Assembly: GCA_035549255.1 (NCBI GenBank)
Contig: DASZRD010000009.1
Coordinates: forward strand, 49,071-113,070
Length of the DNA: 64,000 bases
Reading direction: 5' to 3'
Source: Minisyncoccota bacterium
GTDB taxonomy: Bacteria; Patescibacteriota; Minisyncoccia; Phycocordibacterales; SBAW01
The notes under the pieces were generated by a model. The model did no database searches and was not told the origin of the DNA. It worked only from the letters and a program-made list of their open reading frames with translations. Shown here in pieces: positions 1 to 64,000 of this stretch. The position numbers and the translations under genes are program-made. Numbering within the stretch: position 1 is the first letter of the stretch; each line of letters begins with the position of its first letter.

Positions 1-3000
1 GCGGTCGTGGGCGACAACAGCTTCACCTTCGACGGCACGACGCTCAATGCGCCGGCCGCGGTCTTTACGACGCTTACCAATCTCGGCTCCGCCAATCTCG
101 GCACGGTCTCGACCGGCGTGTGGCACGGCACCGCCATCGCCGACTCGTATGTCGCGGACAATCTCACGATCAGCGGCGGGACCATCAACAACACGCCGAT
201 CGGCGCTGCGACGCCTTCGACGGCGGTCTTCACCAATGCCACAAGCACCAACGCGACGACGACCAATTTCTATGCCTCCGGCCAGACTCGCCTCGGCTCG
301 CTCACCGGCCTTGTTTCCGCAAACGGCGGCATCGTTACCGCGGTCGCGACCAACACGCTCGGGCTCCTCGGCTCGACCAGCCTCTCCGCAACCGCGCCGC
401 TCGCGTACAACTCATCGACCGGCGTCTTCTCGATAAGCCAGGCGAGCGGCAGCCAGGACGGCTATCTTGCTTCTGTTGACTGGACGCAGTTCAACAACAA
501 AGTTTCCTCGACCTCGCTCTCCGCAACGGGGCCCCTGGCATACAATCCCGCGACCGGCGTCTTTTCGCTTGACCAGGCGGGTACCTCGCAAGACGGTTAC
601 CTTTCCTCGGCAGATTGGAACGTATTCAATAACAAGATTTCTTCCTCGAGCCTGTCGGCGGCCGGCCCGCTCTCGTACAACTCTTCGACCGGCCAGTTCA
701 CGATCTCGCAGGCAAGCGGCTCGCAAAATGGTTACTTGAGCTCTGGTGATTGGACCATCTTCAACAATAAAGTTTCTTCAAGCTCGCTCGCGCTCGTCAT
801 CAACCAGGCGTACCCGTTCCCGCAGGCGGGCAATGGCACTTCGACGCTCACCCAGTTCAACGGCGGCATCACCGCCTACGCTTCGTCGACCATCTCGGCG
901 CTAACGTCTATCTTCGCGACCACCAGCAGCTTCGCGATACTCAACGTGCCCTCGGCGCTCCTTACGACCAATGCACAGGGCCAAGTCGTCGCAACTTCGA
1001 CGCTGGGGGTCGCCTATGGCGGCACGGGATCTTCGACGCTCGGCGGTATCCTCATCGGCAACGGCCGCGGTAGCGTCACCTCGGCAAACGTGTCGGCGCC
1101 GCTGAGCTTCTCCGGAAATACGCTCTCGATCCAGGCTGCGAGCGGCTCGCAGAACGGCTATCTCTCGAGCGCCGATTGGACGACATTTAACAACAAAATT
1201 TCCTCCACTTCGCTTTCAGCCGCCGCGCCGCTGTCCTACAATAGCTCGACCGGCCAGTTCACGATCTCGCAGGCAAGCGGCTCGCAGAACGGCTACCTTT
1301 CTTCGAGCGATTGGAACTCCTTCAACGCGCGCCTCTCGACGACGACGCTCGGCCTCTTCGACAAGGGCTACTTCTTCTCGACGACGTCGGCCGATTATTA
1401 TCTTTCGCAGCAGAGCCTCGTCGGATTCTCGACCACGTCGGCTAATTACTGGAAGACGCAGAATAACTTCTTCTCGACCACCTCGGCGATCTACTTCGCC
1501 AATGCTTCGACCACCATCCCCAAGACGTACACCGCCAATACCTTCACCGGCGCGCAGACCTTCCAGAACGGCATCACGACTAACGCGCTCTCGGTAGGCT
1601 CCCTTACCGGCCCCTTGCAGGCGATCGGTGGCGTCGTCTCCTCGACCTCGACGCTCTCGATCATCTACGGCGGCACCGGCACCTCGACGCCCCCTACCTA
1701 CGGCAAGGTACTCCTCGGCAATGCGCAGGGCGGCTACGATTTGGTCGGCACCTCGAGCCTCGGCCTCATCACCAACAACTCGCTCTCGGCGATTGTACCG
1801 CTCCAATACAACACGGGTACGGGCGTCTTCTCGATCCAGAACGCCAAGGCGGACTCCTCGACGCTCGGCGCCGCAACCTTCGCGTCGAACGACTTCAACG
1901 ACAACGGCTCGGGGCTGATCTCGATCGACTACGCGAACGCGCAGAAGGCGACTGGGAGCCAGGCGGGCCTTCTCGCCAGCTCCGATTGGAATGTCTTCAA
2001 TAACAAGATATCGTCCTCCTCGCTCTCGGGCGCCTCGGTCATCGCGTACAACGGCACGACGGGCGTCATCTCGACGCAGGCGGGGACCTTCGGCGGGAAC
2101 GCAAGCAGCGTGTACACCTTCCCGGGCGACCTCGTCACCACGGGCACCGCGACGACCACCAATCTTTACATCGGCGGTACGATAAGCGGCGCCAACCTCT
2201 CCTCCTGCTCGGGCGCATCAGATAAATTGCTCTGGAATTCCTCGACGCAGCAGTTCTCCTGCGGCACGGACGCGGGCGCATCCGGCTCGGACGTCAACTG
2301 GACGCACTTTAACAACAGCGGTATCCGCGTCACGACCGCGACCGACCAGGTGCTCATCGGCTTCACCTCGACCTCGAGCCTCAGCAAGCTCGAAGTACAC
2401 GGCGGCGCGACGATCGACAACGCGACGACGACCAACCTGGTTACTACCGGCGTCGCGTATTTCAGCGGCAATGTCGGCATCGGCACTACGTCGCCCTATC
2501 AGAGCCTGACCGTCGCGTCGGGTAATATCCTCCAGGTCGCCGGCAGCAACCCGACGCTCGCGACCTCGACGGCCGTCGGCGGCTCGACGTACGGCGTATA
2601 TACCTCGGGCAACTACGCGTACGTCGCGGCCGGCAGCGTGCGCATCGTCGACACGACCCAGCCGGGAGCCTCGAAGGTCGTCGGCTCGTATACGGGCACC
2701 ACGCAAGCACAGTCGATCGTCGTCTCGGGCAAGTATGCCTACGTTGGCGATGCGAGCGCGGGCCTCGCGATCCTTGATGTCAGCAACCCGGCAAGCCCGA
2801 CGCTCGTCGGCAGCCTCAATTACTCGACCGTGGGCCACCCGCTCTCGATAGCGCTCTCGGGTCGCTACCTTATCGTGCCGGACTTTGATTCGGGCAAGGT
2901 AAGCGTCGTTGATATCGCGAACCCGGCGGCTCCGGCAGTGGTCGGTACCTACACCACCGGCGGCGCGCCCGCGACCGTCGCGCTCTCGGGCAAGTACGCC

Positions 3001-6000
3001 TACATCGGCGACCAGGCGGACGGCAATATATATATAGAAGACATCAGCAACCCGGCGAAGCCGGTCGCACTCTCGCCCTACACCGGTCTCTTGGGCCCGC
3101 AGGCGATCTACATCTCCGGCCGCTACGCCTACGTGGCTGACATTGCAGGCGGCCTCTACGCGCTCGACATCAGCAACCCTGCGAGCGTCTCGCTCGCAGG
3201 GTCGAAGACTGGCACCGGCTACTACACGGTCGAGGTTGCGGGCGACTACGCGTATGTCACCGATTCTTCGGGTAATCTCGTCGTTCTTGACGTTCACAAC
3301 CTTGGCAGCATTACGACCGCAGGCACGTATGCCACTGGCGTGAGCCCGCGCGGGCTTGCGCTCTCGGGCAAGTACGCGTACGTCACCTCCGGCAACTCGA
3401 CCCTCAAGGTGGTCGACATCAATGGCGCCAAGCTCCCGGCGGCTTCCATCGGCACGATTGAGACTAATAGCATCAATGTCGCCGACGCGGTCAAGGTTGG
3501 CGGCGACGGCTTCTTCGGCGGCGGGCTCAATGTCGGGGCTAGCGGCATCTTTAGCCGCGGCGGGCTCGCGGTGCTCGGCTCCACGACGCTGACCGACCTT
3601 ATCGCCAAGAATGCGACTACGACCAACGCGACCTCGACCAATCTCTATGCGTCTTCGCTCATTGCGGGCAATGCGACATCTACCAACCTCTCTGTCTCGG
3701 GCGTGGCCTCGACGTCCAACCTTTATATCTCCAACCTTGTCGCCGGCGCTCTCGCTATTACTGCATCAGGGAAGGCATACAGCTTCTCGACCTCAACGTG
3801 GACCTTCGCTTCGTCAACACTTCTCGGCGACAGCAACACCTTCTCGGGCGGCAATAAATTTACCGGCAACACCACGCTTGCGAATGCTACCTCGACGAAC
3901 TTCGCGCTCACGAACATCACCAACGCGCTGCTTTCTACAAACGCAAATGGTTCGATAATCCCGACTACGATCTCAAGCCCACTTACCTTCAGCGGCAACA
4001 CGCTTTCCATACAGCAGGCGACCGCGTCGCAAAACGGCTACCTGTCTTTAACTGACTGGAATACCTTCAACGACAAGATTTCCTCGACAAGCCTCTCGGG
4101 TGCGTCGGTCATCTCGTACGATTCGTCCTCCGGCGTCATCACCACACAGCCGGGCACCTTCGGCGGCTCGGGCACGTACGCATTCCCGAACGATGTTCAG
4201 GCCAACGGCAATATAACTGCCGAAGTCGATGGCGGCGCAAGTTCCGGCCCGAATATAAATCTCGTAAACTCGGGCGGCTTCGGCGTCGGCGGCATCAACT
4301 TCTTCACCTACGCGGGGCAGACGGTGCCTTCGGCACAATGGGAGGCCGAGGATGTCGGCAACTGGACGGCCGATCAGATCTTCTCGACGAGCGTCGGCGG
4401 AGGGACTGATGCACCGCTTGCGGCCCGCCTCATCATCAAGGGCACGACCGGGTATGTGGGCATCGGCACCACCTCGCCTCTCACGACGCTCTCCGTCGGC
4501 GGCAATACCTACCTTGGCGGCAGCCTCACCGCTACGGGCACGGTGCAATTCTCCAACCTCGCGGCGGGCGCAGTTGCCGCAACCGCCAACGGCCAGCTCT
4601 ACACCTTCTCCACATCGACGTGGACCTTCGCTTCTTCGACGCTCCTCGGCGACAGTAATACGTTCTCTGGCAATGATACGTTCACCACTGCTCCCAAGCT
4701 CGGCTCTCTGACTGGTTTGGTGGCAGGTAACTCGGGCAATCTCTATGGCCTGTCTACTTCGTCGCTCAACGCCTCGATCACCGGCCAGGCAGGCAATGTA
4801 GCCAACAGCGTCACGTTCAACAACGGCGGCTCGGGCGCCTCAAGCGGCTCGACGTTCAACGGCTCATCGGCCGTCACGATCTCGTACAACACCATTGGTG
4901 CGGTCCCGGCAACCCGTAACATCAACACTACCTTCCCGCTCCAGGGCGGCGGTTCTCTTGCCTCTGACCTCACCATTACCTCTGCCTTCGGTACCACGAC
5001 CACCACCGGCCTTACGCCGAACCAGATCCTCTACACCAATGCCAACGGCGTTCTTACCACCGCGGCGTCCTCGACACTCAACCTCCCGAATGCCGCGCTT
5101 CAGAACTCGAGTGTCACGGTCAACGGCATCACCTGCACGCTCGGGAGCACCTGCACCGTCGCTTCGACGACCCTCCTTGCTAACAGCAACATCTTCAGCG
5201 GCAACAACACGTTCACCGGCAACACGACGCTTGCCAACGCCACCTCGACTAACCTCGCGCTCACGAACATCACGAACGCGCTGCTCTCGACCAACGGCAG
5301 TGGCTCCATCATCCCCACCACAGTCTCTTCGCCGCTCACGTTCTCGGGCAATACGCTCTCGATCCAGCAGGCGAACGGCAGCCAGAATGGCTACCTCTCC
5401 TCGACCGACTGGACTCAATTCAACAACAAAGTCTCTAGCTCGTCGCTCGCGACGATTATCAACTCCGCATACGAGTTCCCAGGCAATGCAACGTCAACGC
5501 AGCTCACATTTAACGGCGGCCTTGTTGCTACGGGCGCAACTACAACCAACCTTGCGGTCACCGGCACTGCATCGACCTCCAACCTCTTCATCTCGAATCT
5601 CGCAGCAGGCGCGCTCGGTATTAACGCATCAGGGAAGGCGTACAGCTTCTCAACCTCGACGTGGACTTTCGCATCCTCGACGCTCCTCTCTGACTCGAAC
5701 ACCTTCAGTGGTAATAACAAGTTCACCAATCCCATTACGCTCGGCACTCTCAACGGCCCGCTCCAGGCCAACAACGGCGTCGTCTCGGCAACCTCGTCGG
5801 TCGGCGTCCTCTACGGCGGCACGGGCCTCACGAGTGCGCCTTCATATGGCAATATCCTCGTCGGCAATTCGTCGGGCGGGTATACGCTCACCGCTACGTC
5901 TTCTCTCGGCCTCGCATCGCTCTCATCCTTCTCCGCCACTGCGCCGCTCTCGTACGATTCTTCAACTGGTGTCTTCTCGATCAGCCAGGCCAACGGCAGC

Positions 6001-9000
6001 CAGAACGGCTACCTTTCTTCGGTTGATTGGACTGCCTTCAACAACAAGATCAGCAGCACGAGCCTCTCGGGCGGCACGGGCATCAATTACACCAGTTCGA
6101 CCGGCGTCATCACCAACACCGGCGTCATCGCGGTCGGCCCGGCAGGCCAGACGCAGAACGGTACGGTAACGATCGCTTCGACCACCGCATCGTTTAACGG
6201 CCTTACCTTCGGGGTGCAGACTGTTGGCGCGGCCGGCACGCTCACCAATACGCCGACCATCGCTGGCACGCTCGACAACTCGGGCCTCACGCACTCGACC
6301 ATCGGTCTCGCCGACGCCAACTCGACGCTTACGGTTTCGGGCTCTCCGGCTGCGCTCGGCGCCAGCCTCTCCGCCACCCTCAACCTCGCGCACGGCAACA
6401 TTTGGACTGCGGCCTCGACCACCTTTGTCGGAGGGGTCACGATCGGCTCGGCCACGACGACCAACCTTGTCGCAACCAATGCCACGACCACTAACCTGGC
6501 GATCACCAGCCTTGCCAACACGCTTCTCTCCGTCAATGCGCAGGGGGCTGTGGTTGCCACCTCTTCGCTCTCGGTCAACTATCTTGCGGGCGTGCTGCCG
6601 GTCGGCAACGGCGGCACGGGCTCCTCGACGCTCGGCGGCATTCTCACGGGCAATGGCACGGGCCAAGTTACATCCGCACAGGTCTCGAGCCCGCTCACGT
6701 TCTCCGGCAATACGCTCTCGATCCAGGCTGCGAGCGGCTCGCAGAACGGCTACCTCTCCTCGACCGATTGGACGACATTTAACAACAAGATCTCCAGCAC
6801 GTCGCTCTCCGCATCCGCGCCGCTCTCGTACAATTCTTCGACTGGCCAATTCTCTATTTCGCAAGCCAATGGTTCTACGAACGGTTATCTGACCTCGAGC
6901 GACTGGACGCAATTTAATGCCAAAGTCTCAAGCTCCTCGCTCGCGCTCGTCATCAATCAGGCATACGAATTCCCGAACAACGCGACCTCGACGCAGATCG
7001 CGTTCAACGGCGGGCTTACCGCGGCAGGCGCCACGACGACTAATTTGAGCGTGAGCGGCACTGCATCGACTTCAAATCTCTTCATCTCCAACCTCGCTGC
7101 CGGTGCTCTCGGTATCAATGCGACAGGGAAGGCGTACAGTTTTTCTACCTCGACCTGGACCTTCGCTTCGTCAACATTGCTTGGCGACAACAACACGTTC
7201 TCTGGCACCGATACCTTCACCAACGCTCCAAAACTCAGCACGTTGACTGGCCTCATCAGCGGCAACTCTGGCACTCTCTATGGCACAGCGACTGGTACGG
7301 TTTCGGGTAGCAATGGTATCTCGGTCACCGCAGGCCAGTCGATCATCGGAAGCGGCCTCACGATCACAGCAACCAATGCCGTGGCAGATGCTTCGACCAA
7401 GGGCGTCGCCACGTTTGCTGCCAACGACTTCAACGACAACGGCTCGGGGCTCATCTCGATCGATTATGCAAACGGCCAGCTCGCGAGCGGCAGCCAGAAC
7501 GGCTTCCTCTCGAACTCTGACTGGAACTCATTTAACTCGCGCCTCTCGACCACAACACTCGGCCTCTTCGACAAGGGTTACTTCTTCTCAACCACTTCCG
7601 CGTCGTACTTCCTCGCACAGAATCAGGGCAACGCATTCTCCACGACATCCGCGATCTACTTCGCTAATGCTTCGACTACCATCCCGAAGACCTATACCGC
7701 CAACACCTTCACCGGCGCGCAGACGTTCCAGAACGGCATCACGACTAACGCGCTCTCGCTCGGCACGCTCTCGGGCCCGCTCCAGGCCAACAACGGCGTC
7801 GTCTCCGCCACCAGCTCGATCGGTGTCCTCTATGGCGGCACGGGCCTCACGTCAGCACCGTCCTATGGCACTATCTTGGTTGGCAATTCTTCGGGCGGTT
7901 ATACGCTCACCGCAACTTCGAGCCTCGGCCTCGCGGCGCTATCGTCCTTCTCGGCAACCGCTCCGCTCCAGTATGACAACACGACCGGCATCTTCTCGAT
8001 CACGCAAGCCAACGGTAGCACCAACGGCTACCTTTCTTCGGTTGATTGGACTGCCTTCAACAACAAGATCTCGAGCACCTCGCTCAGCGCCACCGGCCCG
8101 CTCTCGTACAATCCGTCGACCGGCGTGTTCGCGATCTCCCAAGCGAACGGCTCTACGAACGGCTACTTGAGCAGCACTGACTGGAATACGTTCAATCAAA
8201 AGGTTTCCTCGTCCTCGCTTTACTCGTACGTGGCAGGGAACAAAGACTGGCAGATAATAAACGGCGCCCTCAGCCCGACCACCACGCTCGGCATCGGCGT
8301 GTACGCCTCCTCGACCATCGGCAATGGCGCGCAGAGCGGCGGCCTCACCGTAAACGGCGGCGCGACAACAACCGGCAACGCGTACTTCGCGGGGAACGTC
8401 GGCATCGGTACCCAGTCGCCGAGCGCGCGGCTCGATATCAATGCTTCGTATACGACTACCGGCTTCCCGCTCAGCGTTAAAAATTCGGGGTATTACAACG
8501 CCTACTTCCAGGGCACGAACGCCAACAACCAGGCGTCCTTCTATATGGAGAATGACCGCGGCTCATTCGCATCCTACGGCGGATTCCTCTACGGCGGCTC
8601 TACCAGCGGCCTCTCGAACCTCTTCGGCGCGCCGCGCGCGGATCGCCTGTTCATGTTTGCCGATGGCGCATCGAACCTCGGTTATTACGTCGGAACCCTT
8701 ACGGCGCAGCCATTCGTGATCGGCACGAACAATCTTGAGCGCGCGCGAGTCGACGGCACGACCGGGTATGTGGGCATCGCCACCACGTCGCCGCTCACGA
8801 CGCTCTCCGTCGGCGGCAATACCTATCTCGGCGGCAATCTGACTGCGACCGGCACGGTACAGTTCACAAATCTTTCTGCTGGCGCGGTTGCCGCAACTGC
8901 CAATGGCACGCTCTACACCTTCTCCACCTCGACGTGGACCTTCGCTTCATCGACGCTCCTTGGCGACAATAACACGTTCTCTGGCAACAACACATTCACG

Positions 9001-12000
9001 AATGTTCCGAAGTTGGGCGGCCTGACTGGTCTAGTGGCAGGGAACTCGGGTAATCTCTACGGACTCTCCACCACATCCCTCAACGCCTCGATCACCGGCC
9101 AGGCAGGCAATGTAGCCAACGCCGTCACCTTCAACAACTCCGGCTCCGGCGCATCCTCAGGCTCGACCTTCAACGGCTCGTCGGCGGTAACGATCTCGTA
9201 CAACACGATTGGTGCACAGGTTGCTGGTACGTATGTCACATCAGTAGGTGCAACCTACCCGCTCATCTCTTCGGGCGGCACCGCGCCGGTCATCTCCAGC
9301 GCCTTTGGTACGAGTACTAATTGGGGTCTTGGTGCCAACGGCATCGTCGTAACCAATGCCAGCGGCGTGCCGTTCATTGCGGCGTCTTCAACACTCAACC
9401 TCCCGAATTCCGCGCTCCAGAACTCGACCATAACCGTCAACGGCATCGCCTTCAACCTCGGCGACAGCAAGACCATTACCGCCGCAAGCTCGACCCTCCT
9501 TGCTAACAGCAACACCTTCTCAGGCAACAACACGTTCACCGGCAACACCACGCTCGCAAATGCGACCTCAACCAACCTCGCGCTCACGAACATCACGAAC
9601 GCGCTGCTTTCGACCAATGGCAGCGGCTCCATCATCCCGACAACCGTCTCCTCGCCGCTCACGTTCTCTGGCAACACGCTCTCGATCCAGGCGGCGAGCG
9701 CTAGCCAGAATGGTTACTTAAGCAGCACTGACTGGACCCAGTTCAACAACAAAGTCTCTAGCTCGTCGCTTGCTGCTGTAGTTAATCAGGCCTATGAATT
9801 CCCGAGCAACGCGACTTCGACCCAGATCGCGTTCAACGGCGGACTTACTGCAACGGGCGCAACTACCACTAACCTCTCGGTCACCGGCACTGCATCGACC
9901 TCGCAGCTCTATATATCTAATCTCTCAACCGGCGGTCTTGGTATTAGCTCGACAGGGAAAGTCTACTCGTTTGCAACGTCTACCTGGACTTTCGCATCGT
10001 CGACGCTCCTTGGCGACAGCAACACCTTCTCCGGCAACAACACGTTCACCAATGCGCCGAAGCTCGGAAGCCTTACCGGGCTCGTGGCAGGTAACTCGGG
10101 CAATCTCTATGGCCTGTCTACTTCATCGCTCAATGCAAGCATCACTGGCCAGGCCGGAAATGTCGCCAACAGCGTCACGTTCAACAACGGCGGCTCGGGC
10201 GCCTCAAGCGGTTCGACGTTCAATGGCAGCGGTGCACTTACGGTTTCCTACAACACTATCGGGGCGCAAGTTGCGGGGACGTATGTCACTTCGGTCAATG
10301 CAACGTATCCGCTTCTCTCGAGCGGCGGCACCGCGCCGACAATCTCGACCGCCTTCGGCACCACCACCAACACCGGTATTGGCTCCAACCTCTTCATCTA
10401 TACCGACAACAATGGCGTCTTCAAGGGTGCCGCTTCTTCCTCCCTTAACCTTCCGAACTCGGCGCTCCAGAATTCGAGTATTACTATCAATACGAGCGGC
10501 GGACTCACCGGCGGTGCAGCGGTCTCGCTCGGCAACTCGATTTCGCTCGGCTGCCAGGCCGCATCGGGGAGCCAGGCGGGCTGCCTCTCCTCGACCGACT
10601 GGACGACGTTCAATAACAAAGTTTCCTCAAGCTCGCTTGCCGCGCTCAATTACGCCGCATATCCGTTCTACGCGGCAGGGAATGCCACGACGACCCTTAC
10701 GCAGTTCAACGGCGGCCTGACTGCGTATGCGTCGAGCACCATCGGCAACGGTATTCTCGGCCTTACCGTCAACGGCCCGGCGACGACGACGGGCAACCTC
10801 GTCGTGCAGGGAAGCGGCACCTCGACCATTGCGGGCAGCCTCTCGGTCTCCGGTAACCTCAACTTCAACGGCAACTTGCTCCAGAATGGCGTACCCTTCA
10901 GCTCGAGCCAGTGGATTACGAACGGCTCGAGCATCTACTACGGCACGGGCAATGTCGGCATCGGCACCTCGACTCCCTACGCCAAGCTCTCGGTCGCGGG
11001 CGATATCGTGGGCGGGACCATCAACGCCACTTCGACCACGGCCACCTCGACCATCGCGGGCAGCTTCAATGTCGGCAACGGAGCGCTTAGCTACGACGTC
11101 AATTCCGGCATCACTTCTATTAATAATCTCCAATTGGGCGCGCAGACCTTCGACGCCGACGCGGGCATCCTCTCGTGGATCGACATGCCGGTGACCTCGG
11201 CCTCTTCGGCCGGTACGGTAGAGTCTTACAGCGCCCAGATAGACGGCAACCCGCTCCTTACTATATATAGTCAGTCCGACGGCAGCGGCGGCATCCAGAA
11301 TGCGGCCGTAGGTATCGGCACTACCTCGCCGTTCGCCATGCTTTCGGTGCAGGGCAGCGGCTACCTCGCGGGCAGCCTCACGATCACGGGCATCACTGCG
11401 ACCGGTACGGTGCAATTGACCTCCCTCACTGGCGGCGCAGTTGCGGCCAACCCCAACGGCACGCTGTATACCTTCGCGACCTCGACGCTTACTTCCGCCT
11501 CATCGACCCTCCTCGGCGACAGCAACACCTTCTCCGGCAACAACACGTTCACCAATGCGCCGAAGCTCGGAAGCCTTACCGGGTTCGTCGCCGCGAACAA
11601 CGGCACGCTCTATCAGCTTGCCTCCTCCTCGCTCAATCTTCCGAACGCCGCGCTCCAGAATTCGAGCATTACGATTAACGGCACCGCCTTCAATCTTGGC
11701 GACAGCAAGACGGTCGCGGCTGCATCCTCGACACTCCTCGGCGATACCAACACGTTCAGCGGCACGCAAAACGCCTTTACTAACAAGGTTGGCATCGGCA
11801 CCACCAGCCCCCGCACGACGCTCCAGGTAGCGGCGGGCGGCTCGGGCATCCTGCCCCAGGCGAGCAGCATCGCCGCGTTCGAGAGCAACAGCAATGGCTA
11901 CATCTCCCTCCTCACTCCGGACAGCGCGGAGAACGGCCTCCTCTTCGGCAGCCCGACGGGGGGCAACGCCGACGCCGGGATCATCTACAACAACAATACA

Positions 12001-15000
12001 AACCTGCGCGGCCTCACCTTCCGCACCGGCGGCAACAACACCCACATGGTCATAGACTCCTCGGGCAATGTCGGTATCGGCACCACCAGCCCGGGTGCCA
12101 CCTTCGCCGTAGCGGGCGACGGATACCTGACCGGCGCTCTTACGGTCGGCGGCCAGACCACGCTTGCTGCATCGCTCAATGGCTTGCTCAAAGCCACGAA
12201 CGGCGTCGTCTCGGCTGCTGTAGCAGGAACCGACTACAGCAACTTCGCATATCCGTTCCCGCTCACCGGCAACGCAACCTCATCCCTTACCCAATTCAAC
12301 GGCGGACTCACGGCATATGCGACTTCCACGATCGGCAACGGCGCGCAGGCGGGCGGCCTCACCGTAAGCGGTGGCGCGACGACGACGGGGAATGCGTACT
12401 TTGGGGGGAATGTTGGTATTGGGACCAACGCCCCGACCAGCGCGCTCACGCTCGCACTGGGCAACTCGATCGCCCTCTACAATACCGCCGACCAGACGAC
12501 CAACTACGAGCGCGGCCAGATTGATTGGACCTCAAACGCTCTACGCATCGAGACCGTGGGCGGGGGAAGCGGCTCCAACTCGAGAAGCGTCATTCTCTCC
12601 TCCGGCGGCGCGAACCTGGTGACCGCATCCGCAGGTACGGTCAAGGTAACGCTCAACGGCGGCACCTCGGGCGTCGGCCCGGGCGTCCTCACGAACGGCT
12701 CCTTCAACGGTGCTTCGACTAATCAGGTCGTGCAGTCGATCGCGCCAACCTTCAACCAGTCGGGCACCTCGGGCTATACCGCGCTCTTGATCCAACCGAC
12801 CGAAACCGCCGTCGGCTCGGGGAATAAGTACCTTATCCAGGCCGGCACCAGCACGGCGGCGACGCTCTTCGCCGTCGACAACGCGGGGAATATCACCACC
12901 AATATCACCGGCTCGACGCAATGCCTCCATGTCAATTCGTCCGGCGTTATCTCGGGCACTGGGGCTGACTGCGGCGCCGGCGGCTCGCCGTTCCCATTCA
13001 CGCCGCTCGCGCTCGGCAACGCGACGTCAACCCTGCTTCTCCTCAACAACGGCGTCATTGCCGCAGCGTCTTCAACGATCGGTAATGGTACTGCCGCGGG
13101 CGGTCTCACCATTAACGGTTCAGCTACCTCGACTGGTACGACTACTATCCAAAACGCATTTGCGGTCACAGGCACCAACGGCGGCGTTCCGGTCTCCGGC
13201 GCCGGTACTCGGCTCGAGTTTATTCCTAATCTGGGTGCGCTCCGAGCTGGACAAGTTTCTAGCACCCAGTGGGATGCTTCAAATATCGGCACTTCTTCTT
13301 TCGCGACCGGGCTTGATACTACAGCCTCTGGAGGTTACTCGGCGGCTTTGGGTTATCGAGCGACGGCAAGCGGTGTAGGATCATTTGCCGGCGGCTACTT
13401 TACCGATTGTGGAATGGGTATTATCTCCAGCGGCATTGGCTCGTTTGCATACGGCTATCTTAATCATGGTGTAACAGGCTGCGCGTTTACCCAGATACAG
13501 GCCTCTGGAAATGGCTCAGTTGCTATGGGATATGCGCTTGCCGGTAGAACCATTACTGCTACTCAATCTGGTTCGATCGCTCTCGGTTATGCGAATAACG
13601 GAAGCATTACATCGTCCGGCATTGGTTCATTTGCGGTTGGTGATGGCAATATTACTTCTTCGGGCAGTGGTTCCGTGGCCTTGGGCTATGGCGAGAGCGG
13701 CCTCCTTAGTGCCACTGGACAGGGTGCAGTCGCGATTGGCGCCAATGTTAACGCTACCCAGAACAACGCTCTCGCTTTCGGCTCCTCGTTCACCAACAAC
13801 ATCGCATCCACCTTCCAGGTCGGATTCTCCGCGACACCGACACTCACGGTCACCGCGACGAATACCGGCATCGGCACCACGTCGCCGTACGCCAAGTTCT
13901 CCATCTCTGCCAACGGCAGTGACACCAATAGCACTCTCTTTGCCATTGCATCTTCCACGAGTGGTACTGCAACCTCGACCTTGTTTGCAGTCTCTAACAT
14001 CGGCACTATTACCACCACGCTCGGTGCTGGTGCAGTCGGTGTGAACTCCCTCGGCCAGCTCTACAGCTTCGCTACTTCCTCGGGTTCGGCGGCGTCATCG
14101 ACTCTCCTTGCCGACTACAACACGTTCTCCCACCTCCAGCAATTCAACGGTGGCTTCACGGCGTATGCTTCTTCGACCATTGGCAATGGCGCGCAAATCG
14201 GCGGGCTCACCGTAAGCGGCGGCGCTACGACCACGGGCAACGCGTACTTCGCGGGCAACGTTGGCGTCGGGACAGTATCGCCTGGCTCGACGCTCGATGT
14301 TGGCGGCACGGCGCAGCTGCGCGGCGCGGGCGGTGGGACGGGACTGTATGTCAACAGCAGCGGCAACGTCGGCATCGGTACTACTGGGCAGAATGCCAAG
14401 CTTGAGATCCGCCAGGACGGCAATGGAGTCCAAACCCAGCTCGTCTTGCGCAATAACCAGGGCTCGAGCAATGGCGCGACATCGCGCTTGGGCTTCGGCG
14501 TCTACCGCGATGTCGACGCAACGGCGCTCGGCGCCGCGATCGATGCGATCACCACAGCAGGCATCCCGAACGGCGACAACGCCGAGGGCGCGATCCTCGC
14601 CTTTAGCACGACTAAGGATGGTACTTCCGGCCTGCAGGAGCGCATGCGCATCCTCAACACTGGCAATGTCGGCATCGGTACCAAGAATCCTCAGGCAACC
14701 CTCGACGTCCAGGGCACTGCATCATCGAGCAACCTCTTCGTTACCAACGCTGCCACCACCACCAGCCTTGCGATCACTGGTCTTACTTCGCAGTCCTGCA
14801 TCGGTACCAACTCGCAGGGCCAAGTCGTCGCGGGCACCTGCGGCGGAGGCGGCTCACCATTCCCATTCACGCCGTCTGCGCTTGGCAACTCGACTTCGAC
14901 TCTGCTTCTCCTCAACAACGGCGTCATTGCCACAGCGTCTTCCACAATCGGTAACGGAACAGCGACAGGTGGGCTCACGGTCAACGGCAATTCGACGACG

Positions 15001-18000
15001 ACCGGCAACGTCTACGTTGCCGGTGCCATCGGTATCGGTACCAAGAGCCCATGGGCCTCGCTCGACGTGAATGGCAGCATTGCGATCGCCAACAACAACG
15101 GCGGCAGCACCAACAAGCTCTATCTCGCCTCAGGCGACGGCACGCACTATATATATTCGACCGGTTCTGGCGTGGGCGGCAACAACACCTACTTCGGTGA
15201 ATGGGGCGGCAACTATCACTTCCTCGATACGAGCAATTCGTCCGAGCCGGTTACTATTACCGGAGGCAATCTTGGTGTCGGGACCACGACGCCGACTGCA
15301 AAACTCTCGCTCCAGTACAACTCGGGCGATACGCAGACGACTCTCTTCGCGATCGCGTCCTCAACCGGCAGCACAGCGGTAAACCTCTTCTCGGTCGACA
15401 ATACCGGGCTCACGACGATTGGCAATCCGACCGGTACCGGCGACGCGAATATCCAGTTCGGCGGCGACGCTACGGCATGGTCGGTCGGCAACTACGGGGG
15501 CGACAATTCCTTCCGTATTGCATCCTCGACCAACCTTGCCAACAACGTAGCCTTCGAAGTTACTAAGGCCGGTACCGCCTCGACAACGAACCTTACCATT
15601 TCTTCGCTCGGGGCTTCAGCTGGCAGTTGTCTCACCACCGATTCAAGTGGCAATGTGACAACCACTACATGCGGCGGAGGCGGCTCACCATTCCCATTCA
15701 CGCCGTCTGCGCTTGGCAACTCGACTTCGACTCTGCTTCTCCTCAACAACGGCGTCATTGCCGCAGCGTCTTCCACAATCGGTAATGGCAATCAGAACGG
15801 CGGTCTCACAGTGAGCGGTGGTGCCACCACAACCGGCAACGCGTACTTCGCTGGAAATGTAGGGATTAATAATACTCTTGCAGTTGGGGGGAACGTGGTT
15901 ACTTCCGGAGCGCAGATAGACTCTGCTGGGGTCATTTACTCTCATGGAACCGGAGGCATTAGCTTTGCCTTGAACAGCACTGGCAGTAATTATGGAACCA
16001 TCCAGAATGATGCGCCCGACACATGGTCTCTGGGTACCAACAGTATGCTCACTGGTCTCGGTACGCACGTTCTAACTTGGACAAAGGCTGGCAACATCGG
16101 CATCGGTACCTCGACGCCGGCCAGCCTCCTCACGGTAAGTAATAGCAATACGGGCACACTCACGTACGACGGCACGTCGCTTACGGTCTCGCCGGTCGGT
16201 ACTACGACGACCGCAGGCGCTGTGACCATCACGCCGGGAGCGGCGGGAGGTCCGGGCCTCGGCATCAAAGGATTCAATGGTAACAGCATCGCGCAAATCT
16301 TCACATCCTCCGGCAGCCTCCGCACGCTTCAGATAACTAATACCGGCGCGGGTGGTCTTCAGACAGTCTTTGCGGGCGGTACTGGCAAGAACTTGATCGG
16401 CATCGGGACGACATCGCCGTTTGCTCCGCTCTCAATAGCGGCCAACGGTGGCGACACTAACCCGACACTTTTTGCGATCTCCAGCTCAACCGCCGCCTTT
16501 GCTACCACGACGCTCTTCTCGGTCTCCAACACCGGCTCGACCACCATCGCCAACGGTGTCAACATCACGAGCGGCTGCTACGCGGTCAACGGTACCTGCC
16601 TCTCGACCGGTGGTAGCGGCGGCTCACCATTCCCATTCACGCCGTCTGCGCTTGGCAACTCGACTTCGACCCTGCTTCTCCTCAACAACGGCGTCATTGC
16701 TTCCGCATCCTCGACCATCGGCAACGGTACTGCCGCAGGTGGGCTCACGGTCAATGGCAATTCGACGACGACGGGGAGCCTCTATACTGGCGGCGGTATC
16801 ACGATTGCAGGCACGAACCCGAGCTTCGTATCCCTTTCGGAAAATAACGGCGGGGTTAGCTTCATTAACTATCTCGGCAGCGGCAGTGACGGCACTGGGA
16901 CTTATATCACTAACACATCGAACCATTCTCTGTTCCTCGGCACCAATAATACGACCAAGCTTACGATCGCTGCGGGCGGCAACGTTGGCATAGGCTCAAC
17001 CACGCCGGGCACCCTTCTCTCGATCGGCAGCGTCAACGGCATTAACTTCACCACGGCGACCTCGACCTTCAATTCGACCGGCGGCATCAATATTACGAAC
17101 GGCTGCTATGCGGTGAACGGCGTTTGTCTCACGACCGGCGGCGGGAGCAGCCAATGGACCACGAGCGGCTCGAGCATCTACTACAACACCGGCAGTGTCG
17201 GCGTCGGCACCTCTTCACCGTTCGCCAAGTTCTCGGTCCAGCAGAATTACGGCGACACGCAGACGACGCTCTTCCAGATCAGCTCGTCGACGGCTACCGG
17301 CGGCGCAACCGCTAACTCCTTCTTCTCGGTCGACAATACCGGCCTCACGACGATTGGCGATCCTTCCGGCACCGGCGATGCGAACTTCCAGTTCGCCAAT
17401 GACAACCACGCCTGGTCGGTCGGCTACTATGCGGGCGACAACTCCTTCCGCATCGCGTCGGGCACGTCGCTTGCCTCCAACCCGGCTATCTCCGTCGATA
17501 AGAATGGCACGACGACCATATCCAACGGCGTCAACATACAGTCGGGCTGCTTCTCGGTACAGGGGACGTGTCTCAGCTTCTCGAGCGGAGCCGCGGACTC
17601 GCAATTCGTTAGTACCGACGGTCAGGCGAACATCACCACCTCGACGACCTCGCTCGCCACCATCAGCATCACGCCTTCCACGGCGACTGGCGACGTCTTT
17701 GTCAGCGCGAAGGTAAGCATGTCTTCCAAGACGGCCACCGACTTTATTACCAGCATTGCTGTTCGGGATACGACCTGCACCGGCACGATCTTTGCCCAGG
17801 CGATGGCGAGCTCGACCTCCGCGTCCGGCTCCAACGGTTCGACCGCCTTTGCCAACGGCCTCGAGAACAACCCTGGCACGACGAGCCAGACATACGCGCT
17901 GTGCGCGAGCGATACGTCAGGGACCAACCCGGCGACCTACTTCCTCTCGGCACTCGTCATCAACCCCGGCGCCGACGTGGCAGAGCTTTACTCGACGCTC

Positions 18001-19170
18001 GATGCCGGTATTCAGCCTGGCGACATCGTTTCGGCAGATACGACGCATTTCGAGGGTGTGCGCAAGAGCAGCCCGTATGCTGATTCGCAGCTGATGGGCG
18101 TCGTCTCCACCAACCCGAGCGTCGTCATCGGTACCCCGGTCAATCAAAACGGCAATATCGTGCCGATCGCCTTGCGCGGCCGCATCCCGGTGAAGGTCAA
18201 CCTCGAGGGCGGCGATATCGCCGTGGGCGACCGGATCACGCTCTCGTCGGTGTCAGGCGTCGGCAAGAAGGCGGGTGACCTCGACCAGAGCATCGGCATC
18301 GCTCTTGAGCCGTTCACCGCGCAATCGACGACCACCTCCGTGCTCGTGTTCCTCGACATGCAGCAGGGCGACAACGTCGGCGCGCTCACTAATACTCTGC
18401 TCGGCACCTCGACCGCCACCAGCACTGCTACCAGCACGCCGCAAACAGGCTTTCTCTCGGTGCTCTTCTCCCGCATCGCGAGCTGGCTCGGGGGCGCTGG
18501 CAACGGCATCGCGAACATCTTCACGCAGACGCTCACGGCGACCGTCGTCAACGCCGATACGGTCAACACCAAGCAGCTCTGCATCACCGACGCCTCGGGC
18601 GGCAAGACCTGCGTCACCAAGGCCCAGCTCGACCAGCTCCTCCAGGGCCAGGGAGGTAGCGCGGGCTCTGGCGCAGGGTCCGGTTCAGGTTCGGGCGGCG
18701 CAGGATCGGGCAGCGGCACGACGATGCCCGCAAGCCCCGACCCTGACGCGCCGACGATCACGATCAATGGCGCCAACCCGGCGATGCTCGTGGTAGGCGA
18801 CACGTATGCCGACCTTGGCGTGACGGTGAGCGACGCGCAGGATCAGAATCTCGGCTACCTCGTTTCGCTCGACGGTGCTGCGACCACGACGCCCGACCAG
18901 ATCCATATCGACACGTCGGCCGCAGGAACGCATACCATCACGTACGTCGCGACCGATAACGACGGCAATGTCACGACCGCGCTGCGCACCGTAATCGTCC
19001 AGGATGCGGCGAGCTCGACGCCGTCCGTGCTTCCGCCGGTTGATACGGGCGATACCGGTACCACGACCGGAAGCGGCGCCGATGCGGGCGGCACGGCGAC
19101 CTCGACCGATGCCGGGGCGGGTGCCGGTACCGCACAGGGCGGCGAGGGCACGACTACTCCGGCGGAGTAA
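1..19170 (+). CDS. Giant repetitive cell-surface protein, 5'-partial; more than 6387 aa lie in the window
   Basis: The open frame continues from base 1 with no stop upstream of 7 and ends at TAA 19168-19170. It is Ser/Thr/Gly/Asn-rich. Its parts are 44-aa SQNGYLSS-DWT-FNNK repeats, an LVIVD-like propeller, repeated CGGGGSPFPFTP modules, a GS linker and an Ig-like C-terminus. Confidence 0.85.
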   Translation, partial: AVVGDNSFTFDGTTLNAPAAVFTTLTNLGSANLGTVSTGVWHGTAIADSYVADNLTISGGTINNTPIGAATPSTAVFTNATSTNATTTNFYASGQTRLGSLTGLVSANGGIVTAVATNTLGLLGSTSLSATAPLAYNSSTGVFSISQASGSQDGYLASVDWTQFNNKVSSTSLSATGPLAYNPATGVFSLDQAGTSQDGYLSSADWNVFNNKISSSSLSAAGPLSYNSSTGQFTISQASGSQNGYLSSGDWTIFNNKVSSSSLALVINQAYPFPQAGNGTSTLTQFNGGITAYASSTISALTSIFATTSSFAILNVPSALLTTNAQGQVVATSTLGVAYGGTGSSTLGGILIGNGRGSVTSANVSAPLSFSGNTLSIQAASGSQNGYLSSADWTTFNNKISSTSLSAAAPLSYNSSTGQFTISQASGSQNGYLSSSDWNSFNARLSTTTLGLFDKGYFFSTTSADYYLSQQSLVGFSTTSANYWKTQNNFFSTTSAIYFANASTTIPKTYTANTFTGAQTFQNGITTNALSVGSLTGPLQAIGGVVSSTSTLSIIYGGTGTSTPPTYGKVLLGNAQGGYDLVGTSSLGLITNNSLSAIVPLQYNTGTGVFSIQNAKADSSTLGAATFASNDFNDNGSGLISIDYANAQKATGSQAGLLASSDWNVFNNKISSSSLSGASVIAYNGTTGVISTQAGTFGGNASSVYTFPGDLVTTGTATTTNLYIGGTISGANLSSCSGASDKLLWNSSTQQFSCGTDAGASGSDVNWTHFNNSGIRVTTATDQVLIGFTSTSSLSKLEVHGGATIDNATTTNLVTTGVAYFSGNVGIGTTSPYQSLTVASGNILQVAGSNPTLATSTAVGGSTYGVYTSGNYAYVAAGSVRIVDTTQPGASKVVGSYTGTTQAQSIVVSGKYAYVGDASAGLAILDVSNPASPTLVGSLNYSTVGHPLSIALSGRYLIVPDFDSGKVSVVDIANPAAPAVVGTYTTGGAPATVALSGKYAYIGDQADGNIYIEDISNPAKPVALSPYTGLLGPQAIYISGRYAYVADIAGGLYALDISNPASVSLAGSKTGTGYYTVEVAGDYAYVTDSSGNLVVLDVHNLGSITTAGTYATGVSPRGLALSGKYAYVTSGNSTLKVVDINGAKLPAASIGTIETNSINVADAVKVGGDGFFGGGLNVGASGIFSRGGLAVLGSTTLTDLIAKNATTTNATSTNLYASSLIAGNATSTNLSVSGVASTSNLYISNLVAGALAITASGKAYSFSTSTWTFASSTLLGDSNTFSGGNKFTGNTTLANATSTNFALTNITNALLSTNANGSIIPTTISSPLTFSGNTLSIQQATASQNGYLSLTDWNTFNDKISSTSLSGASVISYDSSSGVITTQPGTFGGSGTYAFPNDVQANGNITAEVDGGASSGPNINLVNSGGFGVGGINFFTYAGQTVPSAQWEAEDVGNWTADQIFSTSVGGGTDAPLAARLIIKGTTGYVGIGTTSPLTTLSVGGNTYLGGSLTATGTVQFSNLAAGAVAATANGQLYTFSTSTWTFASSTLLGDSNTFSGNDTFTTAPKLGSLTGLVAGNSGNLYGLSTSSLNASITGQAGNVANSVTFNNGGSGASSGSTFNGSSAVTISYNTIGAVPATRNINTTFPLQGGGSLASDLTITSAFGTTTTTGLTPNQILYTNANGVLTTAASSTLNLPNAALQNSSVTVNGITCTLGSTCTVASTTLLANSNIFSGNNTFTGNTTLANATSTNLALTNITNALLSTNGSGSIIPTTVSSPLTFSGNTLSIQQANGSQNGYLSSTDWTQFNNKVSSSSLATIINSAYEFPGNATSTQLTFNGGLVATGATTTNLAVTGTASTSNLFISNLAAGALGINASGKAYSFSTSTWTFASSTLLSDSNTFSGNNKFTNPITLGTLNGPLQANNGVVSATSSVGVLYGGTGLTSAPSYGNILVGNSSGGYTLTATSSLGLASLSSFSATAPLSYDSSTGVFSISQANGSQNGYLSSVDWTAFNNKISSTSLSGGTGINYTSSTGVITNTGVIAVGPAGQTQNGTVTIASTTASFNGLTFGVQTVGAAGTLTNTPTIAGTLDNSGLTHSTIGLADANSTLTVSGSPAALGASLSATLNLAHGNIWTAASTTFVGGVTIGSATTTNLVATNATTTNLAITSLANTLLSVNAQGAVVATSSLSVNYLAGVLPVGNGGTGSSTLGGILTGNGTGQVTSAQVSSPLTFSGNTLSIQAASGSQNGYLSSTDWTTFNNKISSTSLSASAPLSYNSSTGQFSISQANGSTNGYLTSSDWTQFNAKVSSSSLALVINQAYEFPNNATSTQIAFNGGLTAAGATTTNLSVSGTASTSNLFISNLAAGALGINATGKAYSFSTSTWTFASSTLLGDNNTFSGTDTFTNAPKLSTLTGLISGNSGTLYGTATGTVSGSNGISVTAGQSIIGSGLTITATNAVADASTKGVATFAANDFNDNGSGLISIDYANGQLASGSQNGFLSNSDWNSFNSRLSTTTLGLFDKGYFFSTTSASYFLAQNQGNAFSTTSAIYFANASTTIPKTYTANTFTGAQTFQNGITTNALSLGTLSGPLQANNGVVSATSSIGVLYGGTGLTSAPSYGTILVGNSSGGYTLTATSSLGLAALSSFSATAPLQYDNTTGIFSITQANGSTNGYLSSVDWTAFNNKISSTSLSATGPLSYNPSTGVFAISQANGSTNGYLSSTDWNTFNQKVSSSSLYSYVAGNKDWQIINGALSPTTTLGIGVYASSTIGNGAQSGGLTVNGGATTTGNAYFAGNVGIGTQSPSARLDINASYTTTGFPLSVKNSGYYNAYFQGTNANNQASFYMENDRGSFASYGGFLYGGSTSGLSNLFGAPRADRLFMFADGASNLGYYVGTLTAQPFVIGTNNLERARVDGTTGYVGIATTSPLTTLSVGGNTYLGGNLTATGTVQFTNLSAGAVAATANGTLYTFSTSTWTFASSTLLGDNNTFSGNNTFTNVPKLGGLTGLVAGNSGNLYGLSTTSLNASITGQAGNVANAVTFNNSGSGASSGSTFNGSSAVTISYNTIGAQVAGTYVTSVGATYPLISSGGTAPVISSAFGTSTNWGLGANGIVVTNASGVPFIAASSTLNLPNSALQNSTITVNGIAFNLGDSKTITAASSTLLANSNTFSGNNTFTGNTTLANATSTNLALTNITNALLSTNGSGSIIPTTVSSPLTFSGNTLSIQAASASQNGYLSSTDWTQFNNKVSSSSLAAVVNQAYEFPSNATSTQIAFNGGLTATGATTTNLSVTGTASTSQLYISNLSTGGLGISSTGKVYSFATSTWTFASSTLLGDSNTFSGNNTFTNAPKLGSLTGLVAGNSGNLYGLSTSSLNASITGQAGNVANSVTFNNGGSGASSGSTFNGSGALTVSYNTIGAQVAGTYVTSVNATYPLLSSGGTAPTISTAFGTTTNTGIGSNLFIYTDNNGVFKGAASSSLNLPNSALQNSSITINTSGGLTGGAAVSLGNSISLGCQAASGSQAGCLSSTDWTTFNNKVSSSSLAALNYAAYPFYAAGNATTTLTQFNGGLTAYASSTIGNGILGLTVNGPATTTGNLVVQGSGTSTIAGSLSVSGNLNFNGNLLQNGVPFSSSQWITNGSSIYYGTGNVGIGTSTPYAKLSVAGDIVGGTINATSTTATSTIAGSFNVGNGALSYDVNSGITSINNLQLGAQTFDADAGILSWIDMPVTSASSAGTVESYSAQIDGNPLLTIYSQSDGSGGIQNAAVGIGTTSPFAMLSVQGSGYLAGSLTITGITATGTVQLTSLTGGAVAANPNGTLYTFATSTLTSASSTLLGDSNTFSGNNTFTNAPKLGSLTGFVAANNGTLYQLASSSLNLPNAALQNSSITINGTAFNLGDSKTVAAASSTLLGDTNTFSGTQNAFTNKVGIGTTSPRTTLQVAAGGSGILPQASSIAAFESNSNGYISLLTPDSAENGLLFGSPTGGNADAGIIYNNNTNLRGLTFRTGGNNTHMVIDSSGNVGIGTTSPGATFAVAGDGYLTGALTVGGQTTLAASLNGLLKATNGVVSAAVAGTDYSNFAYPFPLTGNATSSLTQFNGGLTAYATSTIGNGAQAGGLTVSGGATTTGNAYFGGNVGIGTNAPTSALTLALGNSIALYNTADQTTNYERGQIDWTSNALRIETVGGGSGSNSRSVILSSGGANLVTASAGTVKVTLNGGTSGVGPGVLTNGSFNGASTNQVVQSIAPTFNQSGTSGYTALLIQPTETAVGSGNKYLIQAGTSTAATLFAVDNAGNITTNITGSTQCLHVNSSGVISGTGADCGAGGSPFPFTPLALGNATSTLLLLNNGVIAAASSTIGNGTAAGGLTINGSATSTGTTTIQNAFAVTGTNGGVPVSGAGTRLEFIPNLGALRAGQVSSTQWDASNIGTSSFATGLDTTASGGYSAALGYRATASGVGSFAGGYFTDCGMGIISSGIGSFAYGYLNHGVTGCAFTQIQASGNGSVAMGYALAGRTITATQSGSIALGYANNGSITSSGIGSFAVGDGNITSSGSGSVALGYGESGLLSATGQGAVAIGANVNATQNNALAFGSSFTNNIASTFQVGFSATPTLTVTATNTGIGTTSPYAKFSISANGSDTNSTLFAIASSTSGTATSTLFAVSNIGTITTTLGAGAVGVNSLGQLYSFATSSGSAASSTLLADYNTFSHLQQFNGGFTAYASSTIGNGAQIGGLTVSGGATTTGNAYFAGNVGVGTVSPGSTLDVGGTAQLRGAGGGTGLYVNSSGNVGIGTTGQNAKLEIRQDGNGVQTQLVLRNNQGSSNGATSRLGFGVYRDVDATALGAAIDAITTAGIPNGDNAEGAILAFSTTKDGTSGLQERMRILNTGNVGIGTKNPQATLDVQGTASSSNLFVTNAATTTSLAITGLTSQSCIGTNSQGQVVAGTCGGGGSPFPFTPSALGNSTSTLLLLNNGVIATASSTIGNGTATGGLTVNGNSTTTGNVYVAGAIGIGTKSPWASLDVNGSIAIANNNGGSTNKLYLASGDGTHYIYSTGSGVGGNNTYFGEWGGNYHFLDTSNSSEPVTITGGNLGVGTTTPTAKLSLQYNSGDTQTTLFAIASSTGSTAVNLFSVDNTGLTTIGNPTGTGDANIQFGGDATAWSVGNYGGDNSFRIASSTNLANNVAFEVTKAGTASTTNLTISSLGASAGSCLTTDSSGNVTTTTCGGGGSPFPFTPSALGNSTSTLLLLNNGVIAAASSTIGNGNQNGGLTVSGGATTTGNAYFAGNVGINNTLAVGGNVVTSGAQIDSAGVIYSHGTGGISFALNSTGSNYGTIQNDAPDTWSLGTNSMLTGLGTHVLTWTKAGNIGIGTSTPASLLTVSNSNTGTLTYDGTSLTVSPVGTTTTAGAVTITPGAAGGPGLGIKGFNGNSIAQIFTSSGSLRTLQITNTGAGGLQTVFAGGTGKNLIGIGTTSPFAPLSIAANGGDTNPTLFAISSSTAAFATTTLFSVSNTGSTTIANGVNITSGCYAVNGTCLSTGGSGGSPFPFTPSALGNSTSTLLLLNNGVIASASSTIGNGTAAGGLTVNGNSTTTGSLYTGGGITIAGTNPSFVSLSENNGGVSFINYLGSGSDGTGTYITNTSNHSLFLGTNNTTKLTIAAGGNVGIGSTTPGTLLSIGSVNGINFTTATSTFNSTGGINITNGCYAVNGVCLTTGGGSSQWTTSGSSIYYNTGSVGVGTSSPFAKFSVQQNYGDTQTTLFQISSSTATGGATANSFFSVDNTGLTTIGDPSGTGDANFQFANDNHAWSVGYYAGDNSFRIASGTSLASNPAISVDKNGTTTISNGVNIQSGCFSVQGTCLSFSSGAADSQFVSTDGQANITTSTTSLATISITPSTATGDVFVSAKVSMSSKTATDFITSIAVRDTTCTGTIFAQAMASSTSASGSNGSTAFANGLENNPGTTSQTYALCASDTSGTNPATYFLSALVINPGADVAELYSTLDAGIQPGDIVSADTTHFEGVRKSSPYADSQLMGVVSTNPSVVIGTPVNQNGNIVPIALRGRIPVKVNLEGGDIAVGDRITLSSVSGVGKKAGDLDQSIGIALEPFTAQSTTTSVLVFLDMQQGDNVGALTNTLLGTSTATSTATSTPQTGFLSVLFSRIASWLGGAGNGIANIFTQTLTATVVNADTVNTKQLCITDASGGKTCVTKAQLDQLLQGQGGSAGSGAGSGSGSGGAGSGSGTTMPASPDPDAPTITINGANPAMLVVGDTYADLGVTVSDAQDQNLGYLVSLDGAATTTPDQIHIDTSAAGTHTITYVATDNDGNVTTALRTVIVQDAASSTPSVLPPVDTGDTGTTTGSGADAGGTATSTDAGAGAGTAQGGEGTTTPAE
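382..777 (+). repeat. Three tandem 132-bp (44-aa) repeats 'LSA..PL.YNSSTG.F.ISQASGSQ(N/D)GYLSS.DWT.FNNK.SS.S'. More copies are dispersed at about 1080-1320, 3960-4090, 5320-5460, 5890-6080, 6680-6930, 7930-8220, 9630-9770 and 10540-10640.
   Basis: Found by direct inspection of the translated giant ORF and its DNA. Confidence 0.8.
2560..3440 (+). repeat. Eight '(S/A)G.YAYV...L.(I/V)(L/V)D(V/I)SNPA.P..VG.Y' blades, matching the LVIVD-repeat beta-propeller pattern, inside the giant protein
   Basis: The unit recurs every ~40 aa: SGNYAYVAAGSVRIVD..., SGKYAYVGDASAGLAILDVSNP..., SGRYLIVPDFDSGKVSVVDIANP..., SGKYAYIGD..., SGRYAYVADIAGGLYALDISNP..., AGDYAYVTDSSGNLVVLDV..., SGKYAYVTSGNSTLKVVDI... Confidence 0.6.
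14851..14958 (+). repeat. ~100-bp near-identical intragenic direct repeat, copy 1 (GGSPFPFTPSALGNSTSTLLLLNNGVIA module)
   Basis: An ~81-bp stretch 'ggctcaccattcccattcacgccgtctgcgcttggcaactcgacttcgac(t/c)ctgcttctcctcaacaacggcgtcattgc' starts at 14851, 15682 and 16621 and differs at only one base in the third copy. A diverged copy sits at ~12982. Confidence 0.85.
15682..15789 (+). repeat. ~100-bp near-identical intragenic direct repeat, copy 2
   Basis: See copy 1. Confidence 0.85.
16621..16730 (+). repeat. ~100-bp near-identical intragenic direct repeat, copy 3
   Basis: See copy 1. Confidence 0.8.
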
Positions 19171-19183
19171 TATATAAAGATCC

Positions 19184-20158
19184 ATGAAAAAATGGCTGAT
19201 CATCGGTTTGCTTATCCTCGCCGTCGGGGTGTCCCTGGGTTTGTGGGCGTCGCGCATGCTTGTAAGGAGCGCGCCTTCCTGCTCGGCAGAGTATCCGTTG
19301 CTGGACGACTCCGTCGGATGCGACGATGCGCAGCCCGTCATAACCAAGACGAGCTATACCGCGCTGCAGCAGAGCCTGCTTGCATACATACAAAATGAGA
19401 AGAGTTCGGGGGACACGGCCGATATAGCGATCTTTTTCCGCGACCTTAAGGACGGACCGGTGTTCGGCATCAACGAGCTTGAGGATTTTACGCCCGCGAG
19501 CCTGCTGAAGCTCCCGCTGGCGTTCGCCTATCTCAATGTCGCCGACGAGTACCCGGATTATCTGCAGAAGGAGCTCTTCTATACCGGTACCTCGTCCGTG
19601 ATCGATCAGAATTTCCCGCCCCCCGTCTCCGTCAAGGCCGGGCAGCCGTATACGCTCGAAGAGCTTCTGCAGTACATGATTTCGTACTCCGACAATGGCG
19701 CCTACCAAATGCTCAACGATTATCTCGCTGGCGACCCGAGCCGCAAGGTCCTCCTCGACCAGACCTTCCAGGAGCTCGGTATCATCGACCCCGCGAGCGA
19801 GGATGCGAACACGGTCAGCGTGCGGAGCTATGCGTCGCTCTTCCGGCTGCTCTACAGCGCGGCGTATATCAGCCCCGACCACTCGCAGCTCCTCCTCCAG
19901 TGGCTCTCGGACTCGTCCTTTACCCAGGGGCTGGTTGCGGGCGTACCCGAAGGGGTCACCGTCGCCCACAAATTCGGCGAGCGCTCATTGCCGGACGGCA
20001 CGAAGCAGCTCCATGACTGTGGCATCGTCTATTTTCCGGAGAACCCCTACATCTTGTGCGTCATGACGAAGGGGAGCGACTGGACCAAGCTTGAAGGCGT
20101 GTTGCGGACCGTCTCGCAAATGGTCTATGCGGAAGTCTTATCGAGGAAGCAGAACTAG
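19184..20158 (+). CDS. Membrane-anchored serine hydrolase with a class A beta-lactamase / PBP-like fold
   Basis: It has an N-terminal TM helix, an S-x-x-K motif (PASLLKLP), an SDN motif (YSDNGA) and a K-x-G motif (HKFGE). Its start is 13 nt after the giant gene's stop. Confidence 0.6.
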   Translation: MKKWLIIGLLILAVGVSLGLWASRMLVRSAPSCSAEYPLLDDSVGCDDAQPVITKTSYTALQQSLLAYIQNEKSSGDTADIAIFFRDLKDGPVFGINELEDFTPASLLKLPLAFAYLNVADEYPDYLQKELFYTGTSSVIDQNFPPPVSVKAGQPYTLEELLQYMISYSDNGAYQMLNDYLAGDPSRKVLLDQTFQELGIIDPASEDANTVSVRSYASLFRLLYSAAYISPDHSQLLLQWLSDSSFTQGLVAGVPEGVTVAHKFGERSLPDGTKQLHDCGIVYFPENPYILCVMTKGSDWTKLEGVLRTVSQMVYAEVLSRKQN

Positions 20159-20199
20159 CGGGCTTGAACGCGCGAGGAATTAATTTCTGATTAGGTATG

Positions 20200-20208
20200 T
20201 GCGATAAT
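20200..20208 (+). promoter_or_regulatory. Candidate extended -10 promoter element TGcGATAAT, 11 nt upstream of the ATG of cassette 1
   Basis: TG at 20200-20201 is followed by GATAAT at 20203-20208. The same architecture sits at 24745-24753 before cassette 2. Confidence 0.4.
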
Positions 20209-20219
20209 AATAGAACGAT

Positions 20220-23200
20220 ATGCAGGGCAGGGCAGGGCGCATCATAAAAAAACCGATACAAAGATTCTTCGCGAGCATGCTTGTGCTCGCGCTTGTCGCG
20301 GAAGCCTACGCCCCGCTGCCAACCGTCCTAAAACTTCCTCTTTTTAAGGAAGGTACGGTGCACGCAAGTTCAACGATAGTTACTTACCTTACATCCGGTA
20401 CTTCCTGGACTGTACCTCTCGACTGGAACTCCGCGAGCAATACCATCGAAGTCATCGGCGGCGGTGGGGGTGGTGGTAATGGTGCAAGCGGAGTTGCTGG
20501 TGGCGGTGGAGGAGGTGGCGGCGCATATTCAAAAACCTCGAACCTTTCCTTGGTTCCCGGTAACAGTGTCGCCTATGGCATTGGGACTGGCGGTAGCGCC
20601 CAAACATCTGGCGGCGATACTTTTTTTAACAGAACCTCGGGTTCAGCTAATACTTGTGCAGACGTATCGTCTGTGTGTGCAAAAGGGGGTTCCGGTGCCA
20701 CGAGCGCGACTGGCGCAGGCGGCGGTTCATCTGGAAGCGGCCGAGGAAGCACATTGTATTCTGGTGGCACCGGCGGCACGGTCCCCAGCGGCGGCTCGAT
20801 GGGTGCCGGGGGCGGCGGGGCAGCAGGCCTTAACGGGGCGGGAAAAAACGGCGGCACACCTACCGGCGGCAACCCTGTGGGCGGTTCAGGCGGCGGCGGC
20901 GCTGATAACGGGGCTAATGGTGCTGCCAATACTACAACCACTGGTGGCGCAGGTGGGGCTAACTATCTTGGCTCTGGAGGTGGGTCTGGGGGTACTACGG
21001 GAGTTGGCGGCACAGGTAGTAACGGCGGTGGAGGCGGAGGTGGCGGAGCGGCTACCTCTAATACTTCTTTTGCTGGTGGTGCTGGCGGCGCGGGTATCGA
21101 GTGGGATGCATCACATGGTTCGGGAGGTGGAGCAGGCGGAGCTGCCATGAACGATACTGGCTCTACCGCTGCTACAAATGGCTCTACTGGAGGTCTATAT
21201 GGCGGCGGTGGATCTGGTGGCGCCGCGACCTCCCATGGTGGCTCGACCGGCGGCTCTGGCGCCCAGGGCCTCATCGTCATCACGTATACGCCGGTTGTTC
21301 AAATTTCAACGATCTTTCTTACTTCCGGCACATCCTGGACCGTACCGAACGATTGGAATTCGTCTAATAATACTGTCGAAGTCATCGGCGGCGGTGGCAG
21401 TGGTGGTGCCGCTAAGAATAATGGTGTTAGTTCGGGATCCGGTGGTGGTGGTGGCGGCTATGCAAAAATAACGAATCTAAATCTTACTCCCGGGACTTTG
21501 GTTACTTATCAAGTTGGGGCTGGCGGTACTGCAGTTACTGCCACTGCCGGAAGCGGAAGCGCAGCTGATGTACCAGGGAATAATGGTACAGCCTCATACT
21601 TTAATGGCACGTCTGCCGCTGCTTCAAGTGTCGCAGCAAATGGCGGATCGGGGGGAGGAGCAATCGGCACCTCAGGATCTCTTAGCGGAGGTGCGGGTGG
21701 CACTGTCGTTGTTGGTTCGGGGTATAGTGGAGGCGCCGGGGGTTTAATAAGTGGTAGCGGTTCAAGTGCTCGCGGTACCGGCGGCGGCGGCGCAGGAGGA
21801 TCAAATGGAGCTGGAAATTCGGGTGCGACTTTGTCGGCTACAGGTGCAAGCGATGGGGGTTCCGGCGACGCCGGCTTCGGCGGTTCTTCGACGGGGACAG
21901 CGGGGGCCTTAAATAATACTGCTAGTTCTGGCGGCAACGGGACCGAATGGAATTCTGCGCCCGCGTATGGTGCTGGTGGCGGTGGCGGCGGAGCATATGC
22001 GACTGGGGTAGCTTCTATTGCTGGTGGTGATGGAGGCACCTATGGTGCGGGTAGCGGTGGAGCGGCAAACGATAGAAATTCTTCCGGCTCGGCAACATCT
22101 GGTGCCGGACAACCGGGCATCATCGTCATCACGTATACGTCCTATGTTCCACCCTCCCGCATCATCCGCCTCTTCGGCTCGTATACAAGCGCGCCGATGC
22201 ATATTTACCTTACGACGACCGGCTCGGGCACGTGGACGGTCCCGAGCGACTTTACTTCCAACGGCAGCAGTATCGAAGTCATCGGAGCCGGCGGAGGTAC
22301 GGCAAATACCAACGGCCCCTGCTGCGGCTACGGAGCATACGGGAGCGGCGGCGGCGCATATTCTGAAATTTCGAATGTCTCGCTTACGCCGGGCACTACG
22401 GTCGGCATTAATGTCCCGGCCGGAGGAGCCCCCGGCAGCAGCGGCGGGGATACGTGGCTGTGCAGCTCAACTTCGGGATGTTCATCAATAACTGATACGA
22501 ATGTCATTGTTGGCGCCAAGGGCGGCACAGTGGGGAATCAATCATCGGGCTTAGGTGGCGCATATACATCTGGTGTAGGCACCATAAGATATTCCGGCGG
22601 CAACGGCGGCGTGGGTATCGACACGAATGGCAGCGGCGGCGTCGATTATGCCGGCGGCGGAGGCGGCGCGGGAGGGCCGAACGGCAATGGCGCAAATGGA
22701 GGCAATGGTAGCAGCCTTTCAGAATTCGCTGGCGGCGGCGGTGGCAACGGCGGAGGGTCTGCAGGCCAAGCAGCTTCAACCATAGCGGGAGGCAGTGGCG
22801 GTAATAACTCTCTTGGTTCGGGAGCCGGGGCCGGAGGCAGCAGCAGCAACTCCAATACCTGCAGCGCAGGTACAAATGGCGGTGGTGGTGGCGGAGGCGA
22901 TGGAGGCGCTGGCTGTACTGGCGGTAATGGTACAGAGTGGGACGCCTCTCATGGCTCCGGAGGCGGAGGCGGAGGCGGTTCGACAGGCGGGAACGGCGGT
23001 ACCTATGGCGGCGGGGCAGGTTCTTCAGGCACTACTCCTACCGCAACAGGCGGTCAGGGCATCATTGTCATCACGTACTCACGGCCCAATGTGCGGACAT
23101 TGCGGATTATAGGAGGCGCTGCGCAGCAAATCCTTGGGGGTACTAAGCAAGTAGTTCTTTCGGCCAATCCCGGAGGCGGAAATCAGACATGGATCGTGCC

Positions 23201-24164
23201 AGGAGACTTCAGCTCCCTCATCAAAGTTGAGTGTATTGGGTCTGGAGGGCATGGAGGACAAGGGAATGCTAGTAATGCCGGGGGTGGTGGCGGCGGCGGT
23301 GGAGCTTATGCGTCAACCACGGCGGTTACTGGCCTTACTCCCGGTGCCTCGATATTGTATGCCGTGGGCGCATCAGCAACAACGACTTCGGCAACGAACC
23401 CAGTCGCTAATGCTCGAGAAACGTACTTTAATGGCACCGCATCTTCTACTGCAGCGCTTACCTGTGATTGGGGAAGAATGGGTGGTGTTCCGACAGGCGG
23501 TATTGCAGGCTCGACCGCTTTCTCTGTTCCTTCCTCGAATTCTTCAACGGGCGGTTCTTATGCTGGCGGCTCTGGCGGTGGCGGTTCGAGTGGAACTACG
23601 GGTGGCGGTGGCGGTGGCGGTGGAAGCGCGGGTCCTATTGGAATAGGAAAGTCAGGTGGCACCGCTCAAACCTTAACTAACTTAGGAAGTGCCGGCGGCG
23701 GCGGGGGTTCTAATGGCGGCTCTTCAACTGCTGGGGGTTCACCAAGTTCGGGCGGTCCTGGTGGCAATGGTGGTAATAACACTTCTGGTACAGGAGGTGG
23801 TAGTGGGACGGCAGCATCAATGGGGGGCGCAAGTGCTAGTGCTACGGACGGTTCTAACGGCGGCGGCGGCGGCGGTTCAGGTGGTGCGAATACTACATCT
23901 GGTGCAGGTGGTAGTGGTTCATGCGATACGACTCTTGATGGTAGTACGAGTGGCGCGTGCGGCGGCGGCGGCGGCTCAGGATTCCCAAACGGAGGTACCC
24001 CCGGCCAGCCGGGTGCTGGAGGCGCCTTCGGCGGCGGCGGCGGCGGCGCGAGTTCTCAGATATCACCTCTTGTTCCTGGAGCATCAGGGGGTCAAGGCAT
24101 CATTGTAATTACCTACTCGTCCATTAGTTACCGCCCCGTCATCAAGCTGTATCAATCGCAATAA
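20220..24164 (+). CDS. Gly-rich secreted multi-module protein (1314 aa) with four tandem ~300-aa modules
   Basis: An N-terminal hydrophobic segment is followed by four modules. Each starts '..TSG(T)SWTVP.DW.S..N.IEVIGGGGGG', carries a central 'S.ISN.SLTPGT.V.Y.VG.GG' and ends 'GQGIIVITY(T/S)'. About 45% of residues are Gly. Confidence 0.8.
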   Translation: MQGRAGRIIKKPIQRFFASMLVLALVAEAYAPLPTVLKLPLFKEGTVHASSTIVTYLTSGTSWTVPLDWNSASNTIEVIGGGGGGGNGASGVAGGGGGGGGAYSKTSNLSLVPGNSVAYGIGTGGSAQTSGGDTFFNRTSGSANTCADVSSVCAKGGSGATSATGAGGGSSGSGRGSTLYSGGTGGTVPSGGSMGAGGGGAAGLNGAGKNGGTPTGGNPVGGSGGGGADNGANGAANTTTTGGAGGANYLGSGGGSGGTTGVGGTGSNGGGGGGGGAATSNTSFAGGAGGAGIEWDASHGSGGGAGGAAMNDTGSTAATNGSTGGLYGGGGSGGAATSHGGSTGGSGAQGLIVITYTPVVQISTIFLTSGTSWTVPNDWNSSNNTVEVIGGGGSGGAAKNNGVSSGSGGGGGGYAKITNLNLTPGTLVTYQVGAGGTAVTATAGSGSAADVPGNNGTASYFNGTSAAASSVAANGGSGGGAIGTSGSLSGGAGGTVVVGSGYSGGAGGLISGSGSSARGTGGGGAGGSNGAGNSGATLSATGASDGGSGDAGFGGSSTGTAGALNNTASSGGNGTEWNSAPAYGAGGGGGGAYATGVASIAGGDGGTYGAGSGGAANDRNSSGSATSGAGQPGIIVITYTSYVPPSRIIRLFGSYTSAPMHIYLTTTGSGTWTVPSDFTSNGSSIEVIGAGGGTANTNGPCCGYGAYGSGGGAYSEISNVSLTPGTTVGINVPAGGAPGSSGGDTWLCSSTSGCSSITDTNVIVGAKGGTVGNQSSGLGGAYTSGVGTIRYSGGNGGVGIDTNGSGGVDYAGGGGGAGGPNGNGANGGNGSSLSEFAGGGGGNGGGSAGQAASTIAGGSGGNNSLGSGAGAGGSSSNSNTCSAGTNGGGGGGGDGGAGCTGGNGTEWDASHGSGGGGGGGSTGGNGGTYGGGAGSSGTTPTATGGQGIIVITYSRPNVRTLRIIGGAAQQILGGTKQVVLSANPGGGNQTWIVPGDFSSLIKVECIGSGGHGGQGNASNAGGGGGGGGAYASTTAVTGLTPGASILYAVGASATTTSATNPVANARETYFNGTASSTAALTCDWGRMGGVPTGGIAGSTAFSVPSSNSSTGGSYAGGSGGGGSSGTTGGGGGGGGSAGPIGIGKSGGTAQTLTNLGSAGGGGGSNGGSSTAGGSPSSGGPGGNGGNNTSGTGGGSGTAASMGGASASATDGSNGGGGGGSGGANTTSGAGGSGSCDTTLDGSTSGACGGGGGSGFPNGGTPGQPGAGGAFGGGGGGASSQISPLVPGASGGQGIIVITYSSISYRPVIKLYQSQ

Positions 24165-24166
24165 CT

Positions 24167-24733
24167 ATGTCGCGCACGCAACGAGCAATCATTCGCATCA
24201 TAGTGACGCTTCTTGGCATAGGCATTGTCGTTGCCGCTTTGTGGTACGGCATCCAATTTTTTACGCATCACAGCAGTTCAAATACAAATGTTCCGTTCGG
24301 CCAGATGACGACGCCGCCCGTGCAGCAGGCGCCCGCCGGGTACAAGGAATATCACAGTGATTTGTATCGCTTCTCGATCATCTATCCGGATGACCTAGCC
24401 TTTTTAGCCTATCCTGAAGCTGCGGGCGGTGGGACATTCACCTTCGAGAACGACAGCCAGGGTCGTGGCTTTCAGGTCTATGTAACGCCATTTCAGGGCT
24501 CGCAGATCACCGACGAACGCTTCAAGGCTGACGACCCCTCCGGCGTGCGCGACAATTTGCAGAATATCACCGTCGATGGCGCCGTCGGCGCGTCATTCTA
24601 TGGCAAGGACAAGGCGCTCGGCGACACGGCCGAGATCTGGTTCCTCCGTGAGGGCTACTTGTATGAAGTCACCACGCTCAAGGCGACCGCCGACCTCTTG
24701 ACCTCGGTCATGCAGACGTGGAAGTTCTACTAG
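24167..24733 (+). CDS. Small membrane-anchored partner protein (188 aa), paralog of 27605..28174
   Basis: Its start is 2 nt after the upstream stop. It has an N-terminal TM helix. Motifs conserved with the paralog are YH.D.Y.FS..YPD.L, FTFE.D, QITD..FK.DDPSGVRD, LGDT.E.WF.R.G.LYEVTT and a C-terminal MQTWKFY. Confidence 0.75.
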   Translation: MSRTQRAIIRIIVTLLGIGIVVAALWYGIQFFTHHSSSNTNVPFGQMTTPPVQQAPAGYKEYHSDLYRFSIIYPDDLAFLAYPEAAGGGTFTFENDSQGRGFQVYVTPFQGSQITDERFKADDPSGVRDNLQNITVDGAVGASFYGKDKALGDTAEIWFLREGYLYEVTTLKATADLLTSVMQTWKFY

Positions 24734-24744
24734 CGCTCCGCTCG

Positions 24745-24753
24745 TGCGATACT
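24745..24753 (+). promoter_or_regulatory. Candidate extended -10 promoter element TGcGATACT, 11 nt upstream of the ATG of cassette 2
   Basis: Spacing and sequence match the element at 20200-20208. It lies in the 31-nt gap between the partner-1 stop and cassette 2. Confidence 0.4.
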
Positions 24754-24764
24754 AAAGGGACGTC

Positions 24765-27608
24765 ATGCAGGGCAGGAGACAGACAGTCTTTCATATTCTA
24801 AAAAGAGCATCGGCTGGTTTTCTTATCAGCGCGCTTATACTTGCGGCGTATGTCTCGATCCCAGGCATAGCGCCGCTCCCAAGCGCCTACGCAGCGGTTT
24901 GTGCCGGCGGCACGTACTCCGGCGGCATTTGCACTATTATGCTCACCTCCGGCAGCACCTGGACGGTGCCGAGCGATTGGGGTTCTCCTAATACTATCGA
25001 AGCAATCGGTGGTGGCGGAGGCGGAGGCGGAGGAGGCCGCGGGGGCGGGGGCGGGGGCGCAGCTGCTTTGATATCGAATCAATCGCTTACTCCTGGTACG
25101 ACGCTTGGTATAAATATAGGCGCGGCCGGTGCAGCTGGCGGAACGAACACTGACGGAGGTACTGGTGGCGATACGTGGCTCTGTAGTTCGACTTCGAGCT
25201 GCAGCTCGATTTCCGACACGAATGTTATCGTCGGTGCTAAGGGCGGCTCCGGTTCATCAAGCACTTCCGGCGGCGCAGGGGGTGTCGGCTCGAGCGGCGT
25301 TGGAGCGACAAAGAACTCTGGTGGTGCGGGTGGTAATGCAACCACTACTGGTACGTACAAAGGTGGCGGTGGTGGCGGTGGCGTGGGGGGCCTCGGCGGC
25401 GTGGGCGGTACTGGCGGCGCAGGTAATGGCGGTGGCGGTGGCGGTGGCGGTGCCGCTCTGGGCGGCATAGGCGGTATTGGTGGTGCCGGAGGTTTTGGCG
25501 GCTCCGGTGGTGGCGGAGGTGGTGGCGGTTCTGGAGGTATGAATGGTGGGCAGGGAGGTGCTGGTGGAAGAGGACCTAATAATGATGGCGGTGGCGGGGG
25601 CGGTGGCGGCATCGGAAGCAGCAGTGGTTCTGGAGGTAATGGCGGTATTGGAGGCGATTCGGGTGGCGGTGGCGGTGGCGGTGGCGGCGCTGCAGTTGGT
25701 GGTTCCGGAGGCAATGGTGGCGATGCTGCTGCTTTTGGCGGCTCTGGCGGCGGCGGCGGCTCCGGTGGACCTGGTGGCGGTGCTGGCGGTGCTGGCGGCG
25801 GTGGGGCAAGTTTTGAGCCTTTTGGCGGTGGCGGCGGAGGCATAGGAGGTACTGGTGGCACCGGTGGAGTTGGAGGGACTGCAAATACTCAATCTGCTGG
25901 CGGTGGCGGCGGTGCAGCTTCTTCAGGCGGTGCAGGCGGTGCGGGTGGTGCGGGTGGCACTAGCGGTATTGGCGGTGGCGGTGGCGGCCAGGGTGGTTCT
26001 GGCGCTGGTGGCGGTAGCGGTGCTACTGGCGCACAAAACGGCGGTGGTGGTGGCGGTGGTGGTTCGTCAGGCGCTGGCGGTAATTCAACTTCTTCAACGG
26101 GAGGCGCAGGAGGTTCCGGCGGTGGCGGCGCGGGTGGCACTGGCAATACAAATCCTGGTGGTAATGGCAGTGATGCTATTGGCCAAGGCGGCGGAGGTGG
26201 CGGTGGCGGTAATAATACTGGTAGTGGTACCGGAGGTACCGGAGGTAATAGTGGCGGCGCAGGTGGAGCAAGTCAAAGCAGTAGTTGCGGTGGTGGCGGA
26301 GGTGGTGCAGGCCCTGGCGGAGGCGGAGGTGGAGGATGTGTGATAGGCGGCGCAGGTAGTGCGGGACCTAGTACAACTGGCGGTGGCGGAGGTGGTGGTA
26401 GTTTCGGTTCAGGTGTTGGGGGCGGCAGAGGGGGTAATTCTGGTGGTTCTGGTGGTATTGGTAATGGCGGTGGCGGTGGCGGTGGCCAAGGCGGTGGCGG
26501 TGGCGGTGGTTATAACGGCGGCGGCGCGGGAAGTAGCGGCCCTGGATCAAGCGGCGGCGGCGGAGGTGGCGGCGAGGAAGCTACTCCGGGTGGTGCTGGT
26601 GGAAATAGCGGCGGTGCAGGCGCGAATTATGGCGGTGGCGGTGGCGGTGGCCAAGGCGGTGGCGGTGGCGGTGGCGCAGCAGGTAATGATGGCAGTGGGG
26701 CTATTGGCAGTACTCCTGGCGGCGGCGGAGGTGGTGGAAGCCTTAATTCTTCCATACTAGAAGCTGGTGCCGCAGGCGGCCAAGGGGAAATAATCATTAC
26801 GTATACTCCGCTCGTTCGCGCTCGCACCATTCTTCTTTTCGGTTCGATAACGGGTGGCGTGACGCCCATCCGCTCTTTGCGCGTGATTGGTTCGGGTGGT
26901 ATCTCTCATGCCCAAAAAACAGTCACTCAAAACTACGATGCGCAGGTCGATACTTCGCAGTCAGTATTTGGTGGTGGAAGCGCGCTCTTTGACGGCACCA
27001 ACGACAACCTCCAGCTCGACAGCAGCCCGGATTTTACCTTTGGCACCGGCGACTTCACGATAGATTTCTGGATGCGGCCCAACGTCGTCAATACCGACAT
27101 GGTGCTCTACGACGGCCGGCCGGCCGGCACCAACGGCGCCTACCCGACCATCTATCTCAGCAATACCAACCACATCTCATACCTTGCAAACAACGCCACC
27201 AGGATCACCGGCACTACCAACATCGCGGCCGGCACCTGGTACCATGTCGCTCTTGCGCGTAGCGGCACGGCGACCAAACTATTTCTCAACGGGGTGCAAG
27301 AGGGCTCGACGTATACCGACAGCACGAATTATCTGCCCATGGACACGACGCCGGGGCTGTCGCGACCGCTCATCGGCATACGGTCGACCGACCTCTTGAG
27401 CGGTTTCAACGGCTGGATTGACGAGCTGCGCGTGAGCAAGGGCATCGCCCGCTGGACAACCACGTTTACTCCGCCAAGCGCTGCCTATGTGCCCGATGCG
27501 TATACCGTACTTCTTTTGCATATGGATGGCACCGATGGCCAAGAGACATTTACCGATGCTACTGGAAATCTTCTTAACCGCCAGATAATCATTTATCCTC
27601 TGCAATGA
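24765..27608 (+). CDS. Gly-rich secreted protein (947 aa): one hyper-expanded module plus a C-terminal LamG/concanavalin-like domain
   Basis: It shares the 'MQGR' start and TM segment with the 20220 gene. Its single module runs from 'LTSGSTWTVPSDWGSPNTIEAIGGGGGG' through ~600 aa of poly-Gly to 'GQGEIIITYTP'. The C-terminus carries LamG signatures: 'FTIDFWMRPN', 'WYHVALARSG..KLFLNGV' and 'GWIDELRVSKG'. Confidence 0.8.
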   Translation: MQGRRQTVFHILKRASAGFLISALILAAYVSIPGIAPLPSAYAAVCAGGTYSGGICTIMLTSGSTWTVPSDWGSPNTIEAIGGGGGGGGGGRGGGGGGAAALISNQSLTPGTTLGINIGAAGAAGGTNTDGGTGGDTWLCSSTSSCSSISDTNVIVGAKGGSGSSSTSGGAGGVGSSGVGATKNSGGAGGNATTTGTYKGGGGGGGVGGLGGVGGTGGAGNGGGGGGGGAALGGIGGIGGAGGFGGSGGGGGGGGSGGMNGGQGGAGGRGPNNDGGGGGGGGIGSSSGSGGNGGIGGDSGGGGGGGGGAAVGGSGGNGGDAAAFGGSGGGGGSGGPGGGAGGAGGGGASFEPFGGGGGGIGGTGGTGGVGGTANTQSAGGGGGAASSGGAGGAGGAGGTSGIGGGGGGQGGSGAGGGSGATGAQNGGGGGGGGSSGAGGNSTSSTGGAGGSGGGGAGGTGNTNPGGNGSDAIGQGGGGGGGGNNTGSGTGGTGGNSGGAGGASQSSSCGGGGGGAGPGGGGGGGCVIGGAGSAGPSTTGGGGGGGSFGSGVGGGRGGNSGGSGGIGNGGGGGGGQGGGGGGGYNGGGAGSSGPGSSGGGGGGGEEATPGGAGGNSGGAGANYGGGGGGGQGGGGGGGAAGNDGSGAIGSTPGGGGGGGSLNSSILEAGAAGGQGEIIITYTPLVRARTILLFGSITGGVTPIRSLRVIGSGGISHAQKTVTQNYDAQVDTSQSVFGGGSALFDGTNDNLQLDSSPDFTFGTGDFTIDFWMRPNVVNTDMVLYDGRPAGTNGAYPTIYLSNTNHISYLANNATRITGTTNIAAGTWYHVALARSGTATKLFLNGVQEGSTYTDSTNYLPMDTTPGLSRPLIGIRSTDLLSGFNGWIDELRVSKGIARWTTTFTPPSAAYVPDAYTVLLLHMDGTDGQETFTDATGNLLNRQIIIYPLQ

Positions 27609-28174
27609 GAAAGCTCGTTCTAATTTCTGTAGGAGTTTTTACGGTAGCTATATTAGGCCTGCTTGGTGTCTGGTATATGCAATCTCCGGCGATTTCATCT
27701 GTCGCAATAGATCTAGGCACTTCTTCAGGGGCGTCTTCCACAGTCCCGTCAACTACTCCGCTCGTGCGCGACGTGCCTGCGGGCCAGAACGAGTATCATA
27801 ATGACGCCTATCACTTCTCTGTGCTCTATCCGGACAACCTCAAAGTTGCCGAGCAAGACAATGGCGCAAGCGCGACGTTCACCTTCGAGGATGATAAAAA
27901 CGTGCAGGGCTTCCAGCTTTTCGTGCAGCCGTTCTCGGGCACGCAGATAACTGATGCGCAATTTAAACAGGACGATCCGTCCGGGGTGCGCGACGACCCG
28001 CAGAACTTCACGCTCGACGGCGCTTCTGGCGTGGCCTTCTATAGCCAGGATCATTTGCTCGGAGACACGCGCGAGATGTGGTTCATTCGTGGCGGCTTCC
28101 TTTATGAGGTGACGACCTTCAAAGAGCAGGCTGACTGGCTCGACCAGATCATGCAGACGTGGAAATTCTATTAG
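27605..28174 (+). CDS. Small membrane-anchored partner protein (189 aa), paralog of 24167..24733
   Basis: An ATGA overlap joins its start to the upstream stop. It is ~55% identical to the first partner over ~130 aa. Confidence 0.75.
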   Translation: MRKLVLISVGVFTVAILGLLGVWYMQSPAISSVAIDLGTSSGASSTVPSTTPLVRDVPAGQNEYHNDAYHFSVLYPDNLKVAEQDNGASATFTFEDDKNVQGFQLFVQPFSGTQITDAQFKQDDPSGVRDDPQNFTLDGASGVAFYSQDHLLGDTREMWFIRGGFLYEVTTFKEQADWLDQIMQTWKFY

Positions 28175-28191
28175 CAGTTTAAAATTGGCGG

Positions 28192-28197
28192 TATACT
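28192..28197 (+). promoter_or_regulatory. Candidate -10 box TATACT 6 nt upstream of the gap ATG, implying a leaderless-like transcript
   Basis: 'ggcggTATACTactagtATG'. No Shine-Dalgarno sequence is visible. Confidence 0.3.
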
Positions 28198-28203
28198 ACT
28201 AGT

Positions 28204-29220
28204 ATGGCAGTACGCGTAGCAATCAACGGCTTTGGGCGCATCGGGCGCGCATTCCTGCGCGCATCGTGGGGCGACCCGGATGTCGAGGTTGTCGCGGTCA
28301 ATGACTTGGGCGACATCGGCAACCTCGCGTACCTCCTCCAATACGACAGCGTGTACCGTACATTTAGCCAAAAAGTTTCGGTAGAGAATGGCCAGCTCGT
28401 CGTCGGTGGCAAGCAAATCCATGTCACAGCAGAGAAAGATCCGACCAAATTGCCATGGAGCTCGCTCAACATCGATGTCGCAGTCGAGTCGACCGGCGTA
28501 TTCGACAGCTACGAGAAGGCGAGCGCGCATCTCACTGCCGGCGCCAAGCACGTAGTTATCTCGGCGCCGGTCAAGGACGAGCTTGCGGGCGCCGGGACTG
28601 TGCTCATGGGCGTCAATGAGGAAAGATTGAGCGTCTGTCAGGTGACCTCCAACGCATCGTGCACGACCAACTCCGTCTCGCCCGTTATCGCGATCCTCGA
28701 CGAGAAGCTCGGCATCGAGAAGGCGCTTCTTAATACGACGCATGCCTACACTGCGACGCAGTCGATCGTCGACTCTCCGGTCAAGGGCAGCGATTACCGT
28801 CGCGGCCGGGCCGCGGCGCAGAACATGAGCCCATCCTCGACCGGCGCCGCAATCGCTGTCACCAAAGCGTACGAGCAGTTGACGGGAAAATTTGATGGCA
28901 TCTCGATCCGCGTGCCGGTTGTCGCAGGCTCGATCGCCGACGTTACCTTTATCGCCAAGCGCGACACGACTGCCGAGGAGGTGAACAAGATTTTGGAGGA
29001 CGCCGCCAAGGAAGAGCGCTGGCAGGGGATATTCGATGCCACGCACGAGCAGCTCGTCTCGGGCGACATTATCAGCAACCCGCACGCGAGCATTGCCGAC
29101 CTCGGCATGACGCGCGTTGTCGGCGGCAACCTGGTGAAGGTCCTCGCCTGGTACGACAACGAGTGGGGCTATACGCAGACGCTCGTCAGGCACGTCAAGA
29201 AAGCCGGCGGTAAAGCTTAA
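28204..29220 (+). CDS. gap: Glyceraldehyde-3-phosphate dehydrogenase
   Basis: It carries the INGFGRIGR NAD-binding motif and the active-site motif SNASCTTN, over 338 aa. Confidence 0.9.
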   Translation: MAVRVAINGFGRIGRAFLRASWGDPDVEVVAVNDLGDIGNLAYLLQYDSVYRTFSQKVSVENGQLVVGGKQIHVTAEKDPTKLPWSSLNIDVAVESTGVFDSYEKASAHLTAGAKHVVISAPVKDELAGAGTVLMGVNEERLSVCQVTSNASCTTNSVSPVIAILDEKLGIEKALLNTTHAYTATQSIVDSPVKGSDYRRGRAAAQNMSPSSTGAAIAVTKAYEQLTGKFDGISIRVPVVAGSIADVTFIAKRDTTAEEVNKILEDAAKEERWQGIFDATHEQLVSGDIISNPHASIADLGMTRVVGGNLVKVLAWYDNEWGYTQTLVRHVKKAGGKA

Positions 29221-29344
29221 AATAAGGCTCTTTCCGCTAGAAGTGGCTCATTGTACATTCATGAAAACCAGGCTATAGTACCTATTGTGCTTGTTGGGCC
29301 GTCAGGCCTATCGACCAATAAAGAGTGTCGAAAGCAGGCACGCC

Positions 29345-29374
29345 AAAAAACGCCACCTTCGGGTGGCGTTTTTT
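29345..29374. terminator. Bidirectional rho-independent terminator
   Basis: The sequence is AAAAAA-CGCCACC-ttcg-GGTGGCG-TTTTTT. It sits between convergent gap (+) and the 29379..29921 ORF (-). Confidence 0.75.
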
Positions 29375-29378
29375 GTGT

Positions 29379-29921
29379 CTAGTCGTCTGCCACGTTCCCT
29401 TTGCTGTTCCGCACGAGCTTTATATCCCTGTAGTAACGCGTGCTCCAAGCCGGTATCACGCTGAAGAATTGGAACCGTCCTTCGCCGATTTTTCTAACAA
29501 CTACTTTGATCCTGTATCCTTTCACTATTCCCACGAATCCTATGTCCCGGATGATGACATTCTCCCACCGAGGCTGTTTACGCACCCAGGTCTTTTTTCG
29601 GTCGTAGTATTCCTCGAACTCCTGCATGAAGGCGGTCTTCCCCAGAAGCTCGCGCGCCTTCTCTAGGAGTTCGAAACGCATGATCTGGACGCGCTTATTC
29701 CGCTCCTGTTTGGGTATGCGGTAGATAAGGTGATTGAATCCTTCCGAGCTGAAATGGACTTCCTTTCCATTCAGAGCCGGACATACAACCGGTCTAAAGG
29801 CCTTGTACAAAATCTCCGCCTCTGCCCGTATCTCATCATAACGAGCCAGCTTTTCGTCATTGACTTTATTCGTAGCGTGTTCCAATTCCAACGCTTGCTC
29901 CTCCTCATTCATCCCGGCCAT
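29379..29921 (-). CDS. Hypothetical protein (180 aa) in a lower-GC island
   Basis: The frame is intact, Lys/Glu/Arg-rich and uses AT-richer codons than its neighbours. I recognise no motifs in it. Confidence 0.5.
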   Translation of the reverse strand: MAGMNEEEQALELEHATNKVNDEKLARYDEIRAEAEILYKAFRPVVCPALNGKEVHFSSEGFNHLIYRIPKQERNKRVQIMRFELLEKARELLGKTAFMQEFEEYYDRKKTWVRKQPRWENVIIRDIGFVGIVKGYRIKVVVRKIGEGRFQFFSVIPAWSTRYYRDIKLVRNSKGNVADD

Positions 29922-29944
29922 TCTATACTTCGAGAGACGCTTTG

Positions 29945-29978
29945 CAAACGCAGTACTAAATACGCTCTATTGCGTTTG
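29945..29978. promoter_or_regulatory. Perfect 8-bp inverted repeat CAAACGCA-N18-TGCGTTTG in the divergent intergenic region
   Basis: Seen directly in the sequence. It is a candidate operator between the orphan ORF and rpiB. Confidence 0.3.
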
Positions 29979-30005
29979 AGAATGTAAGCGGGATAATAGA
30001 GAACA

Positions 30006-30449
30006 ATGGCAGCAAAGATTTTTTTAGCATCCGATCACGCGGGATACGAGATGAAAGAGGCGCTCAATGCCTTTCTCACCGAGCGCGGCTATGAGGTTGA
30101 GGATTTGGGCGCTTCGACGCTCGATCCCAATGACGATTACCCGGATTATCTCGGCTCATTGGGGAGAAATGTGGCTCAAAATAAGGGTTCTTTCGGTATC
30201 GGCATAGGGGGTAGTGGACAGGGCGAAGCGATGGCAGTCAATAGGACGCCAGGCGCGCGCGCGGCAGTCTATTATGGCGGACCGGAAGAGATCGTCACAC
30301 TCTCGCGCGAGCATAACGATGCGAATGTCCTCTCGCTCGGGGCGCGCTTTGTCTCGATCGAGGATGCCAAGAACGTCGTTGCCAAGTGGCTCTCAACGCC
30401 TTTTAGCAATGACGAGCGCCACGTCCGCCGCATCCAGAAACTCGGATGA
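30006..30449 (+). CDS. rpiB: Ribose-5-phosphate isomerase B
   Basis: It matches the RpiB/LacAB family (ASDHAGYEMK, GSGQGEAMAVNR, EHNDANVL), over 147 aa. Confidence 0.85.
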   Translation: MAAKIFLASDHAGYEMKEALNAFLTERGYEVEDLGASTLDPNDDYPDYLGSLGRNVAQNKGSFGIGIGGSGQGEAMAVNRTPGARAAVYYGGPEEIVTLSREHNDANVLSLGARFVSIEDAKNVVAKWLSTPFSNDERHVRRIQKLG

Positions 30450-31165
30450 TAGAAATTATTCCCGCGATACTCCGCAAATCTTTCAAAGACATCGAGCGCG
30501 ATCTTGAGCGCGTGCACGGTGCCGCCCACCGGGTGCAGATCGACGTTGTTGACGGACGCTTTGCGCATGGTACCACCTGGCCGTACCACGACCGCGAGTC
30601 GTTCGACAAAATCGTCGCTGAAGAGAACGGCCTCCCGCACTGGCAGGACTTCGACTTCGAGTTCGACCTCATGATCGAGGACCCGCATCTGCGCGTCATG
30701 GACTTCGTGCGCGCCGGCGCCTCGCGGGTTGTCATCCATGCCGACTCGCACGGCGCGGTCGAGGGGTTGCGCAAAGTCGCCGACCTGCGCGAGGACGACG
30801 GCCGTGGCGCGTTCTCCGTCTCGACGGGCCTCGCTCTCCTTCCAAACATGCAGCCGGACGTCTTGGATTCCTTCGACACGCTCTACGACTACGTGCAGGT
30901 GATGGGGATCGATCATGTCGGTAAGCAAGGCCAGCCGTTCGACGACCATGCGCTCGCGCTCATCGAGCGCCTGCGCCGCCGCTATCCCGACCTGCCGATA
31001 CAAGTCGACGGCGGTGTGAGTGCGGAGCACATTCCCGCGCTTGTGCGCGCGGGCGCAACGAGCCTTATCGTCGGCAGCGCCATATTCGGCGCGGATGACG
31101 CGATCGCCGCGTATAAAGCGTTGTATACTGAAGCCAATGCCCCTGGGAGAGGACAAGGTTCTTGA
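30446..31165 (+). CDS. rpe: Ribulose-phosphate 3-epimerase family protein
   Basis: It shows RPE-like motifs IDVVDGRF and DLMIEDP. An ATGA overlap joins it to rpiB. Confidence 0.65.
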   Translation: MIEIIPAILRKSFKDIERDLERVHGAAHRVQIDVVDGRFAHGTTWPYHDRESFDKIVAEENGLPHWQDFDFEFDLMIEDPHLRVMDFVRAGASRVVIHADSHGAVEGLRKVADLREDDGRGAFSVSTGLALLPNMQPDVLDSFDTLYDYVQVMGIDHVGKQGQPFDDHALALIERLRRRYPDLPIQVDGGVSAEHIPALVRAGATSLIVGSAIFGADDAIAAYKALYTEANAPGRGQGS

Positions 31166-31994
31166 AATCCAGAACAAAGCCCGCGCGATCCGCGAGACGA
31201 TTATCGAGATGCTCGTCGCGGCAGGCTCCGGCCACACCGCGGGGCCGCTTGGCATGGCGGACATCTTCGCGACATTCTACTTTCATATCCTCAATCATGA
31301 GCCGCACAATCCCGAGTGGGAGGAGCGCGACCGCCTGATCCTCAGCAACGGCCACATCGTGCCGGTGCGCTACGCCGCGATGGCGCACGCCGGCTACTTC
31401 CCGGTTGCGGAATGCCTCACGCTGCGCAAATTCGGCTCGAGGCTGCAAGGCCATCCCGAGCGCACCAAGTTGCCAGGCCTTGAGACGACGTCGGGGCCGC
31501 TTGGCAGCGGCTTGGGGCAAGCGGCGGGCATCGCCTACGGCGCGCGCATGGACCGCAAGCGCTTCCGCACCTATGTGGTCATGTCCGATGGCGAGCAGGA
31601 TGCGGGCAACACCTGGGAGGCGGCGATGTTCGCCGGCAATAACAAACTGCATAATCTCACGGCGGTCATTGACCGCAATAATATCCAGATCAACGGCATG
31701 ACCGAGCAAGTTATGCCGCTGGAGAACTTGCGCGGCAAATACGAGGCGTTCAATTGGCACGTGCTCGAGGTCGACGGCCATAACATCAAGCAGTTCTGCG
31801 ACGCGATTGAAGAAGCGAAGGCGATCTATGAAAAGCCGACGGTGATTATCGCGCACACGATCCCCGGCAAAGGCATCAAAGAGATAGAATTCGACTACAC
31901 CTGGCACGGCAAACCGCCGACCAAGGAAGAAGCCAAGAAATTCTTGCATGAATTGCGCACGCTGGGCGGCAAAGTAAAGAGCGAACATCAATAG
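31137..31994 (+). CDS. Transketolase, N-terminal (TPP-binding) subunit
   Basis: The start is placed at MPLGEDKV.., which is internal to the track ORF at 31020. It has the GSGHTAGPLGMADI motif and the gene is split. Confidence 0.8.
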   Translation: MPLGEDKVLEIQNKARAIRETIIEMLVAAGSGHTAGPLGMADIFATFYFHILNHEPHNPEWEERDRLILSNGHIVPVRYAAMAHAGYFPVAECLTLRKFGSRLQGHPERTKLPGLETTSGPLGSGLGQAAGIAYGARMDRKRFRTYVVMSDGEQDAGNTWEAAMFAGNNKLHNLTAVIDRNNIQINGMTEQVMPLENLRGKYEAFNWHVLEVDGHNIKQFCDAIEEAKAIYEKPTVIIAHTIPGKGIKEIEFDYTWHGKPPTKEEAKKFLHELRTLGGKVKSEHQ

Positions 31995-31996
31995 GC

Positions 31997-32998
31997 ATGC
32001 TGAACTCTGATCTTAAACTCGCGAAGAATATTTTTGATACTCCGGACATGGCGCCGACGCGTGACGGGTTTGGCACTGGTTTAGTGGAAGCAGGCGAGAA
32101 GGACTCTCGCGTGGTCGCGGTATGCGCTGACCTGGCAGAAAGTACGCGCATCTTGGCATTTAAGGAGAAGTTTCCCGATCGTTATATCGAGGCAGGCGTC
32201 GCGGAGCAAAATCTGGCGACCGTCGCATCCGGCCTCGCCAACTACGGCAAGATCCCGTTCATTGCCTCCTACGCGACCTTCAGTCCCGGCCGCAACAACG
32301 AGCAGATCCGCACGACGGTCTCTATTAATAATGTGCCGGTCAAGATCGTCGGCTCCCATGCGGGCGTTTCGGTCGGCCCCGACGGCGCGACGCACCAGGC
32401 GCTCGAGGATATCGCACTCATGCGCGTGCAGCCTCGTATGACCGTGCTTTACCCCTGCGATCGCGAGCAGGCGCGCAAGGCGACGCTCGCCGCGGCCGAG
32501 CATCAGGGGCCAGTGTATCTGCGCCTCGCGCGCGAGAAGACGCCGATCATGACGACTGCGCAGACGTCGTTTGAATTCGGCAAAGCCCAGCTCATGTGGC
32601 AGCCCAAGGACCGACGCAAGAAGCCCGATGTTGTTGTCTTTGCGACCGGGCCGCTCCTTTATAATGCACTCATCGCGGCGCGAGACCTCGAGGAGAAGCT
32701 TGCGGTCGTAGTTATCAATATCCACACGATCAAGCCGCTTGATGCGGCAACGGTCGTCCAGTGGGCCAAGAAGGCCGGCGCCGTCGTGACGGTAGAAGAG
32801 CATCAGGTTGCCGGCGGCCTCGGCGGCGCTATTGCGGAGGTGCTTGCATCACAAGCGCCGGTGCCGGTCGAATTTATCGGCGTGCACGACCAGTTCGGCC
32901 AGTCGGGAGAGCCCGCGGAACTTATCGCGCACTATCATATGGATGCGCCAAGCATCATCGATGCTATTACCAAGGTAAAGGCTCGCAAGGCAAAATAG
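31997..32998 (+). CDS. Transketolase, C-terminal (pyrimidine-binding) subunit
   Basis: It shows transketolase central and C-terminal domain similarity and starts 3 nt after the N-terminal subunit. Confidence 0.8.
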   Translation: MLNSDLKLAKNIFDTPDMAPTRDGFGTGLVEAGEKDSRVVAVCADLAESTRILAFKEKFPDRYIEAGVAEQNLATVASGLANYGKIPFIASYATFSPGRNNEQIRTTVSINNVPVKIVGSHAGVSVGPDGATHQALEDIALMRVQPRMTVLYPCDREQARKATLAAAEHQGPVYLRLAREKTPIMTTAQTSFEFGKAQLMWQPKDRRKKPDVVVFATGPLLYNALIAARDLEEKLAVVVINIHTIKPLDAATVVQWAKKAGAVVTVEEHQVAGGLGGAIAEVLASQAPVPVEFIGVHDQFGQSGEPAELIAHYHMDAPSIIDAITKVKARKAK

Positions 32999-33002
32999 TT
33001 GT

Positions 33003-33194
33003 ATGTTCAATGACTTCAAGCGCTCGCGCGGCAGCATCTGGAAGTCAAGCGTCAATTCGTTTATCGGCAGTGTATTCCTGGGCGTATGCGCGCTGTGGGC
33101 GATAATCGTCATTTGCCAGGCCTCATGGGGCGTCAATCCAGTCGCGCAGGCTTTTACCAACGCCGTTGCAATGGAGACGCAGGTGTCTAATTAA
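33003..33194 (+). CDS. Possible small membrane protein (63 aa)
   Basis: It is a single-TM ORF starting 5 nt after the transketolase stop. Its GC3 is host-like. This is a weak call. Confidence 0.25.
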   Translation: MFNDFKRSRGSIWKSSVNSFIGSVFLGVCALWAIIVICQASWGVNPVAQAFTNAVAMETQVSN

Positions 33195-33203
33195 TAGAGG
33201 AAG

Positions 33204-33242
33204 AAAAAGCCCCCGCCGCGCGTTACTACGCGCGGCGGGGGC
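33204..33242 (-). terminator. Rho-independent terminator downstream of gmk
   Basis: A 14-bp perfect stem GCCCCCGCCGCGCG / CGCGCGGCGGGGGC with loop ttacta is followed by a T5 tract on the minus strand. Confidence 0.8.
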
Positions 33243-33249
33243 CGCGAAC

Positions 33250-33813
33250 TCACATTCTCCATAGGTTGATCGCGGTTTCCGTAATTTCCTCAGGAGTAGA
33301 CCGCAGAGCGTCGATCTTGCGAAAATGATCGTCCTTCTTCGCTTCCTTATTCCATTCGCGACCCTCGATCAGCCGCTCCTCGATCTCCGATGGCGACAGG
33401 CCGCCGCGCGCTTTCATGCGACGGCGAAGCTCCGTCTCGTCGTCGATATACAGGTACAAGGAGCGCGTCAGCCCTAATTTGCGGTGCCTCATGACGTACC
33501 GATGCAGCTTTTGGGCCGCATCGATCGTGATGATGGCGACGTTGAACCCGGCTGAGAGCGCGTCATCTACCGCTTTCTTGCGCGTGCCGTAGCGGTAAGC
33601 GCCGATCTTCACGTGCCAGAGCAGCTCGCAGTTGTTGCCGATTTCCCGGAATTTGTTCTCCGAGACATGCGCGTATTCGCCCGGTTGGTCGGTTGCCCTC
33701 GGCGGCCGCGTCGTGATGCTTTCGAGCGGTTGCAGGCCGGGGATTATTTCGCTCAGATGTCCGAGAAGCGTCGTCTTGCCGCTGCCGGACGGGCCGCAAA
33801 TAACGAGAATCAT
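33250..33813 (-). CDS. gmk: Guanylate kinase
   Basis: It has the P-loop ICGPSGSGKTT. The start at MILVICG is preceded by GGAGGGACCT, and the longer track ORF carries an Arg-rich extension, so I trimmed it. Confidence 0.8.
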   Translation of the reverse strand: MILVICGPSGSGKTTLLGHLSEIIPGLQPLESITTRPPRATDQPGEYAHVSENKFREIGNNCELLWHVKIGAYRYGTRKKAVDDALSAGFNVAIITIDAAQKLHRYVMRHRKLGLTRSLYLYIDDETELRRRMKARGGLSPSEIEERLIEGREWNKEAKKDDHFRKIDALRSTPEEITETAINLWRM

Positions 33814-33878
33814 AGGTCCCTCCAAAGGTCGGTATCCAGCCGGAGTATAGGAGATTTCTGACCTTGCGGCAACGCTCC

Positions 33879-34880
33879 TTAGAGCGCTTCTATCTTGAAA
33901 GCTGCTGCCGGCTTGGCGAGATGCTGCTCGAGCTCTTCGCGCTTGAGGAGGCCCTTCTGCGCGCCGATGTCCTGAAGCACCGATGATGCGTTGGTAGCGC
34001 CCCACTGCACGGCTTCCTCGAGCGGCTTGCCAAGCTCGAGCGCCGCGACCGTGGTCGAGGCGAGCGCGTCGCCGGCACCGGTGATCTCATAAGGCGGCTT
34101 AGGGTCGGGGTAGCGCGGGCAGTGGAACATCGTCACGCCATCCTCTTTGATTCCGTACGAGCCCCGCGCGTCGTCGGTAATGACGGCGATTTTCGGTCCG
34201 AGCGCCCTCATACCCTTGAGGAGATCTTTCATGTCGCTGCCGGCGGGTAAGCCAAGAATGGTCTCCGCCTCTTCCTTGTTGCAGAAGAATATATTCGTGC
34301 GCGCATAGACGTCGCGCAGCGCCTCGACACCGAGCTTGATCTGGAAGGTGCCGGGCTGGAAGGCGAGCTTCGTATCGGGAAATTCCTTGAGCTTCTCCAT
34401 CCACGCGTGATGATAGGGGACAGAATTTTCTCCAAGCGATGAAAGGTACACCCACTTGGGCCCTATAGTCATCTGCGGCACGGTGTAGTCGAACTGCTCG
34501 TGCTTGACCAATATCGTGCGCTGGCTCTCGAACCACAGCACGTAATGATAGTTGGTGTGCTTGCCCGGCACCTTCTCTATATAGTCGAGCGCCACGTTGT
34601 CGATCTGGAGCGAAGCGAAGCACTGCGTCGCATACATGTCGTCGCCGACATACGCGCGCAAGGCAGATTTGAGCCCAAGCCGTGCCGCAGAGACCGCTGC
34701 GTTGGCGGAGTTGCCCACGGCGGGCACCACTTCGGCGAATTCATAGGGGATCTTGTCGCCCCAGCGCATGCAGATCTCGCACTCCTCGTTGTTGAGTTTG
34801 CAATGCACGGAGGCGTCATGGAGGCGGATAAACGCATCAATAACAATATCGCCAATGGCGAGAAAATCGAGCTGTTCCAT
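33879..34880 (-). CDS. PfkB-family carbohydrate/nucleoside kinase (ribokinase-like)
   Basis: It has the ITGAGDA anion-hole motif and a ribokinase-like fold signature, over 333 aa. Confidence 0.7.
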   Translation of the reverse strand: MEQLDFLAIGDIVIDAFIRLHDASVHCKLNNEECEICMRWGDKIPYEFAEVVPAVGNSANAAVSAARLGLKSALRAYVGDDMYATQCFASLQIDNVALDYIEKVPGKHTNYHYVLWFESQRTILVKHEQFDYTVPQMTIGPKWVYLSSLGENSVPYHHAWMEKLKEFPDTKLAFQPGTFQIKLGVEALRDVYARTNIFFCNKEEAETILGLPAGSDMKDLLKGMRALGPKIAVITDDARGSYGIKEDGVTMFHCPRYPDPKPPYEITGAGDALASTTVAALELGKPLEEAVQWGATNASSVLQDIGAQKGLLKREELEQHLAKPAAAFKIEAL

Positions 34881-34925
34881 ATATTTTCAGTATACTATGC
34901 GTATACAGGTGTTACACTGGTGAGT

Positions 34926-35795
34926 ATGGATATCCCAATGAAAAATCTCCGCGCGACCATTGCTGACTTTAAGGCAGCAGGGAAGGCTATCGGGCATTTT
35001 AATTTCTCCGACTCCAACCAGCTGCGCGCTATCGCGCTCGCGGCGAAAGAGGTAAATGTGCCAGTTATTGCAGGGTTGTCGGAAGGCGAGCGGGAATTTT
35101 TCCCGATCACGCATGCGCGGGCGCTCGTCGACCGCTACCGCATCGAGGGCGTCAATATGTTCCTTAATGCCGATCATACGTATAGTGCTGAGAAGGTCCA
35201 CAAGGCGATATCGGAAGGCGTCGACTCGGTCGTCGTCGACGGCGCGGCGCTCCCGTTCGATGAGAATGTCGCGATGCTCAAGGAGTGCGTCGACTATGCG
35301 CGCAAGGGAGGCCGCGATATCATTATCGAAGGCGAGCTCGGCTATATCGGCCAGTCTTCCAAACAGCTGGATGCTTTGCCGGAAGGCGTCTCGATCGAGA
35401 ATCTTACGACCGTCGAAGACGCGAAGAAGTTCCTTGCCGGTACCGGCATCGATGCCTTCGCGCCGGCTGTGGGCAACGTCCATGGGATGCTTAAGTCCGC
35501 TCAAGAGCCGCGGCTTCACCCCGACCGGGTAAAAGAGATCGCCGACGCGCTCCAAATCCCGCTTGTGCTCCATGGCGCATCGGGCAACACTGAAGAAGAT
35601 ATCGCCGCGTGCATCAAGGCGGGCGTCACGATCGTGCACATCAATACCGAATTGCGCCTCACGTACCGCGACAGCCTCAAAAAATCGCTCGAAGCTAATC
35701 CCGACGAAACGACGCCGTACAAATTCTTGACACCCGCCGTCGACGCGATGCAGCAGTTCCTCATGGAGAAAATGCGCCTCTTCGCCTCGGCCTAG
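34926..35795 (+). CDS. fba: Class II fructose-bisphosphate aldolase family protein
   Basis: Motifs HFNFSD, LVLHGASG and the Zn-binding His pattern are present. The start is placed at MDIPMKNL and the upstream part of the track ORF is rejected. Confidence 0.8.
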   Translation: MDIPMKNLRATIADFKAAGKAIGHFNFSDSNQLRAIALAAKEVNVPVIAGLSEGEREFFPITHARALVDRYRIEGVNMFLNADHTYSAEKVHKAISEGVDSVVVDGAALPFDENVAMLKECVDYARKGGRDIIIEGELGYIGQSSKQLDALPEGVSIENLTTVEDAKKFLAGTGIDAFAPAVGNVHGMLKSAQEPRLHPDRVKEIADALQIPLVLHGASGNTEEDIAACIKAGVTIVHINTELRLTYRDSLKKSLEANPDETTPYKFLTPAVDAMQQFLMEKMRLFASA

Positions 35796-35836
35796 CGGTT
35801 GCCAAAAACCAGTATATCTGCTAAATTATTCGGGCA

Positions 35837-36496
35837 ATGCAGCTTACTGTCGAAAAGCGCGATACGAAACAGAGTCCCAAGTCCTTGCGCGGCAAGGGTT
35901 TACTGCCTGCGGTCGTCTACGGCCGTTCCGAGGAGTCGACCCCTATCACCGTCGACCGCAAGGCCTTCGACAAGGTCTTCCATCAAGCGGGGGAGTCGAG
36001 CGTCATTACCCTTGCCGGCCTCGGCGAGGAGAAGGATGCGCTCATCCACGAGGTTGAATTCGACGCCGTGACCGGCGTACCGGTCCACGCCGATTTTTAC
36101 GCGATCGAGAAGGGTCAGACTGTTACGGTGTCGATCCCGCTCGAGTTCGTCGGCGAGTCTCCGGCCGTGAAGGACCTTGGCGGCATCTTGGTGAAGGTCA
36201 TCCACGAACTGGAGATCGAGTGCCAGCCCAAGGACCTCCCGCACGCGATCAATGTCGATATCTCCGCTCTCGCGACCCTCGAGGACCAGATCCACGTCAA
36301 GGACCTCAAGGGCATCCCGTCTTCGGCCACCATCACGTTGGACCCGGAGGAGGTCGTAGCGATGGTATCGGTCGCTGTCGAAGAGCCGGTGGAGGAAGCC
36401 CCGGCCGACCTCTCCTCGATCGAGATCTCCGAAGAGCGCGGCAAGAAGGAGGAAGAGGGCGCCGAGGGAGCCGCTCCTGCAGAAACCAAAGAATAA
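35837..36496 (+). CDS. rplY: 50S ribosomal protein L25 / general stress protein Ctc
   Basis: The N-terminus MQLTVEKR..SPKSLRGKGLLPAVVYG is followed by an acidic C-terminal tail. Confidence 0.8.
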   Translation: MQLTVEKRDTKQSPKSLRGKGLLPAVVYGRSEESTPITVDRKAFDKVFHQAGESSVITLAGLGEEKDALIHEVEFDAVTGVPVHADFYAIEKGQTVTVSIPLEFVGESPAVKDLGGILVKVIHELEIECQPKDLPHAINVDISALATLEDQIHVKDLKGIPSSATITLDPEEVVAMVSVAVEEPVEEAPADLSSIEISEERGKKEEEGAEGAAPAETKE

Positions 36497-36498
36497 AA

Positions 36499-36523
36499 GA
36501 ACCCGGGGTAACCCGGGTTTTAT
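36499..36523 (+). terminator. Rho-independent terminator after rplY
   Basis: ACCCGGG-gtaa-CCCGGGT is followed by TTTT. Confidence 0.7.
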
Positions 36524-36544
36524 CGTCCGAGTTACAATACTCAT

Positions 36545-36856
36545 ATGATAAAGAAACCTTTCTATAATGCCGTGCTCGCCGCGGGATATATCGTCGGGCT
36601 CGTGTATTTTATTTTTACTTTCATTGCGCAGCCCAATACGCCGGACAGCGAATCGTCGCTCCTGGTGCCGATTGCGATGCTCTCCCTCTTCGTGCTCTCG
36701 GCGGCAGTCATGAGCTACCTCTTCCTCTATGAACCGCTCATGCTCTACTTTGAGGGCAAGAAGCAGGAAGCCGTGCGGTTTTTCCTTCAGACGACCGGCA
36801 TCTTCGCGCTCATTACGTGCGCATACTTCGTGCTGCTCATCGTCATGGGAAGGTAA
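36545..36856 (+). CDS. Small polytopic membrane protein (103 aa)
   Basis: It has three hydrophobic helices. I recognise no motifs in it. Confidence 0.5.
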   Translation: MIKKPFYNAVLAAGYIVGLVYFIFTFIAQPNTPDSESSLLVPIAMLSLFVLSAAVMSYLFLYEPLMLYFEGKKQEAVRFFLQTTGIFALITCAYFVLLIVMGR

Positions 36857-36901
36857 CCGGTAAGCACTACCGGGGCCACTCCGTCTGATATACTCGTATA
36901 T

Positions 36902-38287
36902 ATGAGGGCGAACATAGGGAGGGCTGCCGCTCTCTTACTGATTGGCATCATAATCTGCGCGGGGGTGTACACATCACTTATGCTTGCGCCGCACGCAAGC
37001 GCGCAGACGCTCACCGACCAGCAGAAGGCGCAGCTTCAGGCGCAGTACGATGAGCTGCAGGCCGAGATCGCGCAATGGCAGCAGGTACTCAATGACACCA
37101 AGGCCAAGAAAGCAAGCCTCCAGGGCGACGTGACGACGCTCAATGCCGAGATTGCCAAGGCGCAGGCGGAGATCAAGCAGCGCACGATCACCATAACGAC
37201 GCTCGGCAACGAGATCGACCAGAAGAACGCGCAGATCAGCGACCTCGAGGACTCGATCGACCAGGGCCACGACTCCCTCGCCAAGCTCCTGCGCCAGATG
37301 AACGAGACGGAGACCGAGTCGCTCGTGGTGCTCGCGTTCTCGGCGAGCAACCTCTCGGACTTCCTCTCCGATGTCGACAATATCAATTCGATCAACAGCG
37401 CGCTTGAGGCGCAATTCAACCAGATACGCAATACGCAAGCGCAGGTCGCGATCGCGCGCGACGCACTGAGCACCCAGCAAGACGCACAGATCGACGCGGA
37501 GCACGACGTCGAGGTGAAAAAGTCCCAGATCCAGGACGACCAGACGCAGAAGAAGCAGCTCCTCGCCGTCACGACGCAAAACGAGACGACCTACAGCCAG
37601 ATACTCGCGCAGCGCCAGGCGCAGGCGGCGGCGATCCGCGCGGCACTCTTCCCGCTGCGCGACGCGGCGGCGATCAACTTCGGCACCGCGCTCACCTACG
37701 CGCAGGCCGCGCAGAAGGCGACCGGCGTCGACCCGGCCTTCGTACTCGCGATCCTCACGCAAGAGTCCAACTTGGGCGCCAACGTCGGCCAGTGCTATCT
37801 TTCCAACGACAAGACGGGCGCGGGCGTCGGCAAGAATACCGGCACCGCCTTCGCCAACGTCATGAGCCCGACGCGCGATGTGCCGCCCTTCTTGGCGCTT
37901 GCCGATCAGCTCGGCTTCGACCCGCACCATCAGGTGGTCTCGTGCCCGATCCCGAGCGCGGGCGGCTGGGGCGGCGCCATGGGTCCGGCGCAATTCATCG
38001 CCTCGACGTGGGCGACGATGGCGAGCAAAGTTGCGACGGCGCGCGGCGAGTCCATAGCCAATCCGTGGGACCCACAAGACGCGATCATGGCGATGTCCAT
38101 ATATCTCGGCAATCTGGGCGCCTCGGCCGGCACGTATTCCTCCGAGCGTACGGCAGCCGCCAAATACTACGCGGGCGGGGCGTGGGCGACCGCAGGGCAG
38201 ACCTATGCCAACCAAGTGATGTCCAAGGTCGACTCGATACAGAAGAATATCGACTGCCTCACCGACAACAGTACCTGTAGCATCTAA
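36902..38287 (+). CDS. Secreted coiled-coil protein with a C-terminal lytic-transglycosylase (SLT)-like domain
   Basis: A signal peptide is followed by ~230 aa of heptad-rich Q/A/E/L coiled coil. The C-terminus carries 'LTQESNLG...GAMGPAQF'. Confidence 0.6.
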   Translation: MRANIGRAAALLLIGIIICAGVYTSLMLAPHASAQTLTDQQKAQLQAQYDELQAEIAQWQQVLNDTKAKKASLQGDVTTLNAEIAKAQAEIKQRTITITTLGNEIDQKNAQISDLEDSIDQGHDSLAKLLRQMNETETESLVVLAFSASNLSDFLSDVDNINSINSALEAQFNQIRNTQAQVAIARDALSTQQDAQIDAEHDVEVKKSQIQDDQTQKKQLLAVTTQNETTYSQILAQRQAQAAAIRAALFPLRDAAAINFGTALTYAQAAQKATGVDPAFVLAILTQESNLGANVGQCYLSNDKTGAGVGKNTGTAFANVMSPTRDVPPFLALADQLGFDPHHQVVSCPIPSAGGWGGAMGPAQFIASTWATMASKVATARGESIANPWDPQDAIMAMSIYLGNLGASAGTYSSERTAAAKYYAGGAWATAGQTYANQVMSKVDSIQKNIDCLTDNSTCSI

Positions 38288-38331
38288 GCCAGCGGCTTGC
38301 AGAAGCCATTTTGCCGTGCTATTATTGAAGT

Positions 38332-38553
38332 ATGAAAGCCGAAACCCATCCGACATATTTTCCCGAGGCCAAGGTGACCTGCGCATGCGGGAACACCTTT
38401 ACCGTGGGCTCGACCCGCGAGCATATCGAGGTGGAAATCTGCTCCAACTGCCACCCGTTCTACACCGGCAACGAGAAGATCATGGACGCCGCCGGCCGCG
38501 TAGAGAAGTTCAAGGCGCGCCGCGCTGCTGCTTCCGCCAAGAAGGCGAAGTAG
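38332..38553 (+). CDS. rpmE: 50S ribosomal protein L31
   Basis: It has MKAETHP and the CxxC...CxxC zinc ribbon. Confidence 0.9.
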
Positions 38554-39540
38554 ATGGACCTCGCGAAATATAAAGAGAACCCGAAGACCGCCTTTCTCGC
38601 GCAAGAGTACGAGCGGCTTTTGGCTGAGGAGATGGAGATCCGCGCCATAGACGACGCGGAGCTGGGAGAACTTGCGAAAGACGACATTGCGCGTATCGAG
38701 GAGCATAAGTCGATGCTGCTCAAGCAGATGGACGAGATCTTGGAAGGCGAGAAGGAGGAAGAGGAGTTCCCCAACGAGATCGTGCTCGAAGTTCGCGCCG
38801 GTGTCGGCGGCGAAGAGGCCGCGCTCTTCGCCGAAGAGCTCTCCAACATGTACCGCGCGTATGCAGTGAAGGAAGGCTGGAACGTGCGCGTGCTCTCCGA
38901 GTCCAAGTCCGACCTTGGTGGCTATAAGGAAGCCGTGTTCGAAATCCGCGGTAAGGGCGTCTATAAGCGGCTGCGCTGGGAGACCGGCGTGCATCGCGTA
39001 CAGCGCGTGCCCGCGACCGAGAAGTCCGGCCGCATCCACACCTCGACCGCCTCGGTCGCGATCGTACCGATCAAAAAGAAGGTAACCATTGTAGTCAATC
39101 CTGCCGACTTCGACATGGAATATTCCCGCTCAGGAGGGGCGGGGGGGCAGAACGTCAACAAGGTCGAGACTGCGGTGCGCATTATCCATCGTCCTACCGG
39201 CATCGATGCGCGATCCACCGTTGAGCGTAGCCAATCGGCGAACCGCGAGCGCGCCATGGCGATCGTGATGGCCAAGCTCCAGGAACGCGCCGACGAAGAG
39301 GCGGCTGCAAAGCTTTCGGCCAATCGCAAGTCCCAGATCGGCACCGGCGACCGCTCCGAGAAAATCCGCACCTACAACAGCCTACAAGACCGCGTGACCG
39401 ACCACCGGATCAAGGAATCCTGGCACAACCTCCCGGGCATTTTTGAGGGCAATCTGGAGGGCATCCTGGACGCGCTTGAGGCCGCCAGCGAAGGGGGAGC
39501 CGGCTTCGGCGAAGGCGTTGCGCCGGAGGAAGAAGCGTGA
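38554..39540 (+). CDS. prfA: Peptide chain release factor 1
   Basis: It has the GGQ motif ([11 protein letters not shown]) and the RF1-type PAT tripeptide (RVQRVPATE). Confidence 0.85.
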
Positions 39541-39563
39541 TATCTTAAAGCACACGTTCGCAT

Positions 39564-40286
39564 ATGGATAAGAACCAGCTGATCGACAAGCTTTTTACCG
39601 TTGGAGCCCATTTCGGCTACAGCCCGTCCCGCCGGCATCCGAGCCAGGCGTCCTTTATCTATGGCGAGAAGGGCGGCACCGAAGTATTTGACCTCGAGAA
39701 GACGGCCGCCTGCCTCGACACCGCGCTCTCATTCGTGAAGTCTCTTGCAGCCGAGCGTAAGACGATCCTCTTCGTCGGCGGCAAGGCTGAGGCGCGCGGC
39801 GCCGTCAAGCGCACCGCCGAGCGCATCAATGCGCCCTACGTTGCCTCTCGCTGGATTGGCGGTACGCTCACCAACTTTTCCGAAATCAAGCGCCGCCTCG
39901 GCCGCCTCTCCGAGATCACGACCATGCGCGAGAAGGGGGAGCTCGCCAAATTCACCAAGCGCGAGCGCCTGCTTATCGACCGCGAGGCTAACGACCTCGA
40001 GCTTATGTTCGGCGGCCTCAAGGGCGTCACCAAGCTTCCCGACGCGCTCATGATCGTCGACCCGCGCCAGGAGGACGCGGCGGTCAAGGAGGCGGCCAAA
40101 TTCACTATCCCGGTCATCGCCCTCATGAACTCCGACTGCGATCGTACGAACATCGCGTACCCCGTCCCCGGCAACGACGCCTCGCAGGAAACGATCACCT
40201 TCGTCCTCGACGAAGTCGCCAAGGTATACATGGACAATCTCGCCCCTGAGAAGGCTCCGCAGCCTGCAGAAGCGGCGGCAAACTAA
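39564..40286 (+). CDS. rpsB: 30S ribosomal protein S2
   Basis: It has S2 family signatures (GAHFGY, ILFVGGK). Confidence 0.9.
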   Translation: MDKNQLIDKLFTVGAHFGYSPSRRHPSQASFIYGEKGGTEVFDLEKTAACLDTALSFVKSLAAERKTILFVGGKAEARGAVKRTAERINAPYVASRWIGGTLTNFSEIKRRLGRLSEITTMREKGELAKFTKRERLLIDREANDLELMFGGLKGVTKLPDALMIVDPRQEDAAVKEAAKFTIPVIALMNSDCDRTNIAYPVPGNDASQETITFVLDEVAKVYMDNLAPEKAPQPAEAAAN

Positions 40287-40291
40287 TCGCT

Positions 40292-40747
40292 ATGGCAGTA
40301 TCCGCAGAGCAAGTTAAAGCGCTCCGTGATGCAACCGGCGTCTCGATGATCGAGTGCAAGAAGGCGCTTGAAGCGGCCGACGGCAATATGGACAAGGCGC
40401 TCGATATCCTTCGCGCGCGCAGCAATGAAATCGCGGCCAAGAAGTCCGACCGCGCGCTCGGCGCCGGCGTCGTCGCCTCATATATCCACTCGACCGGCCA
40501 GGTGGGCGCCATGGTCGTGCTCTCAAGCGAGACTGATTTCGTATCCAAAAACGAGGAGTTCTCCGCGCTCGCGCGCGACATCGCGATGCATGCTGCAGCC
40601 ATGCGCCCGCAGAACGTGGCGGAACTTCTCGAGCAGCCGTTCATTAAAGATTCAACGCAGACAATCGCGGGGCTTATCTCCGGCGCCACGCAGAAGTTCG
40701 GCGAGCGCGTCGAGATAAGCTCGCTTTCAGTCGCCTCGGTAGCATAG
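40292..40747 (+). CDS. tsf: Elongation factor Ts, short 151-aa form
   Basis: It has the UBA-like N-terminus VKALRDATGVSMIECKKAL. Confidence 0.8.
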   Translation: MAVSAEQVKALRDATGVSMIECKKALEAADGNMDKALDILRARSNEIAAKKSDRALGAGVVASYIHSTGQVGAMVVLSSETDFVSKNEEFSALARDIAMHAAAMRPQNVAELLEQPFIKDSTQTIAGLISGATQKFGERVEISSLSVASVA

Positions 40748-40785
40748 CAAGCCACCCTGCTATACTAGTGAGGTGCGGGATTGTC

Positions 40786-41199
40786 ATGACTCTCTTCTTC
40801 ACCATAACGCTCGGCGCATCGATTATCGGCCTTCTCGCGATGCTTCTTATCAAGAGCCGTGAAATGCGCACGGGCCGGCGCATCTTCGCGCGCCTGCGGC
40901 CCGCGGAGAGCGGGGTGCTCCACAGCGTCGTCTACTTCTTTGAAAAGACGCTCCCTATCACGATCAAATACCTCGTCTTTCGTGCGAGCGAGGGCCTGGG
41001 CGCGCTCGTCAAGCGCACGTTCGCGCGCGGCATCCTCCTCTTCGAGTACGCGCTCGAGCACATGCTCGTATTCATCCGCGACCTCACCCGCCCGCCGCAC
41101 CGCGGCGGCCCCGCGTCGCCCTTCCTCCAGGAAGTCGCCGATCATAAGCGCGAGCTCATGAAGGGCTCCAAGGAAGACCGCGCGATCTTCGAGGAGTAG
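40786..41199 (+). CDS. Hypothetical membrane-anchored protein
   Basis: It has an N-terminal TM helix. ATG 40786 is preceded by GAGGTG, while the GTG at 40768 is an alternative start. Confidence 0.45.
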   Translation: MTLFFTITLGASIIGLLAMLLIKSREMRTGRRIFARLRPAESGVLHSVVYFFEKTLPITIKYLVFRASEGLGALVKRTFARGILLFEYALEHMLVFIRDLTRPPHRGGPASPFLQEVADHKRELMKGSKEDRAIFEE

Positions 41200-41218
41200 C
41201 CGCCGCGCCTACAGTCAC

Positions 41219-41294
41219 GCCGCCTTAGCTCAGTTGGTAGAGCAACTCTTTTGTAAAGAGAAGGTCCCCAGTCCGAATCTGGGAGGCGGCTCCA
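41219..41294 (+). tRNA. tRNA-Thr(UGU) with an encoded 3' CCA
   Basis: It folds into a cloverleaf. The acceptor stem is GCCGCCT/AGGCGGC and the D-arm is AGCTCAGTTGGTAGAGC. The anticodon loop is TTTGTAA. The T-arm is GGTCCCCAGTCCGAATCTGGG, followed by a T discriminator and CCA. Confidence 0.85.
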
Positions 41295-41316
41295 AAATCT
41301 ACTTGCAATTGAAAGC

Positions 41317-42000
41317 CTATTTCTCTTTCGTGCTGGTTGCGGCGGTCGAGGTTGCCAGGGTGTCGAGGCCCGGAATAAGCGCTTGCATGTCGTCGACATT
41401 TTTGAAACCGTAGACAGGTGCGCCGTTGTTGATGACGAAGGCGGGGAGGTTATCATCCACTTTTCGCAGCGCAATGAGTGTCTGGAGCGCCGATAGGTCG
41501 AGGTTGTAGTCGAATGAGTATACGCGCAGGTCCGGATAATTCTCGCGCAGGTACGTAAGCACGTCGCCCGCGCGGCCGCAGTCGGGGCAATCGCCGGAGT
41601 TCGAGTAGAAGTAGAGGACAGAGATCGGCTTCGTGCCGCACTTCTGCGAGACTTGCTGCATCAGGAGATAGTCCTTGATCTCAAGCAGGCTGTACTGCTT
41701 CTTGAGGCTGATTACGTCGTTGTTGTCGCTGCCGAGCTTGCTCTCGGCGTACGATAGCTGCTCGGCTAAAGAATTGAGCTCGTCCGTGAGGACCGGGTGC
41801 TCGGAGAGCGTCTCGCAGTCGGTGTTGCCGAGAAGCTCGAACTGCGTCTCCGAGGAGAGGAGGTCGATCGAGATCGCGTCCTGCGTCGCGCGGATGTCGG
41901 CAACGCGTACCGCGTCGAGCTTGGCCGCGATATAAAAAGCGGTACCGAAGATAGCGGCGGTTATGGCGAATGCAAGGAGATATTTCTTCCAATCAGTCAT
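41317..42000 (-). CDS. Membrane-anchored thioredoxin-fold (DsbA-like) thiol-disulfide oxidoreductase
   Basis: It has an N-terminal TM helix and the CPDC active-site motif. Confidence 0.55.
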   Translation of the reverse strand: MTDWKKYLLAFAITAAIFGTAFYIAAKLDAVRVADIRATQDAISIDLLSSETQFELLGNTDCETLSEHPVLTDELNSLAEQLSYAESKLGSDNNDVISLKKQYSLLEIKDYLLMQQVSQKCGTKPISVLYFYSNSGDCPDCGRAGDVLTYLRENYPDLRVYSFDYNLDLSALQTLIALRKVDDNLPAFVINNGAPVYGFKNVDDMQALIPGLDTLATSTAATSTKEK

Positions 42001-42012
42001 GTATGATGATCG

Positions 42013-43245
42013 CTAGCGCCAGGTTGCTTCGCGCGCGCGGATGGTACCCCAGCTCGCGCGCAGGAGCCACAGCGGTGCGATAAGGCCGAAGAGCGCGAAA
42101 TAGGAGATAAGCGCCTTGATCGTGATCCGGTTCTGCGCCATGCGCTGCCCGAGCATGATCGACACGAGCATGAAGCCCAGCGAGATGAGGATGATGAATG
42201 AGAGCATACTCGTGTCCATATAGAACCACTGGATGCGGAAGCTTGGCATCGTGAGCGGCACGCCGGTTGCCCAGAAGTCGGATGCCGTCGTGATAATGGA
42301 GGAAGACACAGTGTAGAGGCTGTAGACGGCGGTGTACACGCCGAGGAAGAAGGCAAGCAGGCCGAACGGGAGTGTGAGCATGCCGAAGTTGCCGAAGCGC
42401 GGGTTGAAGTACATATACGCGTAGTCGATCGAGTTCTGAAGGAACCCTTGCGACCAGCGCACGCGCTGCACGAGGAGCTTGCGCACCGACTTTGGCACGG
42501 TCGTGTAGACATAGGCGGTGTGCGCGTTGATGATCTTGAGGCCGTGTTTATGCATGCGGAAGGCGATCTCCATGTCCTCGGTGTTATGCGCGTGGCGGAA
42601 GAGGCCGATCTTCGAGAATACCGCGCGGCGGTAGAAGGAGAACGGCCCCGGGAGCACATGAAGCGCGCCGACGTTGTCGATCATCTTGCGGTAGAAGACG
42701 CCGAAGGTGTACTCGACGCTCTGCATGAGTTCGAGGATCGATTTAGGATGATGCACTTTCATGATCGGCATGAGCGCCATCGCGTCGGGATTATGCTCAA
42801 ATGCCTTCACCACCTCGACGAGCGCGTCGGGGCTCGCGAAGGAGTCCGCATCGAGGCAGCCGATAAGCTCGGCCTGGGAGCGCTCGATCGCGAAGTTGAG
42901 CGCGGTATACTTGCCGCCATTCTCTTTATAGTAATACGAAACCTGCGGATGTGATGCGGCAAACTGCTCGGCGATCTTGCGCGTGCCGTCGGTCGAGCCG
43001 TCATCGACCACCATGATCTCGAGCTTATTCTCCGGGTACTCGAGCGCCGTGAGCGATTCGAGCGTGGCAAGGATCGTGTGCTCTTCGTTGAAGGCAGGCA
43101 CCGCGATCGTCACGGTCGGATAGCGCGCAGGGCGCGCAGACGTCTTCTTGTGCGGCTTTTTTTCGAAGAAGGAGATGAGCAAAAACACCTCGAAATAGAG
43201 GGCCAAAAAGAGGCATACATATACTCCCAGGGCCCCTATGTCCAT
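42013..43245 (-). CDS. Family 2 glycosyltransferase, processive synthase-like, with C-terminal TM helices
   Basis: It has the GT2 motifs VAIPAFNEE and VVDDGSTDGT and a QxxRW-like 'QRVRWSQG'. The C-terminus is polytopic. Confidence 0.75.
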   Translation of the reverse strand: MDIGALGVYVCLFLALYFEVFLLISFFEKKPHKKTSARPARYPTVTIAVPAFNEEHTILATLESLTALEYPENKLEIMVVDDGSTDGTRKIAEQFAASHPQVSYYYKENGGKYTALNFAIERSQAELIGCLDADSFASPDALVEVVKAFEHNPDAMALMPIMKVHHPKSILELMQSVEYTFGVFYRKMIDNVGALHVLPGPFSFYRRAVFSKIGLFRHAHNTEDMEIAFRMHKHGLKIINAHTAYVYTTVPKSVRKLLVQRVRWSQGFLQNSIDYAYMYFNPRFGNFGMLTLPFGLLAFFLGVYTAVYSLYTVSSSIITTASDFWATGVPLTMPSFRIQWFYMDTSMLSFIILISLGFMLVSIMLGQRMAQNRITIKALISYFALFGLIAPLWLLRASWGTIRAREATWR

Positions 43246-44038
43246 GGCTCAAACTATAGCATTTTTGGCGCATTTGAGCCATACTTCTGGTATTCCTATG
43301 GAAGACAAGCAACAGGGCCATATCCACCCTATTTCGAGCCTTATCCGCGAGGCCAATCGCATCTTTGGCAAAATGGGCTTCGCCTTCGCCGAAGGGCCGC
43401 TCTTGGAAGACGAGTGGCACAACTTCGATGCGCTCAATGTGCCCAAGGATCACCCGGCGCGCGATATGCAGGACACGTTCTTTATTAAAAACATGCCCGG
43501 CCATGTGCTGCGCACGCACACGAGTCCGGTACAGGTGCGCTATATGGAGGCGCAAGTGAAAGCGGGCATCATGCCGCCCTACCGCGTGATCGTGCCGGGG
43601 AAGGTTTTCCGCAACGAGGCGACCGATATGACGCATGAGGCGGAATTTTTTCAAATAGAAGGTCTTGCGGTCGGCAAGGACGTGACGCTGGGCAACCTCA
43701 AAGGTACGCTTGAGCAATTTTTCAAAGAGCTTTTCAGGGGAGCCAATGTCGAGGTGCGCTTCCGTCCAAGCTTCTTCCCGTTTACCGAGCCGTCGGTCGA
43801 GGTCGACATGCGGCTCGTGGGCGACGATGTGCCGGAAAAATTGCGTGGTCGGTGGATCGAGATGATGGGCGCCGGCATGGTGCACCCCAATGTGCTGCAG
43901 AACGCCGGCCTCGACCCGGAAGTCTATCAAGGCTTCGCCTTCGGCATGGGGCTCGACCGGTTGGCCCTCCTGCGCTGGTCGATAGACGATGTGCGCCTCA
44001 TGCACTCGGCCGACCTTCGCTTCATCAACCAGTTTTAA
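43238..44038 (+). CDS. pheS: Phenylalanine--tRNA ligase alpha subunit, short form
   Basis: It has class II motifs (FRNEATDMTHEAEF, GAGMVHPNVL). ATG 43298 is an alternative start. Confidence 0.85.
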   Translation: MSMAQTIAFLAHLSHTSGIPMEDKQQGHIHPISSLIREANRIFGKMGFAFAEGPLLEDEWHNFDALNVPKDHPARDMQDTFFIKNMPGHVLRTHTSPVQVRYMEAQVKAGIMPPYRVIVPGKVFRNEATDMTHEAEFFQIEGLAVGKDVTLGNLKGTLEQFFKELFRGANVEVRFRPSFFPFTEPSVEVDMRLVGDDVPEKLRGRWIEMMGAGMVHPNVLQNAGLDPEVYQGFAFGMGLDRLALLRWSIDDVRLMHSADLRFINQF

Positions 44039-44041
44039 CAT

Positions 44042-45871
44042 ATGAAAATCTCCCGACGCTGGATACAGAATTTTTTTGATAGCGAACTGCAGAGCACGCA
44101 GGAGGTTGCGGATGCCCTCACGTTTCACGCTTTCGAGATCGACGGCATTGAGAAGGTCGGCGATCCGTCTAACGCCGAGACGAGTGACGAGGTGCTCGAC
44201 GTGAAGGTGACGCCCAACCGCGGACATGATTGCCTCTCGCACCGCGGCATCGCGGGAGAACTCTCGGCGATACTAAAGTTGCCGCTCAAAGTCGACCCGT
44301 GGGCGGGGAAGCCGGATTTCTCCAAGGCCACTGACGCAGTCTCGATCACGCTTGAGGATCCGGCACTCTCGCCCCGCTACATCGCCGCCTATATAAAGAG
44401 CGTGAAAGTGGCCCCCAGCCCCGCGTGGCTCGTACAAGCGCTTGCAGCGATGGGCCAGCGCTCGATCAATAATGTCGTCGACGCGACCAATATGGTCATG
44501 TTCAATACCGGCCAGCCGCTGCATGCCTTCGACGCAGGAAAGCTAGAGCAGGATAATGGTAAGTACCACATCGTCGTGCGTAAGGCGCGCGCGGGCGAAA
44601 AGCTTCTCGCACTCGACAACAAAGAATACGAGCTCAAAGACTCGATGCTCGTCATTGCCGACGGGGTGGCCGACGTGCCGGTAGGCATTGCCGGCATCAA
44701 GGGCGGCACGCCCGCCGGCATTACCGAAGCGACGACTGACATTATTATCGAATCAGCAAACTTCAACGGCGTCTTGGTGCGCAAGACCGCACAGGCCTTG
44801 AAGCTGCGCACCGACGCCTCAAGCCGCTTCGAGCAAGGGGTCTCGCCCGAGCTTGCCGGCTATGGTATGAGACAAGTTGTCGATCTTGTAACGAGTATCG
44901 CGAGCGGGGAATTAATCGGCTTTGCTGATGTCTACCCGGCGCCGCAGGAAATGAAGCGCGTGTCGGTCTCTGTCGATAAAATTAACCAAATTCTCGGTAC
45001 CAAACTCACCGGCGCCGAAGTGAGCGACGTATTCCAGCGGCTGCAATTTGCGTATAAAGAAGAGAATGATTTGTTCGATGTCGAGGTGCCGTTCCAGCGG
45101 CTCGATATTGTGATTGCAGAAGATCTCGTTGAGGAGGTCGGTCGCATTGTTGGCTATGATAAAGTTCCTGCTGAGCCGTTGCCGTCGATGCCAAAGCAGC
45201 CGGAAGTGAATCTCAATTTCTACACCGCCGAGCATGTTCGCAAGCAGCTCACTGATATGGGGTACTCTGAGGTCTTCACCTCTGTCTTCGCTGACAAAGG
45301 CGAGGTTGCCGTGCTCAACAAGGTCGACAGCGTGCGGCCGTACCTGCGCGCCAATCTTGTCGACGGGCTCAATGACGCGCTCAAGAAAAATATTCCTAAT
45401 AAAGACCTCCGTGGCCTCAAGGAAGTGAAATTGTTCGAGATCGGGTCGATCTGGAAGGGCGGCAAGGAAGAAATTTCCGCCGGTATTGTGACCGAGAAGG
45501 ACAAAGCCCAAGAAGAGCCGCTCGCCATGCACGCGCCCAAGGAAGCGCTAACCCAATACGAAGACTTACCGCTCTCGACCGCTGTGCGCTACCAGCCGTT
45601 CTCCAAGTACCCCTACATCGTGCGCGATATTGCGATGTGGACGCCTGCCGGTACCGAGCCTGATGCTGTTTCAAAAATGATCGCCGATCAGGCAGGGGAT
45701 CTGTGCGTTAAAATCTCTCTCTTCGATCAATTTCAAAAAGCAGAAAAAACTTCACTCGCGTTCCGCCTTATATTCCAATCATTCGAGCGCACGCTTACCG
45801 AGGTGGAAGTAAACGAAATAATGGAAAAAGTCTCCGCGGCTCTCAAAGAAAAAGGCTTCGAGATCAGATAG
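44042..45871 (+). CDS. pheT: Phenylalanine--tRNA ligase beta subunit, 609-aa form lacking the N-terminal tRNA-binding domain
   Basis: The B1 domain (MKISRRWIQ) leads directly into the B3/B4 region (TPNRGHDCLSHRGIA). Confidence 0.85.
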   Translation: MKISRRWIQNFFDSELQSTQEVADALTFHAFEIDGIEKVGDPSNAETSDEVLDVKVTPNRGHDCLSHRGIAGELSAILKLPLKVDPWAGKPDFSKATDAVSITLEDPALSPRYIAAYIKSVKVAPSPAWLVQALAAMGQRSINNVVDATNMVMFNTGQPLHAFDAGKLEQDNGKYHIVVRKARAGEKLLALDNKEYELKDSMLVIADGVADVPVGIAGIKGGTPAGITEATTDIIIESANFNGVLVRKTAQALKLRTDASSRFEQGVSPELAGYGMRQVVDLVTSIASGELIGFADVYPAPQEMKRVSVSVDKINQILGTKLTGAEVSDVFQRLQFAYKEENDLFDVEVPFQRLDIVIAEDLVEEVGRIVGYDKVPAEPLPSMPKQPEVNLNFYTAEHVRKQLTDMGYSEVFTSVFADKGEVAVLNKVDSVRPYLRANLVDGLNDALKKNIPNKDLRGLKEVKLFEIGSIWKGGKEEISAGIVTEKDKAQEEPLAMHAPKEALTQYEDLPLSTAVRYQPFSKYPYIVRDIAMWTPAGTEPDAVSKMIADQAGDLCVKISLFDQFQKAEKTSLAFRLIFQSFERTLTEVEVNEIMEKVSAALKEKGFEIR

Positions 45872-45888
45872 ATAAAATAAAAGAAGAA

Positions 45889-45915
45889 CGCCCGCCGCAC
45901 AAGATGCGGCGGGCG
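45889..45915. terminator. Hairpin terminator between convergent pheT and the 45949 gene
   Basis: An 11-bp stem CGCCCGCCGCA/TGCGGCGGGCG is present. The U-rich tract lies on the minus-strand side. Confidence 0.6.
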
Positions 45916-45948
45916 GGATCATTGGCAGGATAGATCTGATCAAGCGAG

Positions 45949-46533
45949 CTAAGGCAGCGGAATCTCCCTGAACTGAGAATCCAGAAGGAGTACCGGCTTA
46001 CCGCCCTTCTGAAAGGTATGGATGCAGCCCAGCTCGTCGAACTGTTCCATCAGTAGCAGATAGTCGAACGTATCGACCGCGCACTTCTTCTGGAAGACGG
46101 CGACGTAGAATTCGGCTTCCGGATGCTGGGCACGAATCTCCCGGATCTTCTTCGCGAGCGGTGGGACGATAATATCCCATTTGCTCGTGAAGTCCGCCAC
46201 TGAGTACCACTGCCAGCGTTTCGGATCGCGCACGGCAACAATGATCACTGTAAGAGGGACAAAGACGGCGATAAACACGGGCCCTCCGCCGAACATGAGG
46301 ACGGCTATCCCGTAGGTAACGTAATCAAGCGCAGTATGACTGACGCCGAGAATATCTTTCGGCACCAAGAAGAAGGCGATCAGGATGCCCACAAGGAATG
46401 CCAGTATCACTAACTTCCCGAATATCTTGCTGTTATCGAGCCAGCGCTGGATATACCAGAACTTATTGGGCGGGGTAAGCCGGATCGCCTCGGCTTCCAT
46501 CCAGTCGCTCAACGACATTGAAAGAGCGGTCAT
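45949..46533 (-). CDS. Hypothetical polytopic membrane protein
   Basis: The start is trimmed to MTALSMS.., which is preceded by AAGGA. Confidence 0.5.
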   Translation of the reverse strand: MTALSMSLSDWMEAEAIRLTPPNKFWYIQRWLDNSKIFGKLVILAFLVGILIAFFLVPKDILGVSHTALDYVTYGIAVLMFGGGPVFIAVFVPLTVIIVAVRDPKRWQWYSVADFTSKWDIIVPPLAKKIREIRAQHPEAEFYVAVFQKKCAVDTFDYLLLMEQFDELGCIHTFQKGGKPVLLLDSQFREIPLP

Positions 46534-46628
46534 CTCTCGATTCCTTGTATTGGAGTTGAGGGAACAATTTCCACGGCAACAGTACCACAATCCTCTTATT
46601 TAGCAAGGTTTTTTGGCTGTCCACAGGC

Positions 46629-48757
<2,129 letters not shown>

Positions 48758-48770
48758 ATTTTCCCCCAAC

Positions 48771-48802
48771 AAAAAACTCCGGCACATGGCCGGAGTTTTT
48801 TG
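48771..48802. terminator. Bidirectional rho-independent terminator
   Basis: The sequence is AAAAAA-ACTCCGGC-acatg-GCCGGAGT-TTTTTT. Confidence 0.8.
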
Positions 48803-48818
48803 TTGACCTTTCGTTGCT

Positions 48819-56143: not shown

Positions 56144-59137
56144 CTAGAGCGCCTTGAGCTTGTCGGCCACTATGGAAAGCTCGCCGTTGCGGTTGCTAAG
56201 CCGGCCCTTGAGCGCTATCACGCGCTCGGGCTGGAGGATCTCGCGGAACTCTTTGTAAATCCTCGGAAAGATCGCCGCCTCGAGGCTGCCGTCGAAGTCG
56301 CTGATCTTGACGAACGCCATCTGGTCGCCGCCTTTGGTGAGTATCGTTCGCACGGCTTCCACCATGCCTGCGGCAACGACCGTCATGCCCGGCACCGTGT
56401 CGCGCCGCAGCTGCCCGAGCGTCATCGGGCGCTTGGACAGCTGCTCCTTAAAGCGGTCGAGCGGATGGCCCGAAATATAGAGGCCGAGCAATTCTTTTTC
56501 CCAAGCGAGGCGCGTCTCTTGCGGCACTTCGGGTGCTTGCGGGATCACGACGTCGCTCACGCTGGCGCCAAGCGAGGCAAAAAGCGAGTCATGCGACTGC
56601 TCTTTCATCGCCTCGCGATGGTACTCGAGGAGATGCTCGATCGATGCGAGCATGCTGCTCCGGTCGCCGAAGGAATCGAGCGCGCCGCACTGGATAAGCG
56701 ACTCGAGGCCTTTCTTGTTGAGGTTCTGATCTTTCACCCGTCGCAAGAAATCGGACAGCGTAGTGAAGCGGCCATTGCGCTTCCGCTCGGCGATGATCGC
56801 GTCCGCCACGCCGCGGCCGAAGTTCTTGATCGAATAGAGGCCGAAGCGGATGCAATCTGTCTCGATATCGCCCGCGAGCGCCGCAGCCTCGGACGTGCGC
56901 GCGCTCTTCGGGCTTGCAAGCGCGGTGAAGCCGCCAAAGCTCTCATTGACATCGGGTGCGAGGACCGGGATGCCGATGCGCTTGCACTCCGCGACCATGA
57001 TAGCGACCGTCTCGACATCGCCCGCTTCGGCAGTGAGCACGGCCGCCATGTACTCGACCGGGTAATTGGCCTTGAGGTATGCGGTCTGGTACGCGACGCG
57101 GCCGTAGGACGCCGAGTGCGCCTTGTTGAAACCGTACGCAGCGAAAGGCTCGATCCAGTTCCATACCTCCTCAGCTTTGCGCTGCGGCCACTTGGAGTGC
57201 TCCATGCAGCCGTGGATAAATTTTTCCTTCTGCTTGGCCATCTCCTCGGGGATCTTCTTGCCGACCGCCTTGCGGAACTTGTCGACGTCGCCCCAGGAAT
57301 ATCCGGCCAGGTCGTGCGCCATGATGAGCAAGTCGTCCTGGTAGACCAGGATGCCGTAGGTCTGCTTGAGGATAGGCTCCATCGCGGGGTCGAGGTAGCG
57401 GATGAGTGCGGGGTTATGCTTGCGCTCGATATATTGCGGGATAAATTGCATCGGGCCGGGGCGGTAGAGCGCCACCATCGCGTTGATATCGTGGATCGAC
57501 GTCGGCCGGAGCTCCTTGAGGAACCTGGTCATACCTGCGCCGTTGAGCTGGAAGGTCGCTTCGGTGTCGCCGCGCGTGAGCATCTCATAGGTCTTCTTGT
57601 CGTCGAGCGGGATCGCCTCGATGTCGAGTGTAGTGCCGCGGATCGTCTCGACCAGCTCGACTGCGCTCGCGAGGATCGTCAGGTTGCGGATACCGAGGAA
57701 GTCGAACTTAGTAAGGCCGACACCGTCCTCGCCTACGCTGTACATGTCGTACTGCGTGATCATCTTGCCGCCCTTGGGGTCGAGCTGGAGCGGCGTGTAG
57801 TCGATCAGCGGCCGCGGCGAGATGACCACGCCGGCCGCGTGGACGCCGACGTGGCGCGCGCAGCCTTCGATCGACTTCCCGAGGTCGACGATCTCGCGCG
57901 CCTCCGGCTCATTATCGTAAATCTTTTTAAATTCCGGATTTTCATTCAATGCGCGCTCGAGCGTCATGGGGAAGCCCTGGCTGCCGAAGGGGATCTCCTT
58001 GGCGATGCGGTCGCCCAGCCCATAGGGCTGGCCCAGCGCGCGTGCGACGTCACGCACGACGCCGCGCGCGAGCATGGTGCCGAAAGTGCCGATCTGTCCC
58101 ACCTTGTCCTCGCCATATTTTCTGCGCGCGTAGTCGATGACCTCGTCGCGCCGATCGTCAGCGAAGTCCATGTCGATATCGGGTGCCGAGGGGCGCTCGG
58201 GGTTGAGGAAACGCTCGAAGGGGATCTTGTACTCAAGCGGGTCTATCTTGGTGATTTGGAGAAGATACGTCGTCATTGAGCCCGCTACGCTGCCGCGGAT
58301 GTTGGTGTAGATATTATTTTCGCGTGCGAAGCGGATGAGGTCCTCGACGACGAGGAAGTACGCGGCATAGCCCTTGAACTTGATGATGCCGAGCTCATAG
58401 TCGAGACGCTCCATGACGTCAGGCTTTCCCTCGAGCCTGCGCGCCTTGAGGCCTTTGAGGCACAGTGCGCGCAAAACATCGTCGGCATTCTCTTCCGGCG
58501 GCAATTCGAAGTGCGGGAAAATAAACTTGCCCAGCGTGAGCTCTAGGTTGCAGGCGTCGGCGATCTCGAGGGTCTTCTCGAGCTGCGCTGGGGTGAAGCG
58601 CTCTTCCATCTCGGCGGCGGCCGGGAAGTGCTGCGGCTCATCGTCCGCGTCGATATCGCCGCCCTCGTTTGCCCCCGGGTCGGCGATGGCGCGCATCGTC
58701 TCCCACGCTCTGCGGTCCTGCGGGTCGAGATAAAAGATCTCTGGCAGCGCGACGTCGCTCTGCCTGGGGTCGAGCGCGATAATTCCCTCGCGGTACGCCG
58801 CGATCATCGCCTCTGTTACGGTCGGGTTGTTTGGGAACTCGAGGTGCGATTTCGTAACGAGCTGGAGCAGATTCTGATACCCCGTAAAATCTTTCGCATA
58901 GAACAGCTGCCGTCGGTTGTCGCCTACATGCGCGTCGAGCCCGACGATGGGCTTGATGCCGGCGCTCTTACATTCTTTATAAAATTCGATCGCGCCGTAG
59001 AGATTATTAAGATCAGTGAGTGCCAGCGCCTCGCATCCTGCGGCTTTGGCCCGCGCGACCAGGTCGGGGATCTTCGGCAGCGCGTGCAAGAGCGAGTAGT
59101 GCGAGTGGGCGTGAAGGTAAGCAAACTTGGCAGCCAT
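56144..59137 (-). CDS. dnaE: DNA polymerase III alpha subunit, 997-aa form
   Basis: It has the PHP domain N-terminus (YLHAHSHYSLL) and the Pol IIIA palm and fingers regions. Confidence 0.85.
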   Translation of the reverse strand: MAAKFAYLHAHSHYSLLHALPKIPDLVARAKAAGCEALALTDLNNLYGAIEFYKECKSAGIKPIVGLDAHVGDNRRQLFYAKDFTGYQNLLQLVTKSHLEFPNNPTVTEAMIAAYREGIIALDPRQSDVALPEIFYLDPQDRRAWETMRAIADPGANEGGDIDADDEPQHFPAAAEMEERFTPAQLEKTLEIADACNLELTLGKFIFPHFELPPEENADDVLRALCLKGLKARRLEGKPDVMERLDYELGIIKFKGYAAYFLVVEDLIRFARENNIYTNIRGSVAGSMTTYLLQITKIDPLEYKIPFERFLNPERPSAPDIDMDFADDRRDEVIDYARRKYGEDKVGQIGTFGTMLARGVVRDVARALGQPYGLGDRIAKEIPFGSQGFPMTLERALNENPEFKKIYDNEPEAREIVDLGKSIEGCARHVGVHAAGVVISPRPLIDYTPLQLDPKGGKMITQYDMYSVGEDGVGLTKFDFLGIRNLTILASAVELVETIRGTTLDIEAIPLDDKKTYEMLTRGDTEATFQLNGAGMTRFLKELRPTSIHDINAMVALYRPGPMQFIPQYIERKHNPALIRYLDPAMEPILKQTYGILVYQDDLLIMAHDLAGYSWGDVDKFRKAVGKKIPEEMAKQKEKFIHGCMEHSKWPQRKAEEVWNWIEPFAAYGFNKAHSASYGRVAYQTAYLKANYPVEYMAAVLTAEAGDVETVAIMVAECKRIGIPVLAPDVNESFGGFTALASPKSARTSEAAALAGDIETDCIRFGLYSIKNFGRGVADAIIAERKRNGRFTTLSDFLRRVKDQNLNKKGLESLIQCGALDSFGDRSSMLASIEHLLEYHREAMKEQSHDSLFASLGASVSDVVIPQAPEVPQETRLAWEKELLGLYISGHPLDRFKEQLSKRPMTLGQLRRDTVPGMTVVAAGMVEAVRTILTKGGDQMAFVKISDFDGSLEAAIFPRIYKEFREILQPERVIALKGRLSNRNGELSIVADKLKAL

Positions 59138-59157
59138 AAACCCAGTATACTCTTTGT

Positions 59158-59754
59158 ATGGAGCAATTTCTCGTCGGGATCGATGAGGCCGGTCGCGGGC
59201 CTTTGGCGGGGCCAGTGGCGGTCGGCGTCGTGGCGGCGCCGTCTTCCTTTAATATGCATTTGCTCGACGGCGTGCGAGACAGCAAGCAGATGACCGAACT
59301 CGGCCGCGAGATCTGGTTTGAGAAATTGCGGGTATTTGAGGAAGAAGAGGGGCTCAAGTGGAATGTGCAATTCTCCTCCGCGCTATATATAGATACCTAC
59401 GGCATCGTGCCCGCAATCAAGCGCGCACTCTCCCGGGCTTTGCGCGCGCTGGAGCTTGACCCTGCTCATGCGCGCATACTTCTTGACGGGTCGCTGAAGG
59501 CTCCCAAGCATTTTCTCGATCAGGAAACGATCATCCGCGGCGACGATAGCGAGCCGATCATCTCGATTGCATCCGTTGCTGCAAAAGTCCGCCGCGACCG
59601 CTTGATGCGCAAGATTGCGATTAAATATCCTGACTATAGTTTTGAAATACATAAAGGGTACGGGACGAAATCGCATCGTGAAGCGATCATGAAATACGGG
59701 TTGAGCGATATGCACCGTGCGACATTCTGTAAGTTGAAAAAAGGGGAGAAATAA
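59158..59754 (+). CDS. rnhB: Ribonuclease HII
   Basis: It has the GIDEAGRGPLAGPV motif. Confidence 0.85.
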   Translation: MEQFLVGIDEAGRGPLAGPVAVGVVAAPSSFNMHLLDGVRDSKQMTELGREIWFEKLRVFEEEEGLKWNVQFSSALYIDTYGIVPAIKRALSRALRALELDPAHARILLDGSLKAPKHFLDQETIIRGDDSEPIISIASVAAKVRRDRLMRKIAIKYPDYSFEIHKGYGTKSHREAIMKYGLSDMHRATFCKLKKGEK

Positions 59755-59815
59755 CGTATAGTTAAAAACCGGAATTCAGTACTCGTGCGGCCAACAAAAT
59801 CCTAGGGAGACTCTC

Positions 59816-60034
59816 TTGAGGAGACTGTTTTGCAAGGACTGCCCCCTCTTTCGAGGGATAACAAAAGGCGGCAAAAGAACGAAAGTGCTTTGCCGTGCTG
59901 GATGCGAGCAAGAAGAGAAGCCAATCGAGCGGGACGGCGTATACGTCGAGCAAGGCGAATGCAAAGTCATACCTCTTCATATCCTCGCCCAAGTGGCTCG
60001 GGCGCAGCCCGAACTCGTTCGTTATCAAACATAA
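59816..60034 (+). CDS. Possible Cys-rich small protein (72 aa)
   Basis: It has CKDC...CRAGC...C cysteine pairs and is followed 24 nt downstream by a terminator hairpin. This is a weak call. Confidence 0.2.
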   Translation: MRRLFCKDCPLFRGITKGGKRTKVLCRAGCEQEEKPIERDGVYVEQGECKVIPLHILAQVARAQPELVRYQT

Positions 60035-60057
60035 CCGCTATCGTCTCACGCTTCGAA

Positions 60058-60091
60058 CCCCGACCGTATCCACGGCCGGGGTTTGTCTTTT
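60058..60091 (+). terminator. Hairpin plus T-tract terminator
   Basis: CCCCGACCG-tatcca-CGGCCGGGG carries one mismatch and is followed by TTTGTCTTTT. Confidence 0.5.
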
Positions 60092-60117
60092 AAGGGTATT
60101 TCTGGTATAGTCCTTGC

Positions 60118-60354
60118 ATGGTCAACCATATGAGACATACGCGCTCGCAGACGGCTAACCGCCGTTCGCATCATGCGCTGAAGGTCCACAGCCTCGCTAC
60201 CTGCGAGTGCGGTGCTCCTCGCGTGTCTCATCGGGCATGCCCGGAGTGCGGCCGCTACAATGGCCGGGTCGTTATCGATATCGCCGGTAAGGCGGCAGCG
60301 AAGGCGTCCAAGCGCAAGGCAGCAGAGGGAAGTAAGAGCGAGGCGCAGAAGTAG
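60118..60354 (+). CDS. rpmF: 50S ribosomal protein L32
   Basis: It has the L32 signature RRSHHAL and a C4 zinc ribbon. Confidence 0.8.
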   Translation: MVNHMRHTRSQTANRRSHHALKVHSLATCECGAPRVSHRACPECGRYNGRVVIDIAGKAAAKASKRKAAEGSKSEAQK

Positions 60355-60423
60355 TAATCTGCCTTTTCTCTTGGGTCTATCTCGTGCGAGGTCCGCTCTA
60401 GGTCGGTCAGGCTCTTTGAACTC

Positions 60424-61347
60424 ATGGCAAATAGGCATTTATCCCGCTCGGTCGTACTCCAAACACTCTTCGAGTGTGATGTCCGGAATCTTGCGCCGGA
60501 ATCCGCGCGTGAGTCGCTCATGCGCAATATGACCGAGTTCGCGCCTGCGGCGGGCGATACGCCCTTCGTCGAAGAACTTCTGCGCGGTGTCATCGAGCGC
60601 AAGCAAGACCTTGATCTTGTAATCGAGAAGGCTGCGCCCGAGTGGCCGCTCGAGCGCATCGCGCCCGTCGACCGCAACGTGCTGCGGCTCGGCCTCTACG
60701 AGCTCCTCTTTGCCGACCGCGACAAGGTGCCAGCAAAGGTGGCGATCAACGAAGCGATCGAGCTTGCCAAGACCTTCGGCGGTGAGAATTCCGGCCGCTT
60801 TGTCAACGGCGTCCTCGGCGCCGTCTATAAAGAGCTTGGCGAGCCGGGTAAGGACGAGGTCAGCAAGAAAAAGAAAGACGTCCCGTACGAGGAGATGCCG
60901 GTGCAGCACCTCGGCGGCGCGGTTGTCTACGCCAAGCAGGGCAAGGATGTGTACTTGGCGCTCGTGCACGACATCTTCGGCCACTGGACATTGAGCAAGG
61001 GCAAGATCGGCGACAGCGAGGCGACCAAGAACGAGACGGTTGAAGAGGGCACGATCCGCGAGATCAAGGAAGAGATCGGGCTCGATATCACGATCAAGGA
61101 GAAGATCGGCGAGAACGAGTACGTGGCAAGCGACCCCAAGACGGGGAAGAAGCGCAAGCACGTGACCTACTTCTTGGCCGAGGCGCCGTTTACCGAAGTG
61201 AAGCTCGAGCAGAAGGGCGGGCTCGACGACGCGCGCTGGTTCCGCCTCAAGGACGCGCTCGAGCTCAATTTTTATGAGGACATGCTGCCCCTCGTCACTA
61301 AAGCCGTGCATCTATTAACCGAAACTACTCCGCAGGAAAAGAAATAA
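60424..61347 (+). CDS. nusB: NusB transcription antitermination factor fused to a C-terminal NUDIX hydrolase domain
   Basis: Residues 1-140 are NusB-like (LYELLF, VAINEAIELAK). Residues ~170-300 carry the Nudix box GKIGDSEATKNETVEEGTIREIKEEIGL. Confidence 0.7.
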   Translation: MANRHLSRSVVLQTLFECDVRNLAPESARESLMRNMTEFAPAAGDTPFVEELLRGVIERKQDLDLVIEKAAPEWPLERIAPVDRNVLRLGLYELLFADRDKVPAKVAINEAIELAKTFGGENSGRFVNGVLGAVYKELGEPGKDEVSKKKKDVPYEEMPVQHLGGAVVYAKQGKDVYLALVHDIFGHWTLSKGKIGDSEATKNETVEEGTIREIKEEIGLDITIKEKIGENEYVASDPKTGKKRKHVTYFLAEAPFTEVKLEQKGGLDDARWFRLKDALELNFYEDMLPLVTKAVHLLTETTPQEKK

Positions 61348-61353
61348 CAGGAT

Positions 61354-62046
61354 ATGCAGAAGGATTTCGTGCAGTTCGAGAAGTCGATCAGCATCACGTT
61401 CCATAATTTAAAGCTGCTCCGCCAGGCCTTCACGCACCGCTCGTACCTCAACGAGCACCGGAGCGAGGGCGGCGAGCACAACGAGCGGCTCGAGTTCTTG
61501 GGCGACGCCGTGCTCGAGCTTGTCTCGACGCGGTTCCTCTTTGATAAATTTCCGACGTATCCGGAAGGCGACCTCACGGCATTCCGCGCTGCACTCGTTA
61601 ACGCGGTCACGTGTTCAGAAGTCGCAAACGAATTGGGCATGAATGAGTATCTTTTGCTTTCCAAGGGCGAGAGCAAGGACAACGGCCGCGCGCGCGGCGT
61701 TCTCCTCGCTAATGCCTTCGAGGCGCTGGTGGGCGCTATCTATCTCGACCAAGGCTACGACGCCGCGCAGCAATTTATAGAGAAGCATCTGCTCCCTAAG
61801 CTCGACATGATCGTCAAGAAGAAGCTCTGGCGCGATGCAAAGTCGACTCTGCAGGAGAAGGCGCAAGAGGCTGAGGGCGCGACACCCTCCTATGCCGTTA
61901 TCCGTGAGACAGGTCCCGACCACGACAAGCAGTTCGTCGTTGGCGTATATGTACGTGATACGCAGCTCGCGCAAGGCATGGGCAAAAGCAAACAAGAAGC
62001 CGAGCAATCGGCAGCCCAAGCCGCCCTTGAAGCCAAGGGGTGGTAA
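61354..62046 (+). CDS. rnc: Ribonuclease III
   Basis: It has the RNase III signature ERLEFLGDAVLEL and a dsRBD C-terminus. Confidence 0.9.
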   Translation: MQKDFVQFEKSISITFHNLKLLRQAFTHRSYLNEHRSEGGEHNERLEFLGDAVLELVSTRFLFDKFPTYPEGDLTAFRAALVNAVTCSEVANELGMNEYLLLSKGESKDNGRARGVLLANAFEALVGAIYLDQGYDAAQQFIEKHLLPKLDMIVKKKLWRDAKSTLQEKAQEAEGATPSYAVIRETGPDHDKQFVVGVYVRDTQLAQGMGKSKQEAEQSAAQAALEAKGW

Positions 62047-62066
62047 TTATTTGATAGAATACGGGC

Positions 62067-64000
62067 ATGCGTTTAAAGAGCATCGAGCTCTCGGGGTTTA
62101 AGTCTTTTGCTAAAAAGACGACTCTTGAATTTGCCTCATCCATCACCGCGATCGTCGGGCCCAACGGCTCGGGCAAGTCCAATACCGCCGAGTCCTTCCG
62201 CTTCGTACTCGGCGAGCAGTCGATGAAATCGATGCGCGGCCGCAAAGGCGAAGACATGATCTGGAACGGCTCTGGAGCGGTGCCGCGCGCAGGGCGCGCG
62301 GGCGTGAAATTAGTCTTTGATAATACCGACCGCGCGCTCAACCTCGACTTCGACGAGGTAACGATCGAGCGCGTCGTCTACCGCGACGGCGCGAATGATT
62401 ATTTGCTCAATGGTAGCCAGGTGCGTCTGCGCGATATTGCGGAACTCTTAAGCCAGGCGAATATCGGCGCATCGGGTCACCATATCATTTCCCAAGGCGA
62501 GGCGGACCGCATACTCTCCTCAAGCAGCCGCGAGCGCCGTGAGATGATCGAGGACGCGCTGGGCCTCACTGCGTATCTTTATAAGCGGGAAGAAGCCGAG
62601 CGTAAGCTCGAAAGGGCGGCAGAAAATATGCGCGAGGTCGAGGCTCTTCGCCGGGAACTCGTGCCGCACCTTAAATTCCTCGCAAGCCAGGTAAAGAAGA
62701 TCGAAGAGGCGCAGGCGCTGCGCGAAAATCTGAGCCAGCTGTATCTCGAATATCTCAAGCGCGAACATATCTACCTTGCGGCGGCCAAAGGCGAGCTCGT
62801 GGCGCTTCAGGAGGCGCCCGCGCGCGAACATGAAGAGCTCGACGAGCGTATCGAGCATCTCAAGCGCGAGCTTGCAAGTAAGGGCAAGAAAGACGCGCGC
62901 ACGCATGAATTGATCGAGCTTGAGGAAGAAGGCCGGAATCTCGCGCGCCGCCGCGACACGGCGGCGCGCGAGCTCGGCCGCATCGAGGGCGAGCTTGCCG
63001 CGCACGAGCGCTTGTCGAGCGCAAGCGAAGGGAGCGTGCCCGCGGGCGAGGTGAGGACCTTCGCGGCGCGCGTGCGTGACGAGCTCGAGGCGCTCCAAAG
63101 TCTCGAAGGGGATACGCTCCGCGCGCGCGTCCAGTCCCTGCTTTCGCTCGCGCGCGACTTCGTGCGCAGTATTGTCGATCGCTCATCCTCCGGCGGCAAC
63201 GACAAGCGCAACCTCGCGCGCAAAAAGTCCGAGCTCGAATCCGATATGCAGGAACTTGAAGCGGCCGAGGAACGCGTTGCCAAGCAGGTAGCAGAATTGC
63301 GTACGAGTATCGAGAGCGAGAAGGACGCTTCGCGCGAGGCGGAGCGAGAACTCTTCCAGGCGATGGCCAAGCGCAGCGAGCTTGCCGCGACGCTCGCACA
63401 GATTAAGAACAAGCGCGAGATCCTCTCGCGCGAGGAAGATGCTTTCAAGGCAGAATTTGCCGAAGCGGGCGCACTTATCGGCCGCGATGCGCTTACCTAT
63501 GAAGAGTATGACGTACGGGCGCCCAACGGCGAGCGGGTTGAAGAGTCCGAGATGCTCGATGAAGGCCGTGGCAAGCAAGAAGAGCGCCACAAGAAGCTCG
63601 AGCGCATGAAAATAAAATTGGAGGAGATTGGCGCAGGGGACTCGAGCGAAGTGCTCAAAGAGCATAAAGAAACCACCGAGCGCGACCAATTCCTCGCGCG
63701 CGAGCTTGCCGACATCACGCTTTCCTCGGAGAAGCTCCATCAGCTTATCGACGAGCTCACCGAGACGCTTGAGACCAGATTTACCGAAGGTATCGAGCGC
63801 ATCAATACCGAATTCGACCGCTTCTTCAAGCTCATGTTCGGCGGCGGCACGGCGGCGCTTCAAATCGTAAAGGAAACTAGGCAGAAGCGTGCGAGCCTCG
63901 CGCTTATCGATGATGAAGATACAGGCAGTGCCGATAATGATGAGGGTGATAACGAAGAGACAGAAGAGGGGATCGAGATCGCGATCACCCTCCCGCACAA
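62067..64000 (+). CDS. smc: Chromosome segregation protein SMC, 3'-partial
   Basis: The N-terminus MRLKSIELSGFKSF...GPNGSGKSN has the Walker A motif and is followed by a long coiled coil. The frame is open to the window end. Confidence 0.85.
   Translation, partial: MRLKSIELSGFKSFAKKTTLEFASSITAIVGPNGSGKSNTAESFRFVLGEQSMKSMRGRKGEDMIWNGSGAVPRAGRAGVKLVFDNTDRALNLDFDEVTIERVVYRDGANDYLLNGSQVRLRDIAELLSQANIGASGHHIISQGEADRILSSSSRERREMIEDALGLTAYLYKREEAERKLERAAENMREVEALRRELVPHLKFLASQVKKIEEAQALRENLSQLYLEYLKREHIYLAAAKGELVALQEAPAREHEELDERIEHLKRELASKGKKDARTHELIELEEEGRNLARRRDTAARELGRIEGELAAHERLSSASEGSVPAGEVRTFAARVRDELEALQSLEGDTLRARVQSLLSLARDFVRSIVDRSSSGGNDKRNLARKKSELESDMQELEAAEERVAKQVAELRTSIESEKDASREAERELFQAMAKRSELAATLAQIKNKREILSREEDAFKAEFAEAGALIGRDALTYEEYDVRAPNGERVEESEMLDEGRGKQEERHKKLERMKIKLEEIGAGDSSEVLKEHKETTERDQFLARELADITLSSEKLHQLIDELTETLETRFTEGIERINTEFDRFFKLMFGGGTAALQIVKETRQKRASLALIDDEDTGSADNDEGDNEETEEGIEIAITLPH

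Follow-up and report, generated by a model that had tools for sequence, protein, structure and literature searches.

The analysis of a 64-kb window, meaning the whole stretch of DNA that was studied, identified a gene in which the coding sequence of the antitermination factor NusB, which assists RNA polymerase in rRNA synthesis, continues in frame into that of a Nudix domain. This fusion is real and conserved, and apparently undescribed, and it is the housekeeping NusB of the organism that encodes it. The best reading of the evidence, to which we assign a probability of about 0.45, is that the fused domain constitutes an adenine-nucleotide-binding module carried by an antitermination factor, and that this module is hydrolytic in the clade to which the window protein belongs. 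The parts of the gene, in window coordinates, are the following.

60424..61347, + strand: nusB::nudix fusion gene, a single ORF with an ATG start, encoding 307 aa plus stop
60424..60843, + strand: NusB domain, residues 1-140, with seven helices (4-138)
60844..60900, + strand: Lys-rich flexible linker, residues 141-159 (EPGKDEVSKKKKDVPYEEMP), with AlphaFold2 pLDDT below 50 at residues 141-152
60901..61323, + strand: Nudix domain, putatively of the ApnA-hydrolase type, residues 160-300
61000..61083, + strand: variant Nudix box G193-x10-E204-x7-REIKEEIGL, residues 193-220, which matches the relaxed pattern and fails the strict one
61015..61029, + strand: clade-specific insertion of 5 residues in the Nudix-box loop, at about residues 198-202, a gap in all PDB alignments

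The 307 codons of this frame (60424-61347, + strand) are free of internal stops and frameshifts. The Pfam NusB model (PF01029) matches residues 7-136 with an E-value of 2.5e-35 and 122 bits against a cut-off of 23.1, covering profile positions 3-133 of 133, and the NUDIX model (PF00293) matches residues 165-290 with an E-value of 9.3e-13 and 48.8 bits against a cut-off of 21. With a single ORF and both Pfam domains above their gathering scores, the in-frame NusB-Nudix fusion proposed in an initial sequence-only reading of this DNA is borne out, and all the motifs cited in that reading (LGLYELLF, KVAINEAIELAKTFGG, GRFVNGVLG, the SKKKK linker and REIKEEIGL) are present in the translation.

The N-terminal half presents the features of a canonical NusB protein. 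It scores 125.6 bits against the NCBIfam nusB equivalog model TIGR01951 (cut-off 88.35), and an AlphaFold2 model computed on a 139-sequence alignment (mean pLDDT 84, pTM 0.68) predicts for it the seven-helix, all-alpha NusB fold, which superposes on the NusB subunit of solved NusB-S10-BoxA complexes. An RsmB-type, NusB-like paralogue was considered as an alternative identity and is ruled out by the TIGR01951 score, the synteny and the fold ranking; RsmB models match only residues ~8-151, with 20-66 bits against cut-offs of 269-540. Residues Y18, E75 and E81 of E. coli NusB, which we take from the NusB-NusE literature to be those contacting NusE/S10, align to F16, E77 and D83, all conservative substitutions, and D83 is invariant in the family. 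By this alignment, the NusB half keeps the S10/NusE-contacting positions of the E. coli protein, and it is predicted to bind S10. In the same structural model, the all-helical region (residues 4-138) is followed by a disordered linker (141-152, pLDDT <50) and by an alpha/beta/alpha Nudix fold (160-300). Both domains are modelled with confidence; the pTM value is consistent with two independently placed bodies, and no confident inter-domain geometry or interface was detected in the AlphaFold2 model.

The gene calls at the locus confirm the conserved rpmF/nusB/rnc/smc neighbourhood that had been proposed from the sequence, with the following features flanking the fusion gene.

upstream, opposite strand: dnaE
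59158-59754: rnhB
60083..60111, + strand: promoter-like site ahead of rpmF (consensus scan 9/12, extended -10 TG)
60118..60354, + strand: rpmF (ribosomal protein L32; PF01783, E 2.8e-14), a conserved upstream neighbour
61354..62046, + strand: rnc (RNase III; Ribonuclease_3 plus dsrm), beginning 7 nt past the fusion stop codon
62067..64000, + strand: smc, N-terminal part (SMC_N, E 3.9e-33), running off the window

The rnc gene is probably co-transcribed with the fusion gene. The promoter and terminator scan returned counts near the shuffled expectation, the promoter count not exceeding it, and located a terminator-like site only at 62020-62044, which constitutes weak evidence; a unit encompassing rpmF, nusB::nudix and rnc and starting at the promoter-like site is hence only a hint. 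An Rfam scan of the window returned no rRNA or leader elements, and hence no rRNA operon whose leader might contain BoxA.

Comparison with 84 related loci revealed that the rpmF-nusB-rnc order is general among them, with rpmF lying upstream of nusB in most. A plain nusB gene of about 140 codons occurs at 27-28 of these loci, in the sister Patescibacteria Yanofsky-, Moran-, Azam-, Staskawicz- and Wildermuthbacteria, and neither Nudix-like sequence nor a split form with separate nusB and nudix genes was detected within 4 kb of any of these NusB-only loci. In the fusion lineages, the Nudix domain is placed exactly between the NusB core and rnc. No assembly among the best 80 GTDB loci holds both a fusion and a separate NusB, and no second NusB or Nudix was found within the 64-kb window. 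Since the synteny is shared with relatives that possess a plain NusB and lack Nudix sequence within 4 kb, the fusion occupies the orthologous nusB slot, and is thereby the positional orthologue of plain nusB. The adjacency of rnc, which lies directly 3' of nusB in fusion and NusB-only loci alike, says nothing specific about the function of the Nudix domain, because lineages devoid of that domain present it as well. It may still be related to the genetic connection that is known to exist between RNase III and the Nus factors (PMC4807359).

The fusion is recurrent and widely distributed. In a search space of 5.8 billion proteins, the best 120 hits are all about 300 aa long, present 78-96% identity and contain both Pfam domains; they were drawn from assemblies in NCBI, JGI, ENA and Logan, where the only name given to them is "NusB" (Candidatus Paceibacterota / Adlerbacteria). 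More than 240 listed protein clusters from these four sources carry both domains in about 300 aa. An exhaustive HMMER search of 1.84 billion 50%-identity representatives yielded 146 hits below 1e-30, and the best 150 representatives include 55 full-length fusions and 22 two-domain fragments (77 in total), with identities down to ~30%. When a profile of divergent fusions was used, the 8000 candidates scored all had E<1e-20, and the best 120 were two-domain proteins. Among the best 80 loci in GTDB species genomes (Paceibacteria, CPR), about 52 are fusions, each recovered as a single tblastn match in one frame spanning residues 1 to ~300; a survey of related NusB homologs for the same extension, suggested in the sequence-only reading, has thus returned it in some 52 species genomes. 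Fusion-bearing groups include the Kaiser-, Zambryski-, Nomura-, Ryan-, Niyogi- and Komeilibacteria.

Within the close clade, conservation is approximately equal in the NusB domain (0.87), the linker (0.89) and the Nudix domain (0.89); between clades, the linker differs in both length and sequence. A neighbour-joining tree of the NusB domain places most fusions in one large clade, which is weakly resolved and not cleanly monophyletic. A few relatives present C-terminal extensions that lie beyond Pfam recognition. Four "Nudix-only" representatives were examined, and two of them (L086 and L089) are contig-edge fragments of the fusion. The other two (L087 and L088) are complete ORFs of 142 aa on contigs of 600-700 nt, in which a MutT-like N-terminus gives way to fusion-like sequence at REIKEE; one of the two shows a break in GC3 and is a chimera.

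Both sequence and structure comparisons point to a (di)adenosine-polyphosphate (ApnA) hydrolase type for the Nudix domain. The best solved relatives by sequence are Chlamydia CT771 (1e-5), T. thermophilus Ndx1, human Ap4A hydrolase and Dcp2, and the top Foldseek matches of the predicted structure are Aquifex Ap4A hydrolase (TM 0.87), M. tuberculosis Rv2985 diadenosine polyphosphatase and Ndx1 (0.85), together with C. elegans Ap4A hydrolase and CT771. The residues that define the nucleotide pocket have been documented in human Ap4A hydrolase: the P1 phosphate is bound by Lys42, Tyr82 and Lys89, the adenine is sandwiched between Tyr82 and Phe128, and its amino group is recognised by Glu130 (PMC4734340). 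In the alignment, human Lys42, Tyr82, Lys89, Phe128 and Glu130 correspond to K192, Y233, K245, Y284 and D286, and these pocket residues are invariant in 139 sequences, with the exception of D286, which is either D or N. The phosphate-binding His of the "K-G-H" motif is replaced by K194 in the window protein ("SKGKIG"), and KGH is present in some divergent fusions (P0137, P0142, P0166 and P0176). The conservation of the pocket aromatic residues could reflect fold stability, not ligand binding.

The NCBIfam models for RppH (NF001936), NudC and MutT all give scores well short of their cut-offs, and the NAD+ diphosphatase model reaches 21 bits against a cut-off of 158. An RppH identity was rejected on this basis, the match to NF001936 lying below the curated cut-off. 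The sequence-only reading had put forward decapping of NAD or ppp RNA 5' ends and turnover of (p)ppGpp or Ap4A as functions for the domain. Judged by sequence and modelled fold, the better-founded of these options are turnover of Ap4A and the removal of 5' ends of the Np4 or ppp type, a NudC-type NAD-decapping function appears weaker from the model scores, and nothing supports the (p)ppGpp option. There is precedent for Np4A hydrolases doubling as RNA 5'-decapping enzymes (PMC8833179, PMC7044304), and E. coli RppH likewise hydrolyses Np4A and removes Np4 caps (PMC8833179).

The Nudix box had been described as canonical (G-x5-E-x7) on first inspection, and this description does not hold. The strict pattern G-x5-E-x7-RE[U]xEExG[U] has no match in the window protein, which instead reads G-x10-E-x7-REIKEEIGL owing to an insertion of 5 residues in the loop. 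This insertion is found in 18 of the 139 sequences of alignment A2 and is absent from all 52 of 52 divergent fusions; it could alter or abolish activity. The catalytic Glu residues, the absence of which had been named as grounds for abandoning the proposal, are present: E204, R212, E216, E217 and G219 show no variation among the sequences of the close clade (121/121), and E213 is found in 118/121. Sister groups at 55-70% identity mostly present a strictly canonical box (83/139). Given the invariance of the metal-binding residues and the mostly canonical boxes of the sister groups, selection appears to act on catalysis in the clade of the window protein.

A different picture emerges in the divergent set, composed of the window protein and 52 representatives of 50%-identity clusters (n=53). 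R-E-x-x-E-E is found in 10 of the 53 sequences and R-x-x-x-E-E in 9 more, and in 31 of them no more than two of the four catalytic residues remain. The domain is nevertheless not undergoing overall decay: its pairwise identity relative to that of NusB is 0.71 in lineages with a degenerate box and 0.77 in those with an intact one. In the degenerate group, G165, D183, F185, W188, K192, Y233, Y249, W272 and Y284 stay 80-94% conserved, and pocket residues K245 and D286 are conserved at 77% and 84%, respectively. Across divergent fusions, the pocket residues are 63-100% conserved whether the box is intact or degenerate. These conservation patterns indicate that the whole family shares the fold and its adenine/phosphate pocket, with hydrolytic chemistry predicted only in some clades, the window's included. 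Because over half of the divergent clusters have lost the motif and the pocket has been kept, a purely enzymatic reading cannot explain the retention of the fusion. Residue conservation suggests instead that the shared function could be nucleotide binding on an antitermination factor, with hydrolysis retained in the clade of the window protein.

According to the best reading, the NusB half, together with S10, would bind BoxA on nascent transcripts, chiefly of rRNA, as it does in other bacteria, and the linker of about 20 residues would hold the Nudix domain within reach of the transcribing polymerase. The Nudix domain would then bind a ligand of the adenosine 5'-polyphosphate type and, in the clade of the window protein, probably hydrolyse it. 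The likeliest ligands would be the pppA- or Np4-capped 5' terminus of the nascent leader, or a free alarmone of the Ap4A type. Since sister lineages keep the pocket and lose the catalytic glutamates, the ancestral role across the family is probably ligand binding, in the form of sensing or 5'-end capture, and hydrolysis would constitute an activity added or retained in clades like that of the window. A more specific version of this proposal, which we regard as possible and on balance unlikely, is co-transcriptional: the Nudix domain, delivered through NusB, S10 and BoxA to polymerases engaged on rRNA operons, would capture the pppA- or Ap4-capped 5' end of the nascent leader and hydrolyse it where the box is intact, and merely hold it in box-dead clades. 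The status of the pre-rRNA 5' end, or of its alarmone cap, would in this way be coupled to antitermination and to downstream processing by RNase III.

Several other explanations could account for the fusion. That a sequencing or assembly error, or an overlooked stop or frameshift, joined two separate genes is vanishingly improbable: the frame is uninterrupted, the linker is conserved within the clade, and read-through is ruled out by the recurrence of the same one-frame architecture in ~50 independent GTDB assemblies and in hundreds of clusters from four repositories. The genomes of the CPR are compact and rich in fusions, which lends some plausibility to a housekeeping ApnA-hydrolysing or nucleotide-sanitising Nudix enzyme having become joined to nusB through loss of the intergenic stop in a streamlined genome, with co-expression as the only consequence and no mechanistic link to antitermination. 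The disordered linker and the prediction of two independent bodies are in keeping with such an origin, and the short contigs carrying L087 and L088 suggest that free-standing relatives beside rnc may exist. We nevertheless consider this account improbable, for the fusion persists throughout a radiation of class rank (both domains are found in 77 of the best 150 50%-identity representatives), the locus is without a Nudix gene in the NusB-only relatives and, among the Nudix-only representatives examined, two of four are contig-edge fragments and a third is chimeric. An independent housekeeping enzyme would also leave unexplained why the domain is retained and constrained even when catalysis is lost.

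The remaining alternatives assign the domain a role in transcription. The Nudix fold could serve as a non-catalytic structural subunit of the rRNA antitermination and chaperone complex, contacting RNAP, NusA, S4 or RNA in a manner analogous to E. coli SuhB, with any hydrolase activity being vestigial. This appears doubtful, given that the metal-binding residues are invariant in the close clade (121/121), that the box is strictly canonical in most of the sister groups (83/139), and that the residues conserved throughout the family map to the nucleotide pocket and outline no obvious new surface. It is likewise conceivable, with a low probability, that the domain operates as an alarmone sensor, binding free Ap4A/ApnA or ATP to modulate the activity of NusB, much as the Nudix-fold effector domains of NrtR, AraR and NadQ do for their regulators, with hydrolysis resetting the signal where the box is intact. 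Speaking against such a sensor are the disorder of the linker and the lack of any predicted interface between the domains that could transmit binding; regulators of the NrtR type, moreover, make use of dimerisation or DNA release, for which NusB has no obvious equivalent.

A search of the full-text literature returned no description of a NusB-Nudix protein; subscription journals lie mostly outside its coverage, and this absence does not amount to proof. Public databases already contain these sequences with their Pfam architectures, labelled only as NusB. NusB is regarded as a small, single-domain and universally conserved adaptor, and the fusion departs from that view: the only detectable NusB of a class-level CPR branch, encompassing thousands of sequence clusters, carries a predicted nucleotide-binding or nucleotide-hydrolysing domain. 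Should this domain work at the transcription complex, rRNA synthesis in these organisms, whose regulatory repertoires are minimal, would have a new input, either alarmones of the Ap4A type or RNA 5'-end chemistry, and the intact and dead variants of the domain would constitute a natural series for separating binding from hydrolysis. Were the co-transcriptional version correct, a Nus factor would prove to be covalently tied to the chemistry of RNA 5' ends, a connection not known before. If the fusion serves only for co-expression, annotation is still affected, with a Nudix activity hidden under the NusB label, and the frequent degeneration of the Nudix box in this family calls for caution in annotating it. 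The fusion would surprise specialists in Nus factors, though both of its parts are familiar, and it raises a testable question.

Comparison with known systems delimits what is distinctive in this protein. Canonical NusB proteins (TIGR01951/PF01029; T. maritima 1TZT, E. coli 3D3B, Aquifex 3R2C/3R2D) are single-domain and about 140 aa long, whereas the fusion possesses an additional C-terminal region of ~165 residues that encompasses the linker and the Nudix domain. In RsmB/Fmu, the 16S rRNA m5C967 methyltransferase, an N-terminal NusB-like domain is also part of a larger protein, but that domain is a paralogue that has diverged, and a true NusB is encoded separately in the genome; in the fusion, the joined domain is the orthologous NusB itself, and its partner is a Nudix domain instead of a SAM-dependent m5C methyltransferase.

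With the ApnA hydrolases (the Ndx1 Ap6A hydrolase 1VC8, Aquifex 3I7U, CT771 4ILQ/4MPO, human NUDT2 3U53 and Rv2985 9CXX), the Nudix domain of the fusion has in common the W-x-x-x-K-G strand, the Tyr/Phe pair that stacks on adenine, the E-x7-REUxEExGU helix, the acidic adenine reader and the phosphate-binding lysines. It differs from them in its covalent attachment to NusB, its loop insertion, the Lys that replaces the "KGH" His and an identity of 23-28%, and many members of the fusion family have, in addition, lost the catalytic glutamates. Given this identity, the missing KGH His and the loop insertion, the domain is not filed here as an orthologue of these enzymes. RppH, NudC and Dcp2, which deprotect RNA 5' ends, belong to the same superfamily, and Dcp2, which is among the fold hits, resembles the fusion in presenting a helical domain followed by a Nudix domain.

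Two further systems illustrate how enzyme folds can be put to regulatory use. In NrtR, AraR and NadQ, a Nudix fold acts as the ligand sensor of a transcription factor, although these proteins are DNA-binding repressors, unlike the NusB fusion. Non-catalytic Nudix domains of the NrtR type combine a degenerate box with a retained ligand pocket, a state that is met in 31 of the 53 divergent fusion sequences; the window protein presents instead an intact catalytic set. SuhB, in turn, has an enzyme fold and depends on NusB for its entry into the rrn antitermination complex (PMC4807359), and thus offers a case of a metabolic-enzyme fold serving the Nus complex, but it does so as a separate subunit, unlike the fused Nudix domain. 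By analogy with both, the fact that members of the fusion family have so often lost catalytic residues would fit the precedents set by NrtR, AraR and NadQ and by SuhB.

A 275-aa protein (P0005) encoded on a 177-kb NCBI/Logan contig presents 100% identity across 90% of the query and is the exact public counterpart of the fusion gene; gene calling seems to have truncated its N-terminus by about 32 codons. The start at position 60424 is favoured because the N-terminal sequence M-A-N-R-H-L-S-R is conserved throughout the family.

Seven NusB relatives of 225-298 aa (P0145, P0156, P0182, P0208, P0213, P0237 and P0242) carry C-terminal stretches of 70-160 residues in which no Pfam family was matched. 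P0182 was still aligned by phmmer to residues 1-260 of the fusion, and P0145 presented a sub-threshold cytidylyltransferase-like match. These C-terminal parts may be what is left of Nudix domains after extreme degeneration, or else different domains added to NusB.

Complete stand-alone Nudix ORFs of 142 aa each were also identified on two short contigs, L087 (601 nt; rnc lies after the Nudix ORF) and L088 (695 nt). In both encoded proteins (P0263 and P0192), residues 1 to ~54 resemble MutT and include a canonical box, whereas the sequence from the REIKEE motif onward shows about 50-90% identity to the Nudix domain of the fusion. These ORFs may represent assembly chimeras or real free-standing relatives. 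L087 is a chimera, since its GC3 rises from 0.26 to 0.61 where the MutT-like and fusion-like parts join; the same check revealed no GC3 jump at L088.

Elsewhere in the window, the following features were outlined:

7-19170, forward strand: single 6,387-codon ORF in which LVIVD repeats are recognised (E 7.8e-52) and which ends in a surface domain of the bacterial Ig-like type; its true start may fall upstream of the window
20220-24164, forward strand: large ORF of 1,314 aa with no Pfam match
24765-27608, forward strand: large ORF of 947 aa with a Laminin_G_3/ConA-like domain
41219-41291, forward strand: single tRNA gene; nothing else in the 64 kb reaches the Rfam gathering threshold

The Rfam scan of the 64-kb window detected no rRNA, riboswitch or leader element. 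Given its LVIVD repeats and C-terminal Ig-like domain, the product of the 6,387-codon ORF is a giant surface protein within a small CPR genome. The two large ORFs adjoining it present GC3 values of 0.48-0.49, versus 0.62-0.85 in nearly all other large ORFs of the window; they could be surface genes that are foreign in composition or that evolve rapidly.

Many GTDB-representative MAGs harbouring the Paceibacteria-type locus (L011, L014, L018, L061, L062 and others) bear the record title 'uncultured Candidatus Saccharibacteria' or 'uncultured Bdellovibrionales'. Submitters probably chose these names as generic labels or in error.

The rpmF-nusB-rnc gene order (window 60118-62046) is maintained across many Patescibacteria lineages (related loci L005-L084), with or without the Nudix fusion. 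This arrangement is of interest because rnc mutations have been reported to suppress nus defects (PMC4807359), and it differs from the genomic context of nusB in E. coli, where the order is ribE-nusB-thiL.
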